A stretch of 64,000 bases of DNA from an uncultured Candidatus Saccharibacteria bacterium (GCA_964390845.1 CAYMIL010000001.1:178448-242447); one strand, 5' to 3'; positions 1 through 64,000 are shown, numbered from the stretch's first letter. Notes: generated from the sequence alone by a model not told the origin. Program-made: numbers and translations.

Positions 1-609
1 ATTTCCCTCTTGAATCAAATCAAGAAGCGTAAGGTCGGGACTACGACCGACATATTTTTTTGCAATAGACACTACGAGTCGAAGGTTTGATCGTGCGAGC
101 AAATTTTTTGCCTCCTGATCACCTTTCTCAATACGCTTTGCAAGCTCTTTCTCCTGCCCTCCGGAAATGAGCGGGTACTGACCGATTTCTTTCAAATACA
201 TCTGAATCGAATCATACGGCGACCCCTCACCTTTGTTATATGTATATTTTTTTATTGTTGGATCATCTGCGGGATCCTTTGCATCAAGCAAGCCACCTCC
301 TTCGAGAATATCAATACCTGCAGTCGCGAGCTTCGCGTATAAATCGTCGAGAAACATAATATCCTCCTCGACGGTCGGAAACTCTTTGAGAATTTCATCG
401 TATGTAACAAAACCACGCGCACGGCCTTTTGTCAGGAGCTGTTTTACACCCTGCTCAAGTTTCTGCGTCTTTTTTGCAGATGGCGCAGACGCCGTTTCTT
501 TCTTGCGTGCTGGAGCTGACTTTTTCGCTTTCACAGGCTTCTTCTTTGAAGATGTTTTCACCTTCTTCACCTGTTTCTTTTTTGAAATTGTCTTCTTTTT
601 TTTCTTCAT
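1..609 (-). CDS. rpoD: RNA polymerase sigma-70 factor RpoD, N-terminal part; the gene continues past the left edge of the window
   Basis: Manual reverse translation of 1..609 gives MKKKKTISKKKQVKK...DSIQMYLKEIGQYPLISGGQEKELAKRIEKGDQEAKNLLARSNLRLVVSIAKKYVGRSPDLTLLDLIQEGN. This matches sigma-70 regions 1.2-2.2. The ATG at 609 lies 19 nt downstream of the dnaG stop. Confidence 0.9.
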   Translation of the reverse strand, partial: MKKKKKTISKKKQVKKVKTSSKKKPVKAKKSAPARKKETASAPSAKKTQKLEQGVKQLLTKGRARGFVTYDEILKEFPTVEEDIMFLDDLYAKLATAGIDILEGGGLLDAKDPADDPTIKKYTYNKGEGSPYDSIQMYLKEIGQYPLISGGQEKELAKRIEKGDQEAKNLLARSNLRLVVSIAKKYVGRSPDLTLLDLIQEGN

Positions 610-627
610 ATTGATTTTGTATACACG

Positions 628-2355
628 TTATGTTTTTCTTCCCCTGACTGCAATTTTTCGCGATAACTCCTGACACTCTGCGAGCAACTTCTCAACACGC
701 GGACCATCTTTGTCCCGCTCGGCCGCATGCAAAGCGGCCATTGCTTTTGCGAAACGATCCTTCAAACGCTCTTCTTCCAAATTTCCCAACAGTTCATCAA
801 CATCTTGGACAAGGTCGGCGCTTGTGCCGTAATATGCCTCTGCCTCAAAGATGAGTTCACTTGTCTCATTTTCTGTTACTGTATAGAGCTCCCGCACATC
901 CTCCTCACCCACAATTGCTGTCAGGCGCTCTACAATGGAAGCCGGATTGACGGTGGGATGTGCTACACTTTCTTGCCACAACTTCACACCAAGCGCGCGT
1001 TTTTCAAGCGCATACTTTCTGAATGTTGGGCTTGCTTGTCGCTCGTACTGCACACCGCTGGCAGGTGTTGTTGTCGCGTTTGGTGTAGCGCGCGCGAGCT
1101 TTTTGAGATCTTCCCACACAGACGCTTCATTGATTCCCGTTGCGTGCGCAACACGCGACACGAAATGCGCTTGCTCTATGGCGCTGTCGAGCATATTAAT
1201 GTACGGCAAGACCGAATGCTGTATTTCCTTCCCCATTACACGCGCATCAAGTTTTTTATCTACAAGCGTCTGAAGATAGAAATCGATAATATGCATCGAG
1301 TTTTTCAGCGCGTGAGACCACTCCGATGGGCGTTCGCGGAGCATTTCCGCGGGATCGCTCCCTTTTGGTAGTAACGCAACTTTCACTTCCATTCCGAGGG
1401 ACAATGCAAGCTGTGCACTTTTATTTGCCGCAGAAAAACCTGCGCCATCGGCATCAAACGCAAGGACAATTCTGTTGGATAAACGTTTGAGCTTTTCGAG
1501 ATGAGCGGAAGTAAAAGCGGTACCAGAGGACGCGACCGTATTTCCAAACCCCGCCTGATGAGCCATCACTAAATCCATCTGACCCTCAACAAGAATCGAG
1601 TAATCTTTCCGACGAATATCTGTTTTTGCTTTATGCAAACCATACAACGTCTCGGATTTATTGAACAATACTGTTTCTGGTGTATTAAGATATTTTGCAG
1701 ATTTTCCATCATCAACAAGAATACGACCAGAGAAAGCTATCACGCGACCAGAGGTGTCGAATATCGGGAACATGACGCGACCACGAAACACATCGTAGTA
1801 TTCACCTGGGCGTTTTTCACTCTTTTTAATGAGTCCCACTTTCTCCATCTCAGGCTTTGTAAAACCTTTAGTGAGTAAGAAATCGTGGAGAGACTGCCAT
1901 TCAAGCGGAGCATACCCGATATGCCATGCTTGAAGCGTATCTTCCGACACGCCTCGCCCGAGCACATACTGACGTGCGGGTGGCGTATCAGACAACGTCT
2001 TTTGGAAAAAGAACATCGCTTGCTCAAGGGCAGCATACAGACGATCTTTTTCACTGCGCTCTCGAGGGTTGATGTGCTCGAGTGTTACACCCGCGCGCGC
2101 GGCAAGCATCGAAAGCGCACCGCGAAAATCTACACCCTCAAACTCTTGCACAAACGTGAAGATATCTCCTTTTGCCCCACAGCCGAAGCAATAATATGTA
2201 CCTCGATCCGGTGAGATAAAGAATGACGGTGTCTTTTCGTTGTGGAATGGACACTTCGCACGGAAATTGCCTCCGGCTTTCTCGAGCTTAATATATGACG
2301 CGAGAACGTCAGCAATTCCCAATTTTTCTTTTATGAGATCGACGGATGAGGACAT
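628..2355 (-). CDS. dnaG: DNA primase DnaG
   Basis: 575 aa with the CHC2 zinc finger (CPFHNEKTPSF...YYCFGCGAKGD) and a Toprim core (LVEGQMDLV...FDADGAG). Confidence 0.93.
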   Translation of the reverse strand: MSSSVDLIKEKLGIADVLASYIKLEKAGGNFRAKCPFHNEKTPSFFISPDRGTYYCFGCGAKGDIFTFVQEFEGVDFRGALSMLAARAGVTLEHINPRERSEKDRLYAALEQAMFFFQKTLSDTPPARQYVLGRGVSEDTLQAWHIGYAPLEWQSLHDFLLTKGFTKPEMEKVGLIKKSEKRPGEYYDVFRGRVMFPIFDTSGRVIAFSGRILVDDGKSAKYLNTPETVLFNKSETLYGLHKAKTDIRRKDYSILVEGQMDLVMAHQAGFGNTVASSGTAFTSAHLEKLKRLSNRIVLAFDADGAGFSAANKSAQLALSLGMEVKVALLPKGSDPAEMLRERPSEWSHALKNSMHIIDFYLQTLVDKKLDARVMGKEIQHSVLPYINMLDSAIEQAHFVSRVAHATGINEASVWEDLKKLARATPNATTTPASGVQYERQASPTFRKYALEKRALGVKLWQESVAHPTVNPASIVERLTAIVGEEDVRELYTVTENETSELIFEAEAYYGTSADLVQDVDELLGNLEEERLKDRFAKAMAALHAAERDKDGPRVEKLLAECQELSRKIAVRGRKT

Positions 2356-2399
2356 ATGGTATTACCCTTATCGCACACCGCACGAACCGTCACGTACAC

Positions 2400-6062
<3,663 letters not shown>

Positions 6063-6083
6063 GGTGATAGATATTACGCGATA

Positions 6084-9000
6084 TTATGCTTCGTCTTCTT
6101 CTGTTGGTTCCGACCTTTGATCTTTTCCGAGCTCGATATCCAAACCAATACCTCGCAAGTTGTTGAGAAGCACGCTAAACGATGCTGGTGTGTTTGGCTC
6201 ACCAATCTTTTCACCCTTCACGATAGAATCAAATGTCGCTGAGCGTCCGATGATGTCGTCGGACTTCACCGTAAGCATTTCTCGAAGTGTGTGTGCCACA
6301 CCGTGTCCAAGAAGCGCCCAGACTTCCATTTCTCCAAATCGCTGACCTCCACCCTGTGCTTTTCCACCAAGTGGCTGTTGAGTAATGAGAGAGTATGGAC
6401 CAATAGAACGCATGTGGATTTTGTCCTCAACCATGTGATGCAACTTGAGAATATACATGTAACCCACTGCAATTTCCTGATCAAACGGCATACCTGTTCG
6501 TCCGTCAAAGAGTTTCATCTTTCCGCTTTCCTGGAAACCTGCCTTTACAAGCTCTGCCTTAATCTCCTTATCAGTCGCTCCAGCAAATGGAGGAACGATT
6601 GCTTGGTAGTTGAGTGTGTTTGCCGCGAGACCAAGGTGAAGCTCAAGAATCTGTCCGAGGTTCATTCGAGACGGCACACCGAGTGGTGTAAGGATAATGT
6701 CGATAGGAGTTCCGTCCGCCATGTATGGCATATCCTCAACAGGAAGAATGCGAGAGATAACACCCTTGTTACCGTGTCGTCCTGCAAGTTTATCTCCCAC
6801 AGACACAGATCGAAGCTGGGCAACTTCAATATGAATTCGCTTGATGATGCCAGACTCGAGCTTGTCACCCTTTTCTCGTGAGAATACCTGAACATTGATA
6901 ACACGACCTCGCTTTCCACCCTCCATGCGCTTAGATGTATCTTTTACATCACGCGCTTTCTCTCCAAAGAGAGATCGGAGCAAACGCTCTTCTGGTGTAA
7001 GCTGTGTTTCACCTTTTGGTGTAATCTTTCCAACAAGAATGTCGCCCGGTCGCACTTCTGCACCAATCTGGATGATACCGTCTTCAGCAAGATTCTTGAG
7101 CTTTGATTCTCCAACGTTTGGAATATCACATGTTGTTACTTCTGGTCCGAGCTTTGTGTCACGTACATTAACAACAAACTCTTCGATATGAATTGAGGAA
7201 AACTTACTCTCTTTTACAAGGCGCTCAGAAACAATAATCGCGTCTTCGTAGTTTGAACCAGACCATGACATAAACGCGACCAAAATGTTTTGGCCAAGTG
7301 CCATCTGTCCCTTGTCACTTGAAGATGTGTCTGCAATAACATCACCCTTCTTTACTTTGTCTCCAAGGTTTACGCTCGGTCGCTGATAAAACGCAGTAAA
7401 GCCGTTTGTTCGTGAGAAGTTTACAAGCTTGTACTCCTTCTCCTTACCTTTTTCATTTTTTATAACAATGTGTTTTGAGTCTACCGCAGTAACCACACCA
7501 CCCTCCGTTGCGAGCACGAGTCGTCCTGTGTCCATCGCCGCTCTATCTTCAATACCTGTCGCAACAAGCGGTGCCTCTGGAACAATACATGGAGTCGCCT
7601 GCTTCTGCATGTTCGATCCCATGAGTGCTCGGTTTGCATCGTCGTGGTTGAGGAATGGAATCATTGATGTCGCTGCAGAAAACGCCTGATTTGTAGATAC
7701 ATCAATAAAATCTACCTGGTCTTTTGGAACAAGTCCTGGCTTGCCTTTAATGCGCACCTCAACGTTGTCTTCGATAATAGTTCCCTTATCGTCGTATGCA
7801 GTCGAAGCGTGAGAAATCTTGTACATCTCTTCCTCAAGTGCGTTCATGTACACAACCTCTCCTGTTACTCGTCCATTCTTTACCTTTACATATGGAGTTT
7901 CGATCATGCCAAACTCGTTGATACGCGCATACAAACCAAGTCGCAAGATAAGACCGATGTTTGGACCTTCAGGAGTGTGGATAGGACAAAGTCGACCATA
8001 ATGAGATGGATGCACGTCACGCACTTCAAATCCAGCGCGAGCACGATTCAAACCACCAGGGCCGAGCGCAGAGAGTGTGCGAAGATGCTCGAGCTCTTCA
8101 AGACCGTTGGTCTGCTGCATAAACTGTGAGAGCTGGTTTGTTGTGAAGAACTCTTTGATTCGAGCCTGTAGAGGTTTTGGACTAATGAACTGCACTGGGA
8201 GTGTAACATCAGTATCAACAGTCGACATTCGGTTTTGAATGTTTCGCTTGATCTGCGCCATACCCATGCGGATTTTTTGCTGGAACAATTCACCGACGTA
8301 TCGCACACGACGTGAACCAAGATGATCAATATCATCTTCGGTAGCCCCCGGAGTATTGTTGAGGGTAATCATATGAGACACGATAGTCTCAAGGTCGCTG
8401 AGAGAAATAGTCTTTCGGCCGAGCTCCTTCGCATCGAGAGATTTCTCAAATCGCTGATTAAATCGGAATCGTCCTACGCGAGAAAGGTCGTATCGCTCGT
8501 CGCTGAAAATAGAGTGTACGAACTCTTTTGCGTTTTCTACTGCCGCAAGGTCGCCGTCGCGAAGCTTTTTGTAAATCTCAACATATGCTTCATCGAGGCT
8601 CTTTGCATGATCTTTTGCAATAGACTTTTCAAGATAGTGTTTTGCAAATTCATTACCTTTGCAGAGAGCAAGAATGTCTTTGTCTGTGTGAGCACCGAGA
8701 ACGCGAAGAAGAGACGCGACGGAGAATTTTCGCTTCTTATCAACACGAACATAGATAACGCCATCAGCGTCAGTTTCAATTTCAATCCATGCGCCGCGAG
8801 ATGGGATAATTTTCGCGCCGAATAGAGTTTTGCCTTTTACTTCTTGTGAAGTAAAGAATACACCAAATGATCGTGCGAGCTGTGGCACGATAACACGCTC
8901 AATACCACTGATAATAAACGTACCGTGGTCTGTCATAAGCGGGAAATCCGCGAGGAAAATCTCCTGCTCTTTTGTCGTCTTCAAAATGTGGTTCGTGAGC

Positions 9001-9287
9001 TTCACTCGTACCTTAAGTGGAGCTTCATACGACATCTTGTTGTTCTTTGCAAAATACTCATCAAACTTTGGCGCAGAAAGCTCAAAGCCTGTGAAATCAA
9101 GCTGAAACTTTTTCTCTGTATAATCCTTAATTGATGAAAATTCATCAAATACTTCCTTCAAACCCTTCTCGATAAGCCAGTTGAAAGACATCAACTGTGA
9201 CTCTACAAGATTTGGAAGCTCAGCCAGTGGTTTTTTGAACCGGCTGAAATACTTCTTCTCTCGCGGACCTGCAGCGTGTGTATGCAT
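6084..9287 (-). CDS. rpoB: DNA-directed RNA polymerase subunit beta
   Basis: 1067 aa with hallmark RpoB motifs; it lies immediately upstream of rpoC on the same strand. Confidence 0.97.
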   Translation of the reverse strand: MHTHAAGPREKKYFSRFKKPLAELPNLVESQLMSFNWLIEKGLKEVFDEFSSIKDYTEKKFQLDFTGFELSAPKFDEYFAKNNKMSYEAPLKVRVKLTNHILKTTKEQEIFLADFPLMTDHGTFIISGIERVIVPQLARSFGVFFTSQEVKGKTLFGAKIIPSRGAWIEIETDADGVIYVRVDKKRKFSVASLLRVLGAHTDKDILALCKGNEFAKHYLEKSIAKDHAKSLDEAYVEIYKKLRDGDLAAVENAKEFVHSIFSDERYDLSRVGRFRFNQRFEKSLDAKELGRKTISLSDLETIVSHMITLNNTPGATEDDIDHLGSRRVRYVGELFQQKIRMGMAQIKRNIQNRMSTVDTDVTLPVQFISPKPLQARIKEFFTTNQLSQFMQQTNGLEELEHLRTLSALGPGGLNRARAGFEVRDVHPSHYGRLCPIHTPEGPNIGLILRLGLYARINEFGMIETPYVKVKNGRVTGEVVYMNALEEEMYKISHASTAYDDKGTIIEDNVEVRIKGKPGLVPKDQVDFIDVSTNQAFSAATSMIPFLNHDDANRALMGSNMQKQATPCIVPEAPLVATGIEDRAAMDTGRLVLATEGGVVTAVDSKHIVIKNEKGKEKEYKLVNFSRTNGFTAFYQRPSVNLGDKVKKGDVIADTSSSDKGQMALGQNILVAFMSWSGSNYEDAIIVSERLVKESKFSSIHIEEFVVNVRDTKLGPEVTTCDIPNVGESKLKNLAEDGIIQIGAEVRPGDILVGKITPKGETQLTPEERLLRSLFGEKARDVKDTSKRMEGGKRGRVINVQVFSREKGDKLESGIIKRIHIEVAQLRSVSVGDKLAGRHGNKGVISRILPVEDMPYMADGTPIDIILTPLGVPSRMNLGQILELHLGLAANTLNYQAIVPPFAGATDKEIKAELVKAGFQESGKMKLFDGRTGMPFDQEIAVGYMYILKLHHMVEDKIHMRSIGPYSLITQQPLGGKAQGGGQRFGEMEVWALLGHGVAHTLREMLTVKSDDIIGRSATFDSIVKGEKIGEPNTPASFSVLLNNLRGIGLDIELGKDQRSEPTEEDEA

Positions 9288-9509
9288 GTTGTATGTGATT
9301 ATTAAAAACTAACAAAAAACCAAAAACCCACCTCTTGTGAAGGTGTTTTGCTTATCCCGTCCCCCTTATTTATTGTATGTAGGCAAGATTCGCGTTAAAT
9401 ACAATTACTAAACCATTGCATTTTTCCCCCGTTACTCAATCTTGTGCAATCGCGGTGATTCTATACCAATACCCGTTTTTTGTCAAAGGGGGTGTGGATA
9501 GTAAAATCC

Positions 9510-10175
9510 TTATTTTTTACCACCCTTTTTCATGCGAGAGGCTCGCCACTCGTCTATTTTTGCGTGATTGCCAGAGAGAAGGATTTTTGGCACACGATAT
9601 TTTTTACCTTTATATTCGAGCACTTCTGGACGAGTATACACATCTGGGCTCGCCACCCGAGTTTCTTCAAGGGACGCAATATCGCCGAGCACGCCCTGCA
9701 CCTGACGAGCAATACAATCGATCATTACCATTGCAGGCAATTCTCCACCCGTAAGTACAAATGGTCCCACAGACACATCCTCCATCTTAAACATTTTTTT
9801 TACACGCGCATCGATGCCTTCGTATCTACCAGACACGATAACAATATCTGTATATTTTTTTACAGTTGTCTTTGCATACTCGTTTGTAAACTGCGTACCG
9901 CTTGGAGAAAGAAACACTATTTTAAAACGCTTTTTAGGCGACTTCTTACCAACAGCTTTTGCGATTGCTTTCACGACCGGCAACGCCTGAATCACCATAC
10001 CTGGGCCACCGCCATAGGGTTTCTGGTCGATGTGTTTCCATTTGTTATCAGAAAAATCCCGTGGATTATAAAACTTCACGCGGATTTTTTTGTCTTCAAT
10101 AGCACGCTTAACAATAGACTCGCTGAGGTACGAGTCGAATGCTCCTGGAAATAATGTAACAATATGAAATGTCAT
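9510..10175 (-). CDS. trmD: tRNA (guanine37-N1)-methyltransferase TrmD
   Basis: SPOUT fold motifs (HIVTLFPG...YGGGPGMV...GRYEGID). The start is probably the internal Met (MTFHIV) rather than the first M of the ORF. Confidence 0.9.
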   Translation of the reverse strand: MTFHIVTLFPGAFDSYLSESIVKRAIEDKKIRVKFYNPRDFSDNKWKHIDQKPYGGGPGMVIQALPVVKAIAKAVGKKSPKKRFKIVFLSPSGTQFTNEYAKTTVKKYTDIVIVSGRYEGIDARVKKMFKMEDVSVGPFVLTGGELPAMVMIDCIARQVQGVLGDIASLEETRVASPDVYTRPEVLEYKGKKYRVPKILLSGNHAKIDEWRASRMKKGGKK

Positions 10176-10235
10176 ATACAAAAAATCGTGACACAACAGT
10201 ATCACGATTTTTTGATTTTGTATAGACCGTTCTCC

Positions 10236-10553
10236 TTAGAGCTTCAAGTCTTCCATCGCCTCATCAACAGTCTTTGATGCACGAGGCTGTTCACTCTTCA
10301 TGCCACCTTCTGGCTCGTTGATCTTGAGATTAACACGAGCGTTATTCTTCATTCCAACTACTCGTAGAAGAGTTCGGATAGCCTTGGCCGTGTTACCCTC
10401 TCGGCCAATAATTTTACCCATATCAGCTGGGTTAACATCGAGGTTCATAAGAACACCCATTTCATCAACCGTTCGCTTAATCTTTACGTCGTTTGGATTG
10501 TCTACCAACGCCTTCACTACATATTCTAGAAACTGCGCGTCTTGTTCTTGCAT
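10236..10553 (-). CDS. KH-domain RNA-binding protein (YlqC/UPF0109 family)
   Basis: 105 aa with the GxxG KH signature (IGREGNTAKAIRTLL). It sits in the conserved rpsP-KH-trmD position. Confidence 0.8.
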   Translation of the reverse strand: MQEQDAQFLEYVVKALVDNPNDVKIKRTVDEMGVLMNLDVNPADMGKIIGREGNTAKAIRTLLRVVGMKNNARVNLKINEPEGGMKSEQPRASKTVDEAMEDLKL

Positions 10554-10663
10554 ATTCGTATTGGGAAACTGATTGTATTTCTTCTGGTAATCACACGACT
10601 AAATACAATAATAATTGTACAACGGGTGTAGTAGCCGTCAACGAATAACTATTGGAAGTAGGC

Positions 10664-11053
10664 TTATGCCGCAGGGGTTTCTGCTGGAGTTTCTGCTGGC
10701 GCTTCCGCAGGAACTTCTGGAGCTGGAGTTGATGCCTCTGGTGCAGGAGTAGCTTCTACTGCGCCCTCTTTAAGGATAGGCTTTTTCTTTGGAAGTACGT
10801 TTACTTTCTTTCCAGAAATAACACCCTTTTCTACGAGAATATTGTGCACTGTACCTGAGAGCTGAGCGCCCTGTCCAAGCCAGTATGAGATACGATCTTT
10901 GTTGAACTCAACCTTCTCGCCACGTCGCGCATCGTATGCACCAAGCACCTCAAGAGACTTACCGCTCTTTGGGCCGTTTTTTGAGTCAGTAAGAACGAGT
11001 CGGAATACCGGTTCATGCACTCGTCCTACACGCTGTAATCGAATTTTTAACAT
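10664..11053 (-). CDS. rpsP: 30S ribosomal protein S16 with a C-terminal low-complexity P/A/E/T-rich extension
   Basis: MLKIRLQRVGRVHEPVFRLV... is canonical S16. The C-terminal ~35 residues are PAPEASTPAPEVPAEAPAETPAETPAA repeats. The start is taken at the internal Met. Confidence 0.9.
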   Translation of the reverse strand: MLKIRLQRVGRVHEPVFRLVLTDSKNGPKSGKSLEVLGAYDARRGEKVEFNKDRISYWLGQGAQLSGTVHNILVEKGVISGKKVNVLPKKKPILKEGAVEATPAPEASTPAPEVPAEAPAETPAETPAA

Positions 11054-11136
11054 GGCGGTTATCTTACCAGAAGGCTTTAAAATGGTCAAACTGCTCTGTT
11101 CCCGTTTCCCGCGTAATCTGCTATAGTGGGAGCGTA

Positions 11137-13074
11137 ATGAAAACTACAGAAAAGACCGGCGACCGGGTCCGAGGGATTATCAAACTTTCCGGTAAAGCAA
11201 TAGGTTACGTTCAGGTTGAGGGGTTTGAGGAAGATATAGAAATTCAATCAAGCGTGCTCAAAACCGCTCTCAATGGCGACGAAGTCGAGATTGAGATTCT
11301 TCCTGCTATCGACGGGCAACGACGACAAGGCCAGGTCCTCAAAATCGTTAAGCGCGCAAAAATGGGCTTTGTGGGCGTACTGGAAAAAGACGGGAATCGC
11401 TTTTTTATGATTCCCGACGACCGACGGCTCTATCGCGACATCTTGATCCCTGCTGACAAACTCAACGGCGCCCAAAACGGAGAAAAAATCTACATAAAAA
11501 TCACGTCATGGAAAGACGAAAGTAGTAACCCAGAAGGCGAGGTGCTTCGTGTGCTTGGAAAAAAGGGTGAGCACAATGTGGAGATGGAATCCATCATTTT
11601 CGAAAAAGGTTTTGATACTACATTTCCGCCAGAAGTTGAGGAAGAGGCAGAAACTGTCGCTGAGCTTGAACGCGAACGCTTTGCAGAAGAAGTTGCCCGA
11701 CGAAAAGATTTTCGCGAGACAACCACATTCACTATCGACCCTGTCGACGCAAAAGATTTCGACGACGCGATTTCTCTCAAACGTCTCCCCGACGGAAATC
11801 TTGAAATAGGCGTACATATCGCAGATGTATCGCACTTTGTAACCGAAGGCAGTATCCTCGACAAAGAGGCACGTAAGCGAGGTTTTTCTGTATATCTCGT
11901 CGATCGCACGATTCCGATGCTTCCAGAGGTCCTTTCAAACGACATGTGTAGCCTCAACCCACACGAAGACAAGTTTGCATTTTCTTCTGTGTTTACCATC
12001 ACTCCCCAAGGAGAGATTATAAACCGATGGTTTGGAAAGACGGTCATCAATTCAGACAAGCGTTTCACCTACGAGGAGGCTCAAGAATCACTCAACACAA
12101 AAAGTGGTCCCCATTACGAAGACCTCAACACACTCAACACACTTGCAAAAATCTTTCAGGAGGCACGTTACCGAAATGGTGCTATCGACTTTGAAACAGA
12201 AGAAGTGAAGTTTGAACTTGATGTACACGGTGTACCAGTGCGTGTGTATCGAAAAGAACGTCTCGACACTCACCGACTCGTTGAAGAATACATGCTTCTT
12301 GCAAATCGCGAGGTGGCTGAGTTTATTTTCAAAGCAAATAGCAAAAATAGACACCAGCCATCGTTTATCTATCGAATCCACGACCTTCCTAATCGTGAAA
12401 AACTTGCCGACCTCGCTATTTTCCTCAAAGCACTCGGGTACGACCTCAAGCTCAAAGATGGCCTTACAACCTCAAAAGAAATCTCAGCGATGCTAAAGCG
12501 CATCAACGGAAGTCCCGCTGAATCACTTATCAAAACAGCAACAATCCGTTCGATGGCAAAAGCGGTGTATTCTACAAAAAATATCGGCCACTTTGGACTT
12601 GGTTTTGAGTACTACACACACTTCACTTCACCAATTCGACGCTACCCAGACCTCATCGTACACAGACTTCTTGAACGCGAGCTCATTAATGGAAAAATCG
12701 AGCAAAACGAATTTGCAAAATATGAACGCATCGCGATGGACACATCGGAAAAAGAAATCGCTGCGGCAGAAGCAGAGCGAGCGTCGGTAAAGTACAAGCA
12801 AGTTGAATACATGAGTAAGCGCATTGGCGCGGAGTTCAACGGTACAATTTCCGGCCTTACTGAATGGGGTATCTATGTCGAAGAAGCTGAAACAAAATGT
12901 GAAGGAATGATCAAGCTACGCGACCTGAAGGGCGACACCTTTGAGCTCGACGAGAAAAATTATGCGATTGTGGGAGCACGCACTGGGAAAAAATATTCGC
13001 TTGGAGATAAGATTCGTTTTAAGGTCGCGGCGGCTGACCTCGACAGAAAAACACTTGATTATACGATGATCTAA
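11137..13074 (+). CDS. rnr: Ribonuclease R / RNase II-family exoribonuclease (cold-shock N-domains, RNB catalytic domain, C-terminal S1)
   Basis: 645 aa. The RNB motifs are present (DPVDAKDFDDAISL; HFGLGFEYYTHFTSPIRRYPDL) and the C-terminus has an S1 fold. Confidence 0.9.
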   Translation: MKTTEKTGDRVRGIIKLSGKAIGYVQVEGFEEDIEIQSSVLKTALNGDEVEIEILPAIDGQRRQGQVLKIVKRAKMGFVGVLEKDGNRFFMIPDDRRLYRDILIPADKLNGAQNGEKIYIKITSWKDESSNPEGEVLRVLGKKGEHNVEMESIIFEKGFDTTFPPEVEEEAETVAELERERFAEEVARRKDFRETTTFTIDPVDAKDFDDAISLKRLPDGNLEIGVHIADVSHFVTEGSILDKEARKRGFSVYLVDRTIPMLPEVLSNDMCSLNPHEDKFAFSSVFTITPQGEIINRWFGKTVINSDKRFTYEEAQESLNTKSGPHYEDLNTLNTLAKIFQEARYRNGAIDFETEEVKFELDVHGVPVRVYRKERLDTHRLVEEYMLLANREVAEFIFKANSKNRHQPSFIYRIHDLPNREKLADLAIFLKALGYDLKLKDGLTTSKEISAMLKRINGSPAESLIKTATIRSMAKAVYSTKNIGHFGLGFEYYTHFTSPIRRYPDLIVHRLLERELINGKIEQNEFAKYERIAMDTSEKEIAAAEAERASVKYKQVEYMSKRIGAEFNGTISGLTEWGIYVEEAETKCEGMIKLRDLKGDTFELDEKNYAIVGARTGKKYSLGDKIRFKVAAADLDRKTLDYTMI

Positions 13075-13075
13075 A

Positions 13076-13106
13076 TAAAACCCCCGAGTGCTCGGGGGTT
13101 TTATTT
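13076..13106. terminator. Bidirectional intrinsic terminator between rnr (+) and smc (-)
   Basis: aaaaCCCCCGAGtgCTCGGGGGtttt. The GC stem is flanked by an A-run and a T-run. Confidence 0.8.
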
Positions 13107-15386
13107 TGCCACAGCAGCTGCTTCTTCAAATTGAATCGAGAGAAGTTTTGATATACCAGTGGAGCTCATCGTTACACCGTAGAGAATTCCTGCTCGCGAC
13201 ATCGTCTCTCGGTTGTGTGTAATCAAAATAAGCTGAGAATACTTTGAGAGATTTTCGATCATATCGCCATACTTACGTGAGTTTGCTTCATCGAGCGCGG
13301 CATCTGTCTCGTCGAGAATAATAAACGGTGGTGGATTGACCTGAGAAATCGCAAAAAGGAGTGCGATAGAGGTAAGCGCACGCTCGCCACCAGAGAGCAT
13401 AACAAGGCCTTTTACTTTTTTTCGAGGCAAACTCACCTCAATATCAACACCCTCGGCCTCCTCTTCTTCCGGCACTGGCGTCTCAGCGTCCATCGCAAGA
13501 ACACTTGAGAGGTCAGTATCTGTATCGACGCCACGACGACGCTTTTTCTCACGCACAACAGAGAGCGACGCATGACCACCACCAAACATAAGCGCAAAAA
13601 ATTGCTGAAATTGAGCGTTAATTTTTTCAACACCACTCTTAAATTCGGTTGTGAGTTTTTCATCAAGCTCAACAATGAGTTGCTTGAGCGATGAGGCCGA
13701 TGTTTGCAAATCCGCAAGCTCTCGCGCGAGGAACGCGTCGCGCTCACTCACCTCGCGATACTCTTTCATAATATCCTCGCCCGCGCCGCCGCCCGCATCT
13801 TCGATGCGGATTTTGATCTTTTCTATAGTGCGGCGGCGCTCTTCTTGCGCGCTCCGCGGCTCAGGCCCAGACGCAAATTCATCAACACTGCGAGTAATCT
13901 CGTGGGAGGCAAAATCCAACACCGCCCGCCCAATCAACACCGCCGCCTCCTGTAATTCCCTCTTAAAGTCTTCTTCCTCAAGACGAACACGGTCCTCCTG
14001 CGCCTGCAATGTATGCACGTGAGAAAGTATCTCTTGCTGTTTTGCCATCAACGTAAACATTTGTCGCTCAGCCTCACGGTTTGTATCTTTTTCACGCTCA
14101 ATAGCGGCACGGAGTTCGTTGTATTCAAGCTGAAGTGTCGCCTCTTCTGAAGAAAGACCACGCGCAGATTCTTCAAACTTCTTTTTCTGCGTACGAAGCT
14201 CTTCAAGATGTTCCTCAGACTCCTTTACGAGCGCGCTCTGTTTCTCGCTTTTATGTTTTGAAATAAAGCCCGAGACGATAGTGCGGACAGTATTCACAAA
14301 TGCACGAAGCGTGCCAATATCTGCGGAGCTTTCCACATCGCGCGCTTGTCGTGCGACCTCATCCGCCATATCCTCCACATCGCGAAGGCGTACCATATTG
14401 CCCTCATCAGACTGCGCAAGTTCTTTTTGTTTTTTGATAATACGTTCTTCGGATGCAATTTCACCTTCGATACGTCCGAGGTCGCGCACGAGCGCATCTC
14501 GACGCTCACGCACCGAGCGAATCTTCTCCTCAAGACCGATCACCTCCATACTCTTTGTATCTTTCCCAGACGAGCGTTCAAGTGTTGCTTTTGCTGCGGT
14601 GAGTTCTTTTTCTATAGAATGCAATGCATCTTCATACGGACCACGCTGTTGCTTGTATGACTCTTTTGTTGCTCGAATATATGCATCCTCTCGTTTGAAA
14701 TATTCTGCATACAACACTCGCAACTCTTCTTTTAGCTGAAGTGTTTTTTCTACTTTCTCAACCTGCTTTTTTAAGAAACGCAGATGAGGTGCAACTTCTT
14801 TGCGAAGCGACTCAACAGATGCAATATTCTCTTCTGTCTTCTCGAGCTTCCGCTCGCTCTCTTGGCGTTTGTACTGATAAATCTTGAGTCCGAGCGCATC
14901 TTCTATCATCGCGCGTCGCTCACGCAGATTTGCATTGAGAATACGGTCGGCCTCACCTTGAGAGATGATATGGTGACCTGACGATCCAATGTGCGCCCCA
15001 GCAAGAAGTTCAACAATATCTTTGAGACGCACCTGACTACCGTTGATGAAGTATTCATTGACAGAATCTCGATGAACGACACGCTCAATAGCAACCTCAT
15101 CAAAATCCATCGCGAGAAATCGACGCGTGTTATCGAATACAACTTTCACCGACGCGCGGTTTGAGCGCGCAACTTCAGGACTTCCATTGAAAATAAGATC
15201 TTCACCTTTTTTTCCACGAAGTGATTTTATGGACTGCTCACCAAGCACAAAACGAAAAGCTTCTGCGATGTTAGATTTTCCAGAACCGTTTGGTCCGACA
15301 ATTGCAGAAATTGCAGATGTGAATTCAAGGTTGCTTTTTTTGGCAAACGACTTAAAACCAGTAATTTCCAAACTTTTCAGATACAT
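13101..15386 (-). CDS. smc: SMC-family chromosome segregation ATPase, unusually short (761 aa), with no recognisable hinge domain
   Basis: N-terminal Walker A (GPNGSGKSN) with the FKSF motif. Long coiled-coil-like E/K/R-rich middle. C-terminal signature LSGGERALTSIALLFAI and Walker B FIILDETDAALDE. Confidence 0.85.
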   Translation of the reverse strand: MYLKSLEITGFKSFAKKSNLEFTSAISAIVGPNGSGKSNIAEAFRFVLGEQSIKSLRGKKGEDLIFNGSPEVARSNRASVKVVFDNTRRFLAMDFDEVAIERVVHRDSVNEYFINGSQVRLKDIVELLAGAHIGSSGHHIISQGEADRILNANLRERRAMIEDALGLKIYQYKRQESERKLEKTEENIASVESLRKEVAPHLRFLKKQVEKVEKTLQLKEELRVLYAEYFKREDAYIRATKESYKQQRGPYEDALHSIEKELTAAKATLERSSGKDTKSMEVIGLEEKIRSVRERRDALVRDLGRIEGEIASEERIIKKQKELAQSDEGNMVRLRDVEDMADEVARQARDVESSADIGTLRAFVNTVRTIVSGFISKHKSEKQSALVKESEEHLEELRTQKKKFEESARGLSSEEATLQLEYNELRAAIEREKDTNREAERQMFTLMAKQQEILSHVHTLQAQEDRVRLEEEDFKRELQEAAVLIGRAVLDFASHEITRSVDEFASGPEPRSAQEERRRTIEKIKIRIEDAGGGAGEDIMKEYREVSERDAFLARELADLQTSASSLKQLIVELDEKLTTEFKSGVEKINAQFQQFFALMFGGGHASLSVVREKKRRRGVDTDTDLSSVLAMDAETPVPEEEEAEGVDIEVSLPRKKVKGLVMLSGGERALTSIALLFAISQVNPPPFIILDETDAALDEANSRKYGDMIENLSKYSQLILITHNRETMSRAGILYGVTMSSTGISKLLSIQFEEAAAVAK

Positions 15387-15428
15387 ATATGGCTAAGAAT
15401 ATCATTGATTCGTGTCGTGCAGAATATA

Positions 15429-15459
15429 TTGACTTTTCATTAAAATATGATATTATTAT
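15429..15459 (+). promoter_or_regulatory. Putative sigma70 promoter plus strong Shine-Dalgarno (AGGAGG, 6 nt before the ATG) for GC-rich cassette A
   Basis: TTGACT (15429-15434) followed by an AT-rich spacer and TATTAT-like -10. AGGAGG at 15508-15513. Confidence 0.5.
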
Positions 15460-15519
15460 ATTACTACCTTGAGGTGATCCTCTCGGTATGTTCTTTTACT
15501 TCATTCTAGGAGGTGGTCC

Positions 15520-16506
15520 ATGACCACGCAACAGATTGCTGGCGCCGTGCGCGTCAAGACGATCGTGATTCAGCACGCTCCCCGGCTCGACAGCCTTGGA
15601 GCCCTCTTCCTCATCCAGCGCACGCGCGCTGGTGAGAAGGCGTTCCCTGGTTGCAAGGATGCCACTATCGAGTTCTGGGGAACCGGAACTGCCAGTGGTG
15701 GCAAGAAGCGCTGGCAGGAGAACCTCAAGGAGGGTGTTCTCATGCTCGGCGTCGGCGGAAGTCCGTTTGACGAGCATCCGAGCGCCGAGTTTGGCGACCG
15801 GAAGAAGGAGCAGAAGTCCACGATGAAGCTTGTGGCGGAACACCTTCATCTGGACAAGGATCCGCTCTTCAAGCGCTTGGTGGACAACGTCACCAAGAAC
15901 GACCTCGAGGGCGCCCAAGGACCTCTGGACCTGAGCAACATCGTGAAAGCGATGCACAGGTCTGGTGGCAACAACCCTGAGAACGTCATCGGGTTTGCAT
16001 TCGAGGCGTTTGACGCCCTGCTCGGCGAGCAGCATCAGTTTCTGCTCGCCTGCAAGGAGGTTGAGTCGGCGGCGTGGCGCAGGACAATCACCTGCGGAAA
16101 TCGGAAGCTCGACATCGAGCTCATCTGCTCAGACAACACCCTCGTCGCCAGAGCAGCAAGGCACCTCAACAACCGCCTTGCGGTCCTGATTCAGGTGCGC
16201 GCGAGTGGGAGAACTCAGATTCTCACCAACGCCAAGTGCGGTCTCTGCATGAGCAAGGTCGCCTCGGCACTGCGTCGCGCCGAACTCACCAAGATGGGGA
16301 TGCCCTCGTCTGAGATCGAGAAGATCGGCGAGCGCATGAGCGCTCCAGGGCAGCTCAAGGAGATTCCGACCTGGTGTTATCAGATGCCAGGAGAGAACCT
16401 CCTGAACGGCTCCGAGACCGCTCGAGACGTCGAGCCGACCCACCTCAAGGTGGAAGAAGTCTTCGAGATCATCTGCGCGAACATCATGTTCAAGCAGAAG
16501 GATTGA
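15520..16506 (+). CDS. GC-rich cassette A: MYG1/UPF0160-family metal-dependent hydrolase-like protein (328 aa)
   Basis: QHAPRLDSLGALFLIQR and LGVGGSPFDEH resemble the MYG1 signature blocks (THNGTFHCDEALACALL / VDVGGEYD..HRYDHH). GC content and codon usage are clearly higher than in the flanking genes. Confidence 0.55.
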   Translation: MTTQQIAGAVRVKTIVIQHAPRLDSLGALFLIQRTRAGEKAFPGCKDATIEFWGTGTASGGKKRWQENLKEGVLMLGVGGSPFDEHPSAEFGDRKKEQKSTMKLVAEHLHLDKDPLFKRLVDNVTKNDLEGAQGPLDLSNIVKAMHRSGGNNPENVIGFAFEAFDALLGEQHQFLLACKEVESAAWRRTITCGNRKLDIELICSDNTLVARAARHLNNRLAVLIQVRASGRTQILTNAKCGLCMSKVASALRRAELTKMGMPSSEIEKIGERMSAPGQLKEIPTWCYQMPGENLLNGSETARDVEPTHLKVEEVFEIICANIMFKQKD

Positions 16507-16533
16507 GAAGGTCACTCCAACAGAATGAAGAAC

Positions 16534-16562
16534 GGCCCCCGTATGTATGGGGGCCTTTCTTT
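16534..16562 (+). terminator. Intrinsic terminator of cassette A
   Basis: GGCCCCCgtatgtatGGGGGCC followed by tttcttttt. It abuts the rnc stop codon on the opposite strand. Confidence 0.8.
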
Positions 16563-17255
16563 TTACCAACCTTTCTTTTGAAGTGCTTTGCGAGCCGCCT
16601 CTTGTTCGGCGTCTTGCTTTGAATCACCCTCGCCAGACGCAACGAGCTCTTTACCAAGATACACACCGACAGTAAATCGTTTGTCGTGGTCGGGGCCAGT
16701 TTCTTTTGTTGTTTTATACGACGGCGTAACACCCTCTACTTCTTGTGCTTTTTCTTGAAACAAACTTTTTGAGTCAATCCATGAGCCCTTTGAGATGATG
16801 TCATCTGCAAGTGGAGTAAAGTTTTTATATATAAACGCACGAGCAGTCTCGTATCCTTGATCGCGGTACATCGCTCCGATAATAGCCTCGAGCGTGTTTG
16901 CCAAAATATATTGGCGAGCACGACCCACGTCCTTTGTCTCTCCTTTTGAAAGAAGCAAGAAGTCGTTGACCGACAGCGCGCTTGCAACTTGTGCGCACGT
17001 CGTTGCATTTACAAGCGCCGAGCGAATACTTGTCATGTGACCTTCACTTTTGTCAGGGTATGTTTCGTACAAATAATCTGTAATCACAAGCTCAAGCACC
17101 GCATCTCCAAGAAACTCAAGGCGTTCGTTGTGCTCAAGACCAGAATCTTTGTTTTCATTAATATATGAACGATGAACAAACGCTTGCTTCAGCAAACTTT
17201 TATCACGAAATACAACACCGGATGTTGCTTCAAATTGTGAGAAATCAATAGACAT
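16563..17255 (-). CDS. rnc: Ribonuclease III
   Basis: RNase III signature ERLEFLGDAVLEL plus a C-terminal dsRBD. Confidence 0.93.
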   Translation of the reverse strand: MSIDFSQFEATSGVVFRDKSLLKQAFVHRSYINENKDSGLEHNERLEFLGDAVLELVITDYLYETYPDKSEGHMTSIRSALVNATTCAQVASALSVNDFLLLSKGETKDVGRARQYILANTLEAIIGAMYRDQGYETARAFIYKNFTPLADDIISKGSWIDSKSLFQEKAQEVEGVTPSYKTTKETGPDHDKRFTVGVYLGKELVASGEGDSKQDAEQEAARKALQKKGW

Positions 17256-17257
17256 AC

Positions 17258-18172
17258 TTATGAGCGAACCTTTTCTGTTGATCCAAGCAATGCGTTGATT
17301 GCCTTGGTTACGATTGGCAGAATATCATTATAAAAATTGAGGTCAAGAATATCAGCGAGCTTAAACCATCGCACATCGTCGAGGCCACCACTTTCTTTGA
17401 GAGTAATATCTTGGAACGGGGATTCGGCGAGATAATAATTTACTTCTTTTTTAATTTTTCCTTTTTCTGGATCAAAGGCAATGTACCCATTGCTACCGAG
17501 ATTTTGCCCCACGGTAACATCAAGCCCAAGCTCTTCTTTAATAACCCGAGCAACACCCGGAACATCTTCTTCTGTTTCCTCAAGATGACCCTTTGAAAGC
17601 GTCCAGTGTCCAAAGACATCGTGCACAAGCGCGAGGTATACGTCTTCCCCTTGTCGCGCATATACTACCGCGCCGGCAAGCCTCTCCTTTGGAGCTTGAT
17701 CATCTGGAATATCTGGATGGCGCTTTCGCTTTGATGTTTCCTCTTTTCCGGGCTCACCCATTTCTTTGTAGACTGCGCCAAGTACGCCGTTTACAAACTT
17801 ACCGCTCGTCTCGCCACCAAATGTTTTTGCAAGCTCAATCGCCTCATTGATAGCCACCTTTGGAGGAACTTCTTTTCTATCAGCAAACAACAGCTCATAG
17901 AGCCCGATGCGCAAAATATTTCGGTCAACAATAGATATTTTTTCTATAGGCCAGTCTGGAGCCGCTTTTTCAATAATGGTATCGAGGTCCCGTTGCTTTG
18001 CGAGCACATTCTTCATGAGCGATTCCATAAACGAAAAATCGCCCATACCAGGAGCGAATTCCGCAACATTGCGAGCAAATACCTCCATAGCATCAGCTGA
18101 GCTCTTTTTGTTGAAATCCCACTCAAAGAGCGACTGCATGACTATTGATCTGGATAAGTGCCTGTTTGCCAT
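17258..18172 (-). CDS. nusB: NusB antitermination factor fused to a C-terminal Nudix hydrolase domain
   Basis: The N-terminal ~140 aa are NusB-like (MANRHLSRSIVMQSLFEWDF...). The C-terminus carries a Nudix-box-like GHLEETEEDVPGVARVIKEELGL. Confidence 0.8.
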   Translation of the reverse strand: MANRHLSRSIVMQSLFEWDFNKKSSADAMEVFARNVAEFAPGMGDFSFMESLMKNVLAKQRDLDTIIEKAAPDWPIEKISIVDRNILRIGLYELLFADRKEVPPKVAINEAIELAKTFGGETSGKFVNGVLGAVYKEMGEPGKEETSKRKRHPDIPDDQAPKERLAGAVVYARQGEDVYLALVHDVFGHWTLSKGHLEETEEDVPGVARVIKEELGLDVTVGQNLGSNGYIAFDPEKGKIKKEVNYYLAESPFQDITLKESGGLDDVRWFKLADILDLNFYNDILPIVTKAINALLGSTEKVRS

Positions 18173-18222
18173 TGTCGTATATTGTATGTTGAGAACGTAC
18201 TACCCTACCCCACACTCACCAC

Positions 18223-18438
18223 TTACTTACTTGCTGTCTTCTTTTTGCTTTTCTTAGTTGCTTTCGCGACTGTATCAACTACAGTCTTGCCTTTGTATGT
18301 GCCACATTTTGCACACATTCGATGACTCATGCGAGGCGCACCGCACTGAGAGCACTTTGAAAGCGCGCCCATCTTGATTGCATGATGAGATCGGCGGTTT
18401 CCCGTATGGGATCGTGTGTGACGCATTCGTACTACCAT
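18223..18438 (-). CDS. rpmF: 50S ribosomal protein L32
   Basis: 71 aa, MVVRMRHTRSHTGNRRSHHA...CSQCG...CAKCG, with zinc-ribbon cysteines. The upstream extension of the ORF in the track is a GC-rich read-through artefact. Confidence 0.88.
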   Translation of the reverse strand: MVVRMRHTRSHTGNRRSHHAIKMGALSKCSQCGAPRMSHRMCAKCGTYKGKTVVDTVAKATKKSKKKTASK

Positions 18439-18485
18439 ATACGCAGGATTATATACAATTATGGAAAAAAGGCAACTTTTTACTA

Positions 18486-18522
18486 CAAAAAAATCCGCCG
18501 GACACGCTACAGCGCGCCCGGC
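18486..18522 (-). terminator. Intrinsic terminator of cassette B (minus strand)
   Basis: GCCGG-N16-CCGGC hairpin followed on the minus strand by ATTTTTTTG. Confidence 0.6.
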
Positions 18523-18541
18523 AGAAGGAGAGATTGACTCT

Positions 18542-19174
18542 CTACTTGAAGGTCTTGAGGGTCTTGGGGCAAAACCGCTTCCACTCCTCTCGACGTGAGT
18601 TGGCGAGAGGAAACGCCGACTGAACCTCGCGGGTGCCAGCAAACGAAAGCTTCTCGTCGGAGTGCCCGCACGCGACGATGATGCGCCCCTCTTTCGACAT
18701 GGACACATCAGCGAACGAACCGTCGACAGACACCGATCCGATGCACAGCGTAGTCGTGTCTTGGGTATCCAAGGAACGCCTAGGCAACTTGAAGTGCTTG
18801 GCATCCATGGCGACAACGCCGTACAGCAGAAGCGCCTCAAGCAGAGTGCACCCGCACACCTGCTGTTCGTTGAGCTCTCGCGCGCTCACGGGACAAATGT
18901 CTGGCCCAGGACTGCGCTTAAACGAAACCCTGTACGGACCATCACGCTCGGGGTGGCGGTGGTGCTCCATGTGCTGGTCGAAGCCAGCAAAGCACCACAC
19001 GGGCGCCATGCCGAGCGTTCGCAGACCCAGGTGCACCAGCTCCGAGCTGACACCTGGGCACACGTAGACATTCCACTGATCTTCTTCGTCTTCGATGAAC
19101 AGGTTGGGGACAAACATCACGCCCATTGCTTGGTACAACTTCTGCCACAGGCACAAGTAATGACCGGGCAACAT
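18542..19174 (-). CDS. GC-rich cassette B: hypothetical protein with His/Asp-rich motifs; possible metal-dependent hydrolase
   Basis: A coherent 211-228 aa ORF in a ~60% GC segment. A GGAGGTGA Shine-Dalgarno sits before the internal ATG (MLPGHY...). Motifs HMEHHRHPERDG and VACGHSDE. Confidence 0.5.
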   Translation of the reverse strand: MLPGHYLCLWQKLYQAMGVMFVPNLFIEDEEDQWNVYVCPGVSSELVHLGLRTLGMAPVWCFAGFDQHMEHHRHPERDGPYRVSFKRSPGPDICPVSARELNEQQVCGCTLLEALLLYGVVAMDAKHFKLPRRSLDTQDTTTLCIGSVSVDGSFADVSMSKEGRIIVACGHSDEKLSFAGTREVQSAFPLANSRREEWKRFCPKTLKTFK

Positions 19175-19272
19175 TATCACCTCCATCCATAGGGTGGCCC
19201 TAGCGGGCGGAATGGTTGTCTGCGACACGCGTCACAGTTCCAGATAAATTCTGCCACAAAAAGAAAAAACAA

Positions 19273-19878
19273 TCAAATAATGCGTTTGATGAAACTTCGT
19301 CGATGTATGTTGCAAGGGCCATGTCGCCTAATCTGTTGAATATGAGACGCGGTACCGTATCCTTTATGGGCATCAAAACCAAACAACGGATACTTGATTG
19401 CCAGACGCTCCATATATGTATCCCGATGTACCTTTGCAAGAATAGAAGCGAGGCCAATAACAGGCTCTTGTTCGTCGCCACGAATAATTGTCTTTTGCCG
19501 AAGAAAGGATGCTGGTGCACGCAAACCACCATCAAGCAAGACCACACATTCATCTGGTGCAATATTAAGTTTTCGGAGTATAGTACGTAGCGAACGTCCC
19601 ATTGCGTGTGCAATAGCCCTATTGATACCGATACGATCAATCACCGAAGGGCTCACAGAAGAAACTGCATACGCGCACGTCTGCTGTGCACGCGCAAGTC
19701 CCTTGAGTTTATTTTTCCAAACACGACGCTTTTGTGCAGAAAGCTGTTTTGAATCACGAATACCCTCAAAAAAGGAAGGGTTGATGTCTCGAGATACGCA
19801 GACAGCGCCCACAGTAACAGGGCCAGCAAGTGGCCCCCTTCCCACCTCATCAATTCCAATAATGTAGCGGTAGCTCAT
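19273..19878 (-). CDS. rnhB: Ribonuclease HII
   Basis: IIGIDEVGRGPLAGPV... RNase HII N-terminal catalytic motif (DEDD). Confidence 0.92.
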   Translation of the reverse strand: MSYRYIIGIDEVGRGPLAGPVTVGAVCVSRDINPSFFEGIRDSKQLSAQKRRVWKNKLKGLARAQQTCAYAVSSVSPSVIDRIGINRAIAHAMGRSLRTILRKLNIAPDECVVLLDGGLRAPASFLRQKTIIRGDEQEPVIGLASILAKVHRDTYMERLAIKYPLFGFDAHKGYGTASHIQQIRRHGPCNIHRRSFIKRII

Positions 19879-19913
19879 GGCTCTTTGCTATAATTTTATC
19901 ACACCCCATTTCT

Positions 19914-22900
19914 ATGAACCGATTCGTCCACCTCCACACCCACAGTCACTATAGTTTGCTCAATGCCCTACCTAAAATTTCCGATCTTATTGACGCTGCA
20001 AAAAAATATGAAATGCCTGCACTTGCGCTCACCGATAGCGGCAATCTCTATGGCGCAATTGAATTTTATAAGGACTGTAAAAAGGCGGGTATCAAACCCA
20101 TCATCGGCCTCGATGCGTATCTTGCGGTGCGTACGCGGCATGACAAACAAAGCGGCATCGACAACTCACGATTTCGCCTTGTCCTACTCGCAAAAAATGA
20201 GGTTGGGTACAAAAATCTTATACAACTTGTTACTGCTGGCTATCTTGAAGGTTTTTATTACAAGCCCCGCATCGACAAGGAACTTCTCAAACAATACGCC
20301 GAAGGGCTCGTGTGTATCGCCCCTTCTTTTTCAAGTGATATTGCGCTTGCGATAAAAGCTCACGACACGCAGAAAGCACGCGAACTCATAGAGTGGTACA
20401 CACGTATCTTTGGAACAGACAACTTCTTTATCGAAATCTCTCATCACCCTGAAGTACCTGGACACGAAGATACAATGAAGTCACTTGTTGCACTCGCGCG
20501 AGAAACACAGACCAACATCGTGGCGGCGCATGATGTCTACTACATTCACACCAAAGACAGACTCGCGCGAGAAACACTGATGTCCATACAAACAAGCGGA
20601 GACCGCGAGCGTATTTCTATGGAAGACATCGAGGAAGATTTTTCTTTCATTAGCCCAAAGGAAGCGGAAAAATATTTTAAGCATATTCCCGACGCACTCG
20701 ATAACACCCTACGTATCGCAGATATGTGCTCTCTTGAGCTTGAGCTTGGTAAATGGGTATTTCCCAACTATATCGTCGAGAGCGGACGGTCATACGATGA
20801 TGAGTTTAGGCACGTTGTCTACGAAGGTCTCGCGCGGCGCGGCATCGAACAAACACCTGAGGTAACCGAACGTATTGAATATGAATTAAAAGTGATTAAA
20901 GACAAAGGATATGCACCATACTTTCTTGTGGTGGCGGACCTTTTGAAATATGCGCACAAAAACAAAATCCTTACCACCATTCGAGGTTCGGTTGCAGGAT
21001 CGCTTGTGACATATCTTGCGCACATCACCAATGTAAATCCCCTCGTCTACAAATTGCCGTTTGAACGCTTTTTGAATCCAGAGCGACCATCTGCTCCCGA
21101 TATCGACATGGACTATGCCGACAACCGTCGCGATGAAATGATTGAGTACGCGAAGAGAAAATACGGAGCGGACAGAGTCGCACAGATCGGTACCTTCGGT
21201 ACAATGGCGGCGCGTGGCTCCGTGCGTGATGTAACACGAGCGCTCGGTCATCCGTATGGACTAGGCGACCGTATTGCAAAACTTATTCCAATGGGCGCGC
21301 AGGGTTTTCCGATGACCATCGACCGAGCGCTCGCCGAAGTGCCAGATCTCAAAAAAATGTACCGCGAAGAAAAAGAGGTTCGAGAGATTATTGATATGGC
21401 AAAAAAGATTGAAGGCGCGGCGCGGCACATTTCGGTGCATGCGGCCGGGGTCGTGATCGCGCCGCGCCCACTCACCGACTTCGTACCACTGCAATACGAC
21501 ACAAAAGGTGAGCAAAAAATTATCACGCAGTACGACATGCACTCCGTCGAAGACGCAGGCCTCCTTAAATTCGACTTCCTCGGTATCAAAAACCTTTCCA
21601 TACTCGCAGATGCTGTATCACTCGTAAAAAAAATCCTCGACATAGACATCGATATCGAAAACATCCCTGTCGACGACACAAAAACATTTGAAATGCTGGC
21701 GCGTGGAGAAACAATCGGCCTCTTCCAACTCAACGGTACCGGCATGACCCGTTTCCTCAAAGAACTCAAACCGACCCGTATCTTTGATATCAACGCGATG
21801 GTTGCCCTCTATCGCCCGGGCCCACTTGAATCCATCCCTCAATACATCGAACGTAAGCACAACCCAAGCCTTGTAACATATCTCGATCCTCGTCTCAAAG
21901 ATATTCTCGAGCAATCATACGGCGTTATCACCTACCAAGACGACGTTATGTTGATCGCCATCAAACTTGCCGGCTATTCGTGGCTTGAAGCAGACAAGCT
22001 CAGAAAAGCGATGGGTAAAAAGATTCCAGAAGAAATGGAGGCACAAAAAGGAAAACTTCTCGAAGGCTTCGTAAAAAATGGTTTGTCGCAAGAAAAAGCT
22101 GACACATTGTGGAAACTTATCGAGCCATTTGCCGCATATGGATTCAACAAAGCTCATGCCGCAAGCTACGGAAAAGTGGCGTACCAAACCGCATACATGA
22201 AAGCAAACTTCCCCGCTATTTACATGTCTGCAGTGCTCACCGCGGATTCGGGTGATGTAGAAAAAATCGCAGAAATTATTGCTGAATGTAAACGCATGAA
22301 CATCCCCGTCCTCTCTCCAGATATCAACGAAAGCTGGGGCGGATTCTCTGTTATCAGCAACGAGGGTGGCGTCGGCAAAGGCATCACCGAGGGTGGAGAC
22401 AAAATTCGTTTCGGTCTTTACACAATCAAAAACTTTGGCGAAGGTATTGCCGACTCCATCATTGCGGAGCGAAAAGCACACGGAAAATTTACATCTCTCG
22501 CCGACTTCCTCAACCGCATTAAAGATAAAAACCTCAATAAAAAATCTCTCGAATCTCTTATCAAAGCTGGTGCGATGGACGCGTTTGGCGAACGAGGACA
22601 AATGCTCGCAAACCTCGAACACCTGCTCGCCTTCAACAAAGAACAAAGCAAACATGGTGACGGGCAAGATTCTTTGTTTGGTCTGATGTCAGACACCTCA
22701 ACAATCCCAACACTCAAACTCGAACCTGCCCCCGAAGCTACTATGGCAGAAAGATTGCAATGGGAAAAAGAGTTGCTTGGTCTCTATCTTTCAGGACACC
22801 CTCTCGACAAGTTCCGCGACAAACTTGAGACAAAACAATTCAACATTAAAAAAATCCGAGAAGAAGCAACGGAAGGAATGACTATCGTTGTTGGTGGCAT

Positions 22901-23120
22901 TGTAGAAGAAGTAAAAGAAATAGCTACAAAAAAAGGTGACATGATGCTATTTTTGAAAATAGCTGATCTCACAAACAGTATTGAATGCGTTGTATTCCCT
23001 CGTGTGTATCAAGAATTTAAAACGCTATTCACCCCAGACTCATGTATTGCGATTAAAGGAAAGATGTCGATGCGCAACGGCATACCAAGTATCATCGCGG
23101 AAAAAGCTAAAGCGTTGTAA
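19914..23120 (+). CDS. dnaE: DNA polymerase III alpha subunit
   Basis: 1068 aa with an N-terminal PHP domain (HLHTHSHYSLL), a polymerase core and a C-terminal OB fold. Confidence 0.96.
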   Translation: MNRFVHLHTHSHYSLLNALPKISDLIDAAKKYEMPALALTDSGNLYGAIEFYKDCKKAGIKPIIGLDAYLAVRTRHDKQSGIDNSRFRLVLLAKNEVGYKNLIQLVTAGYLEGFYYKPRIDKELLKQYAEGLVCIAPSFSSDIALAIKAHDTQKARELIEWYTRIFGTDNFFIEISHHPEVPGHEDTMKSLVALARETQTNIVAAHDVYYIHTKDRLARETLMSIQTSGDRERISMEDIEEDFSFISPKEAEKYFKHIPDALDNTLRIADMCSLELELGKWVFPNYIVESGRSYDDEFRHVVYEGLARRGIEQTPEVTERIEYELKVIKDKGYAPYFLVVADLLKYAHKNKILTTIRGSVAGSLVTYLAHITNVNPLVYKLPFERFLNPERPSAPDIDMDYADNRRDEMIEYAKRKYGADRVAQIGTFGTMAARGSVRDVTRALGHPYGLGDRIAKLIPMGAQGFPMTIDRALAEVPDLKKMYREEKEVREIIDMAKKIEGAARHISVHAAGVVIAPRPLTDFVPLQYDTKGEQKIITQYDMHSVEDAGLLKFDFLGIKNLSILADAVSLVKKILDIDIDIENIPVDDTKTFEMLARGETIGLFQLNGTGMTRFLKELKPTRIFDINAMVALYRPGPLESIPQYIERKHNPSLVTYLDPRLKDILEQSYGVITYQDDVMLIAIKLAGYSWLEADKLRKAMGKKIPEEMEAQKGKLLEGFVKNGLSQEKADTLWKLIEPFAAYGFNKAHAASYGKVAYQTAYMKANFPAIYMSAVLTADSGDVEKIAEIIAECKRMNIPVLSPDINESWGGFSVISNEGGVGKGITEGGDKIRFGLYTIKNFGEGIADSIIAERKAHGKFTSLADFLNRIKDKNLNKKSLESLIKAGAMDAFGERGQMLANLEHLLAFNKEQSKHGDGQDSLFGLMSDTSTIPTLKLEPAPEATMAERLQWEKELLGLYLSGHPLDKFRDKLETKQFNIKKIREEATEGMTIVVGGIVEEVKEIATKKGDMMLFLKIADLTNSIECVVFPRVYQEFKTLFTPDSCIAIKGKMSMRNGIPSIIAEKAKAL

Positions 23121-23130
23121 AAACAAAAGT

Positions 23131-23170
23131 AAAAAAGAGAAGCCCCGCGCGACGGCTGTCGCGCGGGGCT
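23131..23170 (-). terminator. Intrinsic terminator of cassette C; also sits 3' of dnaE
   Basis: GCCCCGCGCGACggctGTCGCGCGGGGC, with a T-run on the minus strand. Confidence 0.8.
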
Positions 23171-23178
23171 AGGAAACC

Positions 23179-23925
23179 TTACCTGAAGTACTTGTGCCAA
23201 GGCTCATCAGGGACCAGTCCCATTTCAATAAGAGTATGACAGCTCCGGTGAAAGTGAGTGCCGTCTCTGATGGAGTACAAATGAATCCACCCCTTCTTGT
23301 TCGAGTCCTTCTCCTCTATGACCTCCTGTTGAATCCTTTTGAGCTGCTGGGCACGTATGCGCAGGAAGACAGACGCCGCCACACGGAGCTCTTCGGCGTT
23401 CACGCCCTGAAGAACAGCTGACAAGTCGCGACCCGGAATCATCTCAATCGAACAGAACTCTCGGAAGAGCCTGTCGAAGAGGCTGCGCGCCCAAGACTTC
23501 TTTGCGATGATGGCCTCAAGCTCCGTTATTCTCGCTCGCGCACGAATGATGCGACGAGGAAAATAGATGAAGACCGCAGAAACCAAGACCACCAAGGAGA
23601 CCAGTGCTATCACCCCGCAGAACTGATTGATGCGCGTAGAACCAAACCCAAGGAAGTAGCAGAATCCGCACGTGGTAAAGACCACGACGCTGGTAGCGAA
23701 CACGCAGAAGGAGTACCACATGTACAGATGGATACCCGCCATGCGCATGCTCTTCTCCAGCTCCAGATCCGACCACGCGGACTTCCGGAGAGTTTCAACC
23801 TCGATGCCGTGTTTCTTGGCATACAAACCAAGGAGGGGCGAACCCTCAATGACCGAGTTTTCAATCTGAATGTGCATGGAACCATTCCTTTCAGAGAACT
23901 CAATGGGGATTTCGGGTCCCGTCAC
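23179..23925 (-). CDS. GC-rich cassette C: hypothetical membrane protein (soluble N-domain, 2 TM helices, C-terminal cytoplasmic domain), GTG start
   Basis: 248 aa in a high-GC segment. TTGACA-N17-TATTGT promoter in the upstream spacer. Hydrophobic stretches YMWYSFCVFATSVVVF and FCGVIALVSLVVLVSAVFIYF. Confidence 0.55.
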   Translation of the reverse strand: MTGPEIPIEFSERNGSMHIQIENSVIEGSPLLGLYAKKHGIEVETLRKSAWSDLELEKSMRMAGIHLYMWYSFCVFATSVVVFTTCGFCYFLGFGSTRINQFCGVIALVSLVVLVSAVFIYFPRRIIRARARITELEAIIAKKSWARSLFDRLFREFCSIEMIPGRDLSAVLQGVNAEELRVAASVFLRIRAQQLKRIQQEVIEEKDSNKKGWIHLYSIRDGTHFHRSCHTLIEMGLVPDEPWHKYFR

Positions 23926-24020
23926 ACCATCCTGTTTCGACAGGAGGCCGACACTTCATTGATTCCATGCAAACAATATCACTAAAATACTGGTATGTCA
24001 ACTATCACGCACAACCTCTT

Positions 24021-24929
24021 TTATCGCCCCTTCACAAAACCACCCAACTGATTTACAAGTTCCCCCACCTGAGAAACAACACCTTCAAGAGAGCTCGCCT
24101 TTGCTGGCGTCTGCGGTGTCGCCGGAGTTACTGGCTTTGCCGGAGCTGGAATAGGCAAACCTGGTGGTATAAATTCTGGAGGTATTGTTGTTGGTGGAGT
24201 AAGCCACGGAAGGAAAGGTGCTATTGGAGTAATCGTTATTGGCTGTACCGCAGGCTCTTGCCCCTCTGGGACCTTGCACTGCTTCAGAGTAAAACCCGGT
24301 GTCGGTGTTGGAGTATATTCATAACACAGATCGACTGGCCCCTCAGCAACACCTGTACACCTGAGCTGGATTTTCCCAGGATACTGCGATGGGTGCACAA
24401 TGGTGCACTTTATTTCATTAAACGGTATATCGATTACAACATAGCACGCTGGCGCTGGGTCACCCGCCGGACAAATGAGTCTCAGAGTCACACACTGTAT
24501 ACCAAAAAATCCTGTATTTTTACAAACCTCCAATCTAAACTTCTCTCCACTTCCTGGTGGCACCTTTCTTACGCACACCGGGTCAAAACCTGGAATCTCC
24601 AAATACGTTCCCCCATTTTGCACACACCAATCTCTGAGTTTCTTATCTTTCGGAGGGGTTGGTGCGGGAGTTTGTGGTGTTGCTGGGCTTTGCGTGCCAT
24701 CAGAAGAAATCTGCTGTGGCAGTGCAGACGCAACAAGTGCCAAAAACGTATTTGATTTCATAAACGAAACCACCTGAGATACGAGATTGGATGTCATCTG
24801 TAATATTTTTTCTTCGTTTTGAGCAGATGATGCACCAACCTCTGCGCGTGCCACCATAGGGAAAACTATAGACACGAGCAACAAGAGACTTACACTCACA
24901 TGTATTGATTTTTTGCTATATCGTTTCAT
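24021..24929 (-). CDS. Secreted Pro/Thr- and Cys-rich hypothetical protein
   Basis: Signal peptide (MKRYSKKSIHVSVSLLLLVSIVFPMVARA). Contains multiple Cys pairs and P/T-rich linkers. Confidence 0.65.
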   Translation of the reverse strand: MKRYSKKSIHVSVSLLLLVSIVFPMVARAEVGASSAQNEEKILQMTSNLVSQVVSFMKSNTFLALVASALPQQISSDGTQSPATPQTPAPTPPKDKKLRDWCVQNGGTYLEIPGFDPVCVRKVPPGSGEKFRLEVCKNTGFFGIQCVTLRLICPAGDPAPACYVVIDIPFNEIKCTIVHPSQYPGKIQLRCTGVAEGPVDLCYEYTPTPTPGFTLKQCKVPEGQEPAVQPITITPIAPFLPWLTPPTTIPPEFIPPGLPIPAPAKPVTPATPQTPAKASSLEGVVSQVGELVNQLGGFVKGR

Positions 24930-24990
24930 GCCATTATTTTACCACAGATAGATATGGAAATAATGGCCCCAAACTGCTATTATCAGACGC

Positions 24991-26730
24991 ATGAACATAG
25001 AACATATACGACATTCCCTTGCCCACGTACTCGCTCGCGCGGTACGCACCCATTTCCCTGACGCTCGTCCAACCCTTGGCCCCGCTGTCGATAATGGCTT
25101 CTATTATGATTTTGAGTGCCCAACGCCGATTTCTGAAAAAGACCTCCCTCGACTTGAGAAGGAGATGCGTAAAATTCTCAAGAGCTGGAAAAGTTTTGAA
25201 GGCACTGAAGTATCTGCCGACGAAGCTCGTAAGATGTTTGCAGACAATCCATACAAACTTGAGCTTATTGATGAAATCATAAACAAGGGAGAAGCAATCA
25301 CTCTCTATACTTCGGGAGATTTTACGGATTTGTGTCGTGGTGGTCATGTAGAAAACCCATCTCAAGATATCGACCCCGACGCATTTACACTCGACCGCAT
25401 CGCGGGCGCATATTGGCGTGGCGATGAAAACAACGCGATGCTTACTCGCATCTACGGACTTGCGTTTGGCACAAAAGAAGAACTCGACGCATACGTAACC
25501 CAGCGCGAAGAAGCAAAAAAGCGCGATCACAAAAAAATCGGAAAAGAAATGGGGCTCTTTACCTTTTCAGAACTTGTTGGCGCAGGCCTTCCTTTGTGGA
25601 CACCAAAAGGCACAATCATGCGTGAACTTCTCAATGATTTTGTGTGGGAACTTCGTCGTGCAAAAGGTTACCAAAAAGTGGCGATTCCACATATCACAAA
25701 AAAGGCACTCTACGAAACATCTGGACACTGGAGCAAATATGCTGACGAACTCTTCAAAATAGAAACCCGAGAAAAACATTTGTATGCGATGAAGCCGATG
25801 AACTGCCCTCATCACACACAGATTTTTGATAGCGCCCCAAAAAGCTACCGAGACATGCCCCAGCGATACTGCGAGACAACCATGGTATACCGCGATGAGC
25901 AGTCTGGTGAGCTTTCTGGCCTTTCACGCGTACTCTCTATCACTCAAGATGACGCCCATGTCTTCTGTCGCGTCAATCAAGTAGAAGAAGAAATCTTCAG
26001 CGTCTGGGATATTATCGACCAATTCTACGGCGCGTTTGGTTTCAAGGACGTCCGTGTCCGCATCTCAAAACACGACCCAGCACATCCTGAAAAATATCTT
26101 GGTACACCCGATATATGGGCAACAGCGGAAGAACAGCTCACACGCCTCGTAGAAAAGCGCGGTGTCAAAAACTGGATAGATGGCGTTGGTGAAGCCGCTA
26201 TTTACGGACCGAAAATTGATTTTATCGCAAAGGATTCTATTGGCCGATCGCTACAGGTAGCAACAATTCAGCTCGACTACAACATGCCGAGAAACTTTGC
26301 TTTGGAGTGCACCAATGAAAAAGGAGAAAAAGAACCGGTGGTCATGATTCATTGCGCGATCATGGGTTCTATCGAGCGATTCATGTCCACCCTCATCGAG
26401 CATTACGCCGGCAATTTCCCCCTATGGCTTCACCCAACTCAGGTAAAGGTTATTCCTATCGGTGAGACTCATATTGCACATGCGCGAGAGATACACGACG
26501 CACTCGTTTCAACCGGTGTCCGCGCAGAGCTCGCAGACGACAGTGAGAATTTCGGTAAGAAAATCCGCTCAGGAAAGGTGGACAAGATACCTTACATGAT
26601 TATCGTCGGCGATAAAGAAGTTGAATCACACACATTCACACTCGAAAGCAGAGACTCTGGCAACCTTGGAGCAATGAGCGCACCAGACATACTCGCGCGT
26701 ATTACCCACGAAATCTCCGAAAAGAAATAA
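24991..26730 (+). CDS. thrS: Threonyl-tRNA synthetase lacking the N-terminal TGS domain but retaining the editing domain
   Basis: 579 aa. HxxxH editing motif near the N-terminus; class II core; C-terminal anticodon-binding domain. Confidence 0.92.
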   Translation: MNIEHIRHSLAHVLARAVRTHFPDARPTLGPAVDNGFYYDFECPTPISEKDLPRLEKEMRKILKSWKSFEGTEVSADEARKMFADNPYKLELIDEIINKGEAITLYTSGDFTDLCRGGHVENPSQDIDPDAFTLDRIAGAYWRGDENNAMLTRIYGLAFGTKEELDAYVTQREEAKKRDHKKIGKEMGLFTFSELVGAGLPLWTPKGTIMRELLNDFVWELRRAKGYQKVAIPHITKKALYETSGHWSKYADELFKIETREKHLYAMKPMNCPHHTQIFDSAPKSYRDMPQRYCETTMVYRDEQSGELSGLSRVLSITQDDAHVFCRVNQVEEEIFSVWDIIDQFYGAFGFKDVRVRISKHDPAHPEKYLGTPDIWATAEEQLTRLVEKRGVKNWIDGVGEAAIYGPKIDFIAKDSIGRSLQVATIQLDYNMPRNFALECTNEKGEKEPVVMIHCAIMGSIERFMSTLIEHYAGNFPLWLHPTQVKVIPIGETHIAHAREIHDALVSTGVRAELADDSENFGKKIRSGKVDKIPYMIIVGDKEVESHTFTLESRDSGNLGAMSAPDILARITHEISEKK

Positions 26731-26733
26731 GCG

Positions 26734-27483
26734 CTACACTCCAGCGAGTTTGATTGCAACAAACAAGACCGCCATACCAGCAACAGTCATTACTGTTGTC
26801 CAACGTGTTGGATGACTGTGATGGCTTTCTGGCAAGAGGTCGCTTGCGCCAATATACAAGAAGAAGCCAGCGAATATCGCAAGAACAAGGCCGAGTATAC
26901 CCTCCGGAACACTGAAGAAAAGCGTCGATAGTACGCCGAGAACAGGCGCAAGCGCATCAACAGCAAGCCATCGCATTGCTGTTTTTCGTTCACCCTTATT
27001 TTTTAGAATCATATTTACCGTATTGATACCATCAGAAAAATCATGTACGAGAACAGCGGCCGCCACGATAAAACCAACAGACGATGACACCTGAAATGCA
27101 AGACCAATTGCCATACCGTCGATAAAACTATGCACCGCGAGACTACCGGCACCAAGAATTCCTCGACGATGATGCGCGCACGCATGGCTCTCATCGTGCT
27201 CATGAACATCGTGATGCGTATGGCCGTGCATGATAATAAATCGATCAAGAATCATATACGCAACAAAACCAAGCGCAACAAGCGCCGTGATACTTGAGAT
27301 GTCCGTGACGTGCTCCGCAAGCTCAATTGCTTCTGGAATCAAATCAAAAAACGCAACGCCGATAACAGCACCCGCGCTGAAACCCAAAATGAGATGCAAC
27401 TTATCTTTAAAACGGAGTGCGAACAAACCACCAAACAATGTAAACAAAAACGCGGCACACACAATCAGAATATATGTAATCAT
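26734..27483 (-). CDS. zupT: ZIP-family zinc transporter
   Basis: 8-TM profile with a His-rich loop (HGHTHHDVHEHDESHACAHH). Confidence 0.85.
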   Translation of the reverse strand: MITYILIVCAAFLFTLFGGLFALRFKDKLHLILGFSAGAVIGVAFFDLIPEAIELAEHVTDISSITALVALGFVAYMILDRFIIMHGHTHHDVHEHDESHACAHHRRGILGAGSLAVHSFIDGMAIGLAFQVSSSVGFIVAAAVLVHDFSDGINTVNMILKNKGERKTAMRWLAVDALAPVLGVLSTLFFSVPEGILGLVLAIFAGFFLYIGASDLLPESHHSHPTRWTTVMTVAGMAVLFVAIKLAGV

Positions 27484-27495
27484 AAATATACAGGG

Positions 27496-27822
27496 TTATA
27501 CCACACAGCGGGCACATGTACCGTGCACGACAATATCGCGAATAACTGCGCGTGACGGGAGTCGAGATACTGTAGAGGTTTCGATTGATTCGATGCCGCC
27601 ACAGCCATCACAGACAAAATGACCGTGGTCATGATGTCCAACAAGTTCATACAACACAACATCCTTGCGTGGATATATCTTTCGCACAATACCTTCCGTG
27701 CACAACTGCTCAAGGTTACGGAAAATTGTCGAAAAATCTGCACGACGCACTTTTTTTCTTATGTCTGAAATAGACAGCAAGTGCGCCTGCGTCAACGCCT
27801 GAAGTATTGAATCTTTATACAT
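27496..27822 (-). CDS. zur: Fur-family metalloregulator, likely Zur
   Basis: HHDHGHFVCDGCG and C-terminal CARC metal sites. It sits immediately upstream of zupT on the same strand. Confidence 0.8.
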   Translation of the reverse strand: MYKDSILQALTQAHLLSISDIRKKVRRADFSTIFRNLEQLCTEGIVRKIYPRKDVVLYELVGHHDHGHFVCDGCGGIESIETSTVSRLPSRAVIRDIVVHGTCARCVV

Positions 27823-27853
27823 ACTTGTACGCATGCACGCACTATACATTAAA

Positions 27854-27868
27854 TGCAAACGACTTGCA
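27854..27868. promoter_or_regulatory. Palindrome TGCAA-N5-TTGCA in the zur / yibEF-like divergent intergenic region; candidate Fur-family operator
   Basis: Perfect 5-5-5 inverted repeat. A TATACT -10-like hexamer lies 7 nt before the yibEF ATG. Confidence 0.3.
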
Positions 27869-27905
27869 AATAGAAATATCACGCTGGTACTGCTATACTG
27901 TCCTC

Positions 27906-29069
27906 ATGAAGAAATATATCGCTCTCGCATGCGCGTGTGTTGTTGGTTTGTCTGTGTCCGCAACGCCCCTACATGCACAGGAACTTATTCAGGATACAGT
28001 TGCGATTGTAAAAGCGCGCGTGCTTTCTGTAGAGCACGAAGAACGTCGTACTGTCCCCGGCACTGATCTTGAAAGTACATTTCAAACGTTACACGTAGAG
28101 ATACGTGAGGGCGCACAGCAAGGTAAGACCATAACACTTGAAAACGACTATGTGCCACTACGCGCCGGAGAAACTTTTTTTCTCCGCACAACAGTGCACG
28201 GATTTGATGGAAGTGCTTCATATTCTGTCGCAGACCCCAATCGACTCCCTCCCCTCATCTTCTTTACCTGTCTATTTGTCCTCCTTGTCTTTGTATTCGG
28301 AGGCATCCAAGGTATCCGCGGACTCGCAAGTCTCGCTGGTAGCTTGGTCTTGATTTTATATGTACTGCTCCCAGGCATCCTCCAAGGACACTCACCAATT
28401 CTTGTGAGTCTCGGCGTATCGTCGCTCATTATTATTCTAGGCTCATATATCACTCACGGCTTCAACAAAACGACAACCTCCGCCGTTGTCGGCATGATTG
28501 GCACTGTTGTTATTACGGGAGCGCTTGCGTATTGGGCCGTACACTGGGCACGCCTCAGTGGTTTCAGCGACGAAGAAGCAATGTATCTCAACTTTGACAC
28601 GCGTGGCTCAATAGATTTCATCGGGCTACTTCTCGGTGGCATGCTTATCGGCTTGCTTGGCGTACTCTACGATGTAGCAATCGGGCAAGCAATTTCTGTT
28701 GAAGAGCTACATCATGTGGCGCCACACTTACCACGAAAAACAATCTTCACACGCGCTGTACGTATCGGACGTGAGCATATTGGCGCACTTGTAAACACAC
28801 TTGCGATTGCATATGTAGGTGTTTCACTTCCACTTCTTCTGCTCTATGTACACTCTTCAAACACATCCGTGTTTATCACAATGAATCGAGAAATATTTGC
28901 CACAGAAATTATTCGCACCATGGTCGGAAGTATCGGCCTTGTGGTAGCTGTTCCGATTACTACATATATCGCGGTGCTTATGCTTATGAAGAAGGCCGCG
29001 CCTGTAGATGACGCGACCATCAAAAAGGAAACGGAGGCACTAACGCACGCACACGTGCATCACCACTAA
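27906..29069 (+). CDS. YibE/F-family integral membrane protein
   Basis: Signal peptide, an extracellular N-domain and multiple TM helices. His-rich C-terminus (HAHVHHH). Confidence 0.6.
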   Translation: MKKYIALACACVVGLSVSATPLHAQELIQDTVAIVKARVLSVEHEERRTVPGTDLESTFQTLHVEIREGAQQGKTITLENDYVPLRAGETFFLRTTVHGFDGSASYSVADPNRLPPLIFFTCLFVLLVFVFGGIQGIRGLASLAGSLVLILYVLLPGILQGHSPILVSLGVSSLIIILGSYITHGFNKTTTSAVVGMIGTVVITGALAYWAVHWARLSGFSDEEAMYLNFDTRGSIDFIGLLLGGMLIGLLGVLYDVAIGQAISVEELHHVAPHLPRKTIFTRAVRIGREHIGALVNTLAIAYVGVSLPLLLLYVHSSNTSVFITMNREIFATEIIRTMVGSIGLVVAVPITTYIAVLMLMKKAAPVDDATIKKETEALTHAHVHHH

Positions 29070-29070
29070 C

Positions 29071-31749
29071 CTACGCCCGTGCGTCTACTGGCGCAATAAC
29101 ATTCTCCGCAATCAGACTCCCCCTTCTTCCCTTCTTCACATCAAACGTAAACTCACCATTCTTCATTCCCACAGATACCGCACCACCCTTCATGAGACCC
29201 TTTGAGATAATAAGTGACGCAACCGGTGTAAGAATCTTGTTTTGAATAATGCGCTTGAGTGGGCGCGCGCCATAATGAGGGTTGTATCCTTCTTTTGCTA
29301 GATACGAGAGCACGTCAGCAGACACGTCGAGCTTAATCTCTTTTGCAAGCAAGCGCTCAATCACTATATCTACTTGGATTTTCACAATCTGCTCAATAGA
29401 CTGCGGAGAAAGTACGTCGAAGACAACGATATCATCAAGGCGATTGAGAAATTCTGGTCGGAAGTACTCCTTGAGACTATCCATGAGCTTAGACTTTACT
29501 GTTTCGTACTGCTCTTTTTCTCCACCAGCAGAAAATCCGAGTTTCTGCATGCGGTCGATGTGTTGTGCGCCAATATTTGATGTCAGGATAATGACTGTGT
29601 TTTTGAAATTCACCGTTCTACCTTTTGCATCCGTGAGACGACCGTTGTCGAGCACCTGAAGAAGTATGTTAAACACTTCTGGATGCGCTTTCTCAATTTC
29701 GTCAAAGAGAATAACTGAGTATGGTCGGTGACGCACAGTCTCGGTCAGGCTTCCACCTTCATCATGACCCACATATCCCGGCGGCGCACCGATGAGCTTT
29801 GAAACTGAATGTTTCTCCATAAATTCAGACATATCGACACGAATAAGTGCCTTGTCATCGTTGAACATAAACTCCGCGAGAGCTTTTGTAAGCTCGGTTT
29901 TTCCAACACCGGTAGGACCAAGAAAGATAAACGAGCCAATTGGTCTGTTTGGATCGGCAATGCCCGCGCGGGAACGCTTGATTGTGTCTGAAATTTTCTG
30001 AACAGCTTCATCCTGGCCAACAATGCGCTTCTTGAGAACATCCTCCATGCGTGAAAGTTTTTCTGCTTCAGCCTCAAGCATGCGAGACACCGGGATACCT
30101 GTCCATCGTGCTACAACTTCTGCAATATCAGACTCTTTAATTTCTTCACGAATAATACTTCGAGAGCTCTGGAGTTTCTTAAGACGCTTTGTCTTTGTAT
30201 CAAGCTCTTTTTCAAGTGCTGGAATCTTTCCGTATCGGATTTCGGCCGCGCGAGCTAAGTCGATGCGTGTTTCAGCGGCTTCTGCCTCAAGGCGAAGTTT
30301 TTCGAGATCTTTCTTAATTGTCTTTATATCCGCAACAGTTTCTTTTTCGTTTTTCCACTTAAGCTCAATTTCGGATGTCTGCTCTTTGAGGTCTGCGATT
30401 TCCTTTTCGATTTCTTTTACGCGCGCCTTCGTCTTTGGAGTTTTTTCCTTAGAAAGAGCCTGCTTTTCTATTTCAAGGCGCATCAAACGAGCGTGCGCCT
30501 CCTCGAGCACTGGCGGCATATTTTCAAGAGAGATTTTGAGCTGAGATGCAGACTCGTCGATAAGGTCGACAGCTTTGTCCGGCAAAAATCTGTCAGAAAT
30601 ATATCTACTACTGAGATTTACCGCCGCAACAATTGCATCATCGGTAATGCGTACACCGTGGTACAACTCATACTTTTCTTTAAGTCCACGTAATATTGTA
30701 ATTGCATCTTCAATGCCCGGCTCATTGATATACACCGGCTGAAAGCGTCGGGTCAGCGCTGGATCTTTTTCAATATGTTTCTGATACTCCTTGAGCGTTG
30801 TCGCACCAATAGCTCGCAACTCGCCACGAGCAAGAGGTGGCTTGAGCATATTTGAAGCATCGATAGAACCCTCCGCCGCACCTGCACCGACAATAGTATG
30901 TATCTCATCGATAAATAAGATAATTTTCCCATCGGAACGCTCGATTTCCTTCAGGATATTTTTGAGACGCTCTTCAAACTCACCACGATACTTCGTACCA
31001 GCAATAAGTAGACCGAGGTCAAGCGACACAAGCTCTTTGTCTTTGAGAGATTCGGGCACATTACCTGTTGCCATACGAATAGCAAGACCTTCAGCAATCG
31101 CGGTCTTTCCTACACCAGCCTCACCGATAAGAATCGGGTTATTTTTCTTTCGTCGAGACAAAATCTGGATGATGCGAGAAATTTCATTGTCGCGACCAAT
31201 AACAGGGTCAAGCTTATTTTCCTGCGCAAGCTTTGTGAGACTGCGTGTATATTTTGCAATCGACTTAAACTTCTTTGGTTGCTGGACATCAGTCACCTTC
31301 GAATGCTTCAGCTCTTCGAGAAGTTTGAGGACGTGATTTTTATCAATCTTGAATCGCGACAAAATCTCGCGCGCTGTTCCTGGCACATCGGTAATCGCGA
31401 CAAACAAATGTTCTGTTGATACAAACTCGTCATTGAGGCTCGATGCAATCTTTACACCATTTTCGATGGTGTGAGCGAGCTCGGGTGTAAGGTAAATCTG
31501 ATACGATGGCGCAAGGGTTGAGGTTGTCTCCGGAGACTCAATCGCCTCAAGAATAGAGTCTGTAAGCAAAATAGTGTCTACCTCCAAGCGATCAAGAATA
31601 GACGACACCATACTCTCCTCTTGCATGATAAGCGATGCGAGCAAATGGAGCGGATTGACATGGTTTTGTCCCCGCTCAATAGCAAGCTCGTGAGCCTTTC
31701 GTATTGCTTCTTTTGCCTTTGTGGTGAAGTGGTTAAATGATGGGGGCAT
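29071..31749 (-). CDS. clpB: Chaperone ClpB (two AAA+ modules plus M-domain coiled coil)
   Basis: 892 aa with the Clp N-domain, Walker A/B repeated twice and a coiled-coil insertion. Confidence 0.95.
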
Positions 31750-31826
31750 ATATCTTATAGACGTTATAGCACAGCGGTATAATACAACACATCTAATACC
31801 ACTGTCTACATGTGTAAAAAAACGAC

Positions 31827-32636
31827 CTACTCAGCACTATCCTTTGCAGAAAGGGCTGATACAACAACACTCATTGGCGCAAACGTACTTCCCTGACCAA
31901 ACACATCATCCATCGTATCAAAACCCACAATCTGTCCTGACAAACTCACAAGTGGAGCGCCTGGAGTTGGGTCTTTCGATGGAATATCTGTCTCTATTAC
32001 CGTAAGAGATCCCGACGACCCTTGTATAGATACATCTCGACGCAATGCAGTCACTCGCCCCACCGCAACAGTGTCACGTTCCGCGCCAGTGATAGCAATG
32101 ACCGTCTGCCCGAGTTGAAGCGTATCAGAATTTCCAAACACCGCAGGGACAAGAGTCTTCTTTTCTTCATCGGGTATACCATCTTTTAGACGAAACAGTA
32201 CGAGTCCTGAGCGCACTCCCGCAAAAGCAACTGGGTAATCCTTGCCATTTGAAAGAAGGGCGCTGTATTCGACATTTCTACTATAACTTTTCATTCCCGT
32301 AACAATGAGCCCGTCTGCACCTACTACAAGGCCGAGGCTCGCCACCGCCGCACCCGCATGGATACGAGCGACACTCTTTGAATTTTTACTAATCGCGTCG
32401 ACCACAAGGTCTTCTTCCTTCACGACAACTGTCGTTTCTTTTGTAATTGTTTGTGTGTTATCTGATGACGGAGTCACCTTTTCTATAGTCCGCTCAACAA
32501 CGCGATTAATCGTCTGCGAAACAACCTGTGGCGCCTCATTAAGCAACGAAAATGTGATGATTCCTGTCCCAATAGATGTAACGAAGCTGACGAGCAAACA
32601 CAGAAGAACGATTTGTGTTTTTGTGAGATCCTCCAT
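31827..32636 (-). CDS. Membrane-anchored trypsin-like (HtrA/S1C-like) domain protein with the catalytic triad apparently lost
   Basis: S1C-like blocks are present, but the GNSGG motif reads PTPGAPL, the His block reads TGMKSY and the Asp block is replaced. There is an N-terminal TM helix. Confidence 0.6.
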   Translation of the reverse strand: MEDLTKTQIVLLCLLVSFVTSIGTGIITFSLLNEAPQVVSQTINRVVERTIEKVTPSSDNTQTITKETTVVVKEEDLVVDAISKNSKSVARIHAGAAVASLGLVVGADGLIVTGMKSYSRNVEYSALLSNGKDYPVAFAGVRSGLVLFRLKDGIPDEEKKTLVPAVFGNSDTLQLGQTVIAITGAERDTVAVGRVTALRRDVSIQGSSGSLTVIETDIPSKDPTPGAPLVSLSGQIVGFDTMDDVFGQGSTFAPMSVVVSALSAKDSAE

Positions 32637-32692
32637 TGCCCTTCATCATAGAAAAAAGGAGCCACTTTTGCAAACAATACTTTTTTTATATA

Positions 32693-33178
32693 ATGAAACC
32701 CATGTTTCTTTCTCCGCAAAACATCGCAATCTACGTAGCAGGCGCTCTTATCATCGTGCTTATCATTATTATTATTCGACTCGAGAAACGCCTCAACAAC
32801 ATACTTGGCGGAACACACGCAACATCGATCGAAGAAGGGATGAAGGTGCTACGCGAAGAACTCAAGGCAATGCAAACCTTTTCCGAACGTGCGAGCGCCC
32901 ACTTCCAAAATATCGAGAAGCGCCTTCGCAATAGTATTCAGCACGTCGAGACTGTGCGCTTCAACCCATTCAAAGGAACTGGTGCTGGAGGCAACCAAAG
33001 TTTCTCTACCTCATTCACCAACGAACACGGTGACGGCGTTGTCATTTCAACCCTACACTCTCGCGAGCGAATCAGTGTCTTTTCCAAGCCCCTCAAGGGA
33101 TTTAGTTCAGAATTTGAGCTATCCGACGAAGAAAAAGAGGTTGTTGGCCGAGCAAAGCAAGACACTCGGCACAAGTAA
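32693..33178 (+). CDS. Hypothetical membrane protein (DUF4446-like?); start uncertain (alternative 32636)
   Basis: N-terminal TM helix (IAIYVAGALIIVLIIIIIRL), then RFNPFKGTGAGGNQSFS...VVIS. Confidence 0.5.
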   Translation: MKPMFLSPQNIAIYVAGALIIVLIIIIIRLEKRLNNILGGTHATSIEEGMKVLREELKAMQTFSERASAHFQNIEKRLRNSIQHVETVRFNPFKGTGAGGNQSFSTSFTNEHGDGVVISTLHSRERISVFSKPLKGFSSEFELSDEEKEVVGRAKQDTRHK

Positions 33179-33250
33179 CCATTCGCTCTGTTTTGTGCTA
33201 TACTGCCCCGTTATACAGGGCGCACTCCCGCGTTTGTAGAGAAAACATCT

Positions 33251-34804
33251 ATGGGGAAGAAAACTACACAATCTCACAGCAACACCCAGACCGTATCGGT
33301 ACGTCCGCCGGTTATTGCTGTTATGGGACACATTGACCATGGAAAATCGTCCCTACTCGACTATATCCGGAAGTCAAATATCACCGCACACGAAGCGGGT
33401 GGTATTACCCAACATGTATCGGCATACGAGGTAGAACACACAGGACAAGATGGCATACAACACGCGATCACCTTTCTTGATACACCAGGCCACGAAGCAT
33501 TTCAGGCGTTGCGTATGCGAGGTGTAAAAATTGCCGACATTGCTATTCTTGTTGTTTCGGCGGAAGACGGCGTCAAACCACAAACACTCCACGCACTCTC
33601 ATGCATTAAAGAAGCTGGTATTCCCTACATCGTTGCCATCAACAAAATCGACAAACCAAGCGCCGACATCGATCGAACAAAACAGAGTCTTGCGGAACAT
33701 GAAATCTTTATCGAAGGTTATGGCGGAGACATTCCTTCGGTACCGATTTCAGCAAAAACAGGAGACGGAGTGAGTGACCTCCTCGACATGATGCTCCTTG
33801 TTGCTGAAATGCAAGAACTACGCGCACTCCATGACATACCCGCAGAAGGTATTGTGCTCGAAAGCAACCTTGATTCAAAAAAAGGTATCACTGCGACCCT
33901 CATTATTCGCAACGGAACCCTCTCGCAAGGTATGTATGTCGTCGCCGGCGAAAGCATGGCACCTGTGCGTATCATGGAAAACTTTTTAGGCAAAGCGATC
34001 AAAACCGCTACATTCTCAAGCCCGGTGCGCATCATCGGTTGGGACACCCTACCGACTGTTGGCGCACCGTTTATCACCTTTGCTGGACGCAAGGAAGCAG
34101 AAGCGTACGTACAAGAGGTCCGCGAACGCGCCCTTGAAGCAGCGCGAAAGAAGGCCCTACAAAAACAACACACACAAGGCACATCTCAAGAACGTGTCGT
34201 TGTTCCTCTTATTATCAAAGCAGATGCTGGTGGTAGCCTCGAAGCTCTTCTCCAGAAAATCGAACAATTACACAACGAACAAGTTGTCTTTTCTGTTATT
34301 CAAAGTGGTATTGGTGCAGTTTCAGAAAGTGATGTAAAACTTGCAACCGGCAATGAATCTGCGCTCGTCATCGGTTTTCACACCACAGCAGACCCGCGTG
34401 CAGAAAGCCTCGCACTACGATCAGGTATCACTATTCACTCCTTCAATATCATCTACAAACTCCTCGAGTGGCTCGAGACAGTCCTTCAGGAGCGCAAACC
34501 ACACGTAAGCGTTGAGGAATCCCTTGGCGTGGCCCGCATCCTTAAATTGTTCAGTGAAGCAAAAGGAAAACAAGTAATTGGTGCGAAAGTTGAAAAAGGA
34601 ATTATTGCCGTCGGCACACAGGTAAAAATCTTACGTCGAGATACTGAGATCGGCACAGGAAAAGTACGCGGTATGCAGGTATTCAAAGAGAAAGCGAACG
34701 AAGTTGAAGAAGGTGCTGAATTTGGCGCAATGATTGAAACAAAAATCGAGCTCGCCGTTGGAGATCGACTCGAATCTGTGCGCATTGTAGAAAAACAAAT
34801 ATGA
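33251..34804 (+). CDS. infB: Translation initiation factor IF-2 (short form, G domain onward)
   Basis: GHIDHGKSSLLD G1 motif, DTPGHEAF and NKID. Confidence 0.95.
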   Translation: MGKKTTQSHSNTQTVSVRPPVIAVMGHIDHGKSSLLDYIRKSNITAHEAGGITQHVSAYEVEHTGQDGIQHAITFLDTPGHEAFQALRMRGVKIADIAILVVSAEDGVKPQTLHALSCIKEAGIPYIVAINKIDKPSADIDRTKQSLAEHEIFIEGYGGDIPSVPISAKTGDGVSDLLDMMLLVAEMQELRALHDIPAEGIVLESNLDSKKGITATLIIRNGTLSQGMYVVAGESMAPVRIMENFLGKAIKTATFSSPVRIIGWDTLPTVGAPFITFAGRKEAEAYVQEVRERALEAARKKALQKQHTQGTSQERVVVPLIIKADAGGSLEALLQKIEQLHNEQVVFSVIQSGIGAVSESDVKLATGNESALVIGFHTTADPRAESLALRSGITIHSFNIIYKLLEWLETVLQERKPHVSVEESLGVARILKLFSEAKGKQVIGAKVEKGIIAVGTQVKILRRDTEIGTGKVRGMQVFKEKANEVEEGAEFGAMIETKIELAVGDRLESVRIVEKQI

Positions 34805-35151
34805 GTATCCGAGAAGAAAAAGTAAGAGAACACCTACGCCACCTAGCGGCAGAATTCCTCCAGCATGAAGCGGGACCTTCTTCGCTTATTACCGTTACCA
34901 ACGCAACCTTCAACGAACACAACAATCTTTCCACCATCTTTTTCACAACGCTTCCGGCAGACAGAGAACGTGCCGCGCTTGAATTTGCAAAACGAAAGCG
35001 TCGAGAGTTTCGAGACTATGTAAAATCTAAAACACGTATTCGAGCGCTTCCATTCTTCGACTTCGCAATAGACACTGGTGAAAAAAACCGCCAGCGCATC
35101 GACGAAATTGGTTCGCTCGATAGTGAATTGCGGGGCGACGAACAGGTGTAA
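34801..35151 (+). CDS. rbfA: Ribosome-binding factor A
   Basis: 116 aa with a KH-like RbfA fold signature, directly downstream of infB with a 4-nt overlap. Confidence 0.85.
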   Translation: MSIREEKVREHLRHLAAEFLQHEAGPSSLITVTNATFNEHNNLSTIFFTTLPADRERAALEFAKRKRREFRDYVKSKTRIRALPFFDFAIDTGEKNRQRIDEIGSLDSELRGDEQV

Positions 35152-35190
35152 GATGTGGTATAACAGAAAGGCGTCAGATAGACGCACTAT

Positions 35191-35264
35191 GGCGTAGTGG
35201 CGAAGTTGGTTAACGCGGCGGTCTGCAAAACCGCTATGCGCCGGTTCAATTCCGGCCTACGCCT
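35191..35264 (+). tRNA. tRNA-Cys (GCA)
   Basis: Cloverleaf folded by hand: acceptor GGCGTAG/CTACGCC, anticodon loop cuGCAaa, T-loop TTCAATT. Confidence 0.85.
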
Positions 35265-35306
35265 CAAAGATTCCCTCAAGAAAAAAACGTGATACAGTAT
35301 CACTAA

Positions 35307-35391
35307 GCCCGGGTGATGAAATTGGTAGACATAGTCGACTTAAAATCGGCGGCCGAAAGGCATGCGGGTTCGATTCCCGCCCTGGGCACCA
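35307..35391 (+). tRNA. tRNA-Leu (TAA), type II, with encoded CCA
   Basis: Acceptor GCCCGGG/CCTGGGC, anticodon loop cuUAAaa, long variable arm and T-loop TTCGATT. Confidence 0.85.
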
Positions 35392-35404
35392 CAATACTCC
35401 ATAT

Positions 35405-35432
35405 TTGACATTTCTTTAAAATGTGCTAATAT
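35405..35432 (+). promoter_or_regulatory. Near-consensus sigma70 promoter for cassette D (TTGACA-N16-TAATAT)
   Basis: tTTGACAtttctttaaaatgtgcTAATAT. A GAAAGGGA Shine-Dalgarno lies 6 nt before the ATG at 35491. Confidence 0.55.
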
Positions 35433-35490
35433 GGGTTCTAGTCACATACCGAATAAACGACTGACGCTCCTTTCACGAAAGGGACTACCG

Positions 35491-35898
35491 ATGAGTATCT
35501 CACGTGTGCAAGAACTGTTCAGACGGCTTTTGAAGCGGTCTGAACCAGAGTGGCCGCAGCTCGTCGCAGAGAAGGACGAGATGAAACGCCAACTCGACGA
35601 GTACACACGGAAGTACCGCAACAGCCAACTTCCGTACCGCGATCGAGCGCACGCCGCAGAGGCATACGTGCGCGAAGCTCCGAAGCTCGTCCGCCACGCC
35701 GCTACTATGGCGACTGCAGGCGGACGCACCCAGAGTCTCGAGGACTACGATCCTCGCCTCGTCGCCATCATGACAGCTGAACTTGGCTACATCGCCAAGC
35801 ATTTCAAGCGGTACCCCGGGTGCTATGAGGGTGTCGTGGTGATCATCCGGTCGCCACACTTCCCCGAGCGTCTCCAGGGACAGGTCCTGTTCAACTGA
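35491..35898 (+). CDS. GC-rich cassette D: hypothetical soluble protein (136 aa) between tRNA-Leu and tRNA-Lys
   Basis: High GC and GC3 codons. The longer ORF in the track overlaps tRNA-Leu, so the start was set at the first ATG after the promoter. Confidence 0.55.
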   Translation: MSISRVQELFRRLLKRSEPEWPQLVAEKDEMKRQLDEYTRKYRNSQLPYRDRAHAAEAYVREAPKLVRHAATMATAGGRTQSLEDYDPRLVAIMTAELGYIAKHFKRYPGCYEGVVVIIRSPHFPERLQGQVLFN

Positions 35899-35925
35899 AT
35901 CCGTGATGAAGCTATGCATCACACA

Positions 35926-35960
35926 CCCCCGACCGCACCACGTGCGCGGTCGGGGTTTTC
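35926..35960 (+). terminator. Intrinsic terminator of cassette D
   Basis: CCCCCGACCGCaccacgtGCGCGGTCGGGG followed by tttt. Confidence 0.75.
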
Positions 35961-36003
35961 CATTACTATGTTTTATGTTATAAAGATATCTGTCGTTCCT
36001 TTT

Positions 36004-36076
36004 CCGCCTATAGCTCAGTTGGTAGAGCAACCGCCTCTTAAGCGGTGGGTCCCAGGTTCGAATCCTGGTGGGCGGA
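36004..36076 (+). tRNA. tRNA-Lys (CTT)
   Basis: Acceptor CCGCCTA/TGGGCGG, D-arm GCTCAGTTGGTAGAGC, anticodon loop cuCTTaa, T-loop TTCGAAT. Confidence 0.85.
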
Positions 36077-36103
36077 CTCGGTGTCGTGCGCACACATACA
36101 TAC

Positions 36104-36185
36104 GGGCGAGTGGCGTAATTGGTAGCCGCGCTAGTCTTAGGAACTAGTGGAGTAATCCATGGGAGTTCGAGTCTCCCCTCGCCCA
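36104..36185 (+). tRNA. tRNA-Leu (TAG), type II
   Basis: Acceptor GGGCGAG/CTCGCCC, anticodon loop cuTAGga, long variable arm and T-loop TTCGAGT. Confidence 0.85.
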
Positions 36186-36189
36186 CAAC

Positions 36190-36217
36190 TTGACTTTTCT
36201 GTTTTTTTGTGTATAAT
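36190..36217 (+). promoter_or_regulatory. Strong sigma70 promoter for cassette E1, immediately 3' of tRNA-Leu (TTGACT-N16-TATAAT)
   Basis: TTGACTtttctgtttttttgtgTATAAT. Confidence 0.6.
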
Positions 36218-36245
36218 ATTTTTTAGGCTCACAGCTGTGGCCGTA

Positions 36246-37562
36246 ATGATTACGGCTCGGTGTAGAGTCGTTCTTTGGCATCATCGCAACAAGAGAAAGG
36301 TAGCGTGTCTCGTGAAGAAGAAAATCAACTGGATGTTTTGGATCAACTTGTACCTCCTGAGCGGCTGCGTAGCGGTGCTCGGGTGGTACGCCAACCCTCT
36401 GCTGGGAGTGGTGATCATCGTCATTTCCCTCTTCCACCCCGCCATGTACTTGGCGCTGGGCTGGACGGTCCGCAAGATCGCTTCGTGGGAGAAGAAGAAG
36501 TTCTTCATCTTTCCCACTGAGGGACAGATCATTCCCATTGTGAGAGGTGTCTCCAGCGGAACCGACAAAGACCGTGGTGACGCAAGAAGTGACACCAGCA
36601 AAACTGGTGGCGCCCGTAGTGGCGTGTTTGACCACTTCGTGATCTCTATCCGGGGGCACGTCATGGTCGGCAACAAGCTGGTAAAGCTTCCAGACAACGA
36701 GGAAGCACCGCGTAGCTTTTGGAATCTGCACTTCGGTGTGGAATGGATTGGCTTGTGGCAGACGGTCCAGACGTACCACTTCAAGTGGAACACCCTGAAG
36801 TGGAACGCTGAAACCGAAGAGGCCGAGATTTTTCCTCGGGATGAAATTGTGTCTTCGCTGTTTTGGAGGGCGCAATACGCATTCCTGATTGTTGAGGTGG
36901 AGGACAAAAACAACCTCCGCCTCACTCTCAAGGTTCTCGTGAACCTGAGGACGGTCAATCCGTACCAGACGCTGTACGGAACATCTGGCAAGCCAGGCGA
37001 CTGGATTCAAGCGGTCGCCGCCGCGATTACCGCGGTCATCCGAGACTTCGTGGGCAAGGAAAGCTACGAGAGTCTGATCGGGATGCAGACCGAAGGCGAT
37101 AACTCGCCCTTCATCAGGGCAATCAAGACCCTCAACACGAAGTGCCTCAATGGCAACGATAGCCTCGAGGACTTGTACGGCCAGGTCATCGACAGCGCCA
37201 ACATGATCTCGGTCGAGCTTTCGGACGAGGACATGCGTGAGATCACGCAGGAGAAGTACCGGGCCGAGCAGAAGAAGCTCGCGGCAGAGCAGGACGCTGT
37301 ACGGACCATTACCCTCGGCACCGCTGAGGCAACGGTTCGACAGAAGAACCTCGAGGCAGAAGCCGCTGGCAAGAAGGCCATGCTTAAAGCCGAAGCTGCT
37401 GGCACGAAGGCTGTACTTGAGGCAACTGCGGCAGGCTACGAGAAGATCGGAACCGCTGCAGATGGCAAGGGTGCCAGCATGTTCGCTGCTTCGAAACTGA
37501 GTGAAACCAAGGGCACCCTTGTCTTGGACAAGGACACCATTGGTCTCAACCTGAACCAGTAA
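36246..37562 (+). CDS. GC-rich cassette E1: SPFH/band-7 (flotillin-like) membrane protein
   Basis: N-terminal TM region; SPFH core; C-terminal AEQKKLAAEQ...EAEAAGKKAMLKAEAAGTKAVLEATAAG flotillin-type EA repeats. The start is 36246, with an alternative ATG at 36333. The 5' part of the ORF in the track overlaps the tRNA. Confidence 0.7.
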   Translation: MITARCRVVLWHHRNKRKVACLVKKKINWMFWINLYLLSGCVAVLGWYANPLLGVVIIVISLFHPAMYLALGWTVRKIASWEKKKFFIFPTEGQIIPIVRGVSSGTDKDRGDARSDTSKTGGARSGVFDHFVISIRGHVMVGNKLVKLPDNEEAPRSFWNLHFGVEWIGLWQTVQTYHFKWNTLKWNAETEEAEIFPRDEIVSSLFWRAQYAFLIVEVEDKNNLRLTLKVLVNLRTVNPYQTLYGTSGKPGDWIQAVAAAITAVIRDFVGKESYESLIGMQTEGDNSPFIRAIKTLNTKCLNGNDSLEDLYGQVIDSANMISVELSDEDMREITQEKYRAEQKKLAAEQDAVRTITLGTAEATVRQKNLEAEAAGKKAMLKAEAAGTKAVLEATAAGYEKIGTAADGKGASMFAASKLSETKGTLVLDKDTIGLNLNQ

Positions 37563-37597
37563 CCCTTCGACCTCTCTCTGCGATGGTGCGCCCACAA

Positions 37598-37625
37598 GCC
37601 AGTATTCCACGGACGGAATACTGGC
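37598..37625 (+). terminator. Hairpin terminator of E1 abutting the E2 promoter
   Basis: GCCAGTATTCCacggacGGAATACTGGC followed by TTGACTTTT. Confidence 0.6.
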
Positions 37626-37654
37626 TTGACTTTTATATAAAAACGTGATAGTAT
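37626..37654 (+). promoter_or_regulatory. sigma70 promoter for E2 (TTGACT-N17-TAGTAT); an AAGGAG Shine-Dalgarno lies 6 nt before the GTG start
   Basis: TTGACTtttatataaaaacgtgaTAGTAT. AAGGAG at 37715-37720. Confidence 0.55.
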
Positions 37655-37726
37655 TATACAGGTAGGCTTGCTCTTTCACATATCACTCACACCCAATCCC
37701 CCTTCCGGGGGCACAAGGAGAACACT

Positions 37727-38683
37727 GTGTTCACGTCCATTCACAAGAACGTCTCTCGTCTGTACCGTAAGGCACTTGTCGCCAAGAAGCGCTTGAAGAA
37801 GCGCCGCATCAAGAACCACGGCGGACTCAAGAAGAAGTTCGGCGCGGCATTCGGGTGGATGCGCGACAAGGCATCCGCAACGACCAAGAAGGTCGCACCC
37901 GCGATGGCGTGGGCTCGCGAAAAGTCTGCGCGCCTGTACGCACGGGCAATCGCTGCGGGCAGTGGCACCAAGAAGCGCGTCCCCGCCATGTCGGCATGGA
38001 TGCGCAACAAGGGGTCGCGAGTCCTCGCATGGTCAGGCAAGCACAAGCAGTACGCTGTGCCTGCGCTCCTCGCGGGAGCGCTGGTCGGCATGATCATGTT
38101 CCTCCCCACCAAGAGCCTTCCGTCGTTTGGAGGCACAGGGGCGATCGTCTCGTTCCTGATCTGGACCGGTTGCATCATCGCAGGCCTTGGCATGATCACC
38201 CTCGTGGTGGTCTTGCAGATCAAGAAGAAGTTCCGGGTAGGAACGTTTCTCGCGCTGATCGCATTTTCTGGATCGGTAGCAATGATCGTGTGGCTCATTT
38301 GCCGCGGACCAGCAACGGCAACCGCAAACCGCAACCTCGTGGAGATTGCTTACGACAAAGAGATCGTGGGCACTCTTCACAAGGGAGAGTGGACTCCGGT
38401 ATTCGTCACCCCGACGAACTCTGGAAAAACCGTTGCGGACGTGGGTATGGAAAGCGAGTCGCCGGAAATGGTGATCCGCTACACCGCCCGCACCAAGCAA
38501 TGGGGCTCTGTTCAGAAGGAGCTTCCTCCCTTCCGATGCGAACGGGGTCGAGGGGTTTCCTGGCAGGAGTTCAGCTCCTACTACAGGAACCATTTCGGCC
38601 TCGATGTCATCGAGGTTTGTGCACTGCGAATTGGGTGCACGACCGATGAGCCCCTGACCTATGTGGTCAAGGCACACCGGTGA
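37727..38683 (+). CDS. GC-rich cassette E2: 3-TM membrane protein with N-terminal basic W-M-R-x-K amphipathic repeats and a C-terminal soluble domain; possible NfeD-like partner of the SPFH protein
   Basis: GTG start with a strong Shine-Dalgarno. Repeats AAFGWMRDKAS / AMAWAREKS / AMSAWMRNKGS. Three hydrophobic helices and a ~140-aa C-terminal domain. Confidence 0.6.
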   Translation: MFTSIHKNVSRLYRKALVAKKRLKKRRIKNHGGLKKKFGAAFGWMRDKASATTKKVAPAMAWAREKSARLYARAIAAGSGTKKRVPAMSAWMRNKGSRVLAWSGKHKQYAVPALLAGALVGMIMFLPTKSLPSFGGTGAIVSFLIWTGCIIAGLGMITLVVVLQIKKKFRVGTFLALIAFSGSVAMIVWLICRGPATATANRNLVEIAYDKEIVGTLHKGEWTPVFVTPTNSGKTVADVGMESESPEMVIRYTARTKQWGSVQKELPPFRCERGRGVSWQEFSSYYRNHFGLDVIEVCALRIGCTTDEPLTYVVKAHR

Positions 38684-38701
38684 CGTGTCGAGTGATTTCT
38701 T

Positions 38702-38730
38702 GCGGCGTGGGACTTGTCCCACGCCGCTTT
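38702..38730 (+). terminator. Intrinsic terminator of E2
   Basis: GCGGCGTGGGActtgTCCCACGCCGC followed by tttcgttttc. Confidence 0.75.
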
Positions 38731-38754
38731 CGTTTTCATATTTCTTTCTCAAAC

Positions 38755-38785
38755 AAAAAACCCGGCAGACAGCCGGGCATTTTGT
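38755..38785 (-). terminator. Terminator at the 3' end of the small-protein array (minus strand)
   Basis: CCCGGCtgtctGCCGGG followed by ttttttg on the minus strand. Confidence 0.7.
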
Positions 38786-38794
38786 ATAAAAGCG

Positions 38795-39064
38795 TTAGAA
38801 AAAGCCTGATCCAGGAGGATTGGGGATGCCGAATGTTCTCAGAAGGACTCGAATGATGCCATAGACAGAAACCATGATAAACATTCCAACAATGCCCCAG
38901 AAAATACTACGCTTCCCGTCTTCCACATCGCCTCCATTCCCCGTGTCGCGGATAAACTTCACAATGCCGTAAAAGAATACTGTCAGCGCAATAGCAAATA
39001 GAAGAACAACAATCGGCTGAAGAATATACTGAACAACGTTATTTAACAGTCCATATATATTCAT
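38795..39064 (-). CDS. Array member P1: small two-TM protein (pilin-like core, no signal peptide)
   Basis: 89 aa with a hydrophobic helix, a charged loop (DTGNGGDVEDGKRS) and a second hydrophobic helix. Paralogous to P2-P4. Confidence 0.7.
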   Translation of the reverse strand: MNIYGLLNNVVQYILQPIVVLLFAIALTVFFYGIVKFIRDTGNGGDVEDGKRSIFWGIVGMFIMVSVYGIIRVLLRTFGIPNPPGSGFF

Positions 39065-39076
39065 AGAAAACGACTA

Positions 39077-39448
39077 CTAATTATTACCAGGAATTGGAAC
39101 ACTTGGAACAGTGATAGAACCATTATCTGAGCTACCACCAACACCAACACCGAGTGAATCACCGATAAATCGAACGAGTCCCCATACGCTTGAAGCTACG
39201 AATAGCGCAACGATTCCCCACACCATCATCTGTCGTCCTTCTTTTCGCGCGTCGCTATCTGTCGCATTCATCACAAACTTCAAAAGACCCCAGAAGAAGT
39301 ACACGAGAATGAGAGCGAAGATGATTGGAGTTACAAGTCCAATTATGTCTCCAATAGCCCTAATAAGACTCTTAATTTTTGTGAGCTCTGCAGCAAACGC
39401 GAGTGCCGGTGAGAGAAACAGCGCGCTTCCGATAATAATCTTTTTCAT
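39077..39448 (-). CDS. Array member P2: secreted small two-TM protein
   Basis: Signal peptide MKKIIIGSALFLSPALAFA; FFWGLLKF...MMVWGIVALFV...VWGLVRF motifs. Confidence 0.7.
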   Translation of the reverse strand: MKKIIIGSALFLSPALAFAAELTKIKSLIRAIGDIIGLVTPIIFALILVYFFWGLLKFVMNATDSDARKEGRQMMVWGIVALFVASSVWGLVRFIGDSLGVGVGGSSDNGSITVPSVPIPGNN

Positions 39449-39536
39449 ATACGTTTCTAACTTTTTAAATACTAATATGGTACCCAATAATAATACTACA
39501 CATACACCGCTTTAGCCCAGATGGCTGTGAATAACC

Positions 39537-39851
39537 CTAAAAACCTCCACTTGAAAGCGACTCGCCAGTTTTTATGTTGAGATTGTCTCCCACAAACTTA
39601 ACGATACCCCACACACTCATCATGACAAACAGCGCAATCACGCCCCACACCATAAACTTCCGACCCTCTTCACGCTTCCCGCTTTCTGCTGAGTGCAACA
39701 TAAACTGCGCAATACCCCACAAAAACGCAACAAATGTGATCCCAGCAACAATAGGAATGAGTGCTGTGATAACACTGTAAGCACCCCCAAGCAGGTCGTT
39801 GATACCTCCATTAGACGCTTCTGCAATATACGGGAGAAAAAGATGCTTCAT
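39537..39851 (-). CDS. Array member P3: small two-TM protein
   Basis: FLWGIAQF...KREEGRKFMVWGVIALFVMMSVWGIVKF, paralogous to P2. Confidence 0.7.
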   Translation of the reverse strand: MKHLFLPYIAEASNGGINDLLGGAYSVITALIPIVAGITFVAFLWGIAQFMLHSAESGKREEGRKFMVWGVIALFVMMSVWGIVKFVGDNLNIKTGESLSSGGF

Positions 39852-39854
39852 ATA

Positions 39855-40283
39855 TTAAAAGGTTGGCAATCGAGGCACAGATACAGAGCTCGTGCCCACA
39901 AGATCGCTTGCGAGAAAATTGACAATACCCCAGATACTCACCATCACAAACAGCCCAATAATCCCCCAAAACATAATGTTGCGTGCCGCCTCGTGCGAAC
40001 CACCATCACCACTAGCACTGTACACAAAGCGTGCAAGTCCCCAGAAGAAAACAAGGAGCGCTGCGGCAGCGAGAAGCGGTACAATTTGTCGAAGAATACC
40101 AACAAAAATACAAATCACTTCACGAAAATTTGTTGGAGGCACAGAGCACGTATTTTGATATGTATAAAACTGACCAACTTCAGACTGGGAGAAAAAGCCG
40201 GCTGCCGACGCGCTGTGCATAGGCACAATCATCTGCGCACACGACAGTATACAGAATACGATAACTAGAATCTTTTTTGACAT
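39855..40283 (-). CDS. Array member P4: secreted small two-TM protein with an N-terminal Cys pair
   Basis: Signal peptide; FFWGLARF...AARNIMFWGIIGLFVMVSIWGIVNF. Confidence 0.7.
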   Translation of the reverse strand: MSKKILVIVFCILSCAQMIVPMHSASAAGFFSQSEVGQFYTYQNTCSVPPTNFREVICIFVGILRQIVPLLAAAALLVFFWGLARFVYSASGDGGSHEAARNIMFWGIIGLFVMVSIWGIVNFLASDLVGTSSVSVPRLPTF

Positions 40284-40750
40284 AAATCTGGGATGCTGTT
40301 ATTGGACACTTGGCAGATTGTTGCGCGTACCGCTTCCACAATCACCACAGCGCCAAACAAAATCGCCGCGCCAATCATCACACCATAGAAACCCTTCTTT
40401 GCCTCTTCAAGCTTTTTCACATCACCCTGAGCCGTCACAAACTTGTATCCTGTGTAGATAACGTAGAAAACAACCACTATCGACCCGATAGGCATCACAA
40501 TCACCTTAAGCACATATTCAATAAAACCAATAAGACTGTTTGGTCCATTTACACCCTCTCCAAAGGGGTTTGGAAAATATGACAATTGGCTAGAGCCAGA
40601 ACTTCCCCCGCTCGAGCCTCCTGGATTTTGTGTAATAACCCCAGAAGATTGACCCGATGACGGGTTTTGAGTTTCTACCTGAGCAGACACAGACACTACA
40701 GACGCACACCAGAGAGTCACACACATGAGCACAACAAGTATGTATTTCAT
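40265..40750 (-). CDS. Array member P5: secreted protein with a Gly/Ser-rich linker and two TM helices
   Basis: Signal peptide MKYILVVLMCVTLWCASVVSVSA, a GGSSGGSSGSS linker, then two hydrophobic helices separated by QGDVKKLEEAKKG. Confidence 0.65.
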   Translation of the reverse strand: MKYILVVLMCVTLWCASVVSVSAQVETQNPSSGQSSGVITQNPGGSSGGSSGSSQLSYFPNPFGEGVNGPNSLIGFIEYVLKVIVMPIGSIVVVFYVIYTGYKFVTAQGDVKKLEEAKKGFYGVMIGAAILFGAVVIVEAVRATICQVSNNSIPDLCQKRF

Positions 40751-40767
40751 ACAATGATTATATAATC

Positions 40768-41181
40768 TTATTTCAGCAATGAGAAGGATTGGTCAAGCAA
40801 ACTCACGATTGTATACACAATAAGCCACGCGGAGAGCACCAAGAGAAAACCCTTAAGCACCAGAAAAAAGATGGACCGCGCTTTTTCTACCTGTTTAGGG
40901 TTATCAACAGCAGTAATATACAAAAAACCGGCATAGGTAAAAGATATTGCCGCAAGCGGAATCGCAAGGGCAATGAGATAGTTGATCACATTTTTACCAA
41001 GCTTAAGGAGATCGTTGAACGTACACTCGTCTGTAATACCTCCCGTCGACGGGTCGACTGTGTTGCCACACGGAATCAGGCCATTTCCTCGGCTTTGAGC
41101 ATGCGCCATCGATGGAAGTGCTACAGATACCGCGCACACAAGCATCACACATGCAAGACATATTCCTGAAAGTAGTTTCAT
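40768..41181 (-). CDS. Array member P6: secreted two-TM protein with an N-terminal Cys pair
   Basis: Signal peptide MKLLSGICLACVMLVCAVSVALPSMAHA, a CGN...DEC pair, and two hydrophobic helices around DNPKQVEKARS. Confidence 0.65.
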   Translation of the reverse strand: MKLLSGICLACVMLVCAVSVALPSMAHAQSRGNGLIPCGNTVDPSTGGITDECTFNDLLKLGKNVINYLIALAIPLAAISFTYAGFLYITAVDNPKQVEKARSIFFLVLKGFLLVLSAWLIVYTIVSLLDQSFSLLK

Positions 41182-41188
41182 AGAGTAG

Positions 41189-42490
41189 CTATTGTGTATT
41201 ATTAAAAAGCACCTCAAGCTCGTCATGTGCACGATCAACGGCTTCGGCAGGCGTGCGACGACCACCAGTCACAGACTCAATCATTTCTTTAAAGACAGCG
41301 TTTGTCTGATCTCTGTCTGGTTGAAGCCATGCACGAGACTGAATTGCTGCGTCGTAGAACACAGACATATACGCTTCTGTCGGACGCTGTGTAAGCAAAT
41401 CTCGACGAACAGGAGGTAGCTGTATCGTGTTGCTGAGCTCCTGAAGTGCCTGACTGTTGACGAGCATGAGTGCCGCGCTAATCGCCGTGTCTTTGTGCTG
41501 AGATGCTTTTGGAATCGCCCACGCCATCATCCGGCCAAATGTCACTTTTTGTTTTGCTTCTGGAGACTGAGGCAACATTGCCACGTTGAAGTTGAGATTT
41601 GGGTTTTTGCTTTGAATATCTGCCACCTCAGACGCGTACCCCATATAGAGCGCCAGCTGTCCGGCGATAAAGTAATTTTTGGAGAGGGGCAACGATCTGT
41701 TCCATGAATAAAATGGTTTTAGTGGATTACTAAACTCTGTGTAATAAGAAAGTGCGACAGAGGCAGGCACGAGCGGCGCGCCGTTGTTGTCGTCGATTGT
41801 TGATTCAACCTGTGAGCCGGACCGGCGAGAAAGCACGCCCCCCGCCTGCATTGCGAGCGCGCCGAGAACATCCATCGCATTGGAAACATTGGTATATTCA
41901 CCAAGCGACACTACGCTCTGGCGCACGTTTCCACCCTCATCTTTTGTTGTTAGTTTCGGCGCTAGGTCATAGAGCTCACTCCAATATTTAGGAGGCAAGC
42001 TCAAGCCTGCATTTGAAAATATGGTTCTGTTCCAAAACATTACGAGCGGGTCGACAACAAACGGAATACCCATCACACCATCTGGCGCGAGATATAGCTC
42101 ACCCTCTTCAATAAACACGTCTTTGAAATCACGTTCTGAAAGCGACGCGTATGGGATAGGATACACTTTGCTCTGATACTTTACGATAAGGTCCTGTGGC
42201 AAAAAGAATAGATCTGGTGAACGGCCAGATGCGATTTCATTTACAAGGTCCGCCTCAAGCTGTTGTACTGTTTTAGGTACATACGTAATCTGTATGAGTT
42301 TGTTTTGATAGAGCGGTGAGTTTTCTACAAGCGTTGAAAACACCTCACTCGTAAAAGGACCCCACACTGTGAGCGTTACGGGGTTTTGCGTGTTTCCAAA
42401 ACGTCCAACAGCAAAAATCATGACGCCAATCAGAATACATGCACCAAAGATAACCATGAGCACCAACTGAAATTTACTAATTTCCTTCAT
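41189..42490 (-). CDS. Extracellular solute-binding protein (ABC family-1 SBP), orphan (no permease or ATPase nearby)
   Basis: 433 aa with an N-terminal TM/signal anchor and the SBP_bac_1-type fold pattern. Confidence 0.75.
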   Translation of the reverse strand: MKEISKFQLVLMVIFGACILIGVMIFAVGRFGNTQNPVTLTVWGPFTSEVFSTLVENSPLYQNKLIQITYVPKTVQQLEADLVNEIASGRSPDLFFLPQDLIVKYQSKVYPIPYASLSERDFKDVFIEEGELYLAPDGVMGIPFVVDPLVMFWNRTIFSNAGLSLPPKYWSELYDLAPKLTTKDEGGNVRQSVVSLGEYTNVSNAMDVLGALAMQAGGVLSRRSGSQVESTIDDNNGAPLVPASVALSYYTEFSNPLKPFYSWNRSLPLSKNYFIAGQLALYMGYASEVADIQSKNPNLNFNVAMLPQSPEAKQKVTFGRMMAWAIPKASQHKDTAISAALMLVNSQALQELSNTIQLPPVRRDLLTQRPTEAYMSVFYDAAIQSRAWLQPDRDQTNAVFKEMIESVTGGRRTPAEAVDRAHDELEVLFNNTQ

Positions 42491-42491
42491 G

Positions 42492-43016
42492 TTACTTTTT
42501 CTTAAAGATTATTCCGTAATGATGCTTGCCTGCGTCAAATGTTTTCTCGACGGCGAAACCCGCTTCAAACAACGCCTTGCATGCCGATGCGGTAACAATT
42601 GCTTTCGGCTCAGGGCCAAGGCCTCCAAAAGAATCCGTCCAGTCGACAACATAAACCTTTCCGCCAGGCTTAAGGATTCGAGACACTTCCTCACGAAACG
42701 TATCGCGATTGCCTATCTGAAAAAGAAGATTGGCAACAATCACACCATCGACGCATGCATCACGCAGTCGGGTACCTCCCACCTTTTCCGCATCGCCCCA
42801 AATAATTTCAATATTTCGCAGATGCTCTTTTTGCGCATCATTCGCAAGACGAGTAAGTGGCTCTTTTTGAATATCAATCGCGTATATCTTGCCATGTGGA
42901 CCAACAGCGCGCGCGGCAAGTTTTGCATAAAAACCAGGACCAGCGCCAATGTCGGCAAGTGTCATGCCCTGTATCAATGCGAAGTGCTCTATATTTTTTT
43001 CCGGACTAGAGAACAT
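42492..43016 (-). CDS. Class I SAM-dependent methyltransferase
   Basis: Motif I LADIGAGPGFYA and a post-I acidic residue; 174 aa. Confidence 0.8.
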   Translation of the reverse strand: MFSSPEKNIEHFALIQGMTLADIGAGPGFYAKLAARAVGPHGKIYAIDIQKEPLTRLANDAQKEHLRNIEIIWGDAEKVGGTRLRDACVDGVIVANLLFQIGNRDTFREEVSRILKPGGKVYVVDWTDSFGGLGPEPKAIVTASACKALFEAGFAVEKTFDAGKHHYGIIFKKK

Positions 43017-43066
43017 GTCTTTTCATTATACACAAAAAAACCACACAAGTGGTGTGGTTTTTTATC

Positions 43067-45535
43067 CTACAAACAGATGAGTGAAGCAATTTTGTCCCCT
43101 TCTCGCAGTTTCATGATTCGTACACCCTGTGTCTGCCGGCCGAGCTCTGGAATTTCCTTGATATCAACACGGACAACCTGACTCTTTTGTGACATCGCTA
43201 CGACCTCCGTCTCTTCTTCTGTAACAACTTGTGAGCAGATAATGTCGCCTGTTTTTGGAGTTACTTTTGCGGTCTTGATACCACTTCCTCCACGGTTCTG
43301 AATCTTGTATTCATCAATACCTGTCTTTTTTCCGTAGCCGTTTGCAGAAATGACGAGAAGCTCTGGTTTCTTCCATTCTTTTTTCACAACCTGCGCGGCG
43401 ATAACCTTGTCTCCCTTGGAAAGCTTGATAGCGCGAACACCAGCGGCATTGCGACCCATTTCACGGATATCAGATTCCTTGAAATGTATCGACTGACCCT
43501 TTGCCGTTGCAACAACAACACTGTCGCCTTTGTTTACAAACGAAACCGACACAAGCTTGTCTCCATTGTCGAGAGAGATCGCGATAAGACCACTGCGACG
43601 CACTTCATGAAAATGCTCTGCTTTCACCTTTTTCGCTGTTCCTTGTTCGGTAATCATAAAGAGTGAGAGCTCTGCCGCCGCCTTTGTTTCCTTTGGCATC
43701 GCAAGAAGCGATGTTGTGCGCTCATCATCGCCGAGTGAGATAAAATTGACGAGAGATTTTCCCTTTGTCGCGCGCTTACCTTCAGGCAAATCATACATCT
43801 TTATCTGGTACGCCTTTCCTTTATCAGAGAAAAAGAGCATGTCGCTGTGTGTGCTTGCTGTTACGAGCATTGATACGAAATCTTCTTCTTTTGTGTCGAG
43901 GTCGATAACACCAACGCCGCCACGCTTCTGCTTTCGATACTCATCCGGGCTTGTACGCTTCACATAACCGCCCGCAGTAAGCACCAACGCATTTTCTTCA
44001 TCAGGAATAAGATCTTCGACAGAGATTGCTTTCACGCCACCCTTAATCACCGTTGTGCGGCGCTCATCACCATACTTTTCAACAATCTCCTTGAGCTCTG
44101 TCTTGATAATATCCAAAATCATTTTTGGCTTCGACAATATCTCTTTGAGTTTTTTGATAAGCTCCTGAACACTCTTGAGTTCGTCTTCAATCTTCTTTCG
44201 CTCAAGACCCGCGAGCTTCTGGAGTTTCATTTCCAAAATTGCAGTTGCCTGAATGTCTGAGAACTTAAATTCTTTTTTGAGTTCAGCGTGCGCCGTTTCT
44301 ACGTCTTTTGCGGCACGAATCAACTTGATGATTTTGTCGATATGGTCGAGCGCTTTTTTGAGACCAAGCAAAATATGCTCGCGCTCAAGTGCCTTTTTAA
44401 GATCAAACTCTGTGCGACGACGCACGACAGTTTGTCGATGCGAGATAAACTCACCGAGAAACGACTTGAGTGGGAGTGTTTGTGGCACACCGTCGACGAG
44501 CGCGACAAGATTAAAATGAAAAACGTCTTCAAGCTGAGTATGTTTGTAGAGCGAATTGAGCACTTTCTGTGGATGCGTACCGCCCTTGAGGTCGATAACA
44601 ATGCGAATATCTTTTGCAGATTCATCGCGCATACCCTTAATGCCCTCAATTTTCTTTTCACGGACAAGATCAGCAATTTTTACAATCAAATCCTCTTTGA
44701 TAACACGATATGGGATTGAGGTAATCACAATCTGAAATGTCCCCGCTTTTGTTTCAACAATTTCGGCAACACCTCGCGCGACAACGCCTCCACGACCAGT
44801 CGCGTACGCATGGTGAATGTCTTTTTTATTATAAATAATGCCTCCAAGTGGAAAATCCGGACCCTGCACAAACTCAAGCAAGTCTTCTGTGGTCGCGTCT
44901 TTGTTGTCTATCAAATGAATTGTCGCATCCACAACCTCTCGAAGATTGTGCGGAGGAATGTTGGTTGCCATACCCACAGCAATACCGAGCGTACCATTGA
45001 GAAGTAGGTTTGGCACCGCCGCAGGAAGCACAACAGGCTCCTTTTTTGTGCCGTCATAGTTTGGACGAAAATCTACCGTGTCTTTGTCGATATCTCGAAG
45101 CATTTCTCCAGCAATGCGTGACATTTTTGCTTCAGTGTATCGGTATGCCGCCGCGCCATCGCCGTCGACAGATCCGAAATTTCCCTGACCGATAATGAGC
45201 GGATAACGGAAGCTGAAATCTTGTGCCATTTTTACCATGGCATCGTACACAGCAACGTCGCCGTGTGGGTGATAACTTCCGATCACGTCTCCCACCACGG
45301 TCGCCGACTTTCGAGTTTTCGCAGAAGCAGTCAAACCCTTTTCTCCCATAGAAAAAAGAATGCGGCGATGTACAGGCTTGAGACCATCACGAATATCTGG
45401 GAGTGCACGCGATGTAATAACGGACATCGCGTAGTCCAAATACGAATCCTTCATTTCTGCCGTAATTTCACGCGGCAAAACAACGCCCCCTGAGGCGTCT
45501 TCTGTTACATCTACTCGTTCATCCTTTTTGGCCAT
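43067..45535 (-). CDS. gyrA: DNA gyrase subunit A
   Basis: 822 aa with an N-terminal breakage-reunion domain containing the active-site Tyr region, followed by a beta-pinwheel CTD. Confidence 0.95.
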
Positions 45536-45592
45536 ATATAGCGGTATTATAGCACGAAACCGGTCCTTTCGGAAGCTAGTATTTCTGCCTTT

Positions 45593-45898
45593 TTATTGTG
45601 TATATGTATGCACAAAATCAGCTTTGTACTCGACATTCTGCGAGTCATGAATCTTTTGTGTCACATTCTTAATATTGCCCGTAAGACTAGACAGCACGTT
45701 TGCAATACTGACGCGCGCTGATGAGATCGGATCGAGCAAGTGTCGCTGTGCTGTCTTTGCCTCACCCGACACACCGGGTGCGCGGACAGACATCCATACC
45801 ACAAACACAACAAGTGTCAGCGCAAACGCCGTGGCAAACGCATACGCATGTCGTTGTTGCTCAGAAGATTGTCGCACTTTTTCAATAATGCGTCGCAT
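45593..45898 (-). CDS. Small single-TM hypothetical protein
   Basis: 101 aa with one hydrophobic helix (AFATAFALTLVVFVVWMSV). Confidence 0.5.
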   Translation of the reverse strand: MRRIIEKVRQSSEQQRHAYAFATAFALTLVVFVVWMSVRAPGVSGEAKTAQRHLLDPISSARVSIANVLSSLTGNIKNVTQKIHDSQNVEYKADFVHTYTQ

Positions 45899-45903
45899 AG
45901 TTT

Positions 45904-46563
45904 TTACAATGTTGGCTCGAGGACAACAACATCGCCCTCTTTACCTTCAAGATCTTTCTTCTTAATGGTTAATTTGTCGACGGGCTTCACAGACTCCTCG
46001 CCTCCTTCTTTGAGAAAAGTCTTAAGTGCATTTTTATCGCCAATATCACCATAATGCATCGGGATGATGAGCTTTGGCTCAAGTGATGCCGCAAGTTTGT
46101 ATGCCTGAGACGGATCGAGCACACCCTCTCCACCAATCGGCACAAAAAGAATATCTACTTCATCTATCTCCTCAAGCATGTCGCTTGGAAGTGGGCCGTT
46201 GAGTGCACCGAGGAAACACAGGTTGATACCCTCAAGGAGCACTGTATAGATAGTGTTGAGACGAGGTGCTCCAGCATAGTGTGATTCTGACTGAAAACCC
46301 TTGATGAAAACCTCTTTTATCTCATACTCGCCTGGGCCGGAAATGACGAAGGGCATTCTATCGCCCCGAGACGCCATGTCTGCGCCGTTGAAATCTGGAT
46401 GGTTGGTCGAGACAAGGGCAATATCTGCTCCGTATTTAATAGATTTAAACTTCGAATCTTTCGATACAGGGTTGTAGGCAATAATAATATCGCCAAACTG
46501 AACTTTGAATGATTCGACTCCTTGGTATGAAATAATCATGAGTCCATTATATGGAATTTTCAT
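45904..46563 (-). CDS. MBL-fold metallo-hydrolase (UPF0173-like)
   Basis: 219 aa. Blocks such as ADIALVSTNHPDF, DILFVPIGGE and PMHYG are typical of short MBL-fold hydrolases. Confidence 0.7.
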   Translation of the reverse strand: MKIPYNGLMIISYQGVESFKVQFGDIIIAYNPVSKDSKFKSIKYGADIALVSTNHPDFNGADMASRGDRMPFVISGPGEYEIKEVFIKGFQSESHYAGAPRLNTIYTVLLEGINLCFLGALNGPLPSDMLEEIDEVDILFVPIGGEGVLDPSQAYKLAASLEPKLIIPMHYGDIGDKNALKTFLKEGGEESVKPVDKLTIKKKDLEGKEGDVVVLEPTL

Positions 46564-46725
46564 AAAAAAGAAACCGCCCCTTACAGCATAGACAAAACGC
46601 CATTTCCATGTATAATTCCCCCTACGCCTGATTCCTCCGTTTTGTAGGGATTTTATGTGAGAAAAGGCAACAGTGTAGCGCTTCGGCTCACACGTAGCGC
46701 ATATTATTAATTAAGCAGTATTGTA

Positions 46726-47886
46726 ATGAGTATTAAAGAAAAAATTGTAAAAGCGGCAAAGTCGGTCGTGGAAGAAATTGCAGGCACCGACAACCATGAG
46801 GAGTCTGCGGAATCAAAGGCAAAAAAGGATTCTGTCATGACAGACATCCTCACTAAGACAGACACCCCTCCTTCTCCCGGAGATCTCGTCGAGGGACCTG
46901 TCATTGGTATTGAAAAGAACGCGGTTTATGTAAACATCGCGCCATTCGGCACTGGTATCATTTTCGGAAAAGAGTTTATCAGCGCGCGAGACGTTATTAA
47001 GAAAATCAACATTGGCGACAATGTTGCCGGAAAAGTTGTCACTCTCGACAATAAGGACGGCTATATTGAAATCTCTCTCAAAGAAGCACGCCAGGCGCTC
47101 ATCTGGGGCGAAGCAGAAGCGGCTATTGCAGAGAAGACTATTTACGAAATTCCTGTACAGGACGCAAACAAAGGTGGTCTTATCCTCGTATGGCAAGGTA
47201 TCACTGGATTCCTTCCAGCATCTCAGCTTAAAACTGAGCACTACCCTCGCGTAGCGGATGGCGACAAAGACAAGATTCTCGAAGAGCTCAAAAAGCTCAT
47301 CGGTCAGAAAATTGCAGTATCTATCATCGGCGCAATTCCAAAAGAAGGAAAACTTATCTTCTCTGAAAAGAGTCCCGAACTCAAAAACAAAGAGAAAATT
47401 ATCGGCAAGTATACTGTCGGTGATGAAGTAAACGGTGAAGTTACGGGCGTTGTAGACTTCGGCGTATTTATGAAACTCGAAGAAGGTCTCGAGGGTCTCG
47501 TACACATTTCAGAGATCGACTGGACACTCGTCGAAAACCCTAAGCTCATGTTTAAGGTTGGCGATAAGGTTCGTGTAAAGATTATTGAAATCAAAGACGG
47601 AAAGATTTCTCTTTCTATCAAGGCACTCAAAACAAACCCTTGGAAAGAAGCGGAGAAGAAATACAAGAAAGATGACGTAGTGCAGGGTGTCATCATCAAG
47701 TTCAATAAGCATGGCGCGCTCGCATCGATCGAAGAAGGCATCGCGGGCCTCGTGCACATCTCAGAGTTTGGAAGTGAGGCAAAGCTTCGAGAAAAACTTT
47801 CTCTTGGCAAAAGCTACACCTTCAAAATCACACTCTTTGATGCGAAGGACCAGAAAATGGCACTCTCATTTATCGGAGAAAAATAG
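46726..47886 (+). CDS. rpsA: 30S ribosomal protein S1 (short, ~4 S1 domains)
   Basis: 386 aa with repeated S1-domain OB-fold signatures (GxV.G.V....G.FV). Confidence 0.85.
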   Translation: MSIKEKIVKAAKSVVEEIAGTDNHEESAESKAKKDSVMTDILTKTDTPPSPGDLVEGPVIGIEKNAVYVNIAPFGTGIIFGKEFISARDVIKKINIGDNVAGKVVTLDNKDGYIEISLKEARQALIWGEAEAAIAEKTIYEIPVQDANKGGLILVWQGITGFLPASQLKTEHYPRVADGDKDKILEELKKLIGQKIAVSIIGAIPKEGKLIFSEKSPELKNKEKIIGKYTVGDEVNGEVTGVVDFGVFMKLEEGLEGLVHISEIDWTLVENPKLMFKVGDKVRVKIIEIKDGKISLSIKALKTNPWKEAEKKYKKDDVVQGVIIKFNKHGALASIEEGIAGLVHISEFGSEAKLREKLSLGKSYTFKITLFDAKDQKMALSFIGEK

Positions 47887-47911
47887 TTTCGCAGAAAATT
47901 AAAGGACGAAA

Positions 47912-47940
47912 AAAAACGCTGGTCGCAAGACCAGCGTTTT
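47912..47940. terminator. Bidirectional terminator between rpsA (+) and cassette F (-)
   Basis: aaaaaaAACGCTGGTCgcaaGACCAGCGTTtt. Confidence 0.8.
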
Positions 47941-47946
47941 CGGTTG

Positions 47947-48507
47947 TCACGCGTGCGCGTGAGTACGGGCGTATTTACGCACCACTTCTTCAGTCACACC
48001 CGTCTTCTCTGCAATCACAGGCACATCATCGTCCCACGAAGGACTCATGCCACGATGCCTGCTCAGAAACTGCCCGATTCTGTTGAAATCGGCCTCTTGA
48101 CTGAACCTCTTTGCCTGCGCAGCCGTCGGCGGCTTACGAATGTGTGGCGCATTCTTGACCCTGATACTGTAGCTGCGCACACCAGAGATGTTCGACGTGA
48201 GAACAATTTCAAGCTTGGGAAAGGGCTTGATGATTTCACCGAGCATACCACTGATGCGTTGCAGTTCCTCCTGATTGAGACGAACGTATCGATCTGGCTC
48301 AATTTCCATCTTTCGACGCTTGTCGGTATGCGGAATCCAGACATCAATCACGCTCCAGCCAAAACCATAGCGGGAGATCACGTTCATTCCGATAGTCCCC
48401 CTGTAGCGCTCTGCGACCTCCTCAATCTTCTGTTGAAGCTGCCGATTGCAAGCCTTAAGAACAGGTCTTACTTTCTCCCAATCAACATAGACCTTTTGAA
48501 ACGTCAT
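47947..48507 (-). CDS. Cassette F (moderately GC-rich): hypothetical soluble protein (186 aa)
   Basis: A strong Shine-Dalgarno (AAGGAGGAAG) lies 3-6 nt before the ATG at 48507. A TTGACA-containing promoter lies upstream. No recognisable family. Confidence 0.55.
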   Translation of the reverse strand: MTFQKVYVDWEKVRPVLKACNRQLQQKIEEVAERYRGTIGMNVISRYGFGWSVIDVWIPHTDKRRKMEIEPDRYVRLNQEELQRISGMLGEIIKPFPKLEIVLTSNISGVRSYSIRVKNAPHIRKPPTAAQAKRFSQEADFNRIGQFLSRHRGMSPSWDDDVPVIAEKTGVTEEVVRKYARTHAHA

Positions 48508-48978
48508 GTGCTTCCTCCTTTTGTAAATAGACGTGATGTTCGAAACGTGCCTTAGGCACACATGTGCAATGTACGACGATTTTTATAATGGCATTATAAA
48601 AATAATTTGTCAAATCTCCATCTCGCCCACCCCAACAAAAGCCCCGCGAGGGGCTTTTGTGTTTGGAGAGATAGCGATATACTTTCACATAGAACGACTT
48701 CCGATGGGTCATGTGATTGATGTGGGAATTGGATACCCCCACTGGTAGCCGCGAGATATGCGGGATACTACGAGTCGGATTGAGCACTCCTGCGTGTGCT
48801 TCGGGATGGACCCCCGATGGCAAGGACCACCCAGTGTCTCAGGTCACATGTACAAAAAGGCATCCCGTGTGGTTGGGTGCATACCCATCGCAAGAACAAG
48901 CTGATAGGGTTGAAGCGAAAAACCACCCTGCAGTACAACCTGCCGCGACCGGAATGCGATAACCGGGACAATAGTACT

Positions 48979-49021
48979 GAGCGCGCCGTAGTCCGAGACG
49001 GCGCGCTCTTATTTTTTATTT
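48979..49021 (+). terminator. Strong plus-strand intrinsic terminator with no annotated upstream plus-strand gene
   Basis: GAGCGCGCCGTagtccgagACGGCGCGCTC followed by ttattttttatttt. Confidence 0.75.
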
Positions 49022-49636
49022 TCCATTAAACTCCCCCATTGCTGTTTCGCGCGCCATTCGAATACCTTTCGCAGAAGAACCACCAGACACAAGCACCTCC
49101 ACAGCACTCACTGCCTGCCGAGTAACCTTCTGTAGCTCTTTCATCTCTGCGTCACGAAATACACCGAGAATAAAATCTTGCACCGCAACGTCACCTGATG
49201 GTTTTTTCATTTTCCCTGTTGGCGTTTTTGGAGAAATACCCACACGAATACGGGTAAATGCCTCTGTCTTAAGCGAACGAATAATAGACTCAACACCGCG
49301 ATGTCCGCCCGAACTTCGATTGAAAGAAATTTTCATCGCACCAAGTGGCAAATCGAGATCATCGTAGACAACAATAAGCTGTTCTGCTTTCTTTTCATCG
49401 GTCACCAGCGGCGCAACACTTTGTCCTGATTTGTTCATAAATGTCTCAGGCATGACGAGCTTTATCTTTTTTCCTGAAAGCTCCCCAGAAGAAACAAGCG
49501 CGTTGAGCACACCATCTTTTTTCCACGGAGAAAAATCACCTGCACGATGCACCGCAGACAAGACAATGCGCCCGACATTATGCCGAGTCTGTTCGTAGTC
49601 TGCCCCAGGATTGCCGAGTCCAACAAGAATATACAT
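49016..49636 (-). CDS. pth: Peptidyl-tRNA hydrolase
   Basis: ILVGLGNPG...YDDLDLPLG...H motifs; internal Met start. Confidence 0.9.
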   Translation of the reverse strand: MYILVGLGNPGADYEQTRHNVGRIVLSAVHRAGDFSPWKKDGVLNALVSSGELSGKKIKLVMPETFMNKSGQSVAPLVTDEKKAEQLIVVYDDLDLPLGAMKISFNRSSGGHRGVESIIRSLKTEAFTRIRVGISPKTPTGKMKKPSGDVAVQDFILGVFRDAEMKELQKVTRQAVSAVEVLVSGGSSAKGIRMARETAMGEFNGK

Positions 49637-49725
49637 GGTGATTATCTTTACTATGTGTGTGGAATATTGTACCACGATACGCCTCTATTGTGCCGGAATG
49701 ATATTTGCAGTAAAATTTCTCCATC

Positions 49726-50331
49726 ATGACTGAGCAAGAATCTCCACAGATACAACAACCTGCTCAACAGCAAAAAAAGTCCGGCGGTTTTTTTTGGGAA
49801 ATCGTGAAGTTTACGATTTTCGCCGCAATTATTGTCTTCCCTATACGTTTTTTTATTGCTCAACCATTCGTCGTTAGTGGCGCATCAATGGACCCCACAT
49901 TTAAAAACGGTGAATACCTGATTGTCGATCAAATTTCATATAAAATTGAAGCGCCACATCGCGAGGACGTTATCGTGTTCAGGTATCCAAACGACAAAAC
50001 AAAGTTTTTCATCAAGCGCATTATTGGATTGCCAGGAGAAACTGTTGAAATCCGCGGGGGCACGGTACACATTAAAAACCCTGCGCATCCCGACGGCGAA
50101 GTGCTGGTAGAAAACTACATCGCTCCAGAACACCAGAAGCAAGACACCGTCACCATGACCCTCAAAGACAACGAATATTTTGTTATGGGCGACAACCGAA
50201 GTGGAAGCTCTGATTCGCGCATGTGGGGTCCGGTGGGTACCGACCTCATCATGGGTCGACCATTTGTACGACTCCTTCCGTTAAGCCGCATCGACCTCTT
50301 CCCTGGCACCGACAGAAATGATCAACAATAA
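49726..50331 (+). CDS. lepB: Signal peptidase I
   Basis: SGASMDPT (catalytic Ser box), KRIIGLPGE and GDNRSGSSDSR boxes. Confidence 0.92.
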   Translation: MTEQESPQIQQPAQQQKKSGGFFWEIVKFTIFAAIIVFPIRFFIAQPFVVSGASMDPTFKNGEYLIVDQISYKIEAPHREDVIVFRYPNDKTKFFIKRIIGLPGETVEIRGGTVHIKNPAHPDGEVLVENYIAPEHQKQDTVTMTLKDNEYFVMGDNRSGSSDSRMWGPVGTDLIMGRPFVRLLPLSRIDLFPGTDRNDQQ

Positions 50332-51580
50332 GCATACAGTACCGACCATGAATTCCGGATCACGCACAAAGCATGCACAAAAACAGGCACCGTATCTGCT
50401 CAAAGAGCTCGATCGAGTAGCTGACATCGCTTCGTTTTTCGGCTTCACCCCCATAAAAACACCCGACATCACAAAAGAAGACGTAAGCAAAGCATCGTCA
50501 TTCAAAAGCGGGTCCGCACGAACACTCAACGAAGAACAAGAAGGACTCACCGCCACTCCTGAGGAAAAAATTGCCCTTTTGCGTACATATCTCGAAAACG
50601 ACATGGCATCCCTTCCTCATCCACTCATGCTCTATTACCGAAAGCCATTTGGTGGCCTTTCGGCACGCAAGCGTTCAACACTATTTCAGTGTGGACTCGA
50701 CATCATCGGCACCGCAAACAGTGTTGCTGAAGCACTTGTAATAAAAACACTCTGCGCGATTCTCACCGAACAAGGATTCGGTGACCTCTCCATAGACATC
50801 AACACACTTGGCGACAAAGATTCTGCCGCTCGTTTCGATCGCGAGCTTGCTTCGTATATCCGAAAACATGTCGGAGAAATGTCACCTGAATTGAGAGCTG
50901 CGGTAAAAAAGGATCCCCTCGAATTGTTGCGCTGGATTGATGAGCGAGACGCTCGTGTCTGCGAACATGCCCCAAAACCAATGGGCTTTTTAAGCGAACC
51001 GAGCATCCAGCACTTCAAAGAAGTCCTCGAATATCTAGAAACACTCAACATTCCATACCGCATCAACGACCGTCTCATCAGTGACAGAAGCTACTGCTCC
51101 CATACTATCTTTGAAATCCGCGGCACAGGTGGCCCTCGTAAAGAACAAGAGTCTGTACTTCTTGCAACAGGGTGCCGACACAACTACATCTCAAAAAAGG
51201 TTGGTTTTAAAAAAGATATACCCATGATGAGTGGTACGATTTGTTTCAAAAAAACACCTGATATGGTGCTCAAAATCACCGTTCGAAAAATCCAGCGCCC
51301 GAAGTTTTATTTCATCCAACTCGGCTTCAAAGCACGCCTCAAAAGCCTTATTATCATCGACACCCTACGAAAAGCACGCATTCCGGTATATCATGCCCTT
51401 ACCAAAGAAAAGCTCGTCAACCAGCTTGCCACAGCAGAACACGTCAAACCCTCTCATCTCATCATTATGGGCCAAAAAGAGGCCCTTGATGACACGGTCG
51501 TTATCCGACATATCGACACCCGAGCGCAAGACATTGTGAGCCTAGCGGAGCTTTCCCGATACTTGCAACGGCTTAAGTAG
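50318..51580 (+). CDS. Histidyl-tRNA synthetase-like protein with degenerate catalytic motifs (divergent HisRS or HisZ-like paralog retaining the anticodon-binding domain)
   Basis: Collinear with HisRS. The LTATPEEK...R block is similar to LTLRPEGT; motif 2 reads RKRSTLFQCGLDIIG; motif 3 is degenerate; a C-terminal anticodon-binding-like domain is present. It overlaps the lepB 3' end by 14 nt. Confidence 0.55.
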   Translation: MINNKHTVPTMNSGSRTKHAQKQAPYLLKELDRVADIASFFGFTPIKTPDITKEDVSKASSFKSGSARTLNEEQEGLTATPEEKIALLRTYLENDMASLPHPLMLYYRKPFGGLSARKRSTLFQCGLDIIGTANSVAEALVIKTLCAILTEQGFGDLSIDINTLGDKDSAARFDRELASYIRKHVGEMSPELRAAVKKDPLELLRWIDERDARVCEHAPKPMGFLSEPSIQHFKEVLEYLETLNIPYRINDRLISDRSYCSHTIFEIRGTGGPRKEQESVLLATGCRHNYISKKVGFKKDIPMMSGTICFKKTPDMVLKITVRKIQRPKFYFIQLGFKARLKSLIIIDTLRKARIPVYHALTKEKLVNQLATAEHVKPSHLIIMGQKEALDDTVVIRHIDTRAQDIVSLAELSRYLQRLK

Positions 51581-51601
51581 TATGTTAATATCTTCCCCAC
51601 T

Positions 51602-51847
51602 ATGGCAGTAAATATTCAAATCGAGCGAAACGCAAACGAAAACAACCTAAACCTCCTCAAGAGGTTTACTCGACGCGTTCAGGGTTCAGGTGTACTTCCT
51701 CGGGTTCGATCTATCCGATACAGTGAGCGCCAGCCTTCACGATATGTAAAGAAGAAGCGCGCACTTAAGTCTATTCGAGGCCGTGAAAAAATGGCTGAGC
51801 TCATCAAGATGGGAAAGGTCGCGGAAAAACCAGCGGGTCGCCGCTAA
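51602..51847 (+). CDS. rpsU: 30S ribosomal protein S21
   Basis: 81 aa, basic, with LKRFTRRVQGSGVLPRVRSIRYSERQPSRYVKKKRA matching the S21 pattern. Confidence 0.75.
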   Translation: MAVNIQIERNANENNLNLLKRFTRRVQGSGVLPRVRSIRYSERQPSRYVKKKRALKSIRGREKMAELIKMGKVAEKPAGRR

Positions 51848-51854
51848 TCTCCCT

Positions 51855-52244
51855 GTGAGTCAGGTACCCACATTTTCTATCAAAAACACGACAAAAGGCA
51901 GGCTTCCGAGCTTGCCTTTTGCGCGCATAAAAGACAGTGTGCTAGGCCCACAATACACCCTTAGCTTTGCTATTGTTGGAGTCCGAGCATCGCGACGCCT
52001 CAATAGAACATATAGAAACAAAGATGCTCCGACGGATGTCTTGAGCTTCTCCCTTGAAAAAAATGTTGGCGAAATTGTGATCAATCCAGACATCGCTCGA
52101 CGAAAAGCAAAAGCGTTTGGCAGATCGTATGAAAACTATATAGGTTTCATTTTCATTCACGGACTCTACCACCTCAAAGGATACGACCACGGAGACGCAA
52201 TGGAACGCGCAGAAGCAAAAACACGAGCGGTTTTCAACATCTAA
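51855..52244 (+). CDS. ybeY: Endoribonuclease YbeY (start uncertain; GTG at 51855 proposed)
   Basis: HGLYHLKGYDH zinc-binding motif and NRTYRNKDAPTDVLSF. The ORF in the track overlaps rpsU in-frame, so it was trimmed to the first plausible start after the rpsU stop. Confidence 0.75.
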   Translation: MSQVPTFSIKNTTKGRLPSLPFARIKDSVLGPQYTLSFAIVGVRASRRLNRTYRNKDAPTDVLSFSLEKNVGEIVINPDIARRKAKAFGRSYENYIGFIFIHGLYHLKGYDHGDAMERAEAKTRAVFNI

Positions 52245-52287
52245 CAGCATCATAGACGCATACTCCCGTGCTATACTAACGACATAT

Positions 52288-53481
52288 ATGGCGCGGAATA
52301 TTACTGTAGGTATAGATATTGGAACATACCAGGTGAAAGTCGCCGTCGCGGAGCAGGTTAAGGGCCAGCATGGAACCGAACTCAAAATAATCGGCGCTGG
52401 ATACGCTGAGTCACGAGGCCTTCGTCACGGCTACATCATCAACTCAAACGACACGGCGCGTAGCATCGCCCGCGCAATCGCGCAAGCAGAAAAGTCTTCT
52501 GGACAAAAAATAAAGCGTGCATTTATGTCTGTCGGAGGTATCGGACTCTCCAGTGTTACCGCCTCCGGCGCAGTCGTTATCTCTCGCGCAGATTCAGAGA
52601 TTACACACCTCGATTTATCTAAGGTTCTTGAAAACTGTGAGAAAGAAATACAGCCTTCAATGATACTCAATCGCAAGATTATCCACGCTATTCCAATACA
52701 ATACAAACTCGACGGCAAACAAGTGCTCGGGCAGCCACTCGGCATGAAAGGTATGCGTCTTGAAGCAAAAGTGATGTTTATCACGTGCCTCGAACACCAC
52801 GTCAACGACCTTATTCGCGCAATCGAAGAAGCAGGCGTTGAGGTGATAGATGTGATGGCTTCCCCACTTGCCGCAAGCCTTGTTACACTCACCAAAACTC
52901 AAAAAATCGCCGGTTGTGTACTTGCAAATATAGGCGCGGAAACAGTGTCCATAGTCGTATTTGAAAACAATATTCCAATCTCTCTTGAGGTCTTCCCGAC
53001 TGGTTCGACAGACATTACCAACGACATTGCACTCGGTCTCAAAATGCCCCTTGAAGAAGCGGAGCACGTAAAGCTCGGCGCCGTCACATCAACAACATAC
53101 CCACGCAAGAAACTTGAGGAAATCATTACCGCTCGCCTTCAAGATATTTTTGAACTCATCGAGGCGCATCTCAAAAAAATTGGCCGTGATGGTTTGTTGC
53201 CCGCAGGTATTATTTTGACGGGCGGTGGCGGCGGAGTCATGAGTAATATCGAAGAACTCGCGAAACACGCCCTAAGACTTCCTGCGCGCATTGCGTCAAT
53301 TTATCTTGGAGAAAATGGCGCGTCCGCAATAAAAGATTCTTCATGGTCAGTTGCGTTTGGTTTGTGTGTCTTCGGATTTACTGCCGAAGGCGACGGCGCA
53401 ATCGGCATTGGCCCGATCGGTGCATTACCAAAAAAATTGAAGCGCATGATTGCCGGTTTCATGCGTCAGTTCTTGCCATAG
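52288..53481 (+). CDS. ftsA: Cell division protein FtsA
   Basis: Actin-fold ATPase, VGIDIGTYQVKVAV... FtsA-like. Confidence 0.9.
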   Translation: MARNITVGIDIGTYQVKVAVAEQVKGQHGTELKIIGAGYAESRGLRHGYIINSNDTARSIARAIAQAEKSSGQKIKRAFMSVGGIGLSSVTASGAVVISRADSEITHLDLSKVLENCEKEIQPSMILNRKIIHAIPIQYKLDGKQVLGQPLGMKGMRLEAKVMFITCLEHHVNDLIRAIEEAGVEVIDVMASPLAASLVTLTKTQKIAGCVLANIGAETVSIVVFENNIPISLEVFPTGSTDITNDIALGLKMPLEEAEHVKLGAVTSTTYPRKKLEEIITARLQDIFELIEAHLKKIGRDGLLPAGIILTGGGGGVMSNIEELAKHALRLPARIASIYLGENGASAIKDSSWSVAFGLCVFGFTAEGDGAIGIGPIGALPKKLKRMIAGFMRQFLP

Positions 53482-53601
53482 TCATACCCTCTAAAAAACC
53501 TTGCCGTTAGGCTCTTTTTTAGACATTCAAACAGCGAAAAACAGTCGTTGTCAATATATTTTTCTTTTCTCATCTATCTGATATGATGTAAAAAAAACAA
53601 C

Positions 53602-54756
53602 ATGCCACACATTAAACCTGAAGTAGAAGCATTTGCCCGAATCAAAGTCCTGGGTGTCGGAGGTTCCGGAAAAAACGCTATTAACCACATGATCAACAGC
53701 AAAGTGCGCGGCGTTGAATTTATCGCCGTAAACACTGACGCGCAAGACTTGCACAGCACACAAGCAAAGAAGAAAATTCACATTGGAAAAAATCTTACAC
53801 GAGGCTTGGGTACTGGTATGAACCCAGAGCTCGGACGACGCGCTGTTGAGGAAACTCAGGAAGAAATTCAGGAAGCTATCAAGGGTGCGGATATGGTCTT
53901 TATTGCAGGAGGCATGGGAGGTGGCACATACACCGGTGCCGCTCCACGCATCGCACAAATTGCAAAAGAACTCGGCGCGCTCACTGTCGGTGTCTCCACC
54001 AAGCCATTTTTCTTTGAAGGTACACAGCGCATGCGCCTCGCAGACCAAGGTCTCGAAGAACTTCGAAAATCCGTCGACGCCATCATCACCGTTCCCAACG
54101 ACAGACTCCTCAATGCAATCGACAGAACGACAACAGCAAAAAATGCATTCGCTATCTGTGACGACGTCCTCAAGCAGGCAGTAGAAGGCATTTCAGACCT
54201 CATCACAACCCCCGGCCTTATCAATATCGACTTCGCAGACATCAAAGCGGTCATGGAAAACGCTGGCCCAGCACTTATGGGTATCGGAACAGCTGTAGGA
54301 GAAAAGCGTGCTGAAGAGGCGGCAAAAATGGCTATCAATTCCCCTCTCCTCGAGATTTCAATGCAGGGCGCGAAGGGCGTACTCTTCTCTATCGCGGGTA
54401 GCGACGACCTCACAATGTTTGAAATCCAAGACGCGGCAAAGGTTATCACAGAATCCGCAGACCCAAATGCTCGCATCATCTTTGGAACAGTGCGCGACGA
54501 TAAGCTCAAGAAAGGTGAAATCAAGATAACTGTTATTGCATCCGGTTTCCCTGAAATCCCTTCAAAGAAAAACTCTTTGTTCCAGAGTACAGAAAAAGAA
54601 GAGGTTGCTCCTGTGGCACAAAAAGGAAAAGGATTTACCCCACCCGCAACACAACCATCTCCCCTTGAAGAAAAGAAGGTTTCCGCAACATCTGCAGAAG
54701 ACGACGATGACTGGGGTGCTGTTCCCGCATTCTTGCGACGTTCAAAACTTAAGTAA
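53602..54756 (+). CDS. ftsZ: Cell division GTPase FtsZ
   Basis: GVGGSGKNAINHM, the GGGTGTG tubulin signature (AGGMGGGTYTGAAP), and a C-terminal variable tail with a conserved end. Confidence 0.95.
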   Translation: MPHIKPEVEAFARIKVLGVGGSGKNAINHMINSKVRGVEFIAVNTDAQDLHSTQAKKKIHIGKNLTRGLGTGMNPELGRRAVEETQEEIQEAIKGADMVFIAGGMGGGTYTGAAPRIAQIAKELGALTVGVSTKPFFFEGTQRMRLADQGLEELRKSVDAIITVPNDRLLNAIDRTTTAKNAFAICDDVLKQAVEGISDLITTPGLINIDFADIKAVMENAGPALMGIGTAVGEKRAEEAAKMAINSPLLEISMQGAKGVLFSIAGSDDLTMFEIQDAAKVITESADPNARIIFGTVRDDKLKKGEIKITVIASGFPEIPSKKNSLFQSTEKEEVAPVAQKGKGFTPPATQPSPLEEKKVSATSAEDDDDWGAVPAFLRRSKLK

Positions 54757-54770
54757 TTTCTATAGTATCT

Positions 54771-55709
54771 ATGTACGATCTCATCATAATTGGTGGCGGA
54801 CCTGCTGGCGTCGCCGCGGGCGTCTATGCCGCACGCAAACGCCTCACAACCGCGTTTATCACAGCAGACTTCAATAGCCAGAGCGCGGTGTCCGAGAATA
54901 TCCAAAATTGGATTGGTACTATTTCTCTTTCAGGGCAGACCTTAGCAGACAATCTGAGAAAACACCTCCTCGCATACGCAGACGACGTTGTAACACTCTT
55001 TGAGGGACAGTGGGCACAACGTATAGAAAAAACGGCGGACGGTGAAGGGTTTACCGTAACAACAGATAAGGGCACGTTTACAGCACGTGCAGTACTCATC
55101 GCCACAGGAAGCACCCGACGCAAGCTCACCGTTCCTGGTGCAGACACCTTTGAACACAAAGGTCTCACCTACTGCGCATCCTGCGACGGGCCACTGTTTG
55201 CTGGCCAAGATGTTGCTGTTATTGGCGGGGGTAATGCCGCATTTGAGACAGCTGCCCAACTCCTCGCATACGCAAAAACAGTTACCCTCCTTAACCGCAG
55301 TGACAACCTTAGGGCCGACCCCGTTACCGTAGAGCGAGTACTCGCCCATCCACAGATGCGCGTTATCAAAAACGCAGTCCCTACAGAGGTTCGCGGAGAA
55401 AAGTTTGTAACAGGACTCACTTATGAAGATACGACAACACACGCCCAAGAAACTCTTCCGGTAACCGGCATTTTCGTCGAAATCGGCCTTATTCCTTCAA
55501 CATCTTTTGCATCATCCATTGTATCCCTCGATGAACACGGACACATCCCTGTTGACCCTCGCACACAACGTACGCCAGTCGAGGGTATCTGGGCTGCCGG
55601 AGATTGCACCGACGGGCTCTATCATCAAAACAACATCGCCGCGGGCGATGCTGTAAAGGCTCTCGAAGATATTTATATGTTTATAGTCCGGAAATCACCG
55701 ACGCGGTAA
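54771..55709 (+). CDS. trxB: Thioredoxin reductase
   Basis: IIGGGPAG FAD site, CASC redox-active motif (CASCDG) and GGGNAA NADPH site. Confidence 0.92.
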   Translation: MYDLIIIGGGPAGVAAGVYAARKRLTTAFITADFNSQSAVSENIQNWIGTISLSGQTLADNLRKHLLAYADDVVTLFEGQWAQRIEKTADGEGFTVTTDKGTFTARAVLIATGSTRRKLTVPGADTFEHKGLTYCASCDGPLFAGQDVAVIGGGNAAFETAAQLLAYAKTVTLLNRSDNLRADPVTVERVLAHPQMRVIKNAVPTEVRGEKFVTGLTYEDTTTHAQETLPVTGIFVEIGLIPSTSFASSIVSLDEHGHIPVDPRTQRTPVEGIWAAGDCTDGLYHQNNIAAGDAVKALEDIYMFIVRKSPTR

Positions 55710-56682
55710 GATCTGTCGGCAACTCTGAGCGCGTGTGTGTTATATACACGTTTGCGTACATAAGCCCCGCAATTAGCACCACCATTGCAACAGCACCAGC
55801 GATAATGCGCGGGTGCTGTATTTGTATTTTTACAAACACAGTGAGCGTGAGGGCAAGCAACACAAAGAGAAGGAATGCCCCGAGAACGTATTCTGTCGTA
55901 GCGCGTGGCGTGGACTGTACGCGACGGAGAATTGATGTTTGATCGGGCTGTGATGTCTCACTTCCAAGAACACGTACGGCATCTTGTGATGTAGGCACTT
56001 CAGGCGCTGGCGCTTCTGCTACAGAAGGTATCTGCTGTACAGGAGAAGTAGGCGTACCAGCTGGGGCTGGTGTGGGTGTGGAAGCAGGTGTTTGAAGTGC
56101 CACGCTACGCGACACGCGCTTTGGCGCACCAAAGAACTGCGCAACAAAGATTGCCTGACGGCCCTTGTACACACCCTGAGCAACAGCAATACCGACCTCT
56201 GTATAATGTTCGTTTACAATATTTGCCCGATGTAGCGGCGAATTCATCCATGCACGATCGACGTCCTGTGAATCCACAAAGTTGACCGCGAGATTTTCAC
56301 CTGCATATGAGTAGTTGTATCCAACCTGATGTAGCCAATACCACGGCTCATGCCCCTCAGGGCTTGTGTGCGCAAAGTAACCCTTTGCAGCCATATCATT
56401 TGCCTTCAGCTGAGCCGCCTGTTCAAGGAGTGCGTTGTGGGACAATGGCGCCAAGCTGTTATCCTCACGATTTTCATTGGTAAGTGATACGAGCACACCC
56501 GGCAATACCGACGCGAGATTACGAAAAACAGCTGTATTAAAAAAGAAGGCATTGAGTACGAAAAAGCCCTCGATGCACAGTACGAGCGCGGCCATAACGA
56601 GAAGCGACTTCATTCGAAGCGCGTGCGGCTTATAATCGTTGTCCGGACGAGGGATGAGATATCGTGTAATCGCCTTTCTCAT
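55681..56682 (-). CDS. CAP/SCP (PR-1-like) domain protein, membrane-anchored with a P/T-rich linker
   Basis: GYFAHTSPEGHEPWYW...GENLAVNF...HRANIVNEHYTEVGIAVAQG are CAP-domain blocks. N-terminal TM helix and a C-terminal TM helix after a PAP-rich linker. Confidence 0.75.
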   Translation of the reverse strand: MRKAITRYLIPRPDNDYKPHALRMKSLLVMAALVLCIEGFFVLNAFFFNTAVFRNLASVLPGVLVSLTNENREDNSLAPLSHNALLEQAAQLKANDMAAKGYFAHTSPEGHEPWYWLHQVGYNYSYAGENLAVNFVDSQDVDRAWMNSPLHRANIVNEHYTEVGIAVAQGVYKGRQAIFVAQFFGAPKRVSRSVALQTPASTPTPAPAGTPTSPVQQIPSVAEAPAPEVPTSQDAVRVLGSETSQPDQTSILRRVQSTPRATTEYVLGAFLLFVLLALTLTVFVKIQIQHPRIIAGAVAMVVLIAGLMYANVYITHTRSELPTDLTASVISGL

Positions 56683-56723
56683 AATGCCGAAATTATATCA
56701 CATTTTATTGAAATATCAACAGC

Positions 56724-56796
56724 GACACAAACTGTGGGCGATAGAGGACTCGAACCTCTGGCATCAACAACGTCAATGTTGCGCTCTACCAACTGA
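56724..56796 (-). tRNA. tRNA-Val (GAC)
   Basis: Reverse complement folds with acceptor GGGCGAT/ATCGCCC, D-arm GCTCAGTTGGTAGAGC, anticodon loop uuGACgu and T-loop TTCGAGT. Confidence 0.85.
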
Positions 56797-56822
56797 GCTA
56801 ATCGCCCATAAAGGACATTTTA

Positions 56823-59540
56823 TCAGAACTCCGGTGTGCTGACAAAGAGTGCACAGCGCGCCTTGTGCTTCCCCGCAATCTTCTGCAAGCCATCCTCAAG
56901 GACATTTTCTGATCCACCCTGCCATGCACGAACAGCAGCAATATCATCTGCTCCATACACACCATCTACAGCAAGACTCGCGCCTTCATAGGTATTGAGG
57001 TACTTCTCGAGTAACTTCACCTGAACGGTGTTGTTTGCCGCACCAACCTTAATCTCTTGTGTTGGGTACAACAGAGGAAGCGCACATGACAAGATCTGAG
57101 TTTCGATTTCTGCCTGTGCACACGCCGCTTTGTGAGTCTGCTTAATCTTCTGAAGGCTTGTCATAAAAACGTAGCCGGTACCCTTTGTAATACCCCACGG
57201 CTTGAGTACTTCGTCTGCATATTTCTCCTGCCATGCGACAACAGCATTAAAATCATTCTGAGAATAGATGCCGTCGACTGGGAGCTGTGCACCCTCATAG
57301 GTGTTGAGAAAACGCTCAAGAAGTTTTACATCTTCTGGATTGTTTACTGCGCCGAGCTTGATTGGGCGCGTAAGGTACGGCTCAACTTCACATGAGAGCG
57401 TAGACGCTCCAAGAACTTCTCCTGTAGACGCAATACGGCCTCCACTACTTCCTCCACCATGGTGTCCTCCTCCGTTTCCACCACCATTACCTCCACTGTT
57501 ATTTGCTGAAGCAAATGCCACAGTGAGCGTTTTGTCAGCAACAACATCATACACATTGTCTGAAAGAGCATCGTTTACAGCGACAGTAATTGTTGCGGTG
57601 TCATTGTCTCCCGCTGTCCCTGTGCCAGTCACAAGAACTTTCTGAGGAAGATTCCAGTTGGACGGAGTAAATGTAAGTGTACTTGGCACAACAGTCGCGC
57701 GTGACACATCTGATGATGACACATCTATAACCACATCAGTCGCTGGCTGTGTGTTGAGCACCACGGTGAAAGAATCGTTGCCGTTGCCTGTGATATCAAG
57801 TGATGTTTTTGAAACCGTAATACCCGCGCCAGTCGCAATCGGTGATGCGTAATGCACATATACTGCGCCACGATTTGTACCCATCGTATCGTCGTAGAAT
57901 GCGCCAACAGCCATATCATTCATGCCGTCTCCATTGAGATCGCCCATGTTTGCAATCGACTCACCGTAAAAGTCATTGAAGTTGATTGCTGGACCGTTTG
58001 GAGAGTTTTCATCGAGAAGCTCTGTAGACTTGATCGAACCGTCCGCGTTCATGAAGTGCACAAATACCTCACCCTTGTTGTCACCCGCTGTCGATTCATC
58101 TGCAGTTGAGAAGAAACTTTCCGCACCAACAGCAATGTCATTTACACCATTCCCATCGAGGTCGCCCATATTTTCAACAGAAGTACCGTAGTAGTCATTG
58201 TCGGCAAGTGTTGGGCCATTTGCAGTGTTATCATCAATTTTTACTGTTGAATTGATGCCGTTGGCACTGTTCATAAAGTGAATGTATAGTGCACCACGAT
58301 GGACACCTACCGTATTGTCGTAATTTGCGCTTACAGCGATATCTGAAACGCCGTCATGGTTGATATCGCCGATATCATCAATTGCTGTGCCGTAATAATC
58401 CATGTCTACCAACACCGCACCATGGGGTGTTGTTCCATCAAACACCTTCGTTGATTTCACTGAACCATCGTGGTTCATAAAATGCATAAACCATGCACCG
58501 CGGTCTACACCACCGCTGTCTTTGTAGTGGGAACCCACCGCAAGGTCCTGCACACCGTCACCATCTCGATCACCAATGTCAGCAATAGCCACTCCATATC
58601 GGTCATTGTTTGCAAGAACAGGACCATTTGCAGTGCTGTCGTCGATTTTTACCGTCGACTTAACAGAACCATTTGTATTCAAAAAGAGAATGTAGACAGC
58701 ACCTCGGTTGAGACCCACAGAGTCATCACCGTATGCACCCACAGCAATATCTGTGACACCGTCGTTGTTGAGGTCGCCGATGTTTTCAAGACTCACACCA
58801 AACTGATCGTTTTCAGCGAGTGTTGGGCCGTTTGCAGTGCTGTCGTCGATTTTTACCGTCGACTTAACTGTATTGTCGGCGTTTCGGAAATGGATATATA
58901 CCGCGCCAGTGTCAGTGCCATTTGTATCATTGCGATGCGCACCCACAGCAATATCTGTGACGCCGTCGTTGTTGAGGTCGCCAATGTTTTCAACGCTAAC
59001 GCCGTATCGATCCTCGTTTGCAAGTGTTGGGCCGTTTGCAGTGCTGTCGTCAATTTTAAATGTTGAAAGGAGGCTAAATGGCGTATCTGCTCCGGACAAC
59101 AACAACTCAAACAAGTTTTCCTGTTTTGCAGGAATTTGCTGTGCAGATTTTGACGAACGACGTGAAGAAACAAAACGAGTTGGGTTTGTTGAAACAGGTG
59201 TAAGGGCCTCAGTCACAACAACCGCGCCTGTGTCGTCTTGTGTGTAAGTCTCAGATGCAGAGGTGTCCGCTACCGGAGTTTCTGTTGCTGGAGTTTCTGT
59301 TGCTGGAGTTGTTGTTTGCACAACCTCCTCAGAAGAAATCTCGGGTGTTGGCTCAGATACTTCTTGAGAAGCGGGCTCTGAAGCAACCTCTTCAGAAATT
59401 CCCTCGGAAACCGACGCCACTTCAGCACTTGAAGAAAATACAAACATCGATGGCGGAAAGCCCATTATCAACACAGAAACAGCGAATACTGAGGCAAAAA
59501 ACTTGATCTGGTGAGAGAGATATGTGGCAAGAAGTCGCAT
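56823..59540 (-). CDS. Large secreted FG-GAP/VCBS-repeat protein with Ig-like region, Gly-rich linker and two C-terminal peptidoglycan-binding-like domains
   Basis: 905 aa. Signal peptide; PATETPATETP linker; ~7 repeats of DDSTANGPTLA..D.FG.S...IGDLNNDGVTDIAVGA; NNSGGNGGGNGGGHHGGGSSGG; two domains of PG_binding_1 type (LLEKYLNTYEGASLAVDGVYG...AVRAWQ). Confidence 0.75.
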   Translation of the reverse strand: MRLLATYLSHQIKFFASVFAVSVLIMGFPPSMFVFSSSAEVASVSEGISEEVASEPASQEVSEPTPEISSEEVVQTTTPATETPATETPVADTSASETYTQDDTGAVVVTEALTPVSTNPTRFVSSRRSSKSAQQIPAKQENLFELLLSGADTPFSLLSTFKIDDSTANGPTLANEDRYGVSVENIGDLNNDGVTDIAVGAHRNDTNGTDTGAVYIHFRNADNTVKSTVKIDDSTANGPTLAENDQFGVSLENIGDLNNDGVTDIAVGAYGDDSVGLNRGAVYILFLNTNGSVKSTVKIDDSTANGPVLANNDRYGVAIADIGDRDGDGVQDLAVGSHYKDSGGVDRGAWFMHFMNHDGSVKSTKVFDGTTPHGAVLVDMDYYGTAIDDIGDINHDGVSDIAVSANYDNTVGVHRGALYIHFMNSANGINSTVKIDDNTANGPTLADNDYYGTSVENMGDLDGNGVNDIAVGAESFFSTADESTAGDNKGEVFVHFMNADGSIKSTELLDENSPNGPAINFNDFYGESIANMGDLNGDGMNDMAVGAFYDDTMGTNRGAVYVHYASPIATGAGITVSKTSLDITGNGNDSFTVVLNTQPATDVVIDVSSSDVSRATVVPSTLTFTPSNWNLPQKVLVTGTGTAGDNDTATITVAVNDALSDNVYDVVADKTLTVAFASANNSGGNGGGNGGGHHGGGSSGGRIASTGEVLGASTLSCEVEPYLTRPIKLGAVNNPEDVKLLERFLNTYEGAQLPVDGIYSQNDFNAVVAWQEKYADEVLKPWGITKGTGYVFMTSLQKIKQTHKAACAQAEIETQILSCALPLLYPTQEIKVGAANNTVQVKLLEKYLNTYEGASLAVDGVYGADDIAAVRAWQGGSENVLEDGLQKIAGKHKARCALFVSTPEF

Positions 59541-59615
59541 ATATTTACGTAGTTAGTGCCACTCATACTACACACATAATCGGGCATGTCAAGAAAATCT
59601 CGTAGAAAAACGATG

Positions 59616-59702
59616 CGGAGGAGGTGGGATTTGAACCCACGAGAGGATTTCTCCCCTGCAGCTTTTCGAGAGCTGTGCTTTCAACCACTCAGCCACTCCT
59701 CC
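59616..59702 (-). tRNA. tRNA-Ser (CGA), type II
   Basis: Acceptor GGAGGAG/CTCCTCC, anticodon loop cuCGAaa, long variable arm and T-loop TTCAAAT. Confidence 0.8.
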
Positions 59703-59749
59703 AAATACCGAATAATCCTAGCATTTACGCCATATTTTGCAAAAAGTGG

Positions 59750-59790
59750 TATAAAGGACATTTTTGTTTGTCCTTTATATGTCCTTTATA
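59750..59790. repeat. Inverted repeat TATAAAGGAC-N10-GTCCTTTATA plus an extra tandem GTCCTTTATA copy between divergent tRNA genes
   Basis: Read directly from the sequence; it lies ~10 nt upstream of the TTGACA -35 of the tRNA-Glu promoter. Confidence 0.6.
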
Positions 59791-59799
59791 CTTGTTTTA

Positions 59800-59830
59800 T
59801 TGACAGCACGCCCTTTTTGCTTTTTATACT
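59800..59830 (+). promoter_or_regulatory. sigma70-like promoter for tRNA-Glu (TTGACA-N18/19-TATACT)
   Basis: TTGACAgcacgccctttttgctttttATACT, ~25 nt upstream of the mature tRNA 5' end. Confidence 0.5.
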
Positions 59831-59854
59831 AAAGATGCTACTATGTCGACTTGA

Positions 59855-59929
59855 GGCCCTATCGTCTATCGGTTAGGACAGTGCCCTTTCAAGGCGCAAA
59901 GCCGGGTTCGATTCCCGGTAGGGTCACCA
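59855..59929 (+). tRNA. tRNA-Glu (TTC) with encoded CCA
   Basis: Acceptor GGCCCTA/TAGGGTC, anticodon loop cuTTCaa, T-loop TTCGATT and CCA. Confidence 0.85.
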
Positions 59930-60030
59930 GAAAAATCTAGCTGTGTATAACTTTGCCCGCATCCAATTGCGATAGCGTATAATATAGACATCTACTACAT
60001 TATGTAGTGATTTATAAGTAACACAACATT

Positions 60031-60243
60031 ATGAAAGGACTTCACACTATCGCGTTTATTTTGGTTATCGTTGGTGCTCTCAACTGGCTTCTTATTGGCC
60101 TCTTCTCATGGGGCGTTGAGATGGTCTTGGGTGCTGGCATCTCAAAGCTTGTCTACATCCTCGTAGGTCTTTCTGGTCTCTACCTTGTCTTCACCCACAA
60201 GAAGACTTGCAAGGCATGCACTACAGGTGGTTCAACAATGTAA
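60031..60243 (+). CDS. DUF378-family small membrane protein
   Basis: 70 aa, two TM helices; IAFILVIVGALNWLLIGLF...LVYILVGLSGLYLVF is typical of DUF378. Confidence 0.7.
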   Translation: MKGLHTIAFILVIVGALNWLLIGLFSWGVEMVLGAGISKLVYILVGLSGLYLVFTHKKTCKACTTGGSTM

Positions 60244-60265
60244 CACACTGGTATAGCAGTCTACA

Positions 60266-60296
60266 CAAAAAACCGCCACGGGCGGTTTTTTGTTGA
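60266..60296 (+). terminator. Intrinsic terminator after the DUF378 gene
   Basis: aaaaAACCGCCacggGCGGTTttttg. Confidence 0.8.
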
Positions 60297-60315
60297 ACTG
60301 TGCTAGAATACGCCC

Positions 60316-61491
60316 ATGAAAATATTGGCAGTAGAAACAAGTTGCGACGAGACCGCACTATGCATTATTGAAGGAACTGGTGAAACATCATCCCCTCGTA
60401 TCAGCGTTCTCGGCACTTCCCTTTTTTCTCAAGCAAAAATCCATGAACAATATGGGGGTGTCTTCCCCAACCTTGCGAAACGTGAACACGCGAGAAACCT
60501 TGTGCCACTACTGAAAAACCTACTTGAAAACAACAATCTTTCTTTGGGCGCCCACAGAGAGTTTACACCCGAACAACACACATTTCTTCAGAAGCTCCTC
60601 GAGAGAGAGCCGGATCTATATACTGCATGTAGCGAATATCTGCAGACATGTACCCCACCAGACATTGATGCGATTGCGGTTACCGTCGGCCCTGGGCTTG
60701 AACCTGCGCTCTGGGTGGGTATCAATTTTGCAAAGGCACTTTCGTATATCTGGGGCAAACCTATTGTTCCAGTCAATCACATGGAAGGGCATATCGCATC
60801 TGTGCTTACTGCGTCATCGGCGGAACAATCAACACCTGTTGTATTCCCTGCGCTAGCGCTCCTTATTAGTGGCGGGCACACTGAGCTTGTACTGGTGCGA
60901 GGATGGTCGCAGTATGAGGTGGTCGGTCAAACACGCGATGATGCTGTGGGAGAGGCTTTTGATAAAGTTGCTCGCATGCTCTCACTGCCATACCCTGGCG
61001 GACCGCACATTTCCCGACTCGCACACGAAGCGCGAACATCGAACGCGGAAGTATTTTCTATCCGCTTTCCACGCCCAATGCTTCACTCAGGCGATTTAGA
61101 TTTTTCGTTTTCTGGACTTAAAACCGCAGTACTCACTGCAATACAAAAAACTGGCGACCTTACTGACGACACAAAAAAAGCTATCGCACGAGAATTTGAA
61201 GATGCTGTGGTAGAGGTGCTACGTGAAAAGACGATGCATGCTATCGAACGATACAACATCCGCACACTCATCATTGGAGGTGGCGTTATTGCAAATACAC
61301 GCATACGAGAGGCATTTGCCGAGCTTCACACACATTTTCCAGAACTCACTCTCCTCCTTCCAGAAAAGGGACTGGAGACAGACAATGCCGTGATGATAGC
61401 TATTGCTGGCTATCTGCAAGCTCAGACAAACCCGCACACCCTCTCCACGGACCCCAATACCATTCGAGCACAAGGCAACTTGAGCTTATAA
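60316..61491 (+). CDS. tsaD: tRNA N6-adenosine threonylcarbamoyltransferase TsaD (Kae1/Gcp)
   Basis: MKILAVETSCDETALCII...; the HMEGH metal-binding motif is present. Confidence 0.92.
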   Translation: MKILAVETSCDETALCIIEGTGETSSPRISVLGTSLFSQAKIHEQYGGVFPNLAKREHARNLVPLLKNLLENNNLSLGAHREFTPEQHTFLQKLLEREPDLYTACSEYLQTCTPPDIDAIAVTVGPGLEPALWVGINFAKALSYIWGKPIVPVNHMEGHIASVLTASSAEQSTPVVFPALALLISGGHTELVLVRGWSQYEVVGQTRDDAVGEAFDKVARMLSLPYPGGPHISRLAHEARTSNAEVFSIRFPRPMLHSGDLDFSFSGLKTAVLTAIQKTGDLTDDTKKAIAREFEDAVVEVLREKTMHAIERYNIRTLIIGGGVIANTRIREAFAELHTHFPELTLLLPEKGLETDNAVMIAIAGYLQAQTNPHTLSTDPNTIRAQGNLSL

Positions 61492-61493
61492 AC

Positions 61494-61522
61494 AAAAAAC
61501 CCGCATTCAAGCGGGTTTTTTG
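61494..61522. terminator. Bidirectional terminator between tsaD and the minus-strand PG-binding protein gene
   Basis: aaaaaaCCCGCattcaaGCGGGtttttt. Confidence 0.8.
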
Positions 61523-61541
61523 TACTGCGCCAAGCAAGTGT

Positions 61542-62225
61542 TTAGCCGTGCATTGAGCAGAAGAGATTGTTGAGCTTCTGCTTTGTGTATACATACACAT
61601 ATCCTGTCGGAGCAACATCAGTGCCCCACGGAGCGAGGATTTCTGAAGCGTATCGCCCCTGAAATGCCTTTACAGCTGAAAGTGTTGCATCATCAAACGT
61701 ACCAGACAAAGGTGCTGTGAAGCCAAGCTCTGTGAGGAAAAACTGGAGTCGGACCATTTCCATACGATCATTATTGAGACCCTGCTTGAGGTATGTGCTG
61801 ATCAATGAGCAACCCTCCCCCGCAGAAGTCGAAGCACCGAGTACCTCTCCCTGAATTGGTGAAGAGAACAATGAACCACCAACAGAAGAACCTCGAGAAG
61901 AGCCAGACGTTGTGCCACCACCATTACCATCAGTGTCTTCACCGCCAGTATCGCCTTCATCATCTGTTCTGTTTCCTGCATCACCATGATGTCCTCGGCC
62001 TGTTGAGGTAAGAACATGTGTGTTGTCGATAACATCAACTTTATCGTGAGAAAGTGTTGGCTCCTGAGTATCTGATGTTTCTGTACTCACCATCGGATCA
62101 CCCACGCCGACAATTACAATATCACTTTCCACACCCGCCTCATCAGCAAATACTGCGCCCGGCACAAATCCAAGAGACGCAACCATGGCAACGAGAGCAA
62201 CAATCTTTTTATGCATACGTGTCAT
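61542..62225 (-). CDS. Secreted protein with a Gly-rich linker and a C-terminal peptidoglycan-binding-like domain
   Basis: Signal peptide (MHKKIVALVAMVASLGFVPGAVFA); GGEDTDGNGGGTTSG linker; C-terminal LKQGLNNDRMEMVRLQFFLTELGF...AVKAFQ of PG_binding_1 type. Confidence 0.7.
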   Translation of the reverse strand: MTRMHKKIVALVAMVASLGFVPGAVFADEAGVESDIVIVGVGDPMVSTETSDTQEPTLSHDKVDVIDNTHVLTSTGRGHHGDAGNRTDDEGDTGGEDTDGNGGGTTSGSSRGSSVGGSLFSSPIQGEVLGASTSAGEGCSLISTYLKQGLNNDRMEMVRLQFFLTELGFTAPLSGTFDDATLSAVKAFQGRYASEILAPWGTDVAPTGYVYVYTKQKLNNLFCSMHG

Positions 62226-62334
62226 ATTCATTAACTTATAACCGCTGTTAGCTTGGCTTATTTCTACTTGAATACTGACCATTTGTCAACATCTCGAAAA
62301 AAACGAGTATTTCAACATGTTACAATAACTATGC

Positions 62335-63078
62335 ATGATGAGTCCTTATACAGATTACACACTTCTCCTTACCGTTACTGTCTGCGGCGGCATCCTCCCT
62401 GCCCTGTTTTGGTTGTGGTTTTGGCTTCATGAGGACAACAAATCTCCTGAGCCTCGCGGACTTATTATTCGAGCGTTTCTCGCGGGGGCAGTGGCGGTAC
62501 CACTTGTGTTGCCGTTTCAATTTATTGTTTCAAAATACGTGGCAGGCTATTCTGTACTCGTATTTTTACTCTGGGCATGCATCGAGGAGCTCTTTAAGTT
62601 TGGCGCAACCTTCTTTACTATCTTTCACCGCAGAGAAATGGACGAGCCTATTGATGTAGTGATCTACCTTATCACCGCGGCACTTGGCTTTGTCGCGCTT
62701 GAAAACGTATTATTCCTCTCCTCACCGATTCTTCAGGAGTTTTCAACGCCATTTCAGGTCATCGGCACGCGCGCAGTCGGCACAATGATCGACACCGTCA
62801 TCACTGGCAACTTGCGTTTTATGGGGGCGAGTCTGCTACACGTTATCGCCTCTGCAACAGTGGGCATTATGATTGCGTTGGTCTTTTATCGAGGTGTGCG
62901 TGCCCGTTTTAAAGCAACATTACTTGGATTATCCCTCGCAACAGTATTGCATGCTGTCTTCAACTTCTTTATAATATACAAGAACGGAGAGAATACACTG
63001 ATTGTGTTCTCAATCCTGTGGCTGATGATTGCAGTCTTGATGTTATTTTTCGAAAAAATAAAAACTTTAGCACATTAA
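62335..63078 (+). CDS. PrsW-family intramembrane metalloprotease
   Basis: Multi-TM protein with an EELFKFGA (EExxK) motif, FxxxH and HAVFNF motifs. Confidence 0.75.
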   Translation: MMSPYTDYTLLLTVTVCGGILPALFWLWFWLHEDNKSPEPRGLIIRAFLAGAVAVPLVLPFQFIVSKYVAGYSVLVFLLWACIEELFKFGATFFTIFHRREMDEPIDVVIYLITAALGFVALENVLFLSSPILQEFSTPFQVIGTRAVGTMIDTVITGNLRFMGASLLHVIASATVGIMIALVFYRGVRARFKATLLGLSLATVLHAVFNFFIIYKNGENTLIVFSILWLMIAVLMLFFEKIKTLAH

Positions 63079-63086
63079 AAAGCAGT

Positions 63087-63557
63087 ATGGCACAAAAACG
63101 ATCATTCTTTGAGAGACTCACCGGCGCCGTAAGGGTTGTCGACGATTTAGACATGGACGAACAGCGTGACGACCTCGCTGAGCGAACCATCTCTACACGA
63201 GAAATGATTGACGAAGACACAGGCGAAGGCGAACTCACTGTTGATGTCTACCAAACATCAAGCGACATTATCATCAAGACGATGGTTGCGGGTGTACGAC
63301 CAGAAGATCTCGATATCGCAATCACTCGAGACACTGTCACGATTAAAGGAAAGCGCGAATCTGAGCGCCTTGTCCGCGACGAAGACTACTTCCACCGCGA
63401 ATTATACTGGGGTAGCTTCTCACGCACCATCATGTTGCCTCAAGAAGTAGAGATCGACGAGGCGGAGGCAGTAGAAAAACACGGACTCCTCATCATCAAA
63501 CTCCCGAAGCTCGATAAATCCAAACAAGCAAAACTCCGCGTTAAAAATAACGGATAA
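63087..63557 (+). CDS. Hsp20/alpha-crystallin small heat-shock protein
   Basis: Alpha-crystallin domain (LTVDVYQTSSDIIIKTMVAGVRPEDLDIAI...GLLIIKLPK). The start is at the internal ATG with an A-rich leader. Confidence 0.85.
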   Translation: MAQKRSFFERLTGAVRVVDDLDMDEQRDDLAERTISTREMIDEDTGEGELTVDVYQTSSDIIIKTMVAGVRPEDLDIAITRDTVTIKGKRESERLVRDEDYFHRELYWGSFSRTIMLPQEVEIDEAEAVEKHGLLIIKLPKLDKSKQAKLRVKNNG

Positions 63558-63566
63558 AAAAAGAGA

Positions 63567-63600
63567 GGGCCGCGCAGCAATACGCTGCGCGGCCCTTTGT
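63567..63600. terminator. Bidirectional terminator between hsp20 (+) and GC-rich cassette G (-)
   Basis: aaaaaaagagaGGGCCGCGCAGCaataCGCTGCGCGGCCCtttgt. Confidence 0.8.
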
Positions 63601-63620
63601 CTGTGTGTACCTGTACCAGT

Positions 63621-64000
63621 TCAGCTCACCCACCAGTACGGCACCATCTTCTTCTTCGGATGGTCGTACGTATGGATTCTGATCCAAAAATCCACCTTCT
63701 CGCGCGCAGAAGAGATCAGCTCGTTGCGCAGGTCTTCGCGCGCAATGACAAACTGGTCGAAACTCGACAAACTCCTGTAGAGCGACCCGTAGCGGACAAG
63801 CATGTTGCGAACACTGACGAATTCTCCCGCCTCCTCGTAGCGGTCGAGCGCCTCCTTGAGGAAACGCATCACCGCTTGGCAATCAAGCCGAGCCTCCATC
63901 GTCTTCGCGGGGTTGTAGGACGACCCCAAAAAGAGCAACATCGCCCCAACCCGAAGCTCAAGTTCACGGCAGACGTGCGGAACGATGCGCAGATGCACGG
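63621..64000 (-). CDS. GC-rich cassette G: C-terminal part of a hypothetical protein whose gene continues past the right edge of the window
   Basis: Open frame in a ~60% GC segment reaching the window boundary; no family recognised. Confidence 0.45.
   Translation of the reverse strand, partial: VHLRIVPHVCRELELRVGAMLLFLGSSYNPAKTMEARLDCQAVMRFLKEALDRYEEAGEFVSVRNMLVRYGSLYRSLSSFDQFVIAREDLRNELISSAREKVDFWIRIHTYDHPKKKMVPYWWVS

Follow-up and report, generated by a model that had tools for sequence, protein, structure and literature searches.

A sugar-type solute-binding protein gene leads an ordered array of VirB2/TrbC-superfamily pilin-like genes in Patescibacteria

In the 64 kb stretch of DNA analysed here (the window), we describe a chromosomal operon of the Patescibacteria (Paceibacteria/Parcubacteria type) in which the gene for a membrane-anchored, sugar-type solute-binding protein (SBP) is followed by six genes for pilin-like proteins of the VirB2/TrbC superfamily. 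We consider it probable that these proteins make up a heteromeric surface filament or conduit assembled by a type IV secretion system (T4SS). VirB2-like arrays of divergent tandem paralogues are already a known kind in Patescibacteria, having been reported in 2023 (PMC10633639) and 2025 (PMC12102498), and the array described here joins them. What seems to be new is that an SBP gene always leads the array and that dozens of related species retain one fixed order of the pilin genes.

Six tandem genes encode divergent members of one pilin-like family

Six consecutive small genes, P6 to P1, occupy positions 38795-41181 of the minus strand after the SBP gene, and their ORFs are as an earlier, sequence-only reading had described them (Table 1). 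The tight spacing noted in that reading was likewise found: the SBP stop lies 7 nt from P6, and the successive gaps from P6 to P1 measure 17, -19, 3, 88 and 12 nt, the negative value being the overlap of P5 and P4. The maximal ORFs of P2 and P6 reach up to 39487 (136 aa) and 41265 (165 aa), respectively. The family profile matched 52,453 cluster representatives, and source names of homologues include 'pilin [Patescibacteria group bacterium]'. In the window, a pilin profile found only six ORFs, namely P1-P6; since the profile finds exactly these and one Pfam family is common to all six, the array is not a chance grouping. The all-vs-all comparison that had been proposed revealed P1-P6 to be divergent paralogues, with a mean core identity of 24.6% and a maximum of 39%.

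Table 1 Features of the array and its surroundings (positions counted from the first nucleotide of the window)
Feature	Position	Strand	Length and family scores	Remarks
Terminator of the convergent unit	38702-38727			Belongs to the two-gene unit opposite the array
Intrinsic terminator	38760-38778	-		Closes the operon; seven-pair stem, six G-C pairs, plus TTTTTTGTTT
P1, pilin-like, class E	38795-39064	-	89 aa; PF18895 29.8 bits	Leaderless, short; conserved last gene of the array
P2, pilin-like, class D	39077-39448	-	123 aa from MKKIII; PF18895 35.0 bits	
P3, pilin-like, class D	39537-39851	-	104 aa; PF18895 40.5 bits	Short, weak leader (hydropathy)
P4, pilin-like, class C	39855-40283	-	142 aa; PF18895 30.7 bits	Signal peptide and FFWG-type core
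P5, pilin-like, class B	40265-40750	-	161 aa; PF18895 23.0 bits, PF04956 25.8 bits	Signal peptide
P6, pilin-like, class A	40768-41181	-	137 aa from MKLLSG; PF18895 25.3-25.4 bits	Signal peptide, Cys pair
SBP, membrane-anchored, carbohydrate (SBP_bac_1) type	41189-42490	-	433 aa; SBP_bac_1 76.4 bits, SBP_bac_8 65.7 bits	
Class I SAM-methyltransferase gene	42492-43016	-	174 aa; Pfam Methyltransf_31/11/25	Ends 1 nt before the SBP gene
Possible terminator	43040-43053	-		Hairpin and T-run just downstream of gyrA; terminator-like site by consensus scan only
Signal peptidase I gene	49726-50331			

All six proteins match the T4SS_pilin family PF18895, P1-P4 above its curated gathering cut-off of 26.6 bits and P5 and P6 just under it. 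P5 is the most TrbC/VirB2-like member, giving the best match of the array to PF04956 TrbC/VirB2 (E 1.2e-5, under the cut-off of 27.9 bits). Among its orthologues, 53/53 match PF18895 and 41/53 match TrbC at E<1e-3, with a best E of 6.6e-9; at the same threshold, 52 of the 53 orthologues of P6 match PF18895 and 15 match TrbC. With all six members in PF18895, P5 near TrbC and orthologues matching TrbC, the VirB2/TrbC-pilin-like character proposed at first sight is borne out. Profile comparison further established that classes D and B are homologous (hhalign probability 99.6%), while class B gave a weak match to Agrobacterium-type VirB2 (probability 17%, E 0.0015) and class D gave nothing against Agrobacterium VirB2. 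Weak scores against NCBIfam NF045849 were obtained for P2, P5 and P6 (24.8, 21.9 and 18.3 bits; curated cut-off 40). Neither sequence search nor Foldseek returned a solved pilin structure for the array proteins; the fold search was uninformative, and as a fold the helical hairpin lacks the complexity to discriminate.

A type IV pilin identity (PilA/ComGC type) was rejected, as the class III signal (G↓F-T-L-x-E) is absent from P1-P6 and from the SBP N-terminus. Pilin N-methylation and T2SS families were also missing among the Pfam matches of the array proteins.

Hydropathy places two transmembrane-length hydrophobic segments in every member, and the AlphaFold2 model of P2 is a helix-loop-helix hairpin (helices 13-60 and 65-98; mean pLDDT 82.4, >90 over the core), in line with the two-helix design claimed earlier. 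The ~70-residue core of PF18895, in which a short polar loop connects two hydrophobic helices, is present. Signal-peptide-like N-termini that end in AxA, of the signal-peptidase-I type, occur in four of the six (P2, P4, P5 and P6), that of P2 being canonical (AFA↓A). Hydropathy and inspection of the N-terminus gave no signal peptide in P1, as had been stated; P3, with a weak leader of 16 residues, likewise lacks a clear one, which makes two such members rather than one. The FFWG and MVWGI motifs described as shared are found in P1-P4 but do not extend to P5 and P6, which belong to more divergent classes. The extracellular Cys pair holds for P6, in which C38 and C53 of the extracellular segment are at least 90% conserved across 53 orthologues. 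The extracellular segment of P5 is rich in Ser/Gly, and the C-terminal tail of P2 in Gly/Ser/Pro. Furthermore, single natural polypeptides with 2-16 fused pilin modules exist, suggesting that the modules stand side by side in the functional state and hinting at contact between subunits.

A conserved SBP gene heads the pilin operon

The SBP scores above the SBP_bac_1 Pfam cut-off of 26 bits, and among solved structures 4r9f, MBP1, comes closest to it (E 1.4e-25), with other sugar-binding proteins (maltose- and trehalose-binding) next. Conserved residues of its transmembrane anchor are F7, Q8, F15, G22 and F26; the helical face formed by F7, F15, G22 and F26 is conserved at 91-99%. Orthologues are present in at least 579 species-level Patescibacteria genomes. 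The gene had been called an orphan, a term that fits insofar as no ABC permease or ATPase gene lies beside it, either in its neighbourhood within the window or in seven annotated contexts, but that misses its place as a conserved operon leader: in 52 of 53 evaluable loci of related species, 4-8 pilin genes follow it directly, typically with 3-50 nt between the SBP gene and the first pilin gene.

The same SBP-array layout recurs throughout these seven contexts, of which six belong to other genomes. All 80 related loci carry Patescibacteria record titles, which, together with the names of homologues, supports the assignment to this phylum; the locus position, gyrA ... infB, is kept in many species. 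Pilin genes of different species are positional orthologues in the order A-B-(C)-D(2-4 copies)-E. Class A is first in 46/52 arrays, class B second in 45/52 and class E last in 50/52; class C is third in 25/52, and P4 clusters with the third-position genes of other genomes. Class D is the middle class of variable copy number, with lineage-specific near-duplicates such as genes 5 and 6 of locus L004. The copy-number check suggested by the earlier reading thus gave 4 to 8 pilin genes per array between species; the variable surface filaments envisaged there are only partly apt, as gene order and class are conserved. The species compared are ~70% identical in GyrA, and the fixed positions of single-copy A, B and E among them imply that the paralogues predate the species and have been conserved individually. 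Such ordered positional classes fit specialised subunits better than simple variation cassettes.

At its downstream end, the operon is closed by a strong intrinsic terminator, a GC-rich stem with a T-run behind it (minus 38778-38760; -23.2 kcal/mol, z = -5.47 vs shuffles). The terminator itself had been predicted correctly; however, it faces a convergent two-gene unit, which carries its own terminator, and not the tRNA island directly.

Relation to known secretion and pilus systems

Family searches of the ORFs in the 64 kb window returned no VirB4, VirB6 or VirD4 match, confirming that VirB4 and VirD4 are absent from it. The seven annotated contexts, six of which come from other genomes, likewise contain none of the three at a distance of up to 10 kb from the array. 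It is, therefore, only the family name and the literature that connect the array with a T4SS engine. In Southlakia epibionticum, epibiotic growth depends on a series of pilin genes inside the T4SS cluster, which are essential for it (Wang et al. 2023, PMC10633639). A survey counted 441 VirB2 arrays of 2-11 genes in Patescibacteria, the majority of which carry VirB4; the arrays have a mean identity of 25% and a maximum of 54% (Quinonero-Coronel et al. 2025, PMC12102498). Among the genes of unknown function in cultured Paceibacterales, those for T4SS pilins rank with the most highly expressed (PMC10936435); the literature searched contained no visualised pilus of this type in Paceibacteria.

With six tandem genes at 24.6% mean identity, the array agrees with the surveyed ones (at least two tandem pilin genes, highly divergent paralogues with ~25% mean identity). 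It resembles the array of Southlakia epibionticum ML1 in that each comprises six divergent tandem paralogues of PF18895/PF04956 with ~25% mean identity, and both hosts are Patescibacteria, monoderm and ultrasmall. Unlike the published patescibacterial arrays, it stands outside a T4SS gene cluster: it forms the end of an operon that a sugar-type SBP gene leads, at the fixed housekeeping position gyrA ... infB, and its classes keep the order A-B-(C)-D(n)-E between species; SBP-led operon, gyrA ... infB position and class order were not found in the main text of the literature searched.

The array proteins share with VirB2/TrbC/TraA (Agrobacterium T-pilin, RP4 TrbC and F TraA) a small size, two hydrophobic helices and a short charged loop, and four of the six have a leader as well; in those pilins, the leader is cleaved by signal peptidase I, both termini lie outside, and the subunits, often cyclised, polymerise with phospholipid into an extracellular pilus. 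The PF04956 model is matched by P5, below its cut-off, and by many P5 orthologues; similarity to the Agrobacterium VirB2 clade is marginal (hhalign 17%). Furthermore, the array differs from the Gram-negative systems in its monoderm host and in its six differentiated paralogues in place of one major pilin, and no virB genes adjoin it. The Mbov_0395-family pilin-like conjugal transfer protein of mycoplasma ICEs (NF045849) is also a two-helix, pilin-like protein, and the monoderm T4SS that it is part of is of the class related to Patescibacteria VirB4; it is, however, encoded by a single gene on a mobile element and not by a chromosomal array, and all scores against its model are <40 bits. Two further comparisons are analogies only: the minor-pilin operons GspG-H-I-J-K and FimU-PilVWX, in which ordered, differentiated pilin paralogues build one filament, and the archaeal 'bindosome', whose sugar-binding proteins rely on pilin-type machinery for their assembly. 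Unlike type IV pili, type II secretion and the bindosome, the array belongs to an unrelated superfamily, lacks the class III (G↓FTLxE) signal and has no adjacent PilB/PilC-type genes.

Proposed role of the operon and competing explanations

On the reading that we favour, Sec or YidC would insert the pilin-like proteins into the cytoplasmic membrane, and signal peptidase I, for which one gene lies in the window, would remove their leaders. As in VirB2 and TraA, the charged loop would point into the cell and both termini out of it. A VirB4-powered T4SS encoded elsewhere in the genome would extract the pilins from this membrane pool and polymerise them into a heteromeric surface filament or conduit that serves contact or exchange between the bacterium and a host cell. 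Most of this structure would consist of the duplicated class D, with A, B and E, each present in a single copy, as specialised subunits (minor, tip or base). The SBP, co-transcribed with the pilins, would probably act together with the structure, for example in glycan recognition or nutrient capture, which is the least supported and purely conjectural step of the scheme. There is a small chance that the operon encodes a distinct Paceibacteria-wide surface organelle, a VirB2-type filament with D as shaft and A, B, C and E as specialised subunits, which would be coupled through the conserved face of the SBP anchor to the sugar-binding protein for recognising or harvesting host-cell glycans. Such a role would be distinct from the transfer of DNA or effectors and might not depend on the canonical T4SS cluster.

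The paralogues could instead be interchangeable variants of one major pilin, varying the surface for host range or for evasion of host or phage, as the authors of PMC12102498 proposed for Patescibacteria, drawing an analogy to Bartonella and Anaplasma. Low paralogue identity (mean 24.6%, maximum 39%), a copy number of 4 to 8 between species and a class D duplicated 2-4 times, with near-duplicates per lineage (L004 genes 5 and 6), are what such a diversification cassette would produce. We nevertheless regard it as unlikely, given that A, B and E stay single-copy at fixed positions (46/52, 45/52 and 50/52) across species ~70% identical in GyrA: paralogues that are older than the species and individually conserved point to distinct roles, and only class D behaves as a variable set.

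We are more doubtful that the six proteins, with 12 helices between them, stay in the cytoplasmic membrane and combine with the anchored SBP into a complex instead of a filament, acting as a T4SS-independent device for uptake or sensing of host-derived sugars. A transporter of this kind would be without precedent and its energising component is absent; the family is homologous to TrbC/VirB2 pilins, the homologous Saccharibacteria array sits within an essential T4SS cluster, and the extracellular tails and the Cys-pair extension look surface-exposed. Several observations would nonetheless suit a membrane complex: the SBP gene always belongs to the operon, usually 3-50 nt ahead of the first pilin gene; the annotated contexts show neither ABC permease nor ATPase genes nearby, and T4SS genes are also missing from the vicinity of the array; the conserved anchor face (F7, F15, G22 and F26; 91-99%) suggests an intramembrane partner; and fused multi-module pilin proteins are equally compatible with a membrane oligomer. 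That the array encodes small membrane proteins of a holin-, bacteriocin- or immunity-like kind with no relation to secretion, as had also been considered, is scarcely credible. Small size, two hydrophobic helices and chance-level Pfam matches to SieB (E 0.0049) and FixQ (E 0.014), all under cut-offs, are the only points in its favour, against a pilin family matched consistently by 6/6 members and a chromosomal position, gyrA ... infB, that is fixed in many species. Family searches lent it no support, as no holin or bacteriocin-immunity family was among the Pfam or NCBIfam matches. The genes around the array are housekeeping genes, with no lysin, bacteriocin or phage genes among them.

Upstream extent of the transcription unit

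The transcription unit may begin with the methyltransferase gene next to the SBP gene. A co-directional methyltransferase gene was found ~0.5 kb upstream of the SBP start in 21/28 related loci. The hairpin and T-run just downstream of gyrA would mark a possible upstream boundary of the methyltransferase-SBP-pilin unit.

A minus-strand array of six pilin-like genes

The window carries six consecutive open reading frames on the minus strand (38795-41181; P1 to P6, transcribed from P6 to P1), as a sequence-only reading of this DNA had claimed, with the gene for a carbohydrate-type solute-binding protein (SBP, SBP_bac_1) directly 5′ of P6. In the direction of transcription, the pilin genes are spaced by 17, -19, 3, 88 and 12 nt, which bears out the proposed 19-nt overlap of P5 and P4. 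The hairpin downstream of P1 has a folding energy of -23.2 kcal/mol (z = -5.5 against shuffles). This terminator had been described as facing the tRNA island; it exists, but it does not face the tRNA genes directly, since a plus-strand terminator opposes it. At the other border, a consensus scan alone detected a weaker hairpin with a T-run after gyrA, so that the methyltransferase gene may be the first of the unit. The region's top sigma-70-like match (TTCTCA-17-TATAAT, 10/12), just upstream of P5, might be an internal promoter, but sigma-70-like sites are no more numerous in the region than expected from shuffled sequence.

Positions of the array, its operon and neighbouring features
Feature	Position	Strand	Description
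Methyltransferase gene	42492-43016	-	small; stop 1 nt ahead of SBP gene
SBP gene	41189-42490	-	stop 7 nt ahead of P6
SBP anchor	42400-42490	-	membrane anchor of the SBP
P6	40768-41181	-	137 aa, counted from MKLLSG start
P5	40265-40750	-	161 aa
P4	39855-40283	-	142 aa
P3	39537-39851	-	104 aa
P2	39077-39448	-	123 aa, counted from MKKIII
P1	38795-39064	-	89 aa
Terminator	38778-38760	-	GC-rich hairpin and T-run, downstream of P1
Second terminator	38702-38727	+	closes convergent two-gene unit 36159-38683
Hairpin after gyrA	43053-43040		weaker hairpin and T-run
Sigma-70-like site	40757-40785	-	possible internal promoter
Signal peptidase I gene	49726-50331
tRNA cluster	35191-36186		Cys-GCA, Leu-TAA, Lys-CTT, Leu-TAG
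228-aa ORF	35500-36186	-	overlaps two tRNA genes
Overlapping ORFs	36144-37679	both	467 aa (+), 511 aa (-)
318-aa protein gene	37727-38683	+	membrane protein
905-aa protein gene	within 55681-59540	-	N-terminal hydrophobic segment, FG-GAP repeats, peptidoglycan-binding domain
333-aa protein gene	within 55681-59540	-	CAP (cysteine-rich secretory protein) domain
PG_binding_1 protein gene	61542-62282

All six proteins match PF18895 'Type IV secretion system pilin', P1 to P4 above the gathering cut-off of 26.6 bits (29.8, 35.0, 40.5 and 30.7 bits) and P5 and P6 slightly under it (23.0 and 25.3 bits). P5 additionally scores 25.8 bits against PF04956 (TrbC/VirB2; cut-off 27.9). When P5 was considered together with its positional orthologues from 52 other species, PF18895 was found in all 53 and TrbC in 41 (best E 6.6e-9), and the corresponding counts for P6 orthologues were 52/53 and 15/53. 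A paralogue profile run over the window ORFs recovered exactly P1-P6; in a library of 1.84 billion proteins it matched 52,453 cluster representatives, 9,356 of them with E<=1e-10, and relatives bearing names included 'pilin [Patescibacteria group bacterium]' and Candidatus Paceibacterota proteins. The profile was necessary for recovering the family, a word-seeded homologue search from P3 only having found 6 proteins.

Profile-profile comparison by hhalign showed the FFWG class (class D, defined below) and the P5 class (class B) to be homologous (probability 99.6%, E 2e-24). As the VirB2 reference we used the Agrobacterium T-pilin sequence, which had a 100% database match, plus 97% matches annotated VirB2; against an alignment of 25 such Agrobacterium-type proteins, the P5 class aligned in register with a probability of only 17%, and the FFWG class gave no alignment beyond the signal peptide. 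Searched against PDB sequences, the pilin profile gave chance matches only, to unrelated membrane proteins. In the AlphaFold2 model of P2, computed from 119 aligned homologues (mean pLDDT 82.4), long helices at 13-60 and 65-98 are followed by a disordered Gly/Ser/Pro tail. With this model, Foldseek found no PDB match at E<=0.001; the top matches were generic helical hairpins, e.g. histidine-kinase DHp domains and chemoreceptors, and a hairpin fold does not discriminate. Overall, the six proteins belong securely to PF18895, in support of the VirB2/TrbC-pilin-like reading; that they also belong to the classical TrbC/VirB2 family is plausible, though a borderline case.

Kyte-Doolittle windows identified two transmembrane-length hydrophobic segments in each of the six proteins. 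P2, P4, P5 and P6 begin with a hydrophobic leader ending AxA (AFA/A, ASA/A, VSA/Q and AHA/Q, respectively, with the slash at the leader's end). P1 indeed has no leader, as had been noted; P3 is doubtful too, its leader being weak and 16 residues long. The FFWG and MVWGI motifs, previously ascribed to the whole array, occur in P1-P4 and not in the more divergent P5 and P6.

Patescibacterial arrays of this kind have been described recently. Quinonero-Coronel et al. (2025) used PF04956 and PF18895 to search 3,035 Patescibacteria genomes and reported VirB2-like pilins in 1,948 VirB4-containing assemblies, near virB4 in 1,135, together with 441 arrays, each of 2-11 pilin genes, at a mean identity of 25% and a maximum of 54% (PMC12102498); a 2025 review repeats these array results (PMC12857230). 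The paralogues here, at 24.6% mean and 39% maximum identity, fit that description, and there is very little doubt that this array of PF18895 pilin-like genes is of the kind already known from Patescibacteria. The array itself leaves knowledge of the family unchanged. P2, P5 and P6 also weakly match Mbov_0395, a pilin-like conjugal transfer protein of mycoplasma ICEs (NCBIfam NF045849), at 18-25 bits against a cut-off of 40. According to the same 2025 survey, the monoderm MPF-FATA class is without VirB2 homologues (PMC12102498); taken with these sub-cutoff matches, it may be worth considering whether the patescibacterial pilins came from monoderms.

The solute-binding protein leads the operon across species

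Homologous pilins led us to six other genomes, one of them complete (742,714 bp), in which the layout of the window is repeated: Lactamase_B_3, gyrA, (methyltransferase), SBP_bac_1 and 4 to 7 pilin genes, followed by convergent genes without known function, often Band_7-like, and rbfA-infB. Identity to the window is 70-73% for GyrA and 37-46% for the SBP in these genomes, and none of the six has T4SS genes within 10 kb of the array. A scan with an SBP alignment, taking one genome per species, found at least 579 SBP relatives. All 80 retained loci have Patescibacteria-type titles (Paceibacteria, Parcubacteria, Zambryski-, Taylor-, Kaiser- and Campbell-bacteria, and generic labels). We ran our own pilin HMM over the ORFs of these loci, 53 of which extend 4 kb or more past the SBP gene; in 52 of the 53, pilin genes lie directly downstream on the same strand, and the lone apparent exception, with five pilin ORFs, is an ORF-overlap artefact. 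The first pilin gene typically starts 3-50 nt past the SBP stop, the loci usually hold 4-8 pilin genes (mode 6 or 7), and gyrA is upstream in 27 of the 28 fully flanked loci. The SBP is therefore the conserved leader gene of the pilin operon, and its earlier designation as an orphan holds only in the sense that it has no ABC partners. A full-text literature search for solute-binding proteins together with pilins in Patescibacteria found nothing, and the main texts of the papers cited here make no mention of such a protein.

In 79 orthologues whose identity to the window SBP is otherwise only about 40-58%, the single membrane anchor keeps F7 (99%), Q8 (84%), F15 (91%), G22 (96%) and F26 (96%). 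These residues are spaced onto one helical face, a conserved stripe that hints at a specific intramembrane partner.

The pilin genes fall into ordered classes

When 30 pilins taken from five genomes were placed in a neighbour-joining tree, they grouped by array position and not by genome. Class HMMs run on 52 complete arrays placed class A first in 46, class B second in 45 and class E last in 50. The commonest architectures were ABCDDDE (15 arrays), ABDDDE (11), ABCDDE (8) and ABDDE (6), copy number being variable in class D only; the window array is ABCDDE (P6, A; P5, B; P4, C; P3 and P2, D; P1, E). The Cys pair of class A is kept in at least 90% of orthologues, and class E is short and leaderless throughout.

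Database proteins also include poly-pilins, single polypeptides in which 2 to 16 tandem T4SS_pilin modules are joined by linkers without internal signal peptides (P0127, 333 aa; P0137, 606 aa; P0007, 231 aa; P0190, 1775 aa). One locus, L028, has a 2170-aa ORF bearing a pilin module inside the array. As a Rosetta-stone hint, the fused modules suggest that pilin modules are neighbours, packed against each other in the assembled state.

A proposed model of a heteromeric T4SS-pilin product

A large part of bacterial diversity belongs to the Patescibacteria, which live attached to other cells. In the one genetically tractable species, the T4SS and its pilin series are essential for the attached lifestyle (Wang et al., PMC10633639), which is unusual, since Gram-positive-type T4SSs normally have no pilins. 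In cultured Paceibacterales, T4SS pilins are among the top-expressed genes of unknown function (mBio 2024, PMC10936435).

Drawing on VirB2/TraA biology and Saccharibacteria genetics, we propose that the pilins would be inserted into the membrane with their termini outside and the loop inside and have their leaders removed by signal peptidase I, and that a VirB4-type machine, encoded elsewhere, would extract and polymerise them. The 64-kb window has no VirB4, VirD4, VirB6 or secretin genes, in agreement with what had been noted for VirB4, VirD4 and secretins; virB4 in Paceibacteria is usually near dnaA/dnaN. The chance that a T4SS assembles the array proteins into an extracellular filament is about even or slightly better. 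Because the classes are ordered and the modules fused, the product would be a heteromeric structure, with class D as the bulk subunit and A, B, C and E as specialised ones. The SBP could be coupled to it for glycan recognition or nutrient capture, a speculative role. As a whole, we consider this T4SS-pilin operon with a heteromeric product moderately probable.

Antigenic or host-range variation has been proposed for the published arrays (PMC12102498). That the operon is purely a variation cassette seems unlikely to us, since the positional orthology of classes A, B and E contradicts it, and interchangeable variants appear to fit less well than a heteromeric structure. Slightly less likely still is a T4SS-independent membrane complex that includes the SBP, which would have neither precedent nor energy source. 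The holin-, bacteriocin- or immunity-like function that the sequence-only reading had left as an alternative is very improbable, with no motif, family or context in its favour; a type IV pilin reading was dropped on the same grounds. What seems new is the conservation of the SBP-led operon, together with an order of five pilin classes that is fixed in at least 52 species. These findings make the favoured heteromeric model testable: a single structure built from differentiated pilin subunits, with which a binding protein is associated. The model concerns an organelle essential in one tested relative and offers a well-defined operon target in Paceibacteria now open to co-culture.

Neighbouring genes in the window

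The window is chromosomal, with rpoB/rpoC, dnaG, gyrA, dnaE, clpB, infB, ftsA/ftsZ and tRNAs. Three other public contigs (L001-L003) are 100% identical to it in DNA and hence come from the same organism; a strain difference between the array and the tRNAs was rejected, as gene callers alone differ. The overlapping ORFs and the 318-aa protein gene in this interval have a G+C content of 55%, against about 47% elsewhere. Public gene callers picked different strands of the nearly full-length overlapping ORFs on identical DNA; the real gene is probably on the plus strand, because its product matches SPFH/Band_7 weakly (E 4.7e-4) and relatives have Band_7-like genes at this convergent position. The 318-aa protein has no family match and no orthologues at E<1e-5. 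Among the clustered tRNA genes, the 228-aa ORF is almost certainly spurious. The adjoining 905-aa and CAP-domain proteins are probable surface proteins, and both are candidates, with the PG_binding_1 protein, for host-contact functions.
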